Positions 1-64,000 of a stretch of 64,000 nucleotides of DNA are shown piece after piece. Made by a program: the position numbers and the translations under genes. Below the pieces are notes generated by a model. The model searched no databases. It saw only the letters and a list, made by a program, of their open reading frames with translations, and had not been told where the DNA came from. Origin of the DNA: Chlorokybus atmophyticus. Lineage: Eukaryota > Plantae > Mesostigma and Chlorokybus algae. The first letter of the stretch is position 1. Each line of letters starts with the position of its first letter. The stretch is from NCBI GenBank assembly GCA_009103225.1, contig RHPI01001056.1:1-64000 (forward strand), given 5' to 3'.

Positions 1-1791
1 ATGGAGAAGGCTTTCGCGGGGGGCTTTGTACCAAGGCGCAGGGGAGGGCCTAGCGACAAGAACAACAAGGTGTGTGTCATGTAGTTACTAAGGTGTTCGT
101 GCGATGTGCATGTCTTCAGTGCCTTTGACATGTGCTTGATAGAAAGCCAACAAGAAGAAGCCCAAGATTTCAAAAGAAGTGCAATCTGCCAGCGATGACG
201 AGGATGCCACCTCAGAGGGTGACCTACAGTTTGCACAAAGTTGGCTTTGTCAATGTCGTGTTGAGAACGATGCTTTGTGTTTGATGGTGCCTTATGCATG
301 CAGGTTGTGTGGTGTGTATGATGACCCCTTGTAATTGCACGGCGCCCACGCGTTCACATCCCGCCAGCGATGCCAGCGACGACAGAAATGGCACCTCGCA
401 GCGTGAGCCGCGTCTTGCGCGCGCAGGCAGCTGCTGGAGTACTGTGTGTATATGCAGGCTTTTGTGATCGGTGCCTTGTGTATGCGATAGGTAACAAGGA
501 AGGCACTGCACCACAACCCTCAAGTTCTCCTGCTACTGGTTCACAGGTCAGATGCCGCTCCTGCTTGTACTTTGCTAAACATGTGTTCATGATCGTTCAT
601 GACTGTTGTGTTCAGGCACGTGCCAAGCAGGGTGCTGATGTGCGTGACAGCAGCTCAAGGAAGCGCAAAGTGTCTGGTGATGTACGCAGCATTGGACTTG
701 ATAGAGCGGCAATGCACTGAGTTGTGGCTCACCATCTGACTTCATGCTGTTGGCAGGAGGATGAGGTGTCAAGCCCCCCCAAAAAGAAAACAAACAAAAC
801 TGTTCGCTCGATACCGGCTCCCTACAAGTCTCAGGAGGCAGGCCACTCGACTGGCAAGCAGGAGACGGTGTTGGAGAAGAAGAGCGGCAAGCAAAAGGAG
901 GTATGAAAGCACCATGTACTTGATCTTATGGGCTTCTTGCGTTCTTCTGGCTGCACACAAACTGTCACCTGCGGCAGGCGCGCATTCGTTGCGTGACGGT
1001 TGTAAGCTTGTTAACACGTCGTGTCACCTTGTCGCAGGATGAGCCAACGTATTCAAAAATGCCTGAGACAGATAGAAGCGAGAACAGCGGTGAAGATGGC
1101 GCCAAGGACAGCGCCCCGGACAACGAGGGGGACAGCCCCAACAACAGCGACAACGACTCGCAGAAGGCAGGTCGCTTCGCAAGCGCTGTATGAGAGATCA
1201 CATCTGTGTATGTGTGTACCTCTTGATGTGTTTGTCACTTGCATGCGCAGGAAGAGCTGAGCGACAAGGACGACACCGCACCGACGATGAAGGTTGGCAG
1301 TGAAGTCCAACTGTTCATTAACGGGCGCAAAGAACCAGTAGGGGAGGCGCACGTAAGCGACATCAATCCTGTCAACAAGTTTCATGGCAAGAAGATTGGA
1401 GAGGGCAACATGGTGGTCCAGTTCAGCCGCAGTCTTCCCGTTACTAGGACCAGACGTCCCAGACCAGGGGAAGAAGAGGTCGTGCCTCTGCCAATCAGCT
1501 TCAAGCGTGATGGGGTTGGAGTGCAAGTGACCCACTTGAAAGGTGAACGCGTTTGTGTGCATGCGATTGCACGAACAGTTTCAACATTGTGCAAGTCAGC
1601 TGAGTTCATGTGTGGTTGATGTATGCGCAGAGTGCGAGCCGGGTTTGTTGCTACTTTGGCCTGTTGGGTTGCTGAAGAGTATCAAGGTGAGGGAGCCAGC
1701 AAAGGAAGGCACAACCACACAGCGCGGGAGGGGCCGTGGGAAGGGCAGCCGGGGTGGGCGCGGTGGGCGTGGTCGAGGCAGCAAGAAGTAG
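1..1791 (+). CDS. Spliced Tnp1/En-Spm-like (CACTA accessory, TnpA-type) protein, gene model approximate
   Basis: GT-AG exons joinable by eye (e.g. 1-69, 756-900, 1039-1149, 1251-1542, 1631-1791). C-terminal segment VQLFINGRKEPVGEAHVSDINPVNKFHGKKIGEGNMVV...LLLWPVGLL resembles the Tnp1/En-Spm-like (PF03017/DUF8039-type) domain; RGG-rich tail. Confidence 0.55.
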
Positions 1792-1949
1792 GTAGCAGAG
1801 ATACATTGTAGACATCAGTGAATTTGTTGTTTGAGTCAGCTGCCATTCAGCTGACATTGCTGTCCAAATTCACCGGCTGGAATGATTGCTATGTGCTATG
1901 TCACAGCTATGCTATGTCACAGCTGTTGACGATAGCAAGATGCAGTGAT

Positions 1950-2460
1950 TATTCAACCAAACTGTGAGTGAATAACCACTTATATGTAGGACTATGTGTG
2001 TGAGCAGAAGTGCTGTATTATTCAATTATCATTTGCGTGAAAAATCAACCAAAGGCAGCAGTGTTCAACCATACTATGGGTGAATAACCACTCATATATA
2101 GGACTGTGTGAGAGCAGATATGCTGTATTATTCAATCACAAATCGTATGAATAATCACTCGCCAGTGTGGTACATGTGCTGTTGAAACAGCTTTAGTATG
2201 TGTGAACATTAAGCCAATATGCGTGTGAATAATTACCTATAAGGAGGACATAGTGTGAGAGCAGGCGCTGTAAATATTCATGCACACAAAGTATGAATAA
2301 TCACTTGGTGCCATGGTACAAGTCTAGGACCATGTATACCTAAGAAGACTGAATATGCAGTTCTGTTGCGAGTGAATAACTACTCACATGTAGGAGGTTG
2401 TGTGCGAGATGGACAACTACAATTATTCATGACCAAAACGTGTGAATATCCATTGCTTGT
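1950..2460. repeat. Degenerate tandem subterminal repeats (~115-145 bp period)
   Basis: Recurring GTGAATAACCACT...TAGGACT...GTGTGAGAGCAG...GCTGTATTATTCAAT at ~1965, 2080, 2225 and 2372. Confidence 0.65.
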
Positions 2461-2629
2461 ATTCAGGGCATTTGGCCTGAATAATCAGCAATCGTAACAG
2501 CGACCTCTGCAGCCACGCAAGTGGCGAGTTCACACATAAAACAGATGAGTATTCAGGGCAAATGCGCTGAATTTTCAGAAATTCGGGGGGTCCAGAATTA
2601 CCGGTGCAGACTGGCACCATAAATGGTCC

Positions 2630-3004
2630 ACTGAGCCAGGAGGGCAGCGCACCATGCATGGTCTGAAATATGTCAGTTTAAACAAAGACTTCCGGTCCGC
2701 ATCCATGGACCGTGCATGGTGCGACTGTCGATCACCAGACATGTGGAAGTAATAAACCATGCCTGGTCTTCTGCGCCAGGGGGCATTGCACCATACATGG
2801 TCCTTGCAAACTCATACAAACAGGTCACCATACATGGTGCGACCCCCAAAAAACATGGGACCGTTCATGTGAGGTTTGGACCATGCATGGTCCGACTGTC
2901 ATTAACAGTCCGACCATATATGGTCCCACCAAATTCACTTAGCAGGGGAAAATTCCGGTCCAGAGGTACAGACCATTCATGGTCCTTTGACGTCAATCGG
3001 TGTG
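2630..3004. repeat. Subterminal array of short palindromes (ACCATNNATGGT / GGACC-GGTCC)
   Basis: About 8 copies, e.g. ACCATGCATGGTC, ACCATACATGGT, GGACCATGCATGGTCC, GACCATATATGGTC, GACCATTCATGGTC. Confidence 0.75.
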
Positions 3005-3239
3005 AAACATGACCACATAACAACGCCGAGCTGCTCAGTGGCGCCTTTCATAAACGCAACTTGTGGTGTTGATTTATAACAGCATTAGTCATCTATCAGC
3101 TTGTACTACTAATCCCACTGGTGGCGAGGGTTGACAAACACTATAAATTAAAATTTTGGAAGCTTCTTGTCAAGGACCATGTGGAGCTGCTTAATACTAG
3201 TAACCCCCATGTCGATGAACCCTCGCTGACGATAGTCCC

Positions 3240-4620
3240 TGAGCAGAACCACTGATCTGTACACGCGCAGCTGTTAGCAACAAGCACCACCACCACCAAG
3301 ACAGTGCAGCAGTCGTTACCTTAAAGCCTGCCAGTATGTTGCTTGCACTCAGCCCTTGCACAAAGCATGGTTTGAGCATCTTCAGAAAGTCTTCGTTAGA
3401 TAGCCCTTTTACATGCCTGTGCGTGTTGAGCCATGCTTGGTACTCCCTCTTGTACACATATTAGATCTATTGAAGCATGCCACGTGCAGCACTTGCAGCC
3501 CGTGTGTCGTGTGTGGCGGGAGCACAGGATCTCCAGTCTTATGTCCTTGTCTATTGTACTAACATTGTACCGGCTAACGTGTTCATTACAGATCAGCAGG
3601 GTAGGATTATAAGGACTAATACCACCAGGCATGTTGAGCTGCAGGTGGTCAATCCACGTGGAGAAGTGCTCAGTGGTCCTCAATGCATTTTCTTGGCAGC
3701 TGAGGCTAGCACCTGGCAGGTCAAATGCGTCTCCCCATTTTGGATAGAGATGCTTGCCTGCTGGGATTTTTGTGGGAGGGATTGCAACTCCAGCTGCAGT
3801 GACAGCTGCCATTAATGCTATGTGCTGCCTCGCTCCAGATGTAGCCAGTTGTGCATATCTGGATTTGTTGTGCACAGGGTGTGTCAGTCATGTGTTGTGC
3901 TAGTAGTCAAGCTGCAACTTACACCACGTGCATGACATTAAGCTTTTCATTATGACTTGTGTGTTTTTCAAGGTAGAGTCTGGCTCAAAGCCGATCTCGT
4001 CGCAGGAGATGATACGGTCAGGCCCATCGTTATAAAGATAAGGACCTCCTTCAGGCGCTTAAAATAAACTTTGACAATCCACCTTCCAAAGCTGTGGCGC
4101 CTGCTGGCATCCACAGCTTCTGCCTTACGCTTGCTGAGCTTGTGCCTCTTCATGAAGAGGCACCCATCATGCACTATGTATGCCATCTTTGCGCTGCAGT
4201 CGTCTTGCATTGTTGAAGAGCAGTTTGCCTACGTGCACCTGAATGTCGTACTGCATCATGGCACACCCAATATCATTTTGCCATGTAAGCAATTGCATCA
4301 ACTTGCACTCCTCTTCAACAGTAAACAAGGTAGGCCTCTCCGCTCCTCTGAAATATGACATGTGTAAGCATGACCCCTTGCACTGTGGCACTCGCAAGCA
4401 TGTAACAACTGACATGCGCAAAACCAGAACTCACTTGTCTTTGTCTAAGCGCGCAGGGTCAGCAATGTAGTCCTTCATGGTTGACTCTGGCAGGCCAACC
4501 TCTCTTGCAGCCTCACACGCAGACATGCAGCCCTGCTTGGATGGTCTCTCGCACCTTGGGCAGCAGTGCTTCTGTTTCCTTCCTCTTTATATATGGCCCC
4601 CTCTTAGCTAACCTATAGGT
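3240..4620 (-). pseudogene. Decayed pogo/Fot1-like (Tc1-mariner superfamily) transposase: HTH-psq, CENP-B HTH, DDE_1
   Basis: Fragments in several frames: GCMSACEAAREVGLPESTMKDY; RPTLFTVEEECKL; ALMAAVTAAGVAIPPTKIPAGKHL...FSTWIDHL...PTLLICNEHVSRY; YKREY...DFLKMLKP...NILAGFK. Stops and frameshifts present. Confidence 0.75.
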
Positions 4621-4861
4621 TGGTTCAGCTATGCCTTTGCGCGCAGCTGAACCTGTTTGTTGGTGATGCGTTTTGCACTACCTGCTGCAGCCCTTCTCAC
4701 CTGCCAACAGAGTGCTTGAGATGAGGCACAGGGACATGCTTGCAATATGAACTACATGGGCGAGGATGAGAAGACCTCTGAGCCCAATAGTAGACAAGCA
4801 TAGCATTAGCCTAGCGCAGTAAACAGCAACTTACTTGTGTAGGCATAGCCTCCTTGCAATG

Positions 4862-5467
4862 TGTCATGCCTATCGCCCAAGCATGCCAGTCGTCATCGGG
4901 CATGCCTACAGCGAGACCCTCGCCCGGCTTACCAGCATGGCGACCCGCGCGCGTCACTGACCAGTAGCTAGGTCATGTCTCTAGAGTAGCTCATGACCAT
5001 AGCCTACACAGGCACCGCGCGTAGCTGTTCAGCTGTGAGTTCAATTATAAGTTGGGTTCTATATCGAGTGGGGATTTCCTGTGGAAATAGCCTCGATATG
5101 ACCGTTAGCTTATGTTCTGGACAGTCATGAGTTGACTTGTATAAGTAGGCACAGTGTTCACCGGATCAGCTGGTGACACTGTAAGTGAGAAAGCTAAGAG
5201 CTTGTGAAGCGACTTGAACTACGAAACACACTATCCCGGTTCCCAAGAATCCCCTCACCGTGTGAGAACCTGTGCATGTTCTTGTGCACTGTGCTTGTCT
5301 TTGCTGTGAGCTTTGTGTACTTGGTCGCGGTGTGCTTGTTGGCATCAGTCAGGGCATAGCATCCACGTGTTGCTTGCTCATTCACCTCACTTAACAGTGT
5401 AATTTCTCTTCCACTCATGCAAAGAACTGTGTAAACAGCACTACCTATAGTAGTGGCTTGTTGACTT
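4862..5467 (+). repeat. Terminal repeat A1 (606 bp)
   Basis: Direct copy of 15144-15749, about 13 substitutions by eye (11 transitions). Confidence 0.95.
5140..5145 (+). promoter_or_regulatory. TATA box of the retrotransposon; predicted TSS ~5172
   Basis: TATAAG about 30 nt upstream of the segment complementary to the PBS. Confidence 0.55.
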
Positions 5468-5478
5468 ACAGTGTCACC
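5468..5478 (+). other. Self-priming primer-binding site (11 nt, ACAGTGTCACC)
   Basis: 5464-5478 is the perfect reverse complement of 5172-5186. The A1/A2 identity ends exactly at 5467. No TGG-starting tRNA PBS is visible. Confidence 0.8.
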
Positions 5479-5677
5479 CTCTTTGCTCAAGTGAGTGTAG
5501 TTGCAGGCATTACATCAGCATCGCAATCTGTAGTTGTACACATCACAGTGCAGTGTTGTCACCGTCATCGCATAGCGCGCACAAGCGCTAGTGTGTTGGG
5601 TGATAGCAGCACTGGAGATCCCATTGTAGAGCACAAACACTCTACCCTTCATCCACTTTCACCATCGCATCAGCTGT

Positions 5678-7813
5678 ATGAGCAGGCCCACCCCTTTCTC
5701 GCCAATAGAAGAAGGGGACCTCAACAGCTGGAGCCCAACCTCCAACCTTACCTACGAGCGCGCAAGTGAAGGGAGCGATTACCGTAGCAGCAGAGGCTCA
5801 CGCCCCGTCTCCGGCTTCACCTCCTCTCACTCCACTCCTCGACAACGAGCATCTCCACCACCGTCGGACAGTGACGACGAAGAGATGGAGCCTTCCAGCT
5901 CAACCAACTCCCTACGCTTCTCCGGACGCCCTGGCACCACCTCACTTGACGAGTTCATCATCAAGTTCCACTCCAAGATGCGGCAGCAAGCCCTCAAGAG
6001 CAAGGACTGGACAGATGAGGTATCGTTTCATGTGTCCGCTCAATACCTTGATCACGAAGCACATGATGTGTGGAAGTCCGTCGCTGAGTTGCACAAGATT
6101 GATGGCTATGGCGAGTTGGCCAGCACAACAGCCGCCACGTCACTGCACAGCCCATCGGTTACTGTTCCTGTAGCAGCGGCCCCGCCCGCCTCAGTCACGG
6201 GTCTCACTCTAGCTGCAGCCATGGAGAAGGCAGAGAATGAAGAAGTTGAGGTGGTAGTGGCCTCATTGACTCCTGCAGAGATCGAAAGCAAGAAGGCCGA
6301 GCGCCGGATCAGGATACTCAACCGCACCGCTGCCATCATCAGGGAGCAACAAGAGGAGCAGCAAGCTGCAGCATTGGAGATGGGTACGCCCCTGCTACCA
6401 ACACCGAACTCGCGTGCTCCAGCGGGAGGCAGTGTTTTCACCCTCGGCTCAGTGGCATTGCGTGCACCCGCGCTCACGGTGGGCGCGGCCATGTCGGACT
6501 CCCCGTTGAAGGACCTCTACGCCGCACTCCGGCGCACCTTCCCACCTCAAACCAACAGCAAGGTGGAGGAGTTGAGGCGTTTTCGACGGAAGCCCAACGA
6601 GGACCCTCTCCGACTGTATTCACGGTTGGAAGGGTTGCTTAAAGACACTGACTACAAGATCGTCAGTGAGGAGGCGGCAGCAGTGGTGTATGTGGCCGAG
6701 TTGGATCCCACCCTGAGTGAGTCAACGCGCCTGACGCTGAACTACAGCAGGCCCCTCGGCTACACCCTCAAGGAAGCTTTCGAGACTGCACAAGCCATCC
6801 ACAAGCGCGCAGTGTATGAGAAAGCGGTGCTGGACACCAACCGCAGTGCCTCGCGGCCTATTGCAGGCACAAGTGCAGAGCCTCTTCGGCGGGACCGCAG
6901 CCGAGAGCCGCAAGGTATCCACAACAAGGATAAACGGTCAGCTCATGCTGCCCTTGTGGCTCCAGTGCTGTGCCACCGGTGTGGTCGACATGGCCACTAC
7001 CAAAAGGAGTGCACCGAAGATTACGGCAACCTTGTGTGCGACCACTGCCACAAGACGGGACACTTGGAGACAGTATGCTGGCTCAAGTTCCCTGAGCTGC
7101 GGCCCTCTATTGGCTACAACAACGGCAACAACGCTGTTGGCTACCGCGGTAACAACAGCAACAACAACAACAACAACAACAACAACAACGGGGGCTACAA
7201 CAACAGCAACCACGCTGGCGGCTACAACAACAGCAACAACGCTGGTGGTCGCAACAATGGCAACAACGCTGGTGGCCACAACCCCAACCTCAACAACAAC
7301 GCTGGGGCCCGCAAGGAAAAAGCTGGCTACAGAGGGAAAAACCTCCCTCCACAGCACAAAGGACCTGAGGGACGTCCTCGCGCTGGAGCTGCTGCTGTAA
7401 AGGCACCAACCAATCCACCAGCTATTGACCAAGTGGCAGCCCTGATGGCGCGCGTGGCACAGCTGGAGGAGAACAAGGAGCGGGACTATCAAGCCTGCTA
7501 TGCTGCTAGGTGGGCACTGATGGCACCAAAACGGGATAGGGACACTCCCACGCCGTCACGCGTACAACCATCAAGACGTGCGCGCAGGGAAGCTGGCGCG
7601 TCGTCAACAGCGGCATCGTCGGACGCCACAAGTGGTGCTGCCTCGGCAGCCACAACCACTGCTGGGATGACGCCGTCGACGACGCCGTCGACGACTCCGT
7701 CGGCGTCCACACCGACCACGACAGCAGGTCAGCACTCTTGGCACCACGCTGTCCCCGGTGATGGAAAGCACCCACGCCGCAACAACCATGGTCGTTGGGT
7801 TCGAGGGTGGTGA
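5678..7813 (+). CDS. gag: Gag with two CCHC zinc knuckles and an Asn-rich (AAC)n tract; frameshifted near 7730 into the pol frame
   Basis: CHRCGRHGHYQKEC and CDHCHKTGHLETVC at 6971-7078; gag-like ELRRFRRKPNEDPLRLYSRL; AAC repeats at ~7115-7295. Confidence 0.9.
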   Translation: MSRPTPFSPIEEGDLNSWSPTSNLTYERASEGSDYRSSRGSRPVSGFTSSHSTPRQRASPPPSDSDDEEMEPSSSTNSLRFSGRPGTTSLDEFIIKFHSKMRQQALKSKDWTDEVSFHVSAQYLDHEAHDVWKSVAELHKIDGYGELASTTAATSLHSPSVTVPVAAAPPASVTGLTLAAAMEKAENEEVEVVVASLTPAEIESKKAERRIRILNRTAAIIREQQEEQQAAALEMGTPLLPTPNSRAPAGGSVFTLGSVALRAPALTVGAAMSDSPLKDLYAALRRTFPPQTNSKVEELRRFRRKPNEDPLRLYSRLEGLLKDTDYKIVSEEAAAVVYVAELDPTLSESTRLTLNYSRPLGYTLKEAFETAQAIHKRAVYEKAVLDTNRSASRPIAGTSAEPLRRDRSREPQGIHNKDKRSAHAALVAPVLCHRCGRHGHYQKECTEDYGNLVCDHCHKTGHLETVCWLKFPELRPSIGYNNGNNAVGYRGNNSNNNNNNNNNNGGYNNSNHAGGYNNSNNAGGRNNGNNAGGHNPNLNNNAGARKEKAGYRGKNLPPQHKGPEGRPRAGAAAVKAPTNPPAIDQVAALMARVAQLEENKERDYQACYAARWALMAPKRDRDTPTPSRVQPSRRARREAGASSTAASSDATSGAASAATTTAGMTPSTTPSTTPSASTPTTTAGQHSWHHAVPGDGKHPRRNNHGRWVRGW

Positions 7814-9819
7814 ATCCACCACTCCTGCCTCCATCGAAGCGACCACATCGGCCGCAACTGCTGCCACCCTCACAGCCGCCACCTCAGTAACGACGGCTGC
7901 TGCCGGTGCCACCACCATCGCCTCCAGTAGTGCTGCCACACCCACTGCACCACTTCTTGAGATTCGAACGGCACCGCCACCAGCACTTGACGTCACACAG
8001 CAAGTGCCACGCGGACCACATGCAGAACGCGCCTGGGCGTCGGTTCTACGCAACGTGGAGCCCACCACCATTGCGTACGAACTAGGGGGGCAACGCACCA
8101 CGCACGTGGCACGCGATGATCGCATCTTGCCCCTACCACCTTCAGAGTACCACACGCTGCCAGAATCCACACAATAGCAGCTGGAGAATGAAATCCTCGC
8201 CGGCACTGCACCAGAGATGAGGGATCGTCTCTTCGGGGTCACCTACCGGCGACCTGCAGTGTTAGCACTGGCCATTCAGTTGTTCTTGGCATTACACGCA
8301 CAATTGCAGGGCGCACCCATTCAAACGCGGCAACCCATGCCCGCTCAGCAGATCGACTTCGAGCCCTCGCCACTGGACCCACTCGGACTCCAGCGCCACA
8401 AAATACAAGACGTCGTGGTCACCATGTCAGACATCGCGCTAGGCGCTGACCCCGCTCTCCGGGGGCTCACTCCAGGCAGTTGTCAAGAGCGTTTCTCTGC
8501 CCTCGAACAGGCACATCGTTATCAGGTGGACCAAGCTGCCCAAGTGGATGCGCGCCGACAGGGGTACGAAGCAGCACACGCCGTTATCGTACCAACCGTA
8601 GCTCCAGCAAATGTTGCCAGCGCCTCCACGGCGCTGACCACAGGGTACTCCACGGCAGTCGCCATCGAACAGCCAAGACAAGCAACTGTTGCAGACCAAG
8701 CGAGGGCGTTGGCGCAACAATTGAGGGGGGTAATCGCCCCGCTGTTGCCTGCTTTGGTCGAAGACATGCCTGAGGATCAACGCGATGCAGGGCGAGGGTA
8801 CCTCACCCCGCAAGGGGACACCACACAACGAGGAGGAGCTGGTATGGTGGGGGAGCAACAACTCCGTACCGCACTCATCCGGCAAGCAGTCATGTTGCAC
8901 AGGCCTGAGGGCAACACATTAAGACAGATGATGGGGATGCAAGAGGGCAGCGCCGCTCGAGCCCGTCTCGTGACATGGCTCGTTGCCAATCACCCTGCTG
9001 TCCCCCTGTTTGCCTTTGGCAACCGAGCATCATGGTTGGGGGCATTCGTTCGTTCGCTGCGACAAGCATATGACGAAGCTGCCACCACAGCCCCGGACAC
9101 GCTGGAGGGAGTGCAAGAGGCAATGCTGCGGCTGCCAGGGGTGGAAGCCGCACGACAACGGCGGCGCATCGCCATTGCTCATGAGCTACACGCACAGCAG
9201 ACCGACCTCCAGCGCACCCTACGCGCGCGCGCCATGACCGTGCTCGATGTGGGAGTGGTACAAGGAAGGTGGGATGCCTACATGGCAGGGATCTTGCGAG
9301 TCCCCACCATCACTCGCGACATGCGGCGACAGCTACTACGCGCCGTATACCTGCAGCCCATGCCTCAATATCATCATTGGACCGACACAGACACCGAGCC
9401 CACGGCCACGTGGGAAGGGACGTTGGTCAGAGAAGCGGCTCATGCTATCCGATGGACGTACGCCACGGAGCAAGCTGAATGCGAGGCAGGCCCACAAACA
9501 CCGGGTCCGCCGGGGTTTCCTCCACAGCCATTGGGTACACCCGCGGGCATGATTCCATCTTCGCAGAGGCGGCATCCACCTGCGCCGCCACCACAACCAG
9601 CGCCGAAACCTCCAGCACCGAGGCCCCACCGTGTCTACCAACCACCACAACAAGGTCGGTTCGGCAGAGGGAGAGGGCAAGGAGGGGGATCTCCGGACCC
9701 AGCAGGCAGAGGAGCTCTGGCTGCAATGCGCTCAGCACCCCCAGCTGAGAGAACTGAGGCAAAGGTGCAGACAGCTCGTATGAAGAGGCTGCGTATCGAC
9801 GCCAATGCTGCCATGGTGG

Positions 9820-10200
9820 TCAACCAAGGCAAGCACGTTACCATTAACGGCCTGGCACCCAAGCGAGTGATGTTGGACACCGGAGCACAGCCTGTCATCA
9901 TCGGGCGCTTCCTCGCGCGTTCCCTCGGCATAACCAGCTCCGACTTGGTGCCTTGCCCGTACATGTTGGACACTGCCACAGGTAGCCGAGATAAGGTGAT
10001 GGGAGTCACCAGGGAGGCCTTTTGCATTCGGTTGACAGGGCTGGACCCAACCCACACAACCGAGATCGTCCAGCAATGTGTGGTTACCAATGCCGGCTCC
10101 TTCGACTTTCTGCTTGAGCAGGACTTCAACTTTCTTGTGGGCATGGGCCTCGACTGCTGAACAGAGCGAGCGTGGTTTCGGCCACATTGGGATGAGGATG
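9820..10200 (+). other. Retropepsin aspartic protease domain
   Basis: VMLDTGA (catalytic D at 9876) and FDFLLEQDF. Confidence 0.85.
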
Positions 10201-10599
10201 ACGGAGAGGTGCAGGGTTTCCTGCCTCTCGAGTTGGTCTCGCGCACGCGCGCCCAACGCAAAGTGGCTGCCGTGGCCACACGCAGCCACACCCGCACACG
10301 GGAGGCTGCGACGGCCACATACGACGGCGCTCGGACGCAAGTCGCTGCTTGTGCCACGGCCCCGTGTCGAACCGTCGACTCCTCTCCCACCCCGTACAAC
10401 GAGGAGCAGGAGGATGCCACCGTGGAAGTAGCATTGCAAGACCCAGCTGAACGGCGCTGGCGCGCACAGGTGGACGCACACGTCTTGCTCAGCCATCCAT
10501 TGATCACCACGCGCTTCCCCAACTACCTAAGCCACAACAAGGTGCAGGACCACCATATGGTGGCCACCGGAGTGGTGGAGTTCCACACCTTTCGCAGGC

Positions 10600-11570
10600 A
10601 ACAGGGCATCACAGTGTTGGAGCTGTTTGGAGGCATCGGCAGTGGTCTTGCTGCGATCCTCAACACAGGTGTGAAGGTTGTCAAATACTATTACCGCGAC
10701 CCAGACCCACATGCGCAAACGGTCCTCAAGCACCACTTACGCCAACTGCACGAAAGGTATTCACGTCAACTACCCCTCTTGGCGTTGCAAGGCAGCCTCA
10801 AAGCATTGCCACAAGACATGCGGCTGATCACCGAAGATCACCTACTGTCCCTCGGCAACGTCGACCTATTTATAGCTGAGTGGGAATGCTAAGGGCACTC
10901 CAGGGCAGGCAAGGGACAAGGCTTCGAAAACCCTCGCTCCGGGCTGTTTTGGGAGCTGATGAGAATCATCCACCTCCTTCAACACCACCAAATCTCCAGA
11001 CCCCTGGGGTATGTCATCGAAAATGTACATTCAAAGGACGACAAGCGTCCACACGTGGCCTCCAGCTACCGACAAGTTTGCTCCATTCTAGAGCACCCAC
11101 CCAAGGTGAACGCTGCATGACATGGCTCGCGCGCACATCGTGTACGTGCCAAATGGACAAACTTGGCCGCCGTGGAGGAACTCATGGCCGCAGAGTACAC
11201 GCGCAGCGCTCGGCCGTGCAAACTGCTGGTCGATGACATCCTTGACCCCAGCCGCAATGCACAACCTGTCCTGCATCATGACCACCACCACTTCTACCCG
11301 CGCAATCAGCCCGGTCAACCCCGTCGCGCACTCCCCACATTGGTGTCCTACCCGGGCTCCTACGCATTTCGGAACGGTGGTGACGGGATGGTGTTTGATG
11401 CGACCACCAACAAGCTAGAGGAACCCAACGCACGCGAACGTAAACGCGCCATGGGATTCTTCCCCAACAGCATCACGGGTTCATCGCTGACAGATAGTCA
11501 GCAATGCCAGCTGCTTGGCCGCGCCATGGACCAGAACAGCATGGTATGGTTGCTGGAGCTGAGTTTCGCA
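10600..11570 (+). other. C5 cytosine DNA methyltransferase domain within Pol
   Basis: Motif I VLELFGGIGSG (10614-10646); motif IV DLFIAEWEC*GHSRAG (Cys at 10887); motif VI YVIENV (E at 11019); motif VIII HRVRAKWTN; motif IX ERKRAMGF; motif X LLGRAMD. Confidence 0.9.
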
Positions 11571-11789
11571 TTGCAGGACCGCCACGTGTCCTTCGAGGAT
11601 CTGGAACACTTGGCTGGGGGGTGGGCTGATTGCGTAGCCAACAGGCACACCAAGGCAGCTCACACAGCCCTTGAGGTGGTCCACATGGATGAGCAAGCAG
11701 CAGTGACAGTGGAGGACATTCCCGTGGTCGCCAATGCAACCTCCTGGGACCATGCCATTGGCCCGTTGGCCACAGAAGACACTTGAGAG

Positions 11790-13140
11790 AAGCTGGAGGC
11801 TCTCCTCAACAAATGGAGGAGCCAATTCAGCTTCAATGTGAAGGAATTAGGGACGTGCTCAGTGTACCAGATGGACATCGAGCTGGTGGACACTGAGCCG
11901 GTGTTCCGGCGACAATACAGGCTCTCCAAGTTGGAAGAGGACCTGGTGGAACAGAGATGTAAGGCGCTGCTTGATGCAGGCCTTATCGAAGAGTCCACAT
12001 CGGACTTCGCAGCAGCAATCGTCATGCCACTGAAGAAGGATTCAGCAGGCAACTAAACAGAGCGACGCATGTGTGGCGACTATCGCCCCCTCAACAACAA
12101 GACCAAGCAAGACAGGTACCCCATGCCCACAGCAGAGGGTATCTTTGATGATGTGGGAGACTGCACAGTCTTCAGCATCCTGGACATGCGTCAAGGGTAC
12201 AACCAAATCGCCATCAAGGACGAGGACAAGCACAAGACCTCCTTCTGGGGCAACCGACAGTTGTACCAATGGAAGGTAATGCCGTTCGGGCTGAAGAATG
12301 CCCCAGCCAAGTTTCAACGCGTCATGGACAAAGCCTTGAAGGGGCTGGACTGCGCGCGGTGCTACATCGATGACATCCAGCATCTTCAGCACATCGAAGC
12401 AGTGCTGGAACGACTCAAGGGAGTGGGGATGACCGTACACCCCGACAAGTGTACCTTCTTCACCCACAAGGTGCCGTACTTAAGGCACATGATTGTGCCC
12501 CATGGTGTGTATGTGCAGCAGGCAAAAGTAGAGGCTCTGGCAGCTATCCCCGCCCCGACAGACCTCACACGTCTGCGCGCTTTTTTGGGACTTGCCAACT
12601 ACTATCGCCGGTTCGTGAAGGACTTCGCAAAGATCGCAAGGCCCCTCAACGAGCTACTGAAGAAGGAGGTGGAGCTCGCATGGAAGGAGCCGCAACAGCA
12701 GGCCTTCGAGGAGCTGAAGAGCAGGCTCACCACCGCTCCCATCCTTCAACGTCCGGACTACGCCAAGCCTTTCATCCTTCACACCGACTGGAGCAAGCTG
12801 GGGATGGGAGCGGTGCTGGTGCAGCACGATAAGAACAAGAAGGAGCGGGTGGTGTCATACGCCAGCCGAAGAAACAACGGCGCCGAGGCCAACTACAGCA
12901 GCTACGAAGGGGAGTGCCTCGCTGCAGTGTGGGCCATCTCCTTCTTCCGACCTTTCCTCTTTGGTCGGCAGTTCCAACTAATCATCGATCATCAGCCCCT
13001 CAAGTGGCTGATGACCAACCAACATCTGACAGGGAAACTTGCTCGATGGGCCCTGCTGTTGCAGGAATACGACTTTGACATCGACCACCGCGCTGACCTC
13101 ACCATCCAAGACGCCGATGGCCTCAGTCGCAACCCTCACC
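11790..13140 (+). other. Reverse transcriptase and RNase H (Ty3/Gypsy type)
   Basis: RRMCGDYRPLN, LDMRQGYNQI, VMPFGLKNAPAKFQR, CYIDD; RNase H FILHTDWS...YSSYEGECLA...IIDHQPL. Confidence 0.97.
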
Positions 13141-13559
13141 TCAGCACCAACGACGCAACTGGAGCTCGGCATGAGCTCGTCCCTGCAGCAACAGCCCCCA
13201 CCATGGCAGCCATGTTTGCTGCTGCCGCGTTGCGCTCATGGCGCAAGATCAACACCACGGCCTCAGTAGTGGCAGAGGAAATTCTTGCCCTTGAGCCTAC
13301 CGGCCCTGCGGCAACCACACCCTTGGGAGACGCCCACGCAACCGACATTGACGTCGATAACACAGAGCTGGCGCCCACTGACACAAGGCAGGACATATGG
13401 CAGGACAAGCCATTACTTTCCTTTCTTCAAAGTGGCCAGCTTCCCTCCGGCATGAGCGCTCGAGAGAAGGACCGAGTCAACCAACGCACCCGTCACTATC
13501 GATGGGCAGGCGACAAGCTGTATCGCCGCTTCCACGACGAAGACAAGAAAGTGCCGACA

Positions 13560-14680
13560 CCGGTCACGCGCGAGGGCATCATCACTTCCCTCCACACTGA
13601 GCTTGGACACTTCGGTGTCAAGCGTACAGTCAGCCTAGTGAGGGCACGATATTGGTGGTATGGGTTAACAAAACAGGTGCAGGGGTTCGTCAGCCACTGC
13701 CAGCAGTGTGACATGGTGCGTGCCAGCCTCAACACGCGTAGCGCCACCTTGCACCCACTCCCCATCTCCGGTCTCTTTTATCGATGGGGACTCGACATAT
13801 TGAGGGACTTGGCACCCTCAGCGCGTGGCAACCGTTACATCCTGATCATGATTGAGCACTTCTCCAAATGGGTGGAGCTGGTACCATTACCCGACAAGAG
13901 CAGCAGGGGGGTGTCTCAAGCCTTCCTCTCTCACCTTCTCAGCCGATTTGGCAGCTGCACCGAGGTCATCACTGACCAAGGTACTGAGTTAAGAGGGGAA
14001 TTCGACACCCTCTTGGACAAATGTTACATCGACCACCGCCGTACCTCGCGTGATCACCCTCAAGACGACGGCCTCGCCGAGCGTACAGTACAGACCATCA
14101 AGAAGGCACTCCGCAAGTACGTGCTGGAGTACGAGAAGAACACTTGGAATGATCACCTCCCGTGGGTGGCCCTCGGATATCGATTGTTAAAGCAGCGGCT
14201 CTGCGGGAGTACAGCCCGTACTACCTGCTGTTCGGGCGACCACCATTGCTCCCCTTCCGTGCGCAGCAGGAGGTGGATCGCGTCGTGAACAACCTCGACG
14301 ACCCTGACTGGATGCACCACGACATCACCACGCGCGCCGCGCTTTTCGAGCGCACCATCCCCATGGCCTTCAACAACCTGCGCATTGCGCAGCATTGCGA
14401 CACGCTGCGCTACGAGCGCGTATGCAGCGGCTTCTACAAGGAGCGCCAACGGCGGTTCCAAGCGGGGGACTTTGCCTATCGCATGGCAGCCACCAAAGAC
14501 ACGCTTGACACCTCCGTAGGCCGCACCGTCTACAAGGTACTCAAAGTGTACCCCACAGGGGTGCTGGACCTCCTTGGTCAAAACGGAGAGAGGTTGAAGG
14601 ACAACATGGTGAACTGTGCGCCATGTCACCTTCCTTACGTAACCGGCTTCGGGCGTATCCAGCACCCTCGTCCCGCGCGC
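13560..14680 (+). other. DDE integrase with HHCC zinc-binding domain
   Basis: HTELGH...CQQC; D at 13794, D at 13974, E at 14079 (34 residues between the last two by my count); SPYYLLFGR after the frameshift. Confidence 0.95.
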
Positions 14681-14689
14681 AGCACACGC

Positions 14690-14824
14690 TGTGAACGCTG
14701 CGGCAGCGCCGGCGACGACGCACTTATGATGCTGTGCGATGGCTGCAACAAGGGCCTGCATTGCTACTGCCTGGAGCCACCTCTGGACGCGATACATATG
14801 GAGGAGTATTGGTGCGACGATTAC
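14690..14824 (+). other. PHD finger at the integrase C-terminus (last Cys mutated to Tyr)
   Basis: CERC-x8-MLCDGCNKGLHCYCLEPPL-x8-WCDDY, a C4HC3 pattern. Confidence 0.85.
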
Positions 14825-14891
14825 CGTACCAACGGCCCTCCTCACTTGCGCTAGCAATTGAGCTCTGGAGCTGGAACCTCCCCCCGAGCCC

Positions 14892-14899
14892 AGGGGGGG
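14892..14899 (+). other. Polypurine tract AGGGGGGG
   Basis: Lies immediately after the pol stop region and abuts repeat B1. Confidence 0.75.
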
Positions 14900-15141
14900 T
14901 GGCTTGTTGACTTTGTGTGCTACAGCACAGCATGTACACTAGGGAGAACACCGACTCCACCTGCCCGTACTACCCAGCAGCAGCAGACCAGCTGCACAAA
15001 GCACTTGTCACCATGAGGGTTTGGGTCATCTTTTGCTTTTGCTGCACGTTGCACAGGTGGCGCAGCAGCATGTCCACCACAGCATGGCTGTCCATGCAGC
15101 TGTCTGAGACAGCGTGACCCTCGACTCCCCTCGACCCGACA
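14899..15141 (+). repeat. Terminal repeat B1 (243 bp)
   Basis: Direct copy of 15735-15977, about 6 substitutions by eye; ends in GACA. Confidence 0.95.
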
Positions 15142-15143
15142 GC

Positions 15144-15749
15144 TGTCATGCCTATCGCCCAAGCATGCCAGTCGTCATCGGGCATGCCTACAGCGAGACC
15201 CTCGCCCGGCTTACCAGCATGGCGACCCGCGCGCGTCACTGACCAGTAGCTAGGTCATGTCTCTAAAGTAGCTCATGACCATAGCCTACACAGGCACCGC
15301 GTGTAGCTATTCAGTCGTGAGTTCAGTTATAAGTTGGGTTCTATATCGAGTGGGGATTTCCTGTGGAAATAGCCTCGATATGACCGTTAGCTTATGTTCT
15401 GGACAGTCATGAGTTGACTTGTATAAGTAGGCACAGTGTTCACCGGATCAGCTGGTGACACTGTAAGTGAGAAAGCTAAGAGCTTGTGAAGCGACTTGAA
15501 CTACGAAACACACCGTTCCGGTTCCCAAGAATCCCCTCACCGTGTGAGAGCCTGTGCATGTTCTTGTGCACTGTGCTTGTCTTTGCTGTGAGCTTTGTGT
15601 ACTTGGTCGCGGTGTGCTTGTTGGCATCAGGCAGGGCATAGCATCCACGTGTTGCTTGCTCATTCACCTCACTTAACAATGTAATTGCTCTTCCACTCAT
15701 GCAAAGAACTGTGTAAACAGCACTACCTATAGTAGTGGCTTGTTGACTT
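15144..15749 (+). repeat. Terminal repeat A2 (606 bp)
   Basis: Copy of 4862-5467; separated from B1 by GC. Confidence 0.95.
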
Positions 15750-15977
15750 TGTGTGCTACAGCACAGCATGTACACTAGGGAGAACACCGACTCCACCTGC
15801 CCGTACTACCCAGCAGCAGCAGACCAGCTGCACAAAGCACTTGTCACCATGAGGGTTGGGGTCATCTTTTGCTTTTGCTGCACGTTGCACAGGTAGCGCA
15901 GCAGCATGTCCAGCACAGCATGGCTGTCCATGCAGATGTCCGAGACAGCGTAACCCTCGACTCCCCTCGACCCGACA
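15735..15977 (+). repeat. Terminal repeat B2 (243 bp), overlapping A2 by 15 bp
   Basis: Copy of 14899-15141; followed by TSD AATG. Confidence 0.95.
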
Positions 15978-16712
15978 AATGCAACTCCCTCCCACCAAGT
16001 TCGTGTGCTCACACAGCAACTTGCATGCCAGCAATGTCCCCAGCTACTTGCATCCACTCAAAGTAGCAGCTACCACTCAGCACAACACTAACATTTAGTC
16101 AAACCAACAACTCATACGCGCTACGACAAGCACCAAACACCCCCATATATGATAGTTTGCACAATACAATTGGTTGCGTTAAGGGTGGCATACCAACTTT
16201 TTGTTTCCTATCTAAATAGGCTGCAACTCTGTGCTAAGTTGTAATTCCTATTACATATATTATGCAACAAACTCTGCATTAATAGCTACCCCCAATCAAG
16301 GGTTATAGCTATTGCAAATTTTAAAAATGTTACGACAACACGCGATAGGCTTGCCATACCAACTTGCTCAAATCTTAATCAATTAGACTAAAACTCTATG
16401 GAATATTGCTTTATTTAATAACTTGAGCGTTGCAACAATCGCACCCCAAAATGCTTTGCCATTCAAAAGTTATGCTAGTTACAAGCTTTTAGCTCGCATT
16501 TTTCCTAAACTATATATATTCAAAATTTATATCTCCCGCTATACTGCTTCAAACGCAATGCCGTTTGAATTGGACGGTCATCATAAAACGAGCTTAACAG
16601 TCCACAAGAGTCCATCACCATCCAAATAAAACAGCGCAGACAACGCTCACAAAACCGCCATTGCCGAAATAAGGGCAGGCGACCCCAGGTCCTAGCGACT
16701 TTGCTAGCAAAA

Positions 16713-16800
16713 GTCGCTATTATGGCCTAGTCGGCTAAGCCTCGCATTACGTTGATATTTGAGTTCCAAAGGTCGTGGGATCGAGACCCACCGGGCGGCA
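16713..16800 (+). other. tRNA-like sequence (pseudo-tRNA or SINE head)
   Basis: A-box-like TGGCCTAGTCGG (16723); T-arm GTGGG-ATCGAGA-CCCAC; partial acceptor pairing GTCGCT/GGCGGC. Anticodon arm not convincing. Confidence 0.35.
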
Positions 16801-17785
16801 AAGACTTGTGCGCGTGTGGGTAGATATTCGTGATCGTCGGGAACGATCCAAAGCAGTTAGGGTAATTGGTTACGGAACCAACTGTGAGGTTAAGTCGATT
16901 GAGTCGGCGCACAGATTTGCTCCTCCTGCGCGGCAACATGGCAAGTTGCCGCGGGAAACTACGCGGCATGACCGGTAATGGCTAGTCGTAATCGGACGCG
17001 AGCAAGTTCTACCGGTCATGAAGGATCAAGATGTACAAGTAAAATGGCGGTTGATGCCTTCAGCAGTGATTTATGCTTGTATATGCGTAATGCGTGAATT
17101 TGCATTGCACAGTGCATCAAAACTGTATTATTATATTGTGTGAGTGTTATACTAATATCATGTAATACATGATGTGAATGTTTTGAGTGATAATATGCAT
17201 TGTAGAAATATACACATTAATTGGTATGTACATGCAGAGATTGAGCGTAATTGAGTGAAGCAGGTCATCGCACTATGTTGAACCAGGGCAGCACTGGTAC
17301 TCACGCGATCCGCATGGTAGGACCAGGGCTCGTCGCAAACTGGCGTGACCTGCGAACCAGTAGACCAAGAGTACGTCAAGGTACAGCCGCTACAATCAAG
17401 TCTGGTTCGTACGATGTTGTGTGTTAATCAGCCATGGTGCGTACTGCGCGTTCAATGGTGTTGAAATCGCTTGCAGTGGTGAACATGTGGCGCGGTATGG
17501 TACACATCAGCAGAGCGTAAGTACAACTTTGTACTTATCCCGTGCTGAAACCCTAGGCAAACCCTGGTCGCTATGGGTCGCACTGAGGCCATGCTTGCGT
17601 CAATCAACGATAAGCTGCTGGAGCTAGAGGCAGCTTACCATGGAAGGACAATCTGCTGGAGCTGGAGGCAGCTTGCCAAATCACGATGCAAGCAGTTGGA
17701 GGTGGCACCGGAGGCTGCGGTGTTGAGGGTGCGCCTATGTCTATTACGATGGGGTTCGAGCTTCATTGCATTGTTTGTGGCTTGT

Positions 17786-18293
17786 TGTAACAAACCACTA
17801 GGCCACAAAAGCATGAAGTGTGTTTTTGCGGCCGTTGTGGCGTTATTATTCAGTCGTCCGTGACATTCCCCCCCACTTAGGTGTCTAATGTCTTTATTAG
17901 ATGAGTTTTTTACAGGGCATCTCGTCACTGAGCAGTGGAAGAACGATGCAATCATCACTTGCAATCATCACTGAGCAATCGCAGCGCGCATTGCGCGTAT
18001 GGGACCGACTGTCAGTCGCCGTCAGGCAAAGGCGCGTGGTATCAAGCGCGACGCGTTGGAATGACCGACTGCCGTTCGGCAAGTCGCACGTTACTGCTAT
18101 AACCAGGCGCGCGCGACCCCTTTGATCGAACAACAACTGCAAAAATTCGTCTTGTTCTGCCGCCAAGCGGTTTCGAACTCAGGACCTTTTGGGTCTCAAG
18201 CTCCAATGACCAATGTAACAAACCACTAGGCCACAAAAGCACGAAATGTGTTTTTGCGGCCATTGTGGCGTTATTATTTGGTTGTCCGTGACA
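17786..18293 (-). mobile_element. TRIM (miniature non-autonomous LTR retrotransposon), 508 bp
   Basis: 80-bp LTRs at 17786-17865 and 18214-18293 (TGT...ACA, 6 differences, all transitions); 5-bp TSD CTTGT; minus-strand PBS-like TGGTCATTGGAGC; PPT GGGGGGGAA next to the 3' LTR. Confidence 0.9.
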
Positions 18294-20127
18294 CTTGTTG
18301 TCAATTGTATGATCATTGGCATTGGTACAACAGCAGCTGGTACGGTGGCAGCGGTTCTTGCTGCCGATGCTGCTGTTGGTGTCTGCACTGTATTCTGCGT
18401 TTTTTTGTCAAGAACCTTATTGTTACGGATTTTCGCGGTGTTTGTAGCTTTTACAGATTCATAACCGCAATTGAACGAGAAGAAAGCTATGTAACAACCG
18501 CAGCAGCTGGTACAGCCGCAAGCAGCAAGTACAGCAATAGCCGCAGGTGATGCTGTGGCTGCAGCACTAACGACAACGTTCACATCAAGCAACTGGGTTT
18601 TTGATGAGAATGTCGCAAACAGTTCAGCACATGAAAATCATGCACATGCGGTCACTTGGACAATGGTGTGCGCACATCCACGTGTGTAAGTGCATTCACG
18701 CGTGTGTGTGCGTAGAGCTACATGTATTGCTCAAGCGTATCCGCGCACATCAATGTTTTAAAGTGGTTGTTCGCTTTTCTGACACAAATCCCATTGTGTT
18801 CTTTGCTGCCCTTGTTACTTCAACTTAGTTGCAGTGCAGTTGTGAGCCATGATGACTGTGCAAGCCCACAAGCATTTGGGGCATGAACTGGACCCCACAA
18901 TGCGCGTCAGGTATTAGCATACTGTTAAGAGTTGGTTATCATATGATCTTTACCATGGATTATGTCTACGACACCAATTCTTTTTAATGACCTTCAAGCT
19001 GCAATAGCCACAGCCACTCACACTCTCGTTCAGCACCAGACTTGTCAACAAGCAAGGACGAAACGGTAGGTTGTTGTGACCAATGTGCATGCATGGCGCA
19101 CGCACATACGCACTCAAAGGCACACATGCAGACACGCACGAGCACGTGTATGCTTGTGCTGCAAGTGCACGTCTGTGCTCCAAACATATCTTCCTTGCAC
19201 TTAAAAACGCGTCGCATGTTGTGCGTGGAGTAAGTTTTGGGCGCCTGGCATGCGAGATAGCATCAAGGGGTGAAAGGTTGTGTACACATGTTGTGGTGGT
19301 TCGTATGCATGCCATGTATTATCTTCCCTCACATGCGTGTATGTCTCTCATGCAGGCTTCGAGTTAAGAGGCGATCAGTTTACCAATCTCATGCTAGCCC
19401 CCTGCCCTCTGCCGCCGTCTCTCCGCCATCTGCCAGGTGCAGGGGGGCAGGTCGCCGCCTTCCCGCCCGCCCATACCACCGCCCCAGCGTCGGCGCAACG
19501 GGCGTGGCCGCCGACGTTAATGGCGTTAGCATCCGCGCGCGCGCGTCGACCGCCGACGCCACAGTTCACCAGAGACGCGCGGGGGCCGGCGGGTGTCTCC
19601 GCGGGCGTTTCCGTAGACAGAAAGGGTTCCGACTCGGCCTTAGAATTAGCCGACAGCACTCGGTCGGCGGGTCATCCAAGTACCAGCTCTATAACGAGTA
19701 TCAGCTCTATCATCATCAGCAGTGATTCCTTGAGTGGATCTCCATTGTCACATGCGTGCCCACTGCGAATGACCCCTCCCGATACCCACAAAATGCTGCT
19801 GGATTCGTGGCCCTTGGCGCAAATCGCATCGGATGTGCCGCCTGCGAACTGATGTGACTGGGCCATGGTGGCAGCTGCCTTGCTGATGTGGACACTGGCG
19901 GGGATCCGCGCTTCTGACGCCACGCTGCGGGGAAATCCGCCGCGCGCCACGTGGACCCTTCGAGCTCAATCCGATAGCCCAGTATATAACGTCTTGAGGG
20001 CCACGGGAAGGGCAGCCAGTTCTCATCTTGCAAACTTGCTTGCGTGTGTTTGTGAAGAAGAGAGTCGAAGAGTCGCCTGTGCGTGTAAGAGTTTGCAAGT
20101 CGGATCGTTCGTTTCCCATCAAGCGCA

Positions 20128-20955
20128 ATGGCGGAGCGCATTGTTGACACCCAGACCGGCAGCGTCCCACTCAAGGTGTGTGTTGGATGCTTGATACCGC
20201 TGCGCTTGTACACCTTGTGTGCTATCCTTTGCTTACTGTTGGTAGCCTTGGTATTGCTCTATGGTCGCATGCATGGCACACTGATTGTTTGAGGTGTGCA
20301 CGGTCGTTAGAACTTCCTGCTACCGGCTGTACACCATGCAAGTATGCACCATTGACTGGTTTATTACTGCAGACGCAAGAGACTGTGGAGACCGAGGTGC
20401 CCATGACCAGGACCGTCGAGAAGCCATATGTCGAGAAGTATATGGACACGGAGACCCGCACCGTGATGCGCCCTGTTGAGGAGGTCGTGGAGGTTGAGCG
20501 TGAGCGCACGGTTATGCGCCCGGAGACCGAGACTTATTTGGGCAAGCAGACCAACGTGGTTGAGCGGGAGTTCGTCCAGCCCGTGGAGCAGGTCACCATC
20601 GTCCGCGCTGTGGGTGCTCCCCAGGCTGTCGGCGAGAAGGTCGTCGCAACCGGTGAGCCTGTCCCCACAGAGCGCATTAGCAGCGTGCCTGCTGGATCTG
20701 ACGCATACGCCACCACCACCACCACCGCCTACGACACCACCGAGACCTATGGCACCGACACCACCGGCACCACTGCCTACGGCGAAGAGCCCCACAAGAA
20801 GGTGAGATGGGAGTTCACTTTGCATCAGTATGTCTTACGTGGATACCCTGGCTACAGCAACTTACAATCAACGTTGTATGCTGCAGTCTTTGGTGCAGAA
20901 GGCCAAGGAGGCAGTGACCCACACCATCGACAAGGTCACCGGCCACAAAGCGTAA
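20128..20955 (+). CDS. Small hydrophilic Val/Glu/Thr-rich protein with a dehydrin/LEA-like C-terminus (3 exons, ~181 aa)
   Basis: Exons 20128-20175, 20373-20801 and 20887-20955 join in frame with GT-AG; ends HKKSLVQKAKEAVTHTIDKVTGHKA. TATATAA at ~19985 and a G-box CACGTG at ~19949. Confidence 0.7.
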
Positions 20956-21409
20956 ATGAGTTGGCAGTATCGCTACCCTTCACCTGTGTACAAAGCGGGC
21001 GACGCACATGTATACACGTTAGTCTAGATAACTTTGCTCATTTCGCAGCGTAGAGCTTTCTACATTTGGTACTTGGAAACTACACTGTTGCTGGCCCTTG
21101 TACATTTCTGGGAGTTCAATACCTTTTTCTACTCATTCAAGTCTTTCTGTGTGCTGCCTCTGCACTAGCCACTCGAGTTATTTTTCAATTGGACATGCTA
21201 CTGTTGCCACCCTTACATGGTTGAAAAATCAGTACCTTACTCCACTAGAATTTCTGCTGTATGTTGTTTGCAACCAATGCTGCAATTGTAACACAGTTTT
21301 TAGAACATGGTACATGCCGCAACCAATACTGCAAGCTATATCTACCTATTGAATGTGCAGTTTGCAAACGTTGTAAAGCAGCAAGCTGTATGCAATATTT
21401 GATTGTGAA

Positions 21410-21682
21410 TGCAACGGTTTTGCAACCCATATCATGATTATTTTGCAGTAAGCAGCATGCAAACAACCTACAACCAATAAAACTGCCGATATTTAACTAC
21501 AGTCCAATTACTTTTGAACGAAATGGTTTTGCAACCCATATCATGATTGTTTTGCAGTATGCAGCATGCAAACGGCCTACAACCAATAAAACTGCCGATG
21601 TTCAACTACAGTCCAATTTGCAGTAAGCAGCATGCAAACGGCCTGCAACCAATAACTGCCGATGTTCAACTACAGTCCAATT
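21410..21682. repeat. Tandem repeat (~110-bp unit twice plus a ~60-bp third copy)
   Basis: TTGCAGTAAGCAGCATGCAAAC...CAACCAATAAAACTGCCGATG...AACTACAGTCCAATT occurs three times. Confidence 0.8.
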
Positions 21683-21744
21683 ACTGTAAAAATGCACCGA
21701 ATGCTACGTCTGCATCACTGAATGTATCAGTCAATAGCATGGAC

Positions 21745-22390
21745 TGTAAATGCAGGTTGGACAGATTGTGTGTGTTGTAAGGATAGTTGCAGAAGCAACA
21801 AACAATTCTGTGCTGATGGATAATCATAATATTTGGCGTTTACTGAATATTCTCTATGCGGATGGTTACTCATACATTTCTCCACAGATTGTTCATGTTG
21901 TTTGCATGCTGAGGTTTACCCGGTCATGATAGCAGTAAGATAATAAACAACCTGTCGAGAAATAGACGAGTAACAAATCGCGTGTGTTGCAAGGGTAGCT
22001 GCAGTAGCAGTAGCAGTAGTTGCAGCAGTAGTTGCAGCAGCAACAAGCAAACCTGTTCTGATGGATAATCAAAGTACTTGGCGTTTGCTGAATACTCTCT
22101 ATGCAGGTGGTTACTCGTCTATTGTTGCACAGATTGTTCATGTTGTTTGCATGCTTAGGTTTACCCGGTTATGATAGCAGTAAGGTAATGAACAACCTCT
22201 GGAGAAATAGACGAGTGACCACCTGCATAGAGAGTATTCAGCAAACGCCAAATACTTTGATTATCCATCAGAACAGGTTTGCTTGTTGCTGCAGCAACTG
22301 CTACCGCTACTACTACTGCAATTACTGCTACTGCTACTACTGCTACTGCAACTACCCTTGCAACACACGCAATTTGTCCAACCTGCACTT
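21745..22390. repeat. Direct duplication plus long inverted repeat (foldback/MITE-like)
   Basis: ~230-bp unit duplicated in tandem; 21973-22123 is inverted at 22206-22377. Confidence 0.85.
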
Positions 22391-23652
22391 GTAGTCCATG
22401 ATGCTGATATTGGCAGTCAGAAGCTAGGTATATGGCGACAAGCACAAACCTGCTTATATATACAACAACGTTCCAAGAATTCGGTGCATGCTACATGTAA
22501 ACAGTATCACGTAATGCTGGTGACCGTCGTGCAAAGTGCACTAGCACTGCTTATTCAGGTTGGAACGTGTTGCTTGGTCACGACCATGCGCGGCTTCCTC
22601 CACACGGGTACACTCGTATGTAATAATAGTTGCTTTATAATGGTTAGTATACTTGTTCATGTAAATATCGTGAAACATAACGCATCGTATACTCCACACA
22701 TTGTGGTATGCAATGATTGCTGGTTATGTGTCGCTTATGTATCGCACACACACATTGCGTGTGGGCATGCAAACATGGACATACTGCACATTTTCCCTCT
22801 TGTCAAATTGAATGCTTACATAATAGTGACGATAGTATATTTGTTAATTGCAATATGTTAAGTCATATGTGATTTCGTTGTTGAGTACGCAAACCGCAAT
22901 TTTTTGCTCGATGGAGTGTAACACTGATATTGCAATGTAACATACATGTAAAGATGGATTCTTTTTGTAGATATTATAAAAGGCATAAAGATTCGATTTT
23001 TGTAGGAATAGCAACCACGTGCGTGAATGACAGTGCCACCCGGTTTGGCTTGAAGCATGTATACTTCATGCGCAACCCGTATTATTGAAATAGATTGTAT
23101 ACAAATTTGAACGTTACACACAACAGTCACTTGAATTACAGTGTGATAGTTATAACATATACCAGATTCATCTGCTATGATTATACATGCGATTGAAGCT
23201 CATAAACAGAAACGGAGCACAATAAAGCACTTAACATGTAGGTAGGCGTGAGCAACCAATGTCTGTGCCTTAGCGTACAACACTATGCATTATGCACATG
23301 TAACTAGCCATTTTGTTTAAGGTTGATTGTTTACATGAGCGCTACGAGACACTGATAGCATGTTTCCGCATGATATCCATCAAATTGTAGATTATAAACA
23401 CGCGCATATGTATGTGTTACATCAGAATCGTGCATGATGGAGGTATACACGAATACAAGAATAGCCAATCATGAAACCATCTGATGATCGTTTACATTAT
23501 ACACGCATGGATGACGAGGCGTCGTGTCAACATGCGTGACGAGGTACTGCGTACAACTTATATGTCATGATAAGCACGACACCTGCACTTCAAGACTCTT
23601 GACGCAAGAGAAGGTTGCTCGAGTACATGTATTGACAGCCTGGTGACATGCC

Positions 23653-24148
23653 TGTAACCGGATCTGTGCGAGGTCCCGGTGCCGTCACATCACATCACCT
23701 CCCCTCCCACCCACCATGGCGGCGGCCGCTGTCACATCATGCGCAAGCCAGAAGCCACGCATCACACAGAGGCCTCCCCAAGAAAGAATGGCAACCTGGC
23801 GTACACGACACCCGCCGCAACCCACGCCGGCGGGGGGGGGTCAACGTCAGTGCTTGTGAGGGATGGAGGGAATGGCTGGTGGGCTCCCTGTGCTGCACCA
23901 ACCACAGGTGTAGGCCTTATCATTGAGACATGTGTTCTTTACCCTGCACTTGGTTCCCCTTCCTCTGTTCGATGGTCCTAGGAGGACCACAGAGGGGAGG
24001 AGACCGCCAATGCATGTGAGGAGAGGGGGTAGAGGCAGTCCCCTCGCATAGTCCGCTCCAAGCGTGGAGCACGACAGCCGCTAGGGCAATGATCAAGAGG
24101 AAAGAAGATAGATGGTCTTGGCGGCATGGGATTGATGCTCAGGTTACT
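23653..24148. mobile_element. Possible degenerate solo LTR
   Basis: TGTAAC...GTTAC ends flanked by TGCC on both sides, but the terminal A is missing. Confidence 0.25.
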
Positions 24149-24597
24149 GCCAGCTGTAAGGGAAGCGAAGCGGCTGCTTAGCTTGAAGCAACTAGCTTTC
24201 CCTTGAAACTACCTTTGTCGTTGTCGTTGTCGTTCCCAAGAGACATCTGTTCCAGAGACAACGTAAATCGCCCGCAATTGAGTAGAGTGATAGATGATCA
24301 CAGGCTGTCAGCCCTTTTAGCCTGATCTGATGTTCAATCCATCGGTAGTAGCCAGCTGAACGCAAAGAGATTCATTCAATTGTCGCTCCCTGGCTTGGAG
24401 CAGGTAGTGCTTGATTGCGTTGATGAGGTAATACCTGTACCCTCCTGATCGTTGCCAGCAGATCTGCTTGAAGCTTGATAGTTGTCTTGCTCTCCTGTCC
24501 TTGTGCTCTTGTGCAGCAGGCTCAGCCAGGCTAGTTGCCAGTCAGGTTGACATTGCACACCGAGAGACTAGCTTACGCCTTGTCCGAGCAGGGAGTG

Positions 24598-27500
24598 ATG
24601 AACCGCATCCGGTCTGGAGGTTCCTTTGGAGACTTGCAGCGGAGCCAACAGCAGCAGTCTTTGTCCTCCCCGACCTATTATGTCAAGCCAAGGTCGCCGC
24701 GGGGGCCGGGTGGCAGACAGCCGCGCGCAAGGTGAGCACTTGTGCAATCTGGGATAAAGTAACAGTATATCACGTGAATCGTTTTTGGTTGTTGTTGTTG
24801 TTGTTGTTGCGTGCGTAAGTGGTGGGTGGGGTGGGGGTGGGGTGGGGGTGGGGGACAGCTTCATACTTTGTTGGTTAAGTCATCATGCTCAAGACGACTG
24901 TGTTGTTTGTAGGGGGTCAGGCTGGAAGGCGCTCAACCACTCGTCCACCATGGCGTACGTGTGCTTCGGAGGTAATGCTGCCATGCATGCATGCATGTGT
25001 AGTTCGTTGCATCTGCGCGCATGCATATGTGAGGGTGCATGTGCCTGTGTACGCAAGGTGAAGTCTATAGATGTCGATTGCTGCTTTTACCTGTCCATTA
25101 CAGCTCTCCTGATGCTCTCTGTCGTCCGCGGCCCCGCACTGGCCCGCGAGTACCTCTCCCCCACCCTGTATCGCATAATTCACGCATTCCACCCGGGCAC
25201 CAACCCTCACCACCACTCCCAGGCAAGGCAGTGACAACATCACACTCACCAAGCATGACTCCACTTCCAACTGACACAACAACAACAACAACGCTGTATG
25301 CACGATCAGGGGGATGGTGGACAAACATCCTCGCGCAAGGTGTGCATATTGAGCGCGGACACGTACGGCGCCAAAGGCATGGCCGGCACCGCCACCGCCT
25401 ACTGGCTCCTCGCCCACACTCTACTACAAACCCACACCTACCACATAACATGGATCTCCGCCCCCTTGATCCAACACCTCAACTGCACCGCCCTCGCCAC
25501 CCTCTACGCCCGCCACGGCCTCGCCCACGTGTGTCTGGACCACGTGGAGCGCAGCCGAGACTGGTCCACGTCACCCTACGAGCGACTCGGGAAGTTGGCG
25601 TTGGAGTGGCTTGAGAGTAATGTGGATGCGTGCGATGTGTTGCATGTGCATGAGTGGGGAGGGATCGCGAGGGAGGTGCTGGCGGCAAGACGGACCAAGG
25701 GACTGTTCAAGGTGAGGGAGCGAGTTGGGTGTGGTGGGTTGTTGGACAGCGGTGATGCGGTGGAGGGTCGTGTGCAGGATGTGTTTGTGGTTGTTGGTAC
25801 GCACGGCGGGCACATGTGGTCGAGGGCTGTCGGGAATGAGCCGCGGCCGGCGGACTTGTTCTCTCTCGCTACCGACTATGCGGGTAGGTAGATTGAAGGT
25901 TGGGAGTTGTGTGTTTGGGGCACCCGGAAAGGTAGATATGTTGTGTGTGCAGAGCGTTCTGTGGTTGAGAATGCGGATGCGGTGGTGAGCCCAAGCCGTC
26001 ACATGCTGCACTTCCTGTACCAGCGGGGCTGGGCCATGCGGGGGGCCAAGATCATACCCAACATCATCGACGCGCCAACTGACTCGCCTGCAATCCCTGC
26101 GCAAGAAGAGGTGCGTGTGCGTGCGTGTGTATGCGTGTGGCTGTGGGGAGTTTGGGGGGCGCCACCGTGGCGGTGGGCGTGTCGAAGTGTGTATGTGTAG
26201 ATAGAGACGTTGAGACTGTGTGTGTGTGTGTGTGTGTGTGCGCGTGCATATACTCTTGCGCATGCACACTCATTGACAATATACCACACACCTACGCAGA
26301 TGCGCATGCACTCGCACATGTGCATGTTTGTTTTGCGTTGGTGTTTGGTATACTGTCAAATGTGCAAGCCATGGACACAACTATCACACCAGGTCCCTGT
26401 GCGGCGTGTGGCATTCTTTGGTAGACTCGAGTCACGCAAGGGCCTGCGCTTGTTCATGAAAGCGCTCAGCAAGGTTAGTCATCCGTCCACTCGCTCACTC
26501 ACTCACTCCACCATGTCCAATGCTTCATCATCCCAACGACACCACACCCCCAACAACAGCTGCAGCTCGACTGGCCCGGCGACCACACCAACTTCTCCGT
26601 GACGTTTGTCGGGTCTTTAAGCGACCCTTCCTCCGCCGCGTACGTGCGCCAGGAGTCGAGCGGGTGGCCGTGGCCAGTGCACATGATGTCCAACCTCACA
26701 CGAGAAGTGAGAGGAGAGAATACATGTATAAATCAAGATTCCACAGCATGCCCACATGTGGTTCTCTTGTTGTGCCAGGAAGCGCTTGCCTTCTTGCGGA
26801 GTCCTGGTGTGCTTGCGGTATCGCCCTCGCTGCACGAGAACGCGCCGTACGCCCTTGCGGAGTGCGCAGCGTATAGGGTGAGTGAGAGTTGCGAGGGGGT
26901 TGGTTTTGGCTTGACGTGTGTGGCTTCACCGTCTCATGCGTTCAGATCCCCACTCTGGTGGCTAACACGGGAGGCACGGAGGAGATGCTCGAGCGGGCCA
27001 CAGCGCAGAGAACGCTAGTGGAACCCACAGTAGAGGCATTCAGGGCGGCGATGCTGCAGGTGAGCGCTGCGCTGCGCTGCGTGCGTGTGTGGGTACGCGC
27101 GCACGTGCGTGTGGGTGCACATTCGTGGCGCACATGTCCCACACACGCATGCCACGTGAACAGGCATGTGTGTTTGCACGCATGCGCATGCTTCCTGCTA
27201 AAATTTGACACACGTTGTGGTACACGCTGTGCGTGCGTGTGTCCCTGCTACCGCACGCACACACAAGCGCACGCATCAATATACATACGTGTGTGCGTGC
27301 ACGTGCCCACATGTGCACGCTTACCTGCACATGTACAGACACGCGAGCACGTGCTCACACGCATGACCTAGCCAATGCGATGTTGTCCTCGACTGACCCC
27401 ACCCCCACACTCCACCCCAGGCCCTCCGTCGCGGTAAGCACTTCGTCCCCGTCCTCGCCCCGCGCGTCCTGGCCGCGAGCCGCGCGTGGCTGGACTGGCA

Positions 27501-29913
27501 CGCGCGCATCCCGCCGCCGCCCTACGCGCGCACGAGACAGCAGACGAACGCTCCGCGCAACAACCCGCAGGCAGACACCATCATCAAGGTAGAGAGTGGG
27601 GTATGCGTGTGCGCGCGCTTGTGTTGCCAACAAACACACATGTCCCTTGTGACAGGTTCTTGAGCCCGGCACGCCTGCGGTGCCACTCTGGAAGGAGCTT
27701 TGCGCTGCGGGCACACCATACAAGCAGCGCACCGTCCTCCTCGCTCCCTCCTCCTTCCTCCCCTCCTCCGACACCCTCTCCCTCCTCCACCGCGCCCTCT
27801 GGTCCACCACAGACTCCCTCTTCCCATCCCTGGACGCCGCCTCATCGATCGTCCCACCCGACACCAAACCCACGCACGCTGTCGTGGGAGGAGTGAGACT
27901 GAGCAATGGGGAAGTGGCTATCCCGACAGGACCACTCTGGCTAGCACACGTGGACAGAAACACACATACTTGTCTGGCGAGCTTCCCGATAATGGCGAGA
28001 AGAGACAGCTTCTGCGCTTACTTCTCAGCTGAGGCTAGGACATTCGATAACTATTCTTCTTGGCTGCTGGCGTTGTTCTTCGAGCAGGCGGATCACGACT
28101 CGGTGGCTACCGTGCCGTACGCGCTGCATGAGCTTGTGTTGGGTGAGAGTGAGGGTGAGGGTGAGGGTGAGGGTCGGGGGTTGGAGAGGTGTACAGATGA
28201 GGATCATCCGGTGCTGAGAGATGCGCCAAGGGGACTTGTGAATAATCTTGCGAGTATGGAGGCGATGTGGGACATTAGGATGAAGAAGGCGAAGTCGAGA
28301 GATGCTGTTGCTGGTAATGTGTGTGTGTGTGTGTGTGGGTGGTGGTGGTGGTGGTGGTGGNNNNNNNNNNNNNNNNNNNNNNNNNNNNNNNNNNNNNNNN
28401 NNNNNNNNNNNNNNNNNNNNNNNNNNNNNNNNNNNNNNNNNNNNNNNNNNNNNNNNNNNNNNNNNNNNNNNNNNNNNNNNNNNNNNNNNNNNNNNNNNNN
28501 NNNNNNNNNNNNNNNNNNNNNNNNNNNNNNNNNNNNNNNNNNNNNNNNNNNNNNNNNNNNNNNNNNNNNNNNNNNNNNNNNNNNNNNNNNNNNNNNNNNN
28601 NNNNNNNNNNNNNNNNNNNNNNNNNNNNNNNNNNNNNNNNNNNNNNNNNNNNNNNNNNNNNNNNNNNNNNNNNNNNNNNNGATGGATGAGCAGTGGTTGA
28701 CTTGGTAATGTGTTGTAGATAGTAGCAGGGATGCGGGGTCTCTCCAAGGCGATCACGGGTGGTTTTATGCGTACGCTCCCAACATGACTGCCCCGGCGGA
28801 GCTGCTGCAGTTCAATCCGGACCTCAAGCTGCCGCTGTTCGCGGTAAGCAGAGACTACAACGGTGCTCTGTGACAGAATGTATGCAGTTTCACCCGTTTT
28901 TCAATGACTGAACTGCTTTTGCAGAATGCGAAGTCCATGTCGGGAGCGTGGAGCTGCCCGGAGAGCGGATACCCACAAGTTGGTGCAGGTTGGTGCACAT
29001 CGTTTGTGCAAACGCCGCCAATTTACACAAGCCAAACATATCCAGACACGCGCACACGCATACTTGCGCGAATGCGTACTGGCACGTATATGGGCACGTA
29101 TATGGGCACACGCGCGCGCTCGCACGCACACATACACACACTGCGCACGTGTGCACGTGCACATGTGGTTGCATCGTCATTTGTGATGACAATCATCCCA
29201 CCCCTACACCTTCTATACAGCATACATGCATCCTTGCGGAGGTGGCCACTGTTGCAACGGCGTTTCAGCGAGCGTTGCAGTCATCCGCTACGACTCGTAT
29301 GTGTACTTGCAGGCAAGCTTACAGACCGTATCGCCTGTGTTCATTCGAGTGCCACGCAAGACCTGTCATTATGTGTCCAGAACGCCGAAGTCAACCTTCA
29401 CTTCAACTACAACGGCGAATGCGGGGACGGCGTCGATGTTGCACTGATGCACCGGTCGCGCGCTGACCCGAATGGCGAAGTCACGACTGTACTCAACAGC
29501 ATGACAGCGGGCCCAGGAGAGAAGGCAAGCATGCACAACAGACAGCAAGTAACACACACATGTGCGCGCGCATATGCATAATTGCAGACAGACATGCGCG
29601 CGCGCGCGTGTGCACACACACACACACACACATACAGGCGCACGTGCATGAGCACATACACGCACGCGCACGCACGCACACACGCACGTGCACGCACGCA
29701 TGCACACGCTACTCATCCACCCCTCTCTCTCGGTCCCAGATCGAGCGCGGCGAGCGCACCTGGCAGCACCATCTCGTCCTCTCCGTGGGCGACTCCCTCG
29801 AGGCGCGCGTGGGCCCGCGCGGCAGCCAGGACTGCGACGGGGTGGAAGTCGACTTGGCCGTGTACGCGACGAACCCGAGCGCGCTGAGGATGCACCAGAG
29901 AGCGAGGTGGTAG
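24598..29913 (+). CDS. Multi-exon type-II membrane glycosyltransferase: GT4 (GT-B) domain, GT-A/GT2-like domain and C-terminal domain
   Basis: KVCILSADTYG..GTATAY; VLHVHEWGG; ADAVVSPS; VAFFGRLESRKG; SPSLHENAPYALAEC; IPTLVANTGG. N-terminal hydrophobic anchor. The model spans an assembly gap. Confidence 0.8.
28361..28680. other. Assembly gap (320 N) next to a (GT)/(GGT) microsatellite
   Basis: Run of n characters. Confidence 1.
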
Positions 29914-30164
29914 CGGGGGTGAATGGTGTATCGGTAGGTGATCAGAGTTGACTCACACTATTGTTGGGGCTTTTGTGGCTGTATGTGTGCTCGCTGTGCG
30001 TGACACGCACAGCGCGCATTCAATAGCCAAAGAGCTTGTTGACGTATATACATTGGTGTGCAACTTAACATATGTTATAAGAGCATAGACTCATGGTACG
30101 GAACAACTTCCGTCCGATGTTGTATACAAGAGTTGTCTTTGCATCTGTCGTCTTCAAACTGATG

Positions 30165-32750
30165 TCATCGTCGCCCGGGTGTGCTGTAGACGAAGCCGTC
30201 CCGCACGACCGGCTTCACTTTTCGCGTGGACCTTCTCCCGGGCGTGACAGGCTGCACACGCCAGCCGCGGGTTACACGTCAGGAAACAACTTACCATGCA
30301 ACGTGACGCCATGCAACACATGTCCGCACAGAAACACACGCATGGACAGATAAACGGTGGCACTCGCACACGTACACATGTGCGCGCACGTGCAGACGAG
30401 CACGTGCATTGACTGCCAACAACACTCACCGCCTTGGTTGCTGAAGCAGGCACCGCACTATCTGCATCATCACCACCCGCGCTCCCACCTTCACATACTG
30501 CATTGGGCAACTCAATGTAAGAGAGTTGTCAATCACACGCCTATTCCACCAAAGCGCGTACTGGGAGGTGGTGTGTGCTGTTCTTCTGTCGATGCGTGTT
30601 GCAACCCCGTGACTTCAGTATCACGCTCCTCCTGCACACATCCACAAGTCAATCAAACCCATCTTGCACAGCAACCCTGCAAACACGTATCCCACGCACA
30701 CGCACCTGCGACACCACCTCTCCCGCGTGCGTGCTTGGATGGGTTTCAGATGACTCTTCGCGACATGGCTGTGGACTCTTGGGTTTGCGTGCAGAACGCC
30801 GCAAAGGCAGCTGCGTGCACACAGCATCAAAAGTGTGTGCACGCATTCGCGTGCGTGCGTGCTTGCTTGCGTGCATGTGGGCATGTGGGCATGAATGCAT
30901 GTTTATGAGCTTGTGCATTTTATTGTAATCAGTACGTACCTGAGGTGCACTTGACGCTGTTACTGCCACAAGTGAGTTGACCATCAGCCAATAATCGTGT
31001 GTGTTTGCGTTGCAATGCAGGAAAATGTGCGGCAGGTGTCATACCAGGCTCAAACTGAAGAGTTGTGAGTACAACATCAGCATCGTGCTGAGTAGGCTTC
31101 TTCTTCTTTGCTGTTCGGCACTTTGCCCGCTTTGACGAAGTCATTTTCGCCACAACAACCTCAATCTGGCAACAAAGACACTTGTTAACGAAACAGCAGA
31201 GAGTATTATCCATCATATCTCATTGCAATGCACTCTTACTGGTGTGGCTTCTTGTCCCGCAGCTCTTGCTTCCAATGCCTCCGCCTGTGCCTCTATTGTT
31301 GTTATTGTTGTTGGGTTGTTGTTGTTGGGTCCGGCTTCCTGCTGCTTTGCAATCGCGGCATTGGCGACGACAGCCAAGAAGCCAATGAGCATATCTGTGT
31401 GCGCAGCGGATAGAGGAGCTTTTTGGACTGGCTTCTCTTGGACGCGGGTCTCGCTTCCAACACGCTGCAAAGGCTTCTGTGCGGCTGTGGCCTTGGCTAC
31501 TGAAGTCTCGCTCTGTGATTGGTTTGGCTTCTTGGGAGTGGCTATTACGCGTTGCAGCTCGATGCCCGTCCCCGCAAGACTTTTGTTGGGCATGTAAGCG
31601 CAGCCTGACACAAGCGTGCGCGTGTGTATGTGCATGTACGCACAGTAGTTGAGATGGTGCGTGCATGTGTGCGCGCACACGTATGTGTGTACGCGTGTGC
31701 GTGTGCGCGTGCGTGCGTGCGTGCGTGTGCGTGTGCGTGTGTGTGTGCGCGTGTGCGCACACGTGTAGCTGTTGGATTCATAGGCATGTTGTGTATGCAT
31801 GTACAGCGGAAAGAAAAGTTCCAAAGCTTCACCTGTTGCATTCTCCAGGTACTCTTTGGTTGGCATCACCGGCGCGGGCTGCTTCATCGGCTCGTGAAAG
31901 TAGCCCTCTAGATTGACCGGCTTGACCTTGCGCGCCGAACGCCGCACAGGCGTCAACACCTCCTGTCAACACACACATTGGTCCCACACCAACACCACAA
32001 CAACAAGAGTGTTGTATATCACACCCACATCCGATCCGAGGTGCTCGCGTTGTTTGGGTGTCGCCCGCACGGGCGTGAGCACCGCCCTGCTACACGCCAT
32101 AACGTTCTCCTCCTCCTCCTCCTCCTCCTCCTCCTCACGCGGGTTGTTGTTGTACACCCGCTCGAACTTGGCCAGCATGGGCCACATGTTGGCCGCATCC
32201 CTCGCGGGCGACGCGGCCACGGTGTTGATGTTGTGTTGGGCGTCGGGCATGAGGACGCGGCGCGGGCCGGTGCGGAGAGGGGAGGGCGAGGGGGGGGCGT
32301 GCACGGCCTTGCCGCGGGTGGGAGTGCGCAGGGCACCGGAGGCCAGCACGCGCTGTCACGAGTGTCATAAGCGAGTCGAGCTAGTCTGTGATCTGTCAAC
32401 AGTGCCATGCTTACTTGTGGCGTTGGGGAGCATGGGACTCGCTCACTCTGTCGGTTGTGCGAGAGAAGCTTTGAGAGAGGTGTGCGTGGAGCAATGGCGC
32501 CAGCGCTCGTGTTGTCATCGCGATCCGCACCGTACATTAAGCGTTGCGGGTGCATCTGCATGTGACAAGGCTGGGCTGTGACGTATTAGTATTAGACCTG
32601 AAGACTGCTGTGTATTACGTGGTGTGTGCCTTGGTTCTCGTTGAACTGACACCGACACGCGCGCATATGCATACACAGACGCACATGCAACTTCTCGCTT
32701 GTACACACCTCGCTGTACTCCCCACCCCCGGTCCTGCCGACGTTCTCCAT
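30165..32750 (-). CDS. Hypothetical multi-exon low-complexity protein with repeated TPxRRSxRK motifs
   Basis: In-frame exons 32709-32750 and onward (MENVGRTGGGEYSE|MHPQRLMYG...). Motifs LTPVRRSARKVKPV, LPLRRSARKPKSP, TPGRRSTRKVKPV. Confidence 0.6.
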
Positions 32751-32959
32751 GGGAGCTGCAACCAACGTTCTAGGGTTCCAGTTTCCCTCTTGCTGCTCGC
32801 ACTACTCCTCCCCCTGCTCTCTCACCACCGCCGCCGCCGCCGCCGCCGTCAGTTTTCAAACTTGCAAAACGCAACGGTCGGGTGCCAAACCAGTTCGAGG
32901 AAGCAGGAGCCCGATCCGACTCGACCGATCTTGTTCTATTAACACCAGCGGCGGCGGCG

Positions 32960-32973
32960 TTAGGGTTAGGGTT
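32960..32973 (-). promoter_or_regulatory. Telo-box-like (AACCCTAACCCTAA) in the divergent promoter/5' UTR region
   Basis: TTAGGGTTAGGGTT between two head-to-head genes, one of which encodes a translation factor. Confidence 0.4.
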
Positions 32974-33119
32974 GGCGGCAGGGTTAAGGGGAGGCGGCGG
33001 GAGAAGCGAGGTGTGGGGCTGTGTTAACACGTGTGTGTGAGCGCACCTGGAGGTAGGCTTCGTTGCTAAGGGGAAGATCTGCGCAGTGGTTGCGTGACGA
33101 ACACGCACATCCCACAAGC

Positions 33120-35079
33120 ATGGCGGATGGAGGTACAGCCCTGTATTTGAGCTTCACATCCAATATTCGGTCAATACTGTTCATGATTCTGGATAGGCTG
33201 CTTACTCGGCGTTGACTTGCTGCATGCATGCTAGCATTCAAGCGGTTGATTCGTGCCAGTTGCTCGCGCATGAACGGGCTGGCATCCTCAAACGAAAACA
33301 CATATTGTAGGTTGATGCCAGTGTTCTAGGCGTTATGCAAAAACAGTGGCATCGTGAGTTTTTATTTTGCGTCCTGTCTAGTGGGACTAAATGTAATTTA
33401 GTTTTTCTGTCATTATCACAGCAGCGCCGCCGCCGGTGAGGTCATTCGCTGCTGCCGCCGCCCATGCCGATGACAATTCCCCGTTGAAAGTGGTGCAGAT
33501 TGATGGACTGGTACGCATGCCATTCGCACTTGCATGGCTACTATTGGAGCTGTTGTTGCAAGAGAGAATTGCCATAGTAACAGCTGCATGTGAGCATTTG
33601 GTGTCAAGTGTACGCGTGGTTATGGCTTCAGTTCCCGTATGCAAGTCTCTGTGTGCTTGCAGGTTTTGTTGAAGATTGTGAAGCATTGCAAGCAGCAGAT
33701 GCCCAGTTTAGTCACAGGGCAGCTTCTCGGTCTCGACATTGGCTCAACACTGGAAGTCACCAACTGCTTCCCATTCCCAGTAAGGCCTTCCAGTCTTCCA
33801 TCGTTTCTTGCTGCTTTTCGTCCATCCAGCGCTCTCGCCTTTTTCATGCTAGTACTAGTGCAAACATGCCTGGCAATGTGCAGAGCCGCAGCGTGGAAGA
33901 AGAGGATGAAGCCGAGGCGGAGGGCGCGAACTATCAGCTGGAGATGATGAGGTGTCTGCGTGAAGTTAATGTTGACAACAACACCGTTGGATGGTACGTC
34001 ATTCGCTTGCATGTCAAGAAGGTTCAAGTTATTGACAGTTGGTTGAGCTCACAGCACCACTACACACTTAGATACACGTGCACACGCACATGCGTGCACA
34101 TGCACATGCACGCACGTATGATACCTCCACACACCACAGCTACCCAGTGCTGGCACTCGAGCTCACATGCATTGGGCTATATATGTTGCGCAGGTACCAG
34201 TCAACATATATGGGTTCGTTTCAGACAGTCGAGTTGATCGAGACCTTCTTGAACTACCAGGAGAACATCAAGCGCTGCGTGTGCATCATCTATGACCCCC
34301 TGCGTTCGCAACAGGGCGTGCTTGCGCTGAAGGCCCTGCGACTAACCGACAACTTTATGGAGGTGTACCGCAGCGGCAACTTCACTACCGACAAGCTTAA
34401 GACGGCGGGCGTGTCGTGGCGAGACATCTTTGAGGAGATCCCCATCTCGCTGCACAATGCCTCGCTCGTGGGCGCGCTCATGGCAGAGCTCGAGCCAGAC
34501 ACGCTCGCCACGCAGTGCGATTATGATCGGTTAACGCTGTCGACAAACCCGTTTTTGGAGAAGAACTTTGAGTTCCTCATCGAGTGCATGGACGACCTCA
34601 GCATGGAGCAGCAAAAGATGGCGTACTTTCAGAGAAGCGTTGGAAGGCAACAGAGCCAACAGCAGGTATCATTTGGGGATGCATTGTTCTGTGCAGCGTG
34701 ATCAAGTTGTTGCAATGACAATGTAACCTATGGGTTACTACTATCTCAGGCCTGGCTGCAAAAACGCAAAGCTGAGAACATTCAGAGGAAAGCCACAGGC
34801 GAGGAGCCGCTTCCCGAAGAGGATCCCAACAACCCCATATTCAAGGCCATTCCAGAGCCGAGCAGGCTTGACGGCTTTTTGATCACCAACCAGATCTCCA
34901 ACTACTGCTCGCAAATCAACCAGTAAGTTCCCTTGACTTTGTGTTGTGATGTGTATTCTTCATATTGACGTATTGATGCTCCAAAAGGCAAGGCTCTGAC
35001 GCTTGTGTTGTGTAGGTTTGCTGGGCAGAGTCTTGGGAAGTTGTACTTGATGGAGTCTGTGCGAGATCATGGACACTGA
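33120..35079 (+). CDS. eIF3h: Eukaryotic translation initiation factor 3 subunit H
   Basis: [10 protein letters not shown]|[33 protein letters not shown]|..[24 protein letters not shown]|[54 protein letters not shown]. The first-exon ATG is tentative. Confidence 0.97.
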
Positions 35080-35760
35080 CTGTAACTGATTATGATTCGA
35101 TTGGGGTCATTGCTTGTTTTGCGTGAGTTTTGTGTGAATTCTGCTGCATGCTATGTGTGCTGCAATGCCGCTGCAAGCACGACAAGCCCTCGCCATCTGT
35201 TTGTCCCACTGGCCTCAACCTTGCAAGTGGTTTCGCTTGTTCGCAGTTCACATTGTGTCTATTCAATATTGTGTGTGTATATTGTCATGCAAGCAATGGT
35301 CACGAGCACAGCCTATGCGATTCATGACTTGAGGAGGCGGTCCGCAGCAACACACAAACTTGTTTGATGCTACAACAGCTGAACCCAACCTTTGTAATTT
35401 GGTGTAGTATAAAGCTGTCTTGACATCAATGCAGTGGTCACGTAGCAGTAAATGGGCATGAGTGAAACTAAACTACGCTTTCAGGCACCGCACCAGGAGG
35501 GTCTGGCTGTCTCTATGGTAGTTGGGATGGGAACAGTGGTCAACTAGTGAGGCATATTAACGGTTGTGCTCAGCCAAATGACAACAACAGACTCTCGCTG
35601 TATGACAGCGTATCGTCGTCATGCGCTTGCTTGGCTGCACGTTGAATGTGCATAGCATACGCCTTGTCTTGGCAACTAGGGCAGTCTCCGCTCCCCATCA
35701 AGGGAGCAAAGCTCATCACACCAGACTCCCCGTTAGCTCGCTGCACGTGCGTTCACACAC

Positions 35761-38134
35761 ATGCCTGAGCTGGCGGCGGCGGCAGCGGCAAGGAGGAAGA
35801 GGGTACGCAAGCCGGAGTCGGAGGCGGTACCCGTCCGACAGCAGCGTCACCGTCATCTCCAGCGCAGCTCGTCCTTCTACGCCGCTACCAAAGCCGCCGC
35901 CCCCTCCTCCTCCTCCTTGTCGTCGTCGACCGCGGCGGAGGCGCGCGCGGGCTTCCTGGGCAGGGCGGCGGCGGCGATCGCGGCGGCATCACCGCCAGTA
36001 GCAGCGTTCCTAGGGTGTGTTGTCTTTGCATAGGGGGCTTCGGATCAAGCATCACACCGTGTGGTGCATTGCATTGCTCTTGCGGAGTCTGATCGTGATT
36101 GGACAGGAAAATTGGTTAGCTTCTGTTGTGTGCACAAATGCAACATGCGCGCGTGAGTTGCGGACGAGAACAGCGCCTCATGCAGTTGCGTGCATGCACT
36201 TGTACGTCAGCATGTGCATGGCTGCAGGCATACAGGTACATGTGCTGCATGCATGCTGCACAGGTCGCATTCAAAGCGCAACACAACAACTTGCCCCCTT
36301 ACACTTGAGACGTGCAGGTCACCGTGCTGCACACGCAGCGCAATGACTGCTCACATAGTGCTGGCATGGCTTCACGTTGCTGGCGAGGTCACAGCACTCA
36401 GTCACATACACGCACAAATGCGCACAACACAAACATGCATGCAAATGCAATGGTACGCGTGTGCGGACACATATGCGCACGCACGCACACGCATGCACAA
36501 GTGCTTGGCCATGGTGTTTGCTGTGCATATGACACGACCCAGCTGACGTTGTGTCTCTCCTCCAACAGACTTCAGCTATGGGAGCTCTCGCTGCAACACG
36601 ACTTCGGTACACCAACCCCATTGTCATGACAGCTCGACCCCCGCACATCGCATGCAAACCAGGCGTCTTGTTGTTTGTTGCCTCACGCGTGTTGTTTTGG
36701 TCTCTATTTCGCAGCGGGCAAGCTGCGTTCCTGTCTGCCGCGCCTGTGCGGTTTCTGCCACACGCCGCTGCTGCCAGGAATCAACTGCACCGCCCAACCC
36801 AGCGCGGTAACGACAACAATCTTGGCATAAAAGTTGGTGTTTTTACCAATGTTGCGTGTGCGATGCTTTTCAACTGTCGTCATTGTGTCGTTGTGTGTAG
36901 CGACGGATTGACAGCGCAAAGGACGATGCCACGGCCAGAAAGCCACATATTGCGCGCGGGCGAACTGATGTCAAGCGCCCCGTGTTGGTACGCAGCTTCC
37001 AAGTTGTTCATACCTATTATAGCATGGACACTTGGTCATGTATCCACGTGCATGATGTCAGCTTGACATTCTTGTGTGCAGGTGTGCAAATGTACCGTGT
37101 GCGGACGAACCACGGTGGTCGCCGGTACACTGGCCGGGTTGACGCGCGTGCTGCAGGTACATACTGTGCTTGCGCGTGTGCAGCACATATATCAGAGCCT
37201 GTGTGTGCATGCGAGGATGCTGCGTGTGCATGTTGCAGATGTTTGCTGTGAAATGCTCAACAGTTGACTTGGGTGATTTGCTCATGTATCAGACGTGATG
37301 TAGTTGCAGGTGTAGGTGTAGGTGTAGGTGATGTACATTCGCACTTACCAGTACACATACGCATGTACATGTACAGACACACAAGCGCTTACCGATATCT
37401 GCGCTTGTACCCAGGCTGCCGGTGTCCAGCTGCCTCAGCAGTCTCAGCCCACATCCGTGCCAGCAGCAGCAGCAGAAGAAGAGGAAGACAAGCAGCCCAC
37501 CGCTGCTGCAGAAGCAGCCACTGAACCTCAACGCAATCAGATGCCGGAGCCTGGCGCAACCACTGCCGCAGGCACTCCAGAGCAACAACAACATCAACAT
37601 CAGCAACAGCAACAACCTCGCGTACCTCATTGCACAGCAGATGAGCCGACGCTCCACACCCCCACACCAACAGATGATGTGGAGGCCGTCACTCCTGTTG
37701 TTGATGCCGAGGCTGATGCCAACATGGTGGGGGAAGAACAGCAGACTGCTGCGCAGCAGCTGGAGGGCGGAAGCGGCGCGGCCCTGGAGTCGGTCACTGC
37801 AGACACGCATGTGCTACGTGGTGAGGATGTGGAAGATCTGAACGATGTGCAATCAGCCATGGAGCCGCAGCCGATCTTGCCACCGCTGTCACCGCTGCCG
37901 CCACTCACCACTGCGGCTGTCAGACCACCACCACCACCACCACCACCACCACCACCACAACTGTCACCTGCTCAGCGCACGCCCGTTCCCGCAGCCCCGC
38001 GCGCAAGTCTCCCCACTCCTCCCGTCACTTCTGGCGATGATGACGTTGGAGGCAGAAAGCGCAAGCGCAATAAGGGCAAGCGGCCGTCGCTGCGGGACTT
38101 GGCTGCTGCGGAGCTCAGGCGCAGCTTGCCTTGA
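35761..38134 (+). CDS. Rpr2/Rpp21/Snm1-domain protein (RNase P/MRP subunit-like) with a long acidic/Pro-rich tail
   Basis: Exons join in frame to give RQQRHRHLQ...GFLGR...LCGFCHTPLLPGINCT...VCKCTVCG (two CxxC); ends with an NLS-like RKRKRNKGKR. Confidence 0.7.
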
Positions 38135-38452
38135 GGGCGATGATGAGAATGATGCGGATGACTTCTGATGGGTGTGAATATGGTGAGTGGGAGGTGTACA
38201 AGCATGCACACGTGTAGATACAGTGGTGGTGTGCTGGTGTGGACAATGGTAAGTGCATGCACTTTGTCGCTTGGTGTCACATATAGACCACCTATGTGTC
38301 TATAACAGTTGAAGGTGATGTCTTATGGGACTTGCCCTGCACAATACTGCCTGTGAAATGCGCATGTTCACGTAGGTAAGGTGATGGCCTTGCTGCGCCA
38401 ATACCAGCAACCCGCTAATGCCGACACCGGCAACTCTTTGCTCAACCGGGGG

Positions 38453-38845
<393 letters not shown>

Positions 38846-40140
38846 ACCGTCATGTAACTGTGGCTGGTCACAACTTGGGCCTTTGACCTGGCAACGACGT
38901 GGGGATGGGCATAATGGAATGGTATTTCGAACTTTGCATTACATAGACGTGGGTCGCAGACTAGCTTCTCTGCTGTGCTTTGCCACTCCCTGTTGTTAGT
39001 GCGCATCTGTTACGTTCCAGCGCACACATGCTACTGTAGTACTGGCACTAGCGGCGGACTGCATGCGCTACTCAAGTCCACCTATCGCGGCTGCACCGTC
39101 CTTGTTAGAGGATGTCGCTTCGCTTGCCCGCCACTCTTTTTTCTTGTTTATGGTTGTGTGTTTATGTGGTGGGTGGGTGTACACAAAATGCGCTGTTGTG
39201 ACTTGCACATACAATTGGCTCTGTTGCATCAGACACCCCTGGACAGCCTATACATGTGCGTGACGTTGCTATGCTTGTGCCCAATGTGGTACATTCTCTC
39301 TTGAAAGTATACAAAAGTTGCAACATGCATAGCGCGCATGCAAGCAAACGCTATCTCGCGCATATCCTGTATGCACAAGCCAGCCAACTAGCACTCACAA
39401 GCAGCAGCAGTCATGCACACTCACCGTCACCGCCTTTAAGTATGCACACGACCAGCACGTTCTGGTTACGTTCTGGTTATCTCACCTATTGGTATCACCA
39501 CTACTTACACACAACAGTACCCACCAACCCCGTGAGTCATGCACGCATGCGAGCACACTTGGACGTTATCTGCACGCACCTGGTAGCAGGCGGTCAATCC
39601 CAACCGCAGTCCCAAACAGTCGCAGCAGCCGGATGCAAGCACTGTCAATGGTGGTGTGGTTATTATTGCATAGATCCAACGCACTGCATGGCGTTGCTCT
39701 GCTTGTGTTCTATCCATGGATTGCTTGCGTTGCAGGTACATACAATGCGGCGTGCGTATGCTCATGCATTAGACATGCAAGAGTGTGACTAATATACAAT
39801 GAGTGACACCCAATTACCACCAACATGTTTACCACCGGGTGTTGTGAGGTCGACAGAGACAAGTAGTAGTGGCCAACATAGTTGCTGAGCTGAGATTGTG
39901 CAGCCAGAAAAATTTCAACATATGGCAACTTGAAAAGGCACTGACACAAGCCACGGTATCACGCACGATGGCTTCTGTATGCTTCCGATCCCCTATCGTA
40001 CCCTACCAAATGCAAATTCAAAAGTCACAACACCACAGTTGACTACGTGTTGAGCTACAACATTGAACACAAAACTGTATCCGCCTAACGTAACCCAACT
40101 CATTTGGCACATATCCGTTTGCTCCTGCTGGCTTAGCAAC

Positions 40141-43100
40141 TTACTGGGCAACAACTACTGCTTCACTGCTATCTTCTGCACGCGGGGCTTCCAGCGGCTG
40201 GAAAGAGGGCTTCTTGAGCCGCAGGATGGCGTATGTAGTTGCATAATAGAACAACAATATTCTCGCTTGCGCAATTGATGCGCTCTTCAACGTGCTGTTC
40301 TCAAACGACAACCTACGCAGCACCTGACAAGCAACATAGTAGTCAAGACAGGTGTGATGGCAATGCCAACATGTCAGCATACCTGCTCTCCAGTTGCAGC
40401 ATCGCCTGGGTGGTGTGCTTCAAATGTTTGGCCTGAAAACTCGTTGACGCTCGCAGCCTCAAATGCACACCTGCAAGCAATGTAACAAGTCCGTGATGAC
40501 ACACTAGAACCATGCTGTTGGATGCTTGTTAGCAACATGTGATGTGCAGGGCACGTGTGCAAGCAACACGGCTACACGTACTTGATGAGAGAAGTGTGAG
40601 GTAGCCACCGCAGTACTCTCGGCACATCCGCATCATTGATGTAGTACCCGCCAAACACAATGAAAACAACCATTATCGCTGGTCCCAGTGCCATTGCTGC
40701 CTGCAATTTGCAACATCTACAGTCAAGGGCTTGCTGCTGCTTGCATGCGGTTCATTGGCTGGCAAAAACACCACAAACCTCAGTGTTTGCTGCGGCAGCG
40801 CCAACAGCGAGGCCGAGAGCGCCCGAAGTAAACGACTCGAGGGTGATGATGCCAAGGAAGCGTGCGAAGCGAGCTGGGCTGGGGTTGAGGCCTGTCAACG
40901 GGTACACAATGGCACCGAAGAGAAGGGGGAAGAGAGCTCCGACTGGCAGTTCTGCAGCCTGCGACATTGTGAGACTGTTATGAGAAACTTTAGTGTGGGA
41001 GTCTACACAGATAAACTGTGCACAACCACGAATGGAATCACATGTCCATGCTGCTGTGCTATAGTTCTTACCAGTTTGGCAGCCATGTAAGGGCCAACAC
41101 TGTAGGCGCCCTTGGCGCGCTCCTTGTCAACAATACTGCGCTCGCGGGGAAAGGCGCTGAGCGTCTTGATCAGCGATGACATTGCCGTGTTGATGCAAGC
41201 GACTTGCAGCAAGCCCTGCAAAGGTAGGTGGTCAGATGAACATCAGGTTGGTTAAGCATGTGCAGTAAACCAATGCAGTAAACCAATGCACTTGCACAAC
41301 GACATACCATTCTGCTCTGTATAGCTGCCTGCGTGAAGCCCAGCCGGTGGAAAATAGAGCCAAATATGAGCGCAGAGGACACGGATGAGGCAAAGCGTGC
41401 AATGGATGCTGCCTTGTCTCGAGTAACCTGCAGGAAAAGCAACTCCAGGCTCAATCGATCATGGCGAACACTTTTGTGCACAAAGCGAGGTGTTGTGACA
41501 GTGTGTTACCTGCCGCCATGCTCGCGCCCACAGAAGCTGGAACTGGCCGAACCAACCGCGTCGCTTGGCGGTTGCAAGCGGCCTCCTTGTGTGTGCACTG
41601 CTGACAGTCAATGCACTGCTGGTTGCCGCACGCTGACGTGCAGAAAAGGCTTTAATTAGCGGTCTTATGCGCTCATGGGAAGCGTCTGCTGTCTCCTGCA
41701 CCCGGAAACCACACAAGTGTTGTTTGGCTGCAATTTCAGCAAGAAGGCAACATGTTGGCCATGGGTACCTTGCTGGAGTTATCAACAGAAATGGCATCGA
41801 TACAGAAATCTGCTGGGTTGCTATGGGTTGGGCACTCCAATCCTTGGCTAGCAAAGAAGCTCAGACACTCCTTGACAGGGCCTGCAGCCACGAGGTTCAC
41901 ATACTGTCAACTGCTTAAAGGCGATTTGAGATAGTAACATCGATACTCGTAAGCTGGTCACACACCAAAATAAGCAATTTCGCCCTCTGCAAGGAGCAGC
42001 ACGTCATCAAAGAGCTCCCAAATAGACCCGCGGGGTTGATGAATGGAGCATATCACCGTGCGGCCCTCTTGGGCAAGCTCGTGCAGTGTTGTCATCACCT
42101 TCTCCGCCTGCAAGTGTAAAGTAGTGTGCGTCACACCATGATCCAAGCGGTGCAAGTGAGCCATACCAGAAAGACACAAAAAATCCAGCAGCAAAACACT
42201 AGCCAGACAGGGCAACTTAAGGATAGGATTTCTGTATATTCCACCTGGAACGAGTCGAGGCCAGTTGTAGGTTCATCTGCAACAATGATGCCTGGTTTGT
42301 CGATAAGCTCTACACCAACAGACAGTCGCTTCCTTTCTCCCCCGCTAACACCTCGCTCACGCCCAGTCCCTCCCACAGCTGTGTGGGCGGCTTTGGCCAA
42401 GCCGAGACGCGTGATCAGGGTGTTGACATACACGTCAAGGGCAGCGGGTGGGATAGAAGTTGGGAGGGTCAGCTTTGCGGCAGTCTTAAGCGTTTCGTCT
42501 ACTGTCAATTGTGTGAAGAAGATGTCGTCCTGTTCACAGCACCACGGTGGGCAACTAGTTCACATGGCTCACAAGATCATCTGTGAATCAGGCACAGTGT
42601 TGACATAGAACTCCAACTGTTGGATGAGCATACCAGACAACTTTAACAAATACCAAACATAGTGATGCCATGGTTGCTGTGCACTGCGTTGAATAGCAAA
42701 CAACCATGTCAGCCACCCTCACCTGTGCCACGTACCCCAGCCCATTGTCGCCATCAGACCCAGTGAGGGTACCTGTGAGCCGTGCGCCAGGAATACGCGG
42801 GAGGCGCCCCGCGATTACGTTCAGCAGCGTGGTCTTGCCGCTCCCGGAAGGCCCCAGGATTGCCAACAGACGGCCCGGAGAGGCTGAGCTGAGGCAGTGT
42901 TCATAACATGGTTTTGCAACTACTGACCGAGTGGAGTCCAGTGCAGCATGCAGGGTGACTAAAAGGCAGAGATTCTCACATTCAGCTGGCATGGTCACTG
43001 ATCATGATCAACATACTTCGTACAGATTTGAAGTTGCAAGTCAGGACACTGCCACAATGTGCGTTCCTGCTACTCACCCACTCACGCCCTTAAGTATTTC

Positions 43101-44041
43101 TTTGTCCTTCTTATTTTTGCCACGCCCTTCCATAACAGTGACATGGATGTCGTTCCATTCCACGCGCGTGCCAGGAGCACTGTCTTTGAGGATATCACTA
43201 GCACTGTTGTCGTAGTCGCCATTTGTGACAGTGTGAGTGATGACCTCGCCAGCAGACTCAGCCGGCCGCTTGCGACTGGACTGTATCAAACCTGTCATTC
43301 ATACTCGTCAACACCGTCGAGCGCATGCATACAAGCAATACGCCCTCACGTACGTGCAATCCCATGCGTGTAGCAATTCAACCTGCTCTATCTCCTCAAA
43401 CACCTCAGTGCATATATAGCGTCTGACCAATGGCAAGTAACAGCTGACATGCGGCAATCAGCACGCAGCTGGACATTGAAACGGATCACGAACGGATCAT
43501 GAATGCTTGTTGAGATACGTTCTGCGTTATGCTACTTACTACTGCTTGCGCGATGTTGCCTACAATTGGAGGGCATGCAAACGCGCAGAACAGCTGGTGG
43601 AGAGGTCAACGGCCTTTTCAACATCAACGGTGGGTAAAGGATTGTGTGGAAAAATGTGCACATTCACTATGCTCACAGCATGTTGGGAAAGTGTCAGCAT
43701 GTCAATCAAGTCGTTTGCAATGTCATGCATAGAGGTAGCCTGAAAACGCTTAGGCTGCCGGTGCATGTTGCATGCATTGGCAGCGTTTGCTTGGTGCAAA
43801 CGGACGAGCATTGTGCCGCTAGTCACAAGACGGTGACAGCTTCAGCAATGCTCTGGCCTTTGCGTCGCCATCAACGCAGCACCCGTCATCTAACATTCAG
43901 ATTACATTGATGTAATATCGCAAGCAACACCACTCCGAGAAGCGAATGCCATTGCGGCATCGAGGGAGCGCATGCTGAGCAAGTATTTTTACCTATGATG
44001 GCAGCGGCGCCCAGGCCAGCGACCACAGGTGGCGCAACCAT
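40141..44041 (-). CDS. ABCG (white-brown) half-transporter, ABCG7/WBC7-like
   Basis: Walker A GPSGSGKTT; signature VSGGERKRLS; Walker B IIVADEPTTGLD; SIHQP; TMD SALIFGSIF, FPRERSIVDKERAKGAYS, VFIVFGGYY. Confidence 0.95.
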
Positions 44042-45263
44042 CGCCTCCAAACCGGTGCCAGTTGAACATACCAATGGCTACCGCCGCCCCGCCGCCTGCC
44101 CCACAACGACCAGCACAAGTCGCTTACACCGACAGTTTGCGCAATTCCGTCGACAGTCCCTTCGGCAGTGTCCATAGTCGGCGTAGTGCATGCTGACGAG
44201 CTCAAGTGAAGTGCAGTAAGCAACGACTGACTATATCACAAGCAGGCAGCAAACGTCTGAACACTGCGGCTGGCACACACGTGACACTGTTGTATATGCT
44301 TCCCAGCTTCAGGTGCAAGCTGTCCAGCTGGGCTACTGCTGTCCTTTGCTTGCTTACCATACATGCGCTGTGTGATGGTGTGAGAGTGGCCGTTTTCAAG
44401 ATCACGCGAGGAAAGTGTCTTGTCAGTGGACGCCTTGCTGCTTCGAAGCGATGTTCTGTGCTGGTTGACAGTGACAGCTTGCCGCTGTAGCAGCTGCCGC
44501 ACAACATTCATGCATGGCTCCAGAACACCATTGTTGGAGAGTGACATTAAGTTACCGTATGTATCACGTGTTGGGATGTGGATGATACCTACGCCGCTGT
44601 TTATCAGCAGTGATGTGACCCGCCTTACAGCAGGCGGTGGCGGTGGCGGTGGCGGCGGCGTGGAGCCTAGCCCAAGGCCCACGCTGCTGTCTTGTCACAC
44701 GGCGGTGTGCTTGGTGGAGCAAGGCCAGCTAAGCTTGGCGCGCACACGTTGAGGTTGACTGCTCGCACGCGGCTGGTGCAACAGCTGGGGCACGCCACTA
44801 TGGCGTCAACTCAACCTCAAGGTTCGTACGCAAGCTGCGAGAACAGTATGGAGCTTTGTAGCCGTGTTGTCACTTGTTGCTGACATTTTGCAAGAAAGGC
44901 TCAGTTGAGCGTTCCGTTTTTGGTGTGCTCGGCACTGCAGCCCAAACGTTAGTGCAAATATCTCAATGCATTGCTGCGGAATGAGCCGCTTGCGTGTTAG
45001 TAACTCGTTGAGGAATAATAAGTGCTGTGGCTGATCAAGCGCTATTTTATCTTGAGATTGTGGATGACTGTGCGTTGTTTGCGTGCGAACGCAATGCTTC
45101 TGCAGGTAAGCTCGCGTGGCCGTGTTGTGCTGTGCATGCTGGAGAGACTGCAAGTCGCTATGTCTGCATCTCTTCATCTCTTCTTGCCTTCATCTTTAAA
45201 CTTGTCTACTGTTGGCAGGTGTTGAGCTAGGCGCCCCCTGTGAGCTTGATGGGGACATCAGCA

Positions 45264-48200
45264 ATGTCCCCCTGCAAAGCACTGCGCCTGCAATGGCCAC
45301 TGCTGTCCTTGCTTCTGACCCTGCTGCTGGCGTCTTCTGCCAAAGCCGCTGTTGTAAGGTAAGTTCTGCAATATGCTTTCTAGGCCAAGCACATGCTGTG
45401 CCCAGTCTATGGCTAGAAGCATAACAAGTCACGGGGACACTTTAGCAATGTAAAAGTTTGTGCGCTGCACAGTAACTACTGACATGGCCAACCTTGCAAC
45501 TGCACCGCAGGCAACCGGGATTCAATCTGATCACCGTGTTCAGCAACTTGGAGTTTCCCACATGCGTCCGCTTTTCTACCGATGGGAGAGTGTTTGTGGC
45601 TGAGAAGAATGGTATGTAATGGCAATCCTCAGCCCAGGCTCAGTCACCTGCCTGACGGTTCAATCCATGTTGTTGGTGCTGAGTGCTGACTTCATCAACT
45701 GGTGCAGGTAAAATCAAGGTCTTTTCAAGCGTCGCAGACCCAGGGCCTCCCACTGTCGTTGCTGACTTATCCTTGGTAAGTATTTGCAATCACAGTGTGT
45801 TGACAGTGTGGCCTGCAATACGTGTGAGGTGCTTCCACGTGCTTTGGCTCGGTGTCATCTTTTGCGATGATAGCATTCCCTCGTTGCTGCAGGTGGTGGA
45901 TACACCAGGAGATCGCGGCTTAAACTCCATTGCCATAAAGCCTTCGCCAACGCCAGAGGGCTACATACAGGTCACAGCAGTCCCTGATGGTTATCCCTCC
46001 ACGAGAGTGACTAGTCAAGTCCTGCCTAGCATGGAGCTGACGCTGCTGTGTGTGCAGTTGTATGCCAACTTCGCTGTGCGTAGCGGCGTGGATGTATGCG
46101 ACACTGAGCCGTGTGTTGCAAACAATCGCCTCTCAAGATGGACGTTGACTGCTGATAACCAGCCTGCGCCGGGAACTACTGAGGAAATCCTTCTTGATGG
46201 CTACTGGTGCCAGGTGCGTGCCCTCTGAGTAAGCACACAGCAATGGTTGACGGTCAGCACTTCACAACTAAAATTCTGTCTATGCAGGAATACCTGTCTC
46301 ACAGTGCTGGCGATCTCCTCTTTGATTCTGATGAGAACCTCTACATCACTGGAGGAGAGGGGTCTTCCTACTGGGCCGTTGACTTTGGTACGCACGCTTT
46401 ACAGGCACACAAGCTGAGCCTCTGGCCTACAGCCCAACGACACAGCGTTTTTATTGTATGTCTGCCACTTGCACTGAGGGTCCGTTAACTGGATTTGTGT
46501 TGTAGGAAACTTTGGCAACCTCTGTGGAAGTGGCAGTTCAACTTCACCCGGAACGCCTGGCACAAACCTGGATCCGCCAGATGCTGAGGGCGGGGCGCTT
46601 CGATCGCAACACTACAGGTTCGTGGTCTGATGCTTCAACCTCAGGCTGATCTTGTGTCTCATGCAAGCACTGCGGCAGAAACCGTGTGCACTACAACCTG
46701 TGAGCACTTACACTGTGATGTATCTTGCAGAAGCAGTCGGACTCCTTGGCAAGCTGCATACCATGGAACGCTGCTGAGGTTGAATGCCCTTGACGGCAGT
46801 GCGCTGCCGGACACAGCCGGTTTAATGCCAGTGATACTTCGGGCAAGAACCGCATAGTGGTGCGTTCATTGCTGAGTTTCGGTGCGCTTCCTTTGTCTTA
46901 CCTTCGTGCCCTATGCGTTCAACTGGTTCTGTTTCCTTGGGTGCCTGGCAAGTTGTCCTGACCTTCATGTGGCGTGCAGGCTCATGGCCTTCGAAACCCG
47001 TTTCGGTAAGGAGCTGAGAATCATGGCAACGCGTCACTGGTCGACACCCATGCATCAGTCATGTTTCATTACTGCATGCAGTAATGAAAATTGCAATGGT
47101 CAGGGGCTGTCTTCGACCGGGCACCAACGAAATCTGGTTTGGCGATGTTGGCTGGCGTGATTATGAGATGATAAAAATCGTAAAGACTCCAACCGCTGGT
47201 CCAGTGGTGAATTTCGGGTGGCCTTGTTACGAGGTAATGTCCAGCACTGGTGCCCCAGCTTTTCAGAGACGGGCTGCAATCAAGCTGTGACGGCTGATCA
47301 CCTTAACTTTGCAGGGCCCATATCAGCAGCCAGGCTACCAGTCTGTGAGCCCTCCTTTGTCTTTATGCACATCGTTAAGCTCAGCAAGTGTCACTCTACC
47401 GTTCTATAGGTAAGGCTTGGGGTAGCAGTGAATGTATATCTGCACCTCTGCATGGGTAAAGCAAGTAAGATGCACATTAACTGCCGGTCTCTTATCTGGT
47501 TTGTCTGGTTTCTTGTCGACCTTGCATGTCACTGCTTACTTTGACTGCATTGTAGCTGGAATCATGCGGCGCCCCCAAATCAAGATGGCAAGTGCTCAGC
47601 AGCAACCGGAGACACCGGCTCGGCTATTACGTCAGTGCAGTTTTACGCTGGCACATACTTTCCCGAACAATACCGGGGTGCTTTATTCTTTGCAGACTAT
47701 GCTGTAGGGTGCGTTTGGGCAATGCTGAAGGACGCAAGCGGCCAGTTGGATCCCACCAACATTGTAACGGTGATTGATCAGATCTCAAGTGTTGACATAC
47801 AGTCTGCACCTGCAGCGCTAGGAAGTGGCTTGTACACGGTGAGTTTTACACCGGCCTTCGTGATTAAAGTAATTATGTAATCACATGTTTTGTAACATAT
47901 GCTATGACATACAGGTGAATTTTTATGCTGGCCAAATTTATCGCATTAGCTATGGGGACGAACCAGTTCTGTATGCCGTGTTCACAACGAATCAAGTGTC
48001 TGGTGTGAAGCCCCTGCAACTAACATTCGATGCGTCACAAAGCACTGGCGCTCCACCCATCACTGCCTACCAATGGGACTTTGATGGAGACGGTAAGCTG
48101 TGATGTTTGTTTGTTTGTTACAGCGAACATGAACTTTTACGCTTTATGATGTGGCAGGTGTTGTAGACTCCACAGAGCCAGCGCCCTCTTACATCTACAC

Positions 48201-51200
48201 GTCTGGCGGTACATATACAGCTCGTCTTACCGTCTACAGCAGCAGCGGATCTGCTACTACCACAAAGAGCATCTCTGTTTTGGACTCTGACGCTGACCTT
48301 CCTTCTGCCGTCATCACCTCCCCATCTGATGGGGATTCATTCACAGTCAATCAGGTCTTTGTCATCACAGGACAAGTGGGACCTGCAGGCGCCGTTGCTT
48401 CATGGCGCATTATTCAATTTCATTGCTCTAGTACTCAGGTGCTTTGCACTGTTGCAACTTTTTTACGCTGGCAGGCCTACTTTGTCGTAGATTTTGTGAA
48501 AGTGGTCACCCTGCTCGGCAAGAACAGCCCTGGGTGCCAAACATGCCTCTGGTTGCAGGTGGACATCAGCTGCCATACCCATCTTTTCCAACTTGCGGGC
48601 AACACACAGCGCCTGCGGTTGGTTGCTCCGGATCATGAATACTACAACTACCTTCAGATCATCCTATACAGCACGGTGCCGTCCGGCGCAGTCGCTAGCA
48701 CCCAGGTAACTTGCCCATGCATCTTGATATCCAATATGCACGCGCATTAGGCGATAGGCACACAACTGCCTGTGATGCTGCACATACGCGCCTTTGCACA
48801 CACGCCCACACGCACACCCACAGTTTTGCGCTCGTGCGGGTATGCTCGCTGACAATGCCCACGCCCACACATGCCTGCATACATGACACCTATGTGCACA
48901 CCAACATGCCTGCATATGCTCAATGACACTCGCGCATCCCAAACCCACAACCCCCCGCCTCCCCATGCATTGCACCTTCCTCCTCGCCCGCAACAGAAAA
49001 CCAATCCCTCACATGCACCAGGTCAATCTCTACCCCGTCCAAGTGGACCTGACTTTTCAGACCGTGCCTCCCGGTCTGACTATAGCTGCTTCTGGTGGTG
49101 GAAGTCGCACCACTCCCTTTAGCATCGTTGGCATCGCAGGGTCCTCTGTTACTGAAGCTGCACAGAGCCCGCAGTCTCTCAATGGTGATAGCTATGAGTT
49201 TGTCAGCTGGCAGGTATGCAACCTTGGAAGAAGATGCAGTCTGCTGTCAGCTCTCTGTTTTGCTGACATTGACGCATATGCTGCCCTAGTTTGCTCCACT
49301 CCCTGCTTGCTTTACCAGATTCACTTGCATACTTGTTCAGGATGGAAATACTGCCGCTACGCGAGTGATAGTCCTTCCCAACACCGCAGTTACATACACG
49401 GCAGAGTTTCAGCGGCTCGGTGATGCACCACCTGCGCCTGCACCTGCATCACCCCCGCCACCACAGGCCCCGACAGCACCTGCTGATTTACCTGACCCCG
49501 TTGAACCGCCAGGTAACACCTGGGTGCCATATGCCTCCTTGCTGTAAGTTGTAGTACGCCTGCCTATGGTTGGCAATTGCATCTTTGGGTCTTCACGTCC
49601 ACCTGTGCACAGACAGCACTGGATTAACTTCTAACACATTCTGTATGGCAGCCGCCAATCTCGTTGCAAGATTTCTGCTGACAGATACCGATTCCGGCAC
49701 GTCTGTACCTGACACAAGCGGCAACAACCGTGACGGGGTTCTTGCTGGGACATCAAGTGGTGTAAAAACTGGCAGAGGTATGTGCCTGGAGTACATGACT
49801 CGTGTTGGGAGCCGGTCATGCCATTGTTCTCCCAGGAAGTCAACAAGCATTACATTGCTATCAGCTCTTGTAACGTGACTTGTTTGCAGGTTATCAATAT
49901 GATGGTAAAACCAACTACGTCTATCTCGGCAATGCGCCCCTGACACCGTTAGCATGGACTGGCAGCATCACGATCTCAGCCTGGCTGAGGGTTGAGCCAC
50001 TGAATGCTGATGATGTATCTGGTGTGACAACGGTCCGCTACGATGCCGTCGCAGCAAATGCCAAGAGCATACTTCTCGGAGTGCAAGGAAACCCCGCATC
50101 CAACGATTACATGTATGTCTTCGGCACTGACTCGCAAGCCGCAAACCCCATTCACACAATCACTGCCGCTGTAGGCATCCACGACTTTGACTCGTTTGTT
50201 CATCTGGTGGGCACCTATGACGGTTCTGCGTGGAACCTCTACAGGTATGTAAGATAGAAATCATGGGTTATCAAGCTTGTACGGCAGTACACATTCGCAG
50301 AAGCCCCAGCTTGTCCAATGTAGTTTCTGTGATTACTGCCTTTCTTTCCCATGTGACAAACTAACAAGCTGCTTCTGTTAGGAATGGCCTCCTTTCTCAA
50401 TCTGCGCCAGACCCTGCAGGACCTCTCAGCTACTCCGGTTGGTGGAGTCTTGGTGGATCTGGTTTCCGAGACCTGGTGTCCCAAGATCTGTTCTCAGGCC
50501 GCATGCAGGACGTGCAATTGTATAACATAGCATTGGATGCAAGTGAAGTATCCTACCTATACCAGGTACCTAAAGATGGATGACGTGTTGTGCAAAGGCA
50601 CTGGTACTGTGCCTCACGTGACCTCATGAACTGCGTCGATGGATGGTTGGCTACGCTTACATTAATGGCGGTTGTTGGCAGAATCTTGCGGGAACAATCG
50701 ATGCGCCTCCAACTTCTTCTCCGCCACCACCAGTACCTGCAGCTCCAAGTAAGCTTTCTCACCCACGTGTCATGCAGTATCTTTATACCATATGCATGAT
50801 CTGCGCATCTCTTGCATGGTCCATGTACTTCAGACAGTATGATGCGCTGACTCAAGTGTGTTGCAGGTGTCGACCCAGTCGTATACTACCTGCTGACTGA
50901 AACAGATGGTTCATCCGTTGTGCCGGATAGCAGTCCTTATGGCAACGATGGCTTAATCAATGGTGACGTCTCCAACACGCAAGTGAGTGGCAGCAATTGT
51001 GTGCCACTGGGGCTAGCTCACAGACTCACTACTCTGTGTTGAGCAAGATGTGTCATGCTATTGTTTGAGAGTCAGTTGTTGAGTACTCTTGCAGGCGCCC
51101 ATCAAGACCAGCTCGGGGCTGTACTTTAATGGAGGAGGTACATATATATATTTCGGCCAACCTCCTACACTGCAATGGACCGGGTCAATCACAATGACCG

Positions 51201-53665
51201 TGTGGTCCAAGTTCGTTCCCAACCCAGCAAGCAATGTTGCATTGCCCATCTGGTCTCTAGCTGCAGGTATGACATGTGAGGTGGTGTGCTATGCTGTGCT
51301 GCTGGCCTGGCTGCAAACTAGACACTCATACTTTTCTACGGCAATGGCGCAGGCAACAACCGCAACATCAATCTGCGCATTGTCACGCTGTCAGCGAATT
51401 CCTATGTGTATGAGTTTGGGACTGTGATGGGCTCAACGACACACTCAGTCAGGCTCAGTTTGCCAGCTGAAGATAGCAACACGTGGGTACATCTCGCTGG
51501 GGTGTATGATGGATCCGCATGGCAACTACACAGGTATGCATGCAGTTGCACCTGCCTGTTGACAACACCACCTTTGTACTGCCGCTGATTGGGTTGAGGC
51601 TTGTGTTGCTTGGCAGGAATGGTGTTCTTGCCGCTACGTTTGTCGACCCTTCCCCACCTGCAATGAGTTACACAGGATGTAAGCCCTCGTGGCGCACCAT
51701 GCTGACATCTTGACTGCATGATGTTTTTTGCCTCGCATGCAAGTGCTGATGTGAGCAAATGCATAGGGTTTAACCTGGGCACAGTTGGCCAGCGCTACTT
51801 CGGGTCGATCAATGACTTATATAGCGGCACGCTGAGCAACTTCCAGGTAAGGTTACCACCGAGGCATTGCAGCTGCTGCTTGGTGCCTTGGTGCTTGTCT
51901 GTACATGGATGGCATGATGAGTTGTGCCTCGAGTTGTGGGGCAACCAGCACAGCTGCTGCGCATGTTTTGGTGTGACTGTTGTGGATGCGGATGGTAGTG
52001 TGCATAAAGCTGACTGCCATCTCTGATGCAGATGTATGCGTCAGCTCTCTCCGCAGCTGAAGTGCAGTACATCTACCTGACCTCACTCATCAGTGCCGTC
52101 ACACTGTCACCCCCACCTCCAGCCCCAACAGACACCCCAGGCCCACCCACACAGACTCAAGGTGCGTACATTACGTATGTTGTTCGCAAGGGCAGTGGTT
52201 GTTGTTCAACTGGGTTTCCCAATTGCTTCTTTGATTTGCAGAAGATGCGCTGGTGGCGTACTTTCCGTTGTTGGATACGAACGATGATTATAATGTACCC
52301 AATCTGGCCCCTGGCAATAACGGAGGCGGATTGCTGTTTGATGGGCGCCCAGCACTGTCTGTGAAAACAGGTGATGGCTACGACTTTGGCGCAACCGGGT
52401 ATACGCACATCAACTTTGGCTACCCGGACTCAGCACCGGGTGCGTGTTGATGTTGTCTACCGCACATGTGTAAAGCTTGTTGAAGGCAGGTTGGGTACAA
52501 CCTTACACATTCTCTTTGGTGTGCAGAGCTGCAGCTAGCAAACACAGCAGTGACGCTATCAGCCTTCATCAACTACCCCAGAGATATTGTTCAGAATGAT
52601 GGAAGCGTCGAGTATGACATCCTGTCAAGCTACCACAATGGCATAGTTCTACGCCTACGGGCTGGCGGAAACACTGGGAAGTACATCTTTGGTGCTGCGC
52701 CCACGGACACCAGCACGAACATCAACATACACTCTGCTCAGATCACGATCAGCTCCACCGACATTGGGGTCGATGTTCACTTGGCCGGAACATATGACGG
52801 TGCCAGTTTCAAGCTCTACAGGAATGGTGTACAGGTTGCTTCAAGAGCAGATACAACGGTGGTGCAGCAGGTGAGTTCAAACGTAGCAGGTTGATGACTG
52901 ATTGTTGTTGGTTTGCTTATCGCACCCTAACTATATTTGCACCGACCAGTTCATTGGCGTTTGGAATATCGGCATGTGGGGGAGTGAGTATTTTGATGCG
53001 GTCAACAACCTCTTCATCGGTCGCATTAAGCAAGTGCAGGTTGGTGGCAACGTCTTGCTTCTTACTTGTGTATGGTGGCTAGCACCCATGCTGAGCATGC
53101 ACATAGACTTCACACAGGGCGCACTGCTTCAACTGTTTACCATTGACGACACCCAGAGCCGCTGCAGCTTTTGCACAATGCTGATACTGTGATGTGTATC
53201 AAGGTGTTCAACACTGCGCTGACGGTGACCGAGGTGGCTTCTCTGTACAATTCCCTCCGTAATCAGCCGTCGGGCGTGCCTCCGGATTCTGCATCACCAC
53301 CCTCATCGCCACCCTCATTGCCACCTCCAGACTCCGCGCCACCACCCCAGTTACCACCCCCATCACCACCACCATCATCGCCGCCTCCCAGTCCATCACC
53401 ACCACCTCCCAAGACATCCCCACCTCCTCGCTCATCCGCATCATCTCCACCTCCACCTAGACCTCCGCGCCCGCCGCCGAGTCCTCCTGCTCCACCTCCA
53501 CCTCCTCCCAGACCTCCGCGCCCACCTCCAAGTCCGCCCAGACCACCTCCACCCCCACCTAGACCACCGCGCCCGCCTCCAAGTCCTCCTGCTCCACCTC
53601 CACCCCCACCCAAATCACCTCCACCCCCACGTAAGTCACCCAAATCACCCCCACCTCCAAAGTGA
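45264..53665 (+). CDS. Secreted GSDH (PQQ-type sugar dehydrogenase fold) - PKD - 3x LamG-like - Ser/Pro-rich tail protein, about 30 exons
   Basis: Signal peptide MSPCKALRLQWPLLSLLLTLLLASSAKA; FPTCVRFSTDGRVFVAEKNG; HSAGDLLF; GLRNPF; IWFGDVGW; NFGWPCYE; ALFFADY; PKD LTFDASQS..YQWDFDGDG; three VHL(A/V)G(T/V)YDG LamG cores; SPPPP/RPPRPP tail. Confidence 0.88.
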
Positions 53666-55249
53666 CTTCCATTCCTCCCCAGACGCCAGCTTCAACAATA
53701 AGGCAACCACAGAAGAGCAGTCGAATAATGGTTTCGCAGTTGACAGTATGCATGTTGGGCAGTGATGAATGTGTTGATGACTTTGTATGTGTGCAGACAC
53801 TTTTGTAAATGTAGACGTGCGATTGTTGTTCGTTGTTTTGGTTTGTACGGTAGGAAACTGCTGTTAGAGAAGGTAGTTGTGGTTGATCGCTCTGGTATAT
53901 CTGAGTCTTACACAAATCAGATTGTGACATAGAGGGGTTGGTTATATGTTGATGCTGTGCGGTTTACTGGTTGGAAGGAGTAGTGTTACCTACCTTACAT
54001 GCCAGGTGGGCATGCAAACTGCACAGCATACTCGCATGCTCTCAGTCAAGGTATGTTGCATATGTGTGAGCGTACCCTGTAGTCATGACAAGCAGCATTG
54101 CCTCAACATCCCTTAGTCGCAAATGCATGTGTACAAGAGAGCTATGCTATACTGTGTGCGTTAGTAAACCACTATATATGTCACACGTGTGTATTGGTTG
54201 TCATGTAGCTGTGTGCGGTGTATCAATTGACGTAATGTAATTGTCGGAAGTTTGTACATGTAGTAGGAGTTTTCTCTGTGACTGTCGGGACCTTACTGGC
54301 GATGTGACGAAGTCATGTGCATCGTGGTACATTGTTACAACTTTCCTAGCAGCTGGTCATCGCAGCTATCAGCCAGATACACATGTGTGTCTTGCTGTGT
54401 CATGGCGGCTATCAGTTGTGTGCGCATGTGCGCGTTGTTTCCCTGAGCGTGTGTATCAGTCTATGTTGGTGTCATGCCTGTAATGAAGCTTTGCGCAATT
54501 TGACATGTTCATGCTGGTACCGTCAATGTGCATGCAGCTACATGCGGTGTGTTACGTACATAAGTCTAAAGGACTACTGCGTTTGTCAGGGCGACAGCAA
54601 GTTGTGAGTCATGTGCGTGCGTGCATGCGTGTGCAGTCTCAGCAGCTGTGAAGCATTTGTGCTGTATGAAGCGCTCGTGTTGCGACCGCCACTGTACATG
54701 TCGCTACGTGCTGTGTGCTTCATAGAGTGCGCGCCCGCGCACATGCATGCGCATACGTGTGTGTGCACGTTGGCTGCTAACAAGCACGTGTTGTGTGCGT
54801 TATGTGGCTTGCATGCTGTGGCTGTTGGCTACCTGCGGTATGAAGGGGCTGATGCAGCGATGGCGACGAGACGAGCGAAAACGCTGCGCATCAAGGTTTT
54901 GCCCCAATTTGTACTCGTTGACAGAGAGGATGCCGTGGCCTCCATAGGCTATATAGCTGTAGTATATGGTATATACTCGCAAACGAGATGTTCTTCCTCT
55001 GACACTGTGGCATGTTTGTGTGCGGGGTGCTTGCGTGGGGTGATTGAGCAGTGTGCGCGTGGGTAGGCTTGGACTACCTGAGCGCTGCAACCGTAAGTAG
55101 GTATGTGGGTATGTATAGGCATTCCAATGTCACGGTTGCAAGTATGCACGGCACTCTCCCTCACTCACAACTCAAGATATAAAGGCAAGGCACTACACCT
55201 CACCCGGCCACATCTTCAGCAGCAACGCCTGGACGCTCCTTTGCAGAGA

Positions 55250-58200
55250 CTAAAGATGTAATGCTGGCAGCTGATGGCGTGCACGTCACCTACTTCACAC
55301 GCACTTCGCACTTCGCCCTTGTTCGCAACAACATCGTCAACCGCGTCACGGGAGATAGCATACAAGGGGTTGCTACAACAACTACACAAGTCCAAGAGAT
55401 GATCACCGACACACAATACCCGCTCATGGCAGTGTATGTGCACATGCTGCTTGAAACATGCTTGTACAAAGAGTATGGGGATGTTCATGCCTCACTGTCT
55501 GGGGAGGATTGCGCGGGCACTTGAGGCGGTCAAGATGGAACTGTCCACTGACTACACTGAGCGCACCTCATCACCGAGTTGCTAGACTTCTACATGGAGG
55601 TGCGGAAGAAGGCAGCCACACAACTTGGGCAATACCAGCCTATGACAAGGTACGCATTTGTATGTAACAGGTTGTCTTTCCATCGCATGTCCGTTCCACC
55701 TCCCATTAACCATCGCTTTCATGCAGCTGCCTTGGGCAGCTGCACGTCACTCACATGAGGCTACAAGTCTTCTCCTGCTGCCCTCGGGGCTGAGCTGAGA
55801 AGCTTGTCGCCGTCCAGGCAGGGCCTGTGACGTGCTCTGCATGGCCATGCTGAATTCTGCGCACCGGTACAGGTGTTTCCAAACCAACTTGCCGAAACCA
55901 CTCTCCAATGGTGGCGACAAGGCCAAGGGAGCTGCACCTGCTGGTGGCATGGACAACGCTACCAACAATGGCAGCAACAACAACCACAACAATAAGCAAG
56001 CCGCTGCTGGCAACAACAGAGGGTAGCGTAGATACCAAGACAGGAAGGCGTGAGTAACATAGGATAGAACTCCTTGTGTATAACCCCGTGTGCAATCGAA
56101 CTTTTGTTGTGTCTTATACCATGTGCTTGCTTGAATTTGGTGCATGCATCGTGTGTCTGCGCCCTTGGTTACTGTCGTCTCTCATTCCAGCGTGCACAAG
56201 CCAGTCGCAAGTACTGCGCTACCATCAGCTGCTGATGCAGCTGGCGATGCCTCCACTGTATGTTGCATTGTCAACGGCACAAGTTCCCCACTCCCCTCTC
56301 AAGCACGCAGAAGCACGCAGTCAATGCGCGCCCAGCAGCTCGCAAGTGCAGACGCACATGTGCGTAGTGCTGCCTCACATGCCCCGCACAGCAACCAAGA
56401 TGAGCACGAGGACGAAACAGCCTTTGAGGCGGCATGCTATCAGTTGGACACGCAACCTCATGCACAACACAGCGGAATTTCTTGGCAACCGGCACGCGCT
56501 TGGCCTACGCCGCGGCAGCACCATCCATGGTCGGAGGAGCTGCAGGCAGCGACTGTGCAAGCCGTGCTGGACAAGCTTGAGAGAGTGGGGATGAGCCCGA
56601 GCTGTCTCTATGTTCGGAGGAAAGCTGGCGAGTACAGTACAGCTCAGTGCTTTCATGCACGATGCTGGTAACTTTGTAGCTGCAGAGCCGCGAGCGCACC
56701 TGCATGGCAGCTCTGTCTGCGCGCTACCAAGCACCCAATGCCGTCGCGGGTGCCGAGCTGGCTCAGCTCCGGCTACCCCTTGCATTTTCAAGGGACTGCA
56801 GCAGCTCCTTAGCAAGAGTTACGACAGGTGCAGTTGCTGCTGCGCTCAGAAGGTTGGTCGCATGCTCGCATCCATGCTGCCCTGCGAGCATCAGCACCTC
56901 CACCTATTGCGTTGCGCAATCGTGCCTTCTTACATGACCACAAAGGGGTTGTTGTGGAGGAGCTTACTTCGCTGGTGCGCACGGGGGCTATCACCCCGGT
57001 GCCAACCGACGCAGCAAGGCAGGTAATCTCGTGTATGCGGTGGTAGTTACGAGCAAGAAACGTTTGGTGGTGGATCTTTGCTACATCAACCTCTTCCTCG
57101 CACACATACCTTTCCACTACGAGCGCTTGACGGACGTGCTACACTACACTTGGTAGGAACGTGGCAAGCAAGCTTTGACTTGAAAAGCGGATACCACCAC
57201 ATTCCCATCCGCGCACGCGGCACCAACTACTTGTGCGTCGCCTTTGAAGGTCAGGTGTTCAGATGGAACGTGCTCCCCTTCGGACTGAATCAAGCATGCT
57301 ATGCATTTAGAAAATATATATGCAACTTGTCATCCACAAGCCATTGCGAAGTGCGGGCATTGGCACCCTCAGCTACATAGATGACATGCACATGGCGCAT
57401 CGCAACAAAGGGCATCTACTTTGGCGTATTGAGCTGATTATGCAGCTCTGTGCGGCACTGCGCGAGTTTTTTGGACTGCCTAGTGCAATGCGTTCCCCAC
57501 CATGCGCTTGCAGCTGTTGGGGCTCATTGTGGACTCGCAAGTGGGCGCGTTCTCGGTGCCCGAAGCCAAGCTCGAGGACCTCGACATGCTGCTTGAAGAC
57601 ACGCTGGCGGGCACAATGCGCACCAACAGAGTGCTGGCGCGCGTAGCAGGCAAGCTGATCAGCCTACGCTTGGCCGTTCCTCCCATGCTGCTATTTGCTA
57701 GGTCGCTTATGGAGGTAGTAAACTACGCCAACACTTGGGAAGCACCGTTTGCAGCACCGGCCATCACAAAAGAGTTCATTGCATGGTTGCGATCAGCCAT
57801 GCGCATGTACACAGCCAGCGCTTGGTGGAGACCGCCTAGCTCCATTTTGCTGCGCGCAGATGCATCAGGAGAGAAGGGTTGGGGTGCAGTAACACCGTGG
57901 GGCCACGTGCAGGGCAACTTCACGCCGGTTGAGCTAGAGCTGTCCTCGGCAACCAAGGAAGGGCTGGCGTATGTTGCCGTGATCACAGAGGCAGCTCGCC
58001 GCTTCCCAAACCTGCGGCACACAACCGTCACACTTGAAGGGGACTGTCAACCAGCACTACAAGCTCTCTCCATGCTGGTCTCCCCCCGCCTTACCTAAGA
58101 ACCCTGCTCTATAAGCTCTGGGGAGGGAATTCCACTTGCGTTTCTCGTGGCAGCCGCGCAAGCGGCTGCAAGTGGAGGACTGGCTCTCCAAAACCCCGGA

Positions 58201-58642
58201 TGCAGGTGATGGGGCCCTGCGCGCAACAACGCGTGATGAAGTGATAGCGCGATGGGGTGCCCCTAGTGTAGACGTGTTTGCTTCGGAGGTCAATACCGTT
58301 GCTCCCGTCTTCTTCTCGGCTTGTAACAGCCCGGGCTCCAGTGGCAATGCTCTCACCTCCGGTTGGGATTGCACCCCGCATGGCCTCTTATGGGTCCTCC
58401 CGCCCTTGGCACTGCTAGGCACGGCGATACAATTTGTTGCGCACACTCGACGTGATTGCATATCGCTTATGCCACAGTGGACACAGAAACCTTGGTGGCC
58501 ACAACTGCTGGGGCTACCTATTCATGACTCCATGCTACTTCATGCACACCCAGCTCTGTTTTGGAGGGGTATGAGAGTGCCTGCGCACATCCCTAGCCCA
58601 GGCAAATACCCGCATGTGGCATTCTATAGATTGTTTACCTGA
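55250..58642 (+). mobile_element. Decayed DIRS-type retrotransposon: gag-like remnant, RT, RNase H, Dam-like N6-adenine MT domain
   Basis: KRLVVDL; FDLKSGYHHI; WNVLPFGL; YIDD; LGLIVDS; DASGEKGWGA...EGDCQPAL; MT segment SVDVFASEVN..FFS..GNAL..W..WVLPP..PQWTQKPWWPQL. Many stops and frameshifts; ends not found. Confidence 0.85.
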
Positions 58643-58915
58643 TTGGACGGGCATAAGTCGACAATATGGATAGAGTGTTAGGCTCCATGTACATGACATG
58701 ACATAACAGCTAGACCCACCAAGCTGCAAGATATGTCAAGCTTGATTTACGTAAGCTCTACACAAGCTTCCATGCGAATGCATGTGATATCTTAAGACAC
58801 CTCGACATGTTATTGAATGCTGAGAACTGTGCTGTACACATGAGCGAACCCTGCCCGTATCCGCTATCTAACAGTTGCCACCTAACCACGAGAGCACATG
58901 CATTCAGTCAGCTAA

Positions 58916-58969
58916 ATTGCTAACGTTGAGTTGTTTGCGCGTTCGCACAGACAACTCAACGTTAGCAAT
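58916..58969. other. Perfect 19-bp stem hairpin
   Basis: ATTGCTAACGTTGAGTTGT (58916-58934) and its exact reverse complement (58951-58969). Confidence 0.9.
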
Positions 58970-59171
58970 GTCGCAGTGCTCCATACTACCACTGTTGCAC
59001 CTGAAACCTCACAACAATGACTTACGAGGTCACAACATACCTCTTGTCGTCCACTCGAGCTGGACCTTATGAGAGCGCCAGTCGCGTTTCAGGACTGTGA
59101 GTGCCAGTTGCGTTTCAGGTCTGGAGTCACTGCACTAAACAGTGCGGAGGTTACTGTGGTGGTGGTGGTCC

Positions 59172-60370
59172 ATGGCGGCAGACGACGGCGGGTTGGATGG
59201 CGGCGTGGTGGACATTGCATTAGCGCATGCATTGGCGCCTTCGGTCAGTAGACATATTGACACTGCCATGCCACGCGGTATCATCAATTTCTTGCGAGAT
59301 CAATGGTCTATTAGGGAGTACTTTTTACCACTTGCCGTTGTAGCACCAGCTCAGACCCTGTAAAGTAACGGTCTTCAGACGAAGCAGGTCACGATCATTG
59401 AGGACGAGGAGTATTTTTCGGCTGAGGAAGAAAGCAAGTAAGATCTAGCTTGTCACTAGCAACTTGCACATTACTACGTGCATTGAATGCACCTGGTGTA
59501 CTCACACCGGTTGTTGTTCTTGTATGCCAGAGAGGATGTCATTGCAGAAGCAGGCCCTGCGACGGCTGCTGGGACACCTCTCAGCAGCCGTCGCAGGGCC
59601 AAGCGGCAAAAGGAGGAGGAGCCTGTGAGCAGCAGTGCGGCTGCCAGCTCCAGCGTGCCACTCGCGAAGAGAAGGCGTGCAGACACATACGATACAGGTC
59701 AGTGTGCTTTGCCGTGTGCAATGTGCTTTGTTAATGAAAGACATGCTGGTGTGTAGGAAAACAATGTCCTAAATGTGGGAACAGAGAGCGCTATGTTAAC
59801 GACAACCATTGCGTACAATGCAAACGGCCATGGCAGAAGCTAGTGGCTTCACAACGTTGCACTGAACCTCCAAGCAACAGCACAGCTTTGCTCACAAGAG
59901 GGAACAAGACAAACACATACGAAGACCCAGGTCAGTGTGTTGATTATTGCAAGCTATCATAGCTATCATGATGTCACTATCGCCTGTCATTCAAAGAAAT
60001 GATGTTGGACAGAAAACCCATGCAGTTGTGGGAGTGTCGAGCGCTATACGTATGACAAAAGGTGCGCACCATGCCGCCGAGATAAAAGGAACAAACTACA
60101 TTTGGAAAGGAGAGAGACTGTGCTGAAGGAGACTGCTGACCTCCCTGCGCATGTGCACCAGAAACCAGGTTACAAGATAGCAGACAATGTTTAGGTTGTG
60201 GTCTCCTATTGTGTCTTTTGCATCATTACATCTTACTTGCAGGTCCGCCTTGTGAAATCTGTGGGGGGACCACGTACCAGCGCATCTCCAATTGCTCACA
60301 CACACGCACAGTGTGCAAGAGGAAGAGCGGGATGATCTGCTGAAGATACCGCAGAGAATAGGTTGGAGCT
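59172..60370 (+). CDS. Spliced gene with three C4 zinc-ribbon-like repeats, truncated by the element starting at 60371
   Basis: Five to six exons join in phase: TGKQCPKCGNRERYVNDNHCVQC, NPCSCGSVERYTYDKRCAPC, GPPCEICGGTTYQRISNC. The last exon is probably frameshifted. Confidence 0.65.
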
Positions 60371-61655
60371 CACACGGAATTTTTTCCACGGACCAGGGCC
60401 AAAACGCCCGGGCGGCTTGGGGTCCAGACCAGGGTCGCCCGCCTTGGTCTGCACGCGGGGACCAGGGCTGGTCCAAACAGTACGTAATTGTCCCACGGTC
60501 CCCCAAAAAACCGGGCCAGCCCTGGTGCCGGTTAAAACCGACAAACGGACCGAGGCTGGTCCTTTTGCATGGACCATTATTGATGAACGAAGTGCGTCGC
60601 ACGTTAATGAAGCCATGGTCCGAAGCGACGGACCATGGCTGGAGCGCTTTCATAAACCCATGCATGGCGTGACCGGTCATCAAATTGAATGCGTTTGGGC
60701 CGGCTGCAGCCGGACCAGCATGAAGAAAACCAATGACGGTTAAAAGTGCTTCAAGGTAACTATGTTTTGGCGGCTAACTGCGGTCAGCCGCAGCAACTAA
60801 GCCGCAGCTGACCGCGGTTAGACCGCCGCTGCTGGTAGCCTGGCCGGCGGCCTGGTACTCCACATAAAGAGCACCAGGCCACGCCGCATGCTGGTCATGC
60901 TGGCCTGGTAGCGACCAGGCCAGCCGGACCAAGGCTAAGGGCTTCGCGGGCGCCAGGCATGGCTTCTTGCGCTGCTGCCGCCGCTGCCCTGGCACCGACC
61001 ACGCCATGACGAGCAGATAGCCATGGGCCGTTTGCTTGTCATGCCTTGACTATGCACATTCAGTAAGCTCTGAAAATATGCATGCTGGTCTTACAAAATC
61101 AGTCACATGTGGTTGCAATCCACGAACCTTTCAACAAGCATGCAACGGCATACACTGTATGCATAGCATGCACGTAGCAAAATGCTCCAGCCACAACCCC
61201 AGTGAACGTGAACAAAACCATCCATTCTTTGACTTTACAACAAGCATACAGCTACAACACGACAACACACCTACGATCTGAATGTCAATCACACAAGTTC
61301 TGAACTATATAAGTGCCACCTACTTAATTACATTAAAATGTGGCACATGCGCGTAAGCACAGAAACAGTCTTGCACACCTAGAGGACTACACCACAGGAT
61401 CACAACTTGGTACCCGTTGCCTTGGTAGCTGATTGGTAGCCAGCTCCTCACCCCAATGTCATTGCTGCCACACCTTAGCTGATTTGCGCAGTCTGCACGT
61501 GCGTATGTGTGTAACTATCAGTGTGCATAAGCGCGGCAAGGGTGCAAGCTTAAGCGACTGTCAACGTCTGCGTGTGAGTACACAGAAGTGAAATGCACTT
61601 GCGGACACATGCATGTATGCAGGCCTGCCTATACAAGCTGGCACTTTCAGACATC

Positions 61656-61950
61656 CGCCTATGACTTTTTGAATCTATTGACGAGGTATTGCTGGCTCAT
61701 AGGCCGCACTGGTCAGTGTGGTCTATTAGCCAGCCTATGGCATGCCATTTAGGTTGCACTAGTCAGTGCAGTCCATGAGCCAGCCTTATAGGCTGCACTG
61801 GATAGTGCGGCCTATGAGGCTGCACTACCATAGCTGGTAGCCTAGCAAGTGTGTGTAGGTGTGCACGTGCATGCGCGCATGACAAAGAGCACTTGCATGC
61901 TTGCATGTCGGGACAGTGCGGTCTATAAACCCAATTGTAAGTGCGTGCGT
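61656..61950. repeat. Palindrome-rich dispersed repeat, copy 1 (copy 2 at ~63014-63290)
   Basis: Both begin CCGCCTATGACTTTT and contain TAGGCCGCAC/GTGCGGCCTA and TATAGGCTGCACTGGA units. Confidence 0.75.
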
Positions 61951-63013
61951 GTACATACACACATGAATCAGTTGTTTCGCAATAAACCTACCCTCGCACG
62001 CGCATGCGCACGCGCACAGGCACAACGAGCGCACCCTCATAATGGTGGCGAGCATGGGCAGGTGGGGCGGGATACTGCTTGCGTACGCGGAGCCTTCACT
62101 ACACACCTCTGTCTTCTCAGTAGCGGGCTGCTGATTGCCAGCTTGCGGAGCAGTCCGTGTACCTGCATGTGTGCGTGCACGTGAGCGCATGCACGTGTGC
62201 CTGCCCATTCACGTGTGCGTGCGCGCATGCCTGTAAGTGTGTGCACATCTCTCTTTAAGGAGGAAGAGGTGGGTGCCAGGGGGGCCAACACCTCCTCACT
62301 GGCATAGTGTACACGCAGAACTGACTCAGCCAGTTCTGCCTGCAGCAACTGGCTCATGGGCCGCACCGTTTAGTGCGGCCCAGTAGCCAATAAGCCAACT
62401 GCAACACAAAGTGTGTGTATGTGTGTACATGCATGCGTGCATGGTGAAGTTTGCATGCCCATGGGCATGCGCTTGCGCGTGCATGTACGTATGCGCACAT
62501 ATCCTCCCCTTCCCCCCCGCTTACCTTGAGACCCTGCAGTCAGCGCAAAACTGTGGGGGAACAAAGAGGCAGAAATACCTAAGCACAGCACCGGATTGCC
62601 CACCCGTTCGACCTGTGGGAGTGATAGCTCGCACGCGTCAGTACTCAGGTGCTGATGCCATAGCACACACAAACCTTGCCGCAAGGCTTGTGTGCACTAT
62701 ATGAGCACACGGAGTTAATTACAATGTGCGCACTGCTTGTATGTTTGCATGTAAGGGTGAAGCATGGCGTAGAGAGAGGGCACACCCACGTGCATATAGG
62801 GAGGTATTAAGTGTGCATACAAATGTAATAGCATGTGCTCAAGCATATGCATTCCTGAGCGTACAGCTGAGCATTACCGCCTGAGCGTCTGCCTTCTTGG
62901 CTCGCTGTCATCTGCGCCACGTGTTGCCCAACGGCAGCCTGCAGCACCCTGCGTATTACATCATGGAGCAGCATTGTTCATAGTCGGACGCAGTCTTGGC
63001 AATTCTAGGCAGC

Positions 63014-63290
63014 CGCCTATGACTTTTGGAATGTAGTGATCAGTTGGTCACTAGATTTCAGAAGTTATAGGCGGCTGTCTGGCTTGATCATTGGCTCGTA
63101 GGCCGCACCAGTCAGCGCGGTCTGAGCCAGCTTTATAGGCTGCACTGGACAGCCTATGAGGCTACGCTATCAAGTGCAGGTAGCCAACAGCTGTGTGTAT
63201 GTGTGCTTGCGTGCTTGCATGCGCATGCCTGTGTGGACAGTGCTATAGGTCTATGAGACAATTGTAACAAGTGTGTGTATGTTTGTACGT
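63014..63290. repeat. Palindrome-rich dispersed repeat, copy 2
   Basis: Homologous to 61656-61950; starts with a ~70-nt hairpin CAGCCGCCTATGACTT...AAGTTATAGGCGGCTG. Confidence 0.75.
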
Positions 63291-63484
63291 GCATGCATGT
63301 GTGCCAAGAGCCCGCAAGAAAATAAGACAGTAAGAGAACATGCATCTTGCACGCACATGCCCGCGTGCGTGCACTTACACTTGCGCGTGTGTATGCGAAC
63401 GCATGCATGGGTGCGTGCGTGCTTGCTAAGTGCTTGATCATGCACACCTGTTCATAGGTCCACCGCCAATGTTCCACGTCAGCT

Positions 63485-63772
63485 TCAGACCTTCATTGTC
63501 GATCTCCAGGGTTCCCTAAGCCTAGGTAAATACTTGAGCTGCTCTGTTACACCTTTATGCTTGCTAAGTGCTTCACCGACAACTAATGGTGGCGCGTTGA
63601 TCATGTCTTCCAGAGGCAGGTCCGCATGCAGCTTCATCAAAGCGCATGCGTCCACGTCCAGCTGGCGCTGCACACTGATAGCAGAAAAAGCGTCCTCGGG
63701 TGCCGCATGCTCTTCATCCTGACAGGATGAGGAGCATGCGGCACCCAAAGAGGGCGTGTCGCAGACGTCCAC
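63485..63772 (-). CDS. Exon of an unidentified minus-strand gene or pseudogene
   Basis: 95-aa open frame ending at a GT donor (AAG|GTCTGA); other possible exons at ~62240-62370 and ~62530-62660. No family recognised. Confidence 0.3.
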   Translation of the reverse strand: MDVCDTPSLGAACSSSCQDEEHAAPEDAFSAISVQRQLDVDACALMKLHADLPLEDMINAPPLVVGEALSKHKGVTEQLKYLPRLREPWRSTMKV

Positions 63773-64000
63773 GATGACAGCTGAGCCTCAGCTGCCGGCG
63801 GCCGCATGTCACCTTCAGTGAGCCGAAGGGGCCAATAACAGCGCCTGAGCACACAAACATGGTGGTGAGACTTTGTGAGAGACTAAATACGATGGCCCAT
63901 CATTCGATGAGGAAGTGAGTGAGTGCGGGTGTCCACAAGTGAGTCAGTAATGGGATGAGTGAGTGCAGGGTGAGTGAGTGAGAGAGTAAAGAAGTAAGCG

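Follow-up and report, generated by a model that had tools for sequence, protein, structure and literature searches.

A streptophyte Ty3/Gypsy element with split direct repeats and a DDE integrase in Chlorokybus atmophyticus

Results

Architecture and coding content of the element

The stretch of Chlorokybus atmophyticus DNA analysed here (the window; 64,000 nt, GCA_009103225.1 RHPI01001056.1:1-64000) contains, at positions 4862-15977, an inactive copy of a streptophyte Ty3/Gypsy lineage, probably of the KnitGypsy-Dnmt3 type (Table 1). The gag and pol genes are framed by two direct repeats, A and B, in the order A1-gag/pol-PPT-B1-GC-A2-B2, where PPT is the polypurine tract. The A copies (606 nt) differ by 13 substitutions and no indels (97.9% identity) and the B copies (243 nt) by 6 substitutions (97.5% identity); repeats so long and so alike cannot have arisen by chance. 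The 5' end consists of A alone and the 3' end of B-GC-A-B, and two matching terminal LTRs are absent, as they are throughout the split-repeat clade described below. The termini, TGTCATGCC... on the left and ...CCCGACA on the right, are flanked exactly by the target-site duplication (TSD) AATG, and the dinucleotide GC between B1 and A2 completes the palindrome GACAGCTGTC. A and B share a segment X of 15 nt (GTGGCTTGTTGACTT), with which A ends and B begins; it is found at 5453-5467 and 14899-14913, and a single time where A2 meets B2 (15735-15749). The first-pass annotation of the window had placed the four repeats, their order, the TGTC...GACA ends and the duplication exactly as we find them, to the base. 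No further copy of A, of B or of the whole element was found in the window, and this element is the only copy of its own family at hand.

The Gag protein contains an Asn/Gln-rich stretch encoded by CAA repeats (7117-7300). The domain order in Pol is PR-DNMT remnant-RT-RH-H2C2/DDE integrase-PHD, with Pfam matches in the order Asp_protease_2, RVT_1, RT_RNaseH, Integrase_H2C2 and rve, and the best PDB match is Ty3 Gag-Pol (7q5b, E 1e-81). The integrase has the HHCC motif and a D,D(35)E triad, in which the two D residues are invariant and E671 is at least 90% conserved (21 homologues). TG...CA termini and a 4-bp TSD, as in Ty3/Gypsy elements, are present, and no ORF on either strand matches a tyrosine recombinase or Phage_integrase. 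The earlier identification of a Gypsy element with a DDE integrase is therefore upheld by the Pfam set, the Ty3 match, the catalytic triad and the lack of a recombinase match. The nearest Pol is that of a Coleochaete scutata transcript (53-55% identity).

The methyltransferase region matches PF00145 with E 3.8e-5, above the Pfam cut-off. A motif I-like LFGGIGSG and a motif VI-like ENV share its frame; the domain is broken by stops and is thus a remnant. The C-terminal part of the integrase and the PHD finger can be reached only via a frameshift near 14190-14198. This frameshift and the five in-frame stops in pol render the copy inactive. Eight flanking ORFs of at least 200 aa have no Pfam match.

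Table 1 Features of the element in window coordinates
Feature	Position	Strand	Remarks
Left TSD copy, AATG	4858-4861	+	Identical to 15978-15981
A1, 5' terminal repeat	4862-5467	+	Starts TGTCATGCC, left integrase end; 97.9% to A2
Block GGTGACACTGTAAGT in A1	5172-5186	+	Exact reverse complement of PBS
TGTAA motif near A end	5430-5434	+	From sequence; second at 5398-5402
Putative self-priming primer site (PBS) ACTTACAGTGTCACC	5464-5478	+	Includes last 4 nt of A1
gag ORF, 711 aa	5678-7813	+	CCHC zinc knuckle at residues 432-447; ORF and Pfam
pol, single reading frame	8217-14285	+	Domain searches
pol: aspartic protease	about 9837-10040	+	
pol: C5 DNA methyltransferase remnant	about 10572-11500	+	Pfam match in piece 10893-11117
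pol: in-frame stops	10158, 10890, 11118, 11784, 12054	+	
pol: integrase H2C2	13566-13724	+	RT and RNase H upstream in same pol
pol: integrase DDE core	D 13794, D 13974, E 14079	+	D576, D636, E671
Integrase C-terminal part with PHD finger	14189-14854	+	PHD about 14690-14818; domain search
Polypurine tract AGGGGGGG	14892-14899	+	Immediately 5' of B1
B1, internal B copy	14899-15141	+	Ends ...CCCGACA, right integrase end; repeat comparison
Palindrome GACA-GC-TGTC	15138-15147	.	B end meets A start; junction read, relatives alike
A2, second A copy	15144-15749	+	Repeat comparison
B2, terminal B copy	15735-15977	+	Shares 15-nt X with A2; ends ...GACA; repeat comparison
Right TSD copy, AATG	15978-15981	+	Identical to left copy

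The split layout is native to a clade of related elements

About 30 related loci, which come from several metagenomes and at least four named genera, have the same split layout, recorded as A-int-B.A-B or B.A-B. Among them are loci from Klebsormidium nitens (L084; TSD TCTT/TCTT), the liverwort Calypogeia fissa (L086; TSD GTCA/GTCA, repeats 99-100% identical), Closterium (L085) and Marchantia (L087), a further locus (L001) and about 20 moss-type metagenome loci; L023, L051 and L053 also have perfect 4-bp TSDs. In a tree of RT-RH sequences, built with a length filter below which L084 fell, the split-repeat loci form one clade (support 100/99), within which the window element groups with the Closterium and liverwort copies. 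Chromodomain relatives with ordinary LTR pairs (L088, L089) form the sister clade. The split layout A1-PBS-gag-pol-PPT-B1-GC-A2-B2 is native to this clade, and integration at the TGTC...GACA ends makes 4-bp duplications. A candidate counter-example, L003, with a 789-nt repeat pair, proved to have PPT-B.A, its A2 being interrupted by foreign sequence; the contig then enters gag, probably because the assembly walked through A.

The K. nitens sequence P0069 is a strong match to the window Pol (E 5e-143, 38-42% identity). Locus L084 of the same species encodes DNMT, RT, RH, IN and PHD in the domain order of the window element; its junction reads GGCA-GC-TGCC, its 4-bp TSD is perfect and its putative self-priming site is 19 nt long. 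The window element resembles KnitGypsy-Dnmt3 in its Gypsy domains, in a Dnmt3-type methyltransferase within Pol and in the A-coding-B-A-B repeats; it differs in that Pol is only about 38-42% identical and in that the window copy is decayed, with just a remnant of the methyltransferase.

Primer site and polypurine tract delimit a B.A unit

Of 26 related loci, 24 have a G-run immediately 5' of B1. At the other boundary, we rejected a tRNA-type PBS, as no TGG-type site follows A1 and a self-complement accounts for the position. The PBS is complementary over 15 nt to a block within A1, a length reached by none of 1000 shuffles, and is predicted to pair with this block in both MFE and centroid folds. 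Such complements occur in five lineages (15, 19, 12, 12 and 16 nt; reached by 0-1 of 1000 shuffles). These sites are alike in position, adjoining A1, and unrelated in sequence. The earlier proposal that the PBS lies at the end of A and the PPT at the start of B is thus borne out by the G-runs and by the self-complementary site of five lineages.

Together, PPT and PBS delimit a B.A unit, not the terminal repeats. Because the PPT adjoins B1 and the PBS adjoins A1, the reverse-transcription LTR would be B.A, with the integrated copy as a permuted form of it, as the first-pass annotation had reasoned. The integrase sites would lie abutted inside this LTR as a CAGCTG palindrome, which resembles an LTR-LTR circle junction and would be the site that integrase recognizes and cleaves.

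The 5172-5186 block would represent the 5' end of the genomic RNA and act as a self-primer, as in Tf1. A1 would then comprise the promoter part of U3 (4862-5171), followed by R and a short U5. We take the TGTAA at 5430-5434 to be a candidate green-algal poly(A) signal, in which case R would end near the A terminus.

Templated junctions are constant and the A2-B2 joint is variable

All copies examined agree at the PPT|B1 and A1|PBS junctions, and between ..CA and TG.. the B1.A2 spacer has a length of exactly 2 nt in 21 of 21 copies. On old copies, where the automatic palindrome search was noisy, junctions were read directly. Compensatory change between GC and AT spacers was considered and rejected, given AC and GT intermediates and transitions only; the spacer variation appears to fit deamination of a CAG/CTG site better.

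At the A2-B2 joint, even sister copies are set apart by indels; blunt joints, a 2-nt loss using AT microhomology, gains of 1 and 6 nt, and a deletion were seen. Because the joint varies while every templated junction is constant, it appears to be made anew, and imprecisely, at each insertion. The copies that show this heterogeneity are old (repeat pairs about 80-94% identical) and the context is AT-rich, and a mutational hot spot may be an alternative source of it. The overlap X, seen in the single copy of the window family, may be either constant or accidental. Two Logan unitigs (L090, L091) end exactly at the B end, but since this is a branch point of the graph, their ends carry no information on the RNA.

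Discussion

In ordinary LTR retrotransposons the two LTRs are identical, and integrase acts on their outer tips. The clade described here, which extends across streptophyte algae and bryophytes, appears to have moved these tips inside the LTR and still integrates via a DDE enzyme. We consider it probable that the window holds an inactive copy of a KnitGypsy-Dnmt3-type element with a B.A LTR, internal integrase sites and a joint made de novo.

We infer the transcription start, the poly(A) site, the ends of the linear cDNA and any circle from sequence. Under the standard scheme of reverse transcription, the RNA would start inside A1 (about 5172), and minus-strand synthesis would be primed by the RNA's own 5' end, as in Tf1. 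The product would be a linear DNA of the form (B.A)-PBS-genes-PPT-(B.A), with the LTR B-GC-A. The physical ends of this molecule would not be integrase ends; both integrase ends would lie abutted within each LTR in the CAGCTG-centred palindrome, like the junction of a 2-LTR circle or an IS circle. The observed copy would require the end of A to be joined to the start of B, after which the palindrome in the LTR next to the PBS would be opened by integrase. The joint might arise by host end joining into a 2-LTR circle, by joining after strand transfer or by a third template jump. Our preferred guess is that the plus strand, as it is finished, makes an end-to-end template jump to the opposite end of the molecule; such a jump would also account for the fact that only one of two possible permutations is seen. 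The other, A-B.A-genes-B, was never seen in about 30 loci, and a plain circle model is incomplete because two identical palindromes predict this permutation too. Regarding the first-pass suggestion of a DDE retrotransposon that converged on a circle-based, split-repeat life cycle, the split repeats with a DDE integrase stand, and a circle step would be consistent with a joint that appears to be made de novo.

Two alternatives have next to no probability in our view. The first, that an ordinary Gypsy element was rearranged once or was misassembled at this locus, would agree with the single copy of this particular family in the window. However, the layout, the palindrome and the geometry of PPT and PBS are found in about 30 independent loci, which refutes it as an explanation of the architecture, and the TSD exactly flanks the A1 start and the B2 end. 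The first-pass annotation had named paired LTRs in other copies, or a misassembly, as what would speak against its reading; full-length copies in the named genera share the split layout, and since assemblies made independently from other species show it as well, misassembly is excluded as the cause of the architecture. It is equally hard to credit that the element belongs to the tyrosine-recombinase retrotransposons (PAT, Ngaro or TOC type) or is a hybrid between one of them and Gypsy. Those groups are characterized by split direct repeats, but no such recombinase domain was detected in any frame tested, the H2C2 domain and the DDE core with conserved D, D and E are present, and Ty3 is the best structural relative. 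The TG..CA ends and 4-bp TSDs also argue against it, as tyrosine-recombinase elements make no TSDs (PMC4157794).

The other two alternatives concern how the integrating DNA is made. With the same B.A LTR, the host could supply the substrate: non-homologous end joining would yield a 2-LTR circle, of which integrase would open one palindrome. The joints are like end-joining products (blunt, 2-nt microhomology, small insertions or deletions), the window joint has 15 nt of microhomology, and PFV and HIV-1 integrases are reported to cleave palindromic 2-LTR circle junctions (PMC1180852, PMC1905944, PMC4372172). This route predicts both permutations equally, whereas only A-genes-B.A-B is seen, so that an extra bias toward the PBS-proximal LTR would be required; we regard it as possible but rather unlikely. 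We think it distinctly improbable that the element replicates in a DIRS/PAT-like way but integrates through another enzyme. The RNA, nearly full-length, would then run from inside A1 to inside B2, no LTRs would be made, B1.A2 would be the template restoring the missing ends, and the A2-B2 joint would be inherited via the RNA. PAT-like, Ngaro and VIPER elements, which include TOC1 and kangaroo of green algae, indeed have the identical layout, A1 ... B1-A2-B2 with the internal pair 3' (PMC4157794, PMC6681497), and de Mendoza et al. call the Klebsormidium repeats the same as those of a DIRS element. However, the conserved PPT at the B1 start and the conserved, putative self-priming site at the A1 end agree with the LTR scheme and would have no role in this one, the A2-B2 joint varies by indels between sisters while the templated junctions are constant, and the TGTAA motifs are close to where A ends and not to where B ends.

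PAT-like, Ngaro and VIPER elements use a tyrosine recombinase and make no target duplication, whereas the window element has an HHCC/DDE integrase, TG..CA ends, 4-bp duplications and Ty3-like RT/RH. Bacterial insertion sequences of the IS3/IS30 type integrate from a circle with abutted ends, their DDE enzyme acting on a left-right end junction with a few bp between; they are DNA transposons without reverse transcription, and the resemblance is an analogy of mechanism only. As in Tf1/sushi and Tcn1-type elements, a tRNA-type PBS is lacking and the site after the 5' repeat complements a block within the repeat (PMC6317226, PMC2864245). Those elements have paired LTRs and a chromodomain, whereas in this clade the repeats are split and a PHD finger is present. 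The complementarity here is strong and keeps its position; the complementary block may be the RNA 5' end and may be released as the primer by RNase H. In the PFV and HIV-1 reports cited above, the integrase ends are likewise abutted (...CA-nn-TG...) and can be opened to integration-competent ends. In retroviruses, cleavage of this junction is a side or salvage route acting on a by-product; in this clade it is permanent, is inherited in every LTR and would be the sole route.

The first-pass annotation had left it to the literature whether such an element was already described. The layout itself is already known from the relative KnitGypsy-Dnmt3, for which it is stated in the legend of Fig. 4c of de Mendoza et al. 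(2018, Nat Commun 9:1341; PMC5890265). That one sentence leaves the repeats unexplained, and the paper gives nothing on PBS, PPT, junction, TSD or mechanism. Our search for Gypsy elements with split or permuted LTRs found nothing beyond this legend, the split layout going unmentioned in Neumann 2019, Novikova 2010 and a 2026 DAM-LTR preprint. It is an evenly balanced call whether this lineage, whose conservation extends from Klebsormidium to liverworts, is the first among LTR retroelements with integrase sites permanently inside the reverse-transcription LTR. In such a lineage full-length cDNA alone would not be integration-competent, and no insertion would succeed unless its ends were first joined de novo (in a circle or by a third template jump) and integrase then cleaved the abutted-ends palindrome, which would be a DDE counterpart of the tyrosine-recombinase split-repeat life cycle.

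If the B.A-LTR model is true, the abutted-ends junction, a dead-end or salvage by-product in retroviruses, is an obligatory substrate here. Retroviral-type integration would then be linked to the circle-junction chemistry of bacterial IS elements, and the DIRS-type split-repeat layout would be independent of a tyrosine recombinase. Because its members carry chromatin-related domains (DNMT, PHD), the family is relevant to the epigenetic conflict between transposons and hosts. Standard LTR finders, which are based on paired LTRs, will miss or mis-annotate such elements in algal and bryophyte genomes.

About one third of the moss-type copies have the form A-genes-B, without A2-B2, and have good TSDs (L051, ATGG; L053, TTTT). 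These copies may be B1xB2 deletions, or may stem from direct integration of a piece cut at both palindromes.

Structure and coding content of the element

The Ty3/Gypsy element in the window adds a new, decayed member to a lineage in which a split-repeat layout had been noted without ever being explained. The coordinates and order of its direct repeats A and B, its termini and the AATG target-site duplication (TSD) reported in the first-pass annotation all proved exact on re-comparison. The element begins with TGTCATGCC and ends with CCCGACA. A GC dinucleotide between B1 and A2 gives rise to GACAGCTGTC. The final 15 nt of A and the initial 15 nt of B are identical, and this segment, GTGGCTTGTTGACTT, is present in single copy at the A2/B2 joint. 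Further copies of A or B were absent from the 64-kb window. G+C content is 56-61% over most of the element (window 4001-16000) versus 46-52% in the flanking 2-kb bins.

Features of the split-repeat element (window coordinates)
Feature	Position	Description
TSD	4858-4861, 15978-15981	AATG on either side
A1	4862-5467	606 nt; 13 substitutions, 0 indels versus A2
A2	15144-15749	Partner of A1
B1	14899-15141	243 nt; 6 substitutions versus B2
B2	15735-15977	Partner of B1
GTGGCTTGTTGACTT	5453-5467, 14899-14913, 15735-15749	15 nt shared by A end and B start
GACAGCTGTC	15138-15147	B1-GC-A2 junction
PBS	5464-5478	Complements 5172-5186, 15 nt
gag	5678-7813	CCHC knuckle
pol	8217-14285	Single frame; aspartic protease, C5 DNA-methyltransferase remnant, RT, RNase H, H2C2 zinc domain, DDE core
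Methyltransferase remnant	10572-11500	PF00145 match within piece 10893-11117
In-frame stops in pol	10158, 10890, 11118, 11784, 12054
PHD finger	14690-14818	Integrase C-terminus, beyond frameshift near 14190

The identification as a Gypsy element with a DDE integrase was borne out by the domain set, by the retention of D576, D636 and E671 (across 21 homologues both aspartates are invariant and E671 nearly so) and by Ty3 Gag-Pol as the closest solved structure (E 1e-81). The methyltransferase remnant retains in frame a motif I-like LFGGIGSG and an ENV(-like) motif, with a stop at the expected position of the catalytic Pro-Cys motif; the corresponding domain is preserved well enough to be scored in the Klebsormidium nitens relative (locus L084, 9189-9947) and in locus L001. 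A PHD finger is found in most homologues of the split-repeat clade, and the sister clade has a chromodomain in its place. Because pol contains five in-frame stops and a frameshift and the repeats have diverged by 2.2%, the window element is, judged from its sequence, an old, dead copy.

The interior of gag (7117-7300) contains CAA/AAC-rich imperfect repeats, giving an Asn/Gln-rich stretch. Outside the element, eight ORFs of 200-342 aa (window 20178-39006) had no Pfam matches.

Distribution of the split-repeat layout

Homologues of Pol with 40-55% identity occur in streptophyte algae, liverworts and plant-associated metagenomes, most of them ending in a PHD finger. Self-comparison of each of 91 fetched loci (L-numbers) revealed the full arrangement A1-genes-B1-nn-A2-B2 in K. 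nitens (L084; repeat identity 97-98%, TSD TCTT/TCTT), Calypogeia fissa (L086; 99.4% and 100%, TSD GTCA/GTCA), Closterium NIES-54 (L085) and about 10 metagenome loci. The 3' portion, B1-A2-B2, was found in Marchantia (L087), L001 and about 10 more loci, where the 5' end lies beyond the contig. B is shorter than A in every lineage (99-243 nt versus 287-850 nt). An RT-RNase H tree (62 rows; L084 left out by the length filter) places the window element and every split-repeat locus included in one clade (100/99); the chromodomain relatives L088 and L089, with ordinary LTR pairs, fall in the sister clade. The layout is thus recurrent across these lineages, and the possibility raised earlier that the window copy was the only permuted one, a one-off rearrangement, does not hold. 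L084 carries DNMT, RT, RH, IN and PHD domains and is therefore of the KnitGypsy-Dnmt3 type.

Putative priming sites and the B1-A2 palindrome

As the first-pass annotation had proposed, a polypurine tract (PPT) adjoins the start of B and the primer-binding site (PBS) the end of A. A G-run lies immediately 5' of B1 in 24 of 26 loci. No tRNA-type PBS follows A1; instead, a stretch of 12-19 nt that overlaps the end of A1 by 0-4 nt is the exact reverse complement of a block within A, 108-308 nt upstream. In the window, the PBS includes the last 4 nt of the 15-nt segment shared by A and B. The complement measures 19 nt in Klebsormidium, 16 nt in the moss type (a metagenome family of related split-repeat loci), 15 nt in Closterium, where one base is mismatched, and 12 nt in Calypogeia, with the same geometry and unrelated sequences across lineages. 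The observed length was attained in only 0-1 of 1000 shuffles, and the predicted RNA fold pairs the PBS with its upstream block. This self-complementarity reads as the signature of Tf1-type self-priming (PMC6317226, PMC2864245).

In the window and the moss type, B ends in ..ACA and A starts with TGTC... The spacer between B1 and A2 measures exactly 2 nt in the named genomes and in each of the 21 moss-type copies; it is GC in young copies, giving CAGCTG, and the L001 junction is a perfect palindrome of 20 nt. Older moss-type copies have AC, GT or AT, sister copies being alike, and the four spacers differ solely by transitions. This pattern is consistent with decay, by deamination, of a methylated CAG/CTG site.

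Proposed replication and integration route

In the standard scheme, the LTR extends from the first base after the PPT through the last base before the PBS. Since the PPT adjoins B1 and the PBS adjoins A1, the LTR unit under this scheme is B-GC-A (B.A). An RNA starting in A1 and ending in A2 would be reverse-transcribed into B.A-PBS-genes-PPT-B.A; TGTAA motifs occur close to the A end, at 5398 and 5430. The tips of this predicted linear molecule (B start and A end) are not TG..CA, and both integrase ends would lie abutted inside each LTR, resembling a 2-LTR-circle junction. The integrated form would correspond to the linear molecule with B relocated from its left tip to its right, and its formation would therefore need a joint between A end and B start, together with opening by integrase of the palindrome in the PBS-proximal LTR. 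Cleavage of such palindromic junctions of 2-LTR circles has been documented for the integrases of PFV and HIV-1 (PMC1180852, PMC1905944, PMC4372172).

A plain 2-LTR circle offers an incomplete account, as its two identical palindromes would lead one to expect the form A-B.A-genes-B as well, but none was present among the loci examined. In the route that we favor, plus-strand synthesis would be completed at the A end by the last active polymerase, which could then jump to the minus-strand 3' end, at the B start, and copy B up to the left-LTR palindrome. Such a jump would give rise only to the observed permutation.

For an RNA ending in A2, the A2-B2 joint would never be reverse-transcribed and would have to be rebuilt each time the element inserts. 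The moss-type boundaries of PPT with B1 (G-run+ATACATGA) and of A1 with PBS (AAT/TCTAGAAAAAC) are indel-free in the copies examined, with scattered point substitutions in older ones. The A2-B2 joint of this family takes at least six forms, including blunt, -2 nt via AT microhomology, +1, +6 and deletions. A tree built from the templated LTR sequence shows these forms intermingled, and the close relatives L006, L059, L026, L022 and L004 have five different joints. A mutational hot spot could also generate such variety, and the copies with varied joints are old. From sequence comparison, we regard the variety as the trace expected of imprecise end joining or end-to-end template jumping. The 15-nt overlap at the window joint is extreme microhomology, compared with 0-4 nt at most in other lineages; it may have arisen by chance in a single joining event, or it may be built-in homology that aids end joining.

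About one third of moss-type copies consist of A-genes-B without A2-B2 and end exactly at ..ACA. Relatives of this form are L018, L033, L051, L053, L054 and L061, and also L030, L032, L039, L044 and L080. In the tree such copies are interspersed with full ones, and two have perfect 4-bp TSDs (L051, ATGG; L053, TTTT). These copies may be deletions between B1 and B2, or may represent a second integration product, the simplest outcome of cutting linear cDNA at both palindromes.

Relation to known elements

Split repeats in the order A1...B1-A2-B2 are the defining feature of tyrosine-recombinase elements of the PAT-like, Ngaro and VIPER groups, which have no TSD (PMC4157794, PMC6681497). The window element has this repeat order in common with them but has a 4-bp TSD and no tyrosine recombinase on either strand. 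The literature search that the first-pass annotation had suggested found the layout already in print for Gypsy in one figure legend, without further analysis (de Mendoza et al. 2018, PMC5890265); plant LTR-element surveys make no mention of the layout. The earlier observation is thus confirmed and its interpretation supported. Several points are new, as far as the literature found. The lineage reaches from Klebsormidium to liverworts and contigs associated with moss; it carries a putative self-priming site, a candidate palindromic attachment site inside the predicted LTR and 4-bp TSDs; and there is evidence suggesting that each insertion makes the A-to-B joint anew.

Additional features of related loci

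L065 contains a second, inverted B.A-B unit (9279-9967, minus strand) about 4 kb past the 3' end of its first element. In L003, A2 is interrupted by a foreign insert (6554-8680) in which a pair of 789-nt direct repeats (99.7% identity, tips ACACCCCG...CGGGGTGT) flanks 549 nt; this is possibly a small non-autonomous element. Just upstream of the conventional chromodomain Gypsy in L089 lie ORFs matching the Dam-like MethyltransfD12 family (782-1593, minus strand).

Follow-up and report, generated by a model that had tools for sequence, protein, structure and literature searches.

The accepted substrate for integration in LTR retrotransposons and retroviruses is linear cDNA, and two-LTR circles are mostly deemed dead ends. 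A circular intermediate has been proposed for DIRS-type elements, which have no DDE integrase and usually no target-site duplication (TSD), and the self-primer of the Tf1 and Tj1 elements is 11 nt long. Cleavage of such junctions by integrase has nevertheless been documented, both in vitro and in drug-block studies. In vitro, foamy-virus integrase cleaves the LTR-LTR palindrome after CA on both strands and leaves 2-nt 5' overhangs (PMC1180852), and HIV-1 integrase tetramers cleave the palindrome at the junction of their two-LTR circle (PMC1905944).

Among green algae, the legend to Fig. 4c of de Mendoza et al. (2018; PMC5890265) describes KnitGypsy-Dnmt3 of Klebsormidium nitens as having a DIRS-like repeat arrangement together with gypsy domains; according to the same text, the Klebsormidium methyltransferase showed no activity in yeast, a result that its authors judged inconclusive. 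In Chlamydomonas reinhardtii, the LTRs of Gypsy-7a_cRei, an element active in the laboratory, are unequal, the left one being without the final 8 bp of the right one (Craig et al., PMC9940879), and 86 new laboratory insertions are reported within one long-read assembly (PMC9940879), few of which the preprint calls unusual in length. The main text of PMC9940879 does not mention a palindrome, and the missing 8 bp are the sole remark there. The layout discussed below has been in print since 2018, with KnitGypsy-Dnmt3, and the mechanism that we propose for it is apparently new to the literature: full-text searches found it for no gypsy element, and the REM1 paper, the Repbase reports, one thesis and the figures of the key papers, which lay outside their scope, may describe it.

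The element in the Chlorokybus window

The window, a 64,000-nt stretch of Chlorokybus atmophyticus DNA (contig RHPI01001056.1, positions 1 to 64,000), contains a decayed Ty3/gypsy element that spans 11,116 bp and is laid out as A-internal-B-GC-A-B (Table 1). Its two A repeats are 97.9% identical and its two B repeats 97.5%, and solely GC (15142-15143) stands between B1 and A2, where GACAGCTGTC has its one occurrence in the window. With 0.10 occurrences of this 10-mer expected by chance, the word alone is not rare, and it is its position that matters. The original prediction, that a palindromic B1/A2 junction matches both ends of the element, was confirmed by the repeat coordinates, the GC spacer, the outer ends TGTC (4862-4865) and GACA (15974-15977), and the AATG duplication on both sides. 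Because A and B are direct repeats, the match of the outer ends to the junction halves is obligatory and thus uninformative; what carries information is that the junction is symmetric (CA-NN-TG) about a spacer of 2 nt, that the target is duplicated precisely where the element ends, and that those ends differ from the ones set by the polypurine tract (PPT) and the primer-binding site (PBS).

Table 1. Features of the element and their positions in the window
Feature	Position	Strand	Remark
Left target-site duplication, AATG	4858..4861	.	
Repeat A1, 606 bp	4862..5467	+	starts TGTC, the integrated left end
TATA-like box TATAAG in A1	5140..5145	+	putative promoter; 32 nt before the self-primer, as in L025
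Predicted RNA 5' end/self-primer	5172..5186	+	15 nt complementary to 5464-5478
Predicted 11-nt self-priming PBS	5468..5478	+	directly 3' of A1
gag-like frame with zinc knuckle	5630..7813	+	PF00098, E=0.0017, below cut-off
pol frame piece with aspartic protease	8178..10160	+	PF13650
C5 cytosine methyltransferase remnant	10602..11585	+	interrupted by stops
RT, RNase H and integrase (H2C2 finger, D-D-34-E core)	12057..14288	+	damaged pol frame
Frame with PHD finger	14153..14854	+	PF00628
Polypurine tract AGGGGGGG	14892..14899	+	directly 5' of B1
Repeat B1, 243 bp	14899..15141	+	ends GACA; starts with the 15 nt that terminate A
Palindrome GACA-GC-TGTC	15138..15147	.	putative integrase attachment site
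Repeat A2	15144..15749	+	
A2/B2 join	15735..15749	+	single copy of the 15-nt sequence common to the end of A and the start of B
Repeat B2	15735..15977	+	ends GACA, the integrated right end
Right target-site duplication, AATG	15978..15981	.	

Contigs of the element's own family (Logan, runs X1 and X2), which are too short for distinguishing isoforms, break at the same place. At least eight of them turn foreign at 15141-15144, in 5 of the 12 loose-end rows listed; one contig comes in from foreign DNA at 15143, and two pieces among those listed start at 15144. Among the few loose ends listed, left and right TSDs did not pair up. One contig spans the palindrome without any difference, and the variant listing for these runs has no variant letter within 15138-15147.

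The window element and its relatives have the TG..CA ends with TSDs of 4-6 bp by which Ty3/gypsy elements are recognized, and the window element does not have the two equal LTRs bounded by PPT and PBS that likewise define them; its integrated ends lie 243 bp off the PPT boundary and 606 bp off the PBS boundary. By analogy with Tf1 and Ty3, the PPT and the PBS-like stretch are predicted to be the priming sites. The complement of 5172-5186 consists of the last 4 nt of A and the 11 nt after A1, 15 nt in total; none of 1000 shuffles exceeded 11 nt, and the stem of self-primer and PBS is present in both the MFE and the centroid fold. One relative (L025) has the same geometry with a different sequence, its 15-nt complement lying 32 nt after the TATA, and among 12 other old copies a complement of 8-11 nt is found in eight and none in four. 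Since the PPT adjoins B and the PBS adjoins A, the copied LTR would be B-GC-A, and A2/B2 would be the join of its right and left ends. In the window, the ends of B-GC-A are not TG..CA, and the join holds the 15 nt common to both ends once.

A Pfam domain search of the internal part returned the gypsy order protease-RT-RNase H-integrase, interrupted by stops. Matches to the H2C2 and rve domains identify the integrase as one of the DDE type, and no tyrosine recombinase was matched in 28 frames of the window or 19 frames of relatives. As in the KnitGypsy-Dnmt3-like clade, a C5 methyltransferase is present inside the gypsy pol; its place varies among families, for it follows RNase H and precedes the integrase in L037, L039, L062 and L077 and comes before RT in the window element and L007.

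Elsewhere in the window, a small TRIM-like LTR element (17786-18293) has 80-bp TG..CA repeats that are 93% alike, a 5-bp target duplication (CTTGT), and PPT- and PBS-like stretches beside its repeats on the - strand, and so provides an ordinary-ended contrast. Clusters of inverted and direct repeats at 21731-22407 and 1944-2402 are MITE-like or satellite-like, and the intervals 34072-34698 and 48133-48747 belong to host exons, which encode an eIF3h C-terminal domain and a weakly matching PKD domain.

Junctions in relatives and in the Chlamydomonas library

One metagenome scan yielded 79 loci with relatives of the element, and none were found in the viral contigs searched. In a quick integrase tree with 10 outgroup rows, 38 of 48 rows form a single clade (SH-aLRT 99), which contains the window element, its relatives and a methyltransferase-bearing pol from Klebsormidium (P0119) that is presumably KnitGypsy-Dnmt3. 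Full-coverage protein relatives with the same domains include Klebsormidium and Closterium proteins, and Pleodorina and Haematococcus proteins are also among the matches listed. The spacing from the second D to the E is 34 residues in 35 of 35 scorable clade integrases and 35 residues in 56 of 56 scorable integrases of other gypsy elements, with 28 of the 119 proteins not scorable; in the window (13380-14288) and in related integrases, the 34-residue spacing marks the palindrome clade (35/35 versus 0/56 others).

Right ends were counted in an AT-rich family (~50% integrase identity) and two sister-family loci, after leaving out L072 (junction deleted), L054 (left end truncated) and the duplicates L002/L011 and L004, which gave 17 distinct B-NN-A junctions and 20 distinct B-flank ends. 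The spacer is 2 nt in all 17 (GC in 4, AC in 7, GT in 4, AA in 1 and GA in 1); the 13 with centre AC, GT, AA or GA are old copies, and 11 of these (AC, GT) fit C-to-T decay at CAG/CTG. Ten relatives have both ends, and their TSD is an exact 4-bp match in six (two of them TTTT), matches at three of four positions in two and is absent in two. The original prediction had looked to conservation of the palindrome across copies and to TSDs at such ends elsewhere, and both were borne out, the former by the constant spacer and by recurrence across families. No copy with both ends visible ends at the positions defined by PPT and PBS, again as predicted. One right side, that of L050, does stop there: at position 2833, foreign DNA takes over from B-GT-A precisely where the PBS sets the end of A, and B2 is missing. 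This may be a linear end that was captured, or the result of a later insertion.

In the 3' non-coding stretches of distant families, the motif G[AT]CAGCTG[AT]C, chosen after inspection, occurs in 7 of 16 where 0.083 are expected. The integrases of these seven are 37-45% identical to that of the window element, and at least one of the misses, L061, stops short of the place where its near-identical relative has the motif. At L069:11809-11826 and L037:10186-10199 the palindrome grows to 18 and 14 perfect bases. Another locus (L073:1-10123) has RT, RNase H and the palindrome GTCAGCTGAC with no integrase match in the two frames scanned, and is possibly trans-mobilized.

The boundaries that priming would set keep their register, that between PPT and B in 20 of 20 tabulated copies and that between A1 and the PBS-like stretch in 9 of 9, and none of these ends has TG..CA. 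The A2/B2 join deviates in 7 of 15 copies (+1, +1, +5, +6, -1, -2 and one changed base), whereas spacing is constant at the remaining junctions; the visible A1 of L025 and of L049 does not have the change found at A2/B2, and the deviations of +5 and +6 nt may be inherited features of A. Variants are often common to both B copies of an element, for example in L017 (a deletion of ~41 bp), L032 and L008, which argues that both come from one template. A distance test of the same point is noisy, as the mate is the nearest neighbour of at least one of the two B copies in just 5 of 14 elements. In three copies (L010, L022 and L034), B1 is short of B2 by one 15-bp repeat unit, a difference not expected from co-templating. 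In the B1 of these three, and in L057, B stops one 15-bp unit early, and the upstream unit, which also ends GACA, may be a second cut site.

The curated C. reinhardtii repeat library extends the signature to short B repeats. In 16 gypsy entries the internal part ends CA+GC and the LTR then starts TG (Gypsy-2a, 2b, 3, 6, 7a-c, 8a-b, 9a-d, 10a-b and 11), and three begin GC+TG in reverse (Gypsy-5a, 21 and 24), giving 19 in total among entries whose relevant end was examined; seven have an ordinary purine tract beside the LTR (1, 4, 12, 15, 16, N1a and N1b). The internal part of Gypsy-7a ends with a purine tract, the 8 bases named in PMC9940879 and GC, which explains why those 8 bp are missing from its left LTR, and the left LTR of the other families with this signature probably lacks B as well. 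The Gypsy-7a junction reads GACA-GC-TGTG, so that the full 10-bp palindrome is not required, and its integrase has the D-34-E spacing, as counted by eye. The length of B therefore varies from about 6 to 243 bp with CA-GC-TG constant, and some families have tRNA-type PBSs.

A possible route to integration and its alternatives

The feature is real and sets these elements apart as a variant of the gypsy group in which the attachment site has moved. The palindrome is very probably the attachment site of the integrase, whether the ends of the cDNA are joined or a linear dimer is trimmed. As to the route, we think it probable that the ends of the reverse-transcribed copy are joined head to tail, and that the DDE integrase then acts on the palindrome nearest the join. 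The linear product, B-GC-A/internal/B-GC-A, would arise from reverse transcription primed by the element itself or by a tRNA. Ligation, or a jump of the reverse transcriptase from one end to the other, would then connect its right end with its left, giving a covalent two-LTR circle or a loop closed on one strand. At the palindrome closest to this join, the integrase would cut each strand after CA, and A-internal-B-GC-A-B would be inserted with a 4-bp duplication, the second palindrome being retained for the next round and the A/B join presumably being made anew in each cycle. In all families measured A is longer than B, which puts the left palindrome closer to the join each time; where B is long, our guess is that integrase loaded at the cDNA ends would cut the join-proximal palindrome, and with a B of 8 bp the footprint of the integrase would reach across the join, a circumstance that may suffice to account for the one-sided cut. 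That the integrase cuts internally is suggested by the sequences.

The original prediction, that the integrase opens a circular cDNA at a site inside the LTR, holds insofar as the palindrome marks the integration ends, but not in its symmetric form. Covalent one- and two-LTR circles opened at any palindrome would give A-internal-B, A-internal-B-A-B and A-B-A-internal-B, and this geometry agrees with the foamy-virus junction cleavage described in PMC1180852. The predicted isoform A-internal-B does occur with an exact TSD, in L028, L046 and L066, but recombination between B1 and B2 yields the same product, so that its presence is no test of the model. Another predicted isoform, A-B-A-internal-B, failed to appear: it was seen at 0 of 12 left ends, no B lying upstream of any of the 12 A1 starts (one with just 158 bases of flank), as against six complete A-internal-B-A-B copies (P = 0.016 at 1:1). 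A two-LTR circle opened randomly at either palindrome does not fit this absence, and the cut must be asymmetric; we regard symmetric opening as improbable. The sole candidate for the missing isoform, L073, was rejected, its two tandem B-palindrome-A units being identical over their first ~570 bases, which probably reflects a collapsed assembly.

The main alternative, though an unlikely one, is a route without any circle, in which the reverse transcriptase, on reaching the right end of one cDNA, switches to the left end of another (a head-to-tail dimer), or reads through at length, and integrase trims the linear product at two palindromes. The extra A or C and the 2-nt microhomology found at A2/B2 resemble template jumps, intermolecular copying could produce the three copies with a short B1 and a long B2, and cutting at two different palindromes would produce A-internal-B as well as A-internal-B-A-B, whose right ends occur in near-equal numbers (20 and 17 distinct). 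Against such a dimer, the two B copies of an element usually have variants in common, and the small number of unusually long or short insertions that the preprint reports among the 86 of Gypsy-7a implies that the short form is not a main primary product there. The repeat layout is identical to that of split-repeat elements, which would be expected if a tyrosine recombinase supplied in trans integrated a circle at the B/A junction, as in DIRS, PAT and Ngaro; the 4-bp TSDs, the TG..CA ends, the DDE integrase retained in the long frames of relatives, and the lack of a recombinase domain in the 28 window and 19 relatives' frames make this very improbable. Least credible is that a single rearrangement, or an error of assembly, altered an ordinary LTR element: the copy in the window is indeed decayed, and joining any two TG..CA ends gives a palindrome, yet the layout with its TSDs repeats in many independent insertions and hosts and in a curated library, which already refutes it.

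We therefore prefer head-to-tail joining of the cDNA ends followed by a cut at the join-nearest palindrome. Whether this extends to a whole green-lineage gypsy clade, from streptophytes to Chlamydomonas, we can suggest only tentatively: its members would have the att site inside the LTR, end-joined (circular) cDNA would be obligatory, and the D-34-E integrase would be a site-specific palindrome nuclease acting on the join-adjacent copy, perhaps aided by the methyltransferase in some families. Given the co-occurrence of the two, the methyltransferase perhaps marks, and so protects, the other copy of the palindrome.

Significance and comparison with known systems

If the ends are indeed joined before integration, the genome retains a record of the end-join step in every full copy of the element. 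Should end-joined cDNA prove obligatory throughout the clade, the circle-as-precursor model, abandoned for retroviruses, would have a natural and mainstream example. Because Gypsy-7a_cRei, with its 86 new laboratory insertions, carries the signature, the question is directly testable. LTR finders that demand two equal TG..CA LTRs, such as the one described in PMC6317226, would miss members with a long B, and the clade is thus probably under-annotated in algae and non-seed plants.

The window element shares with KnitGypsy-Dnmt3 both a gypsy pol with a C5 methyltransferase and the DIRS-like repeats; the text consulted in PMC5890265 gives no palindrome, TSD, priming site or mechanism. With Gypsy-7a_cRei and other C. 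reinhardtii gypsy elements it shares the order PPT-B-CA+GC before a TG-LTR, a left LTR without B (stated for 7a) and the PHD finger (PMC9940879), as well as the D-34-E spacing. According to the same source, Gypsy-7a differs in its B of 8 bp instead of 243, in a PBS that begins TGG and resembles a tRNA site, and in a PHD finger that precedes the integrase, and the legend names no methyltransferase. The split direct repeats A-coding-B-A-B are also those of DIRS, PAT, Ngaro and TOC1, as described in the SymbioDIRS legend. These elements use a tyrosine recombinase, in contrast to the DDE integrase, TG..CA ends and 4-bp TSD of the window element. The predicted PBS of the window element would resemble that of Tf1 and Tj1 in being complementary to the 5' end of the RNA, itself predicted, and in lying directly 3' of the LTR, but Tf1 and Tj1 integrate with ordinary LTR ends, as far as PMC4600332 and PMC6317226 describe them. 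Finally, the likeness to foamy virus and HIV-1 would lie in the cut itself, since in the published assays cleavage after CA on both strands of a palindrome leaves ends that resemble 3'-processed ones. There, however, the palindrome is the join of ends made by reverse transcription and the provirus has ordinary LTRs, whereas in the window element the palindrome lies inside the predicted LTR and the join of the reverse-transcribed ends would be carried into the chromosome.
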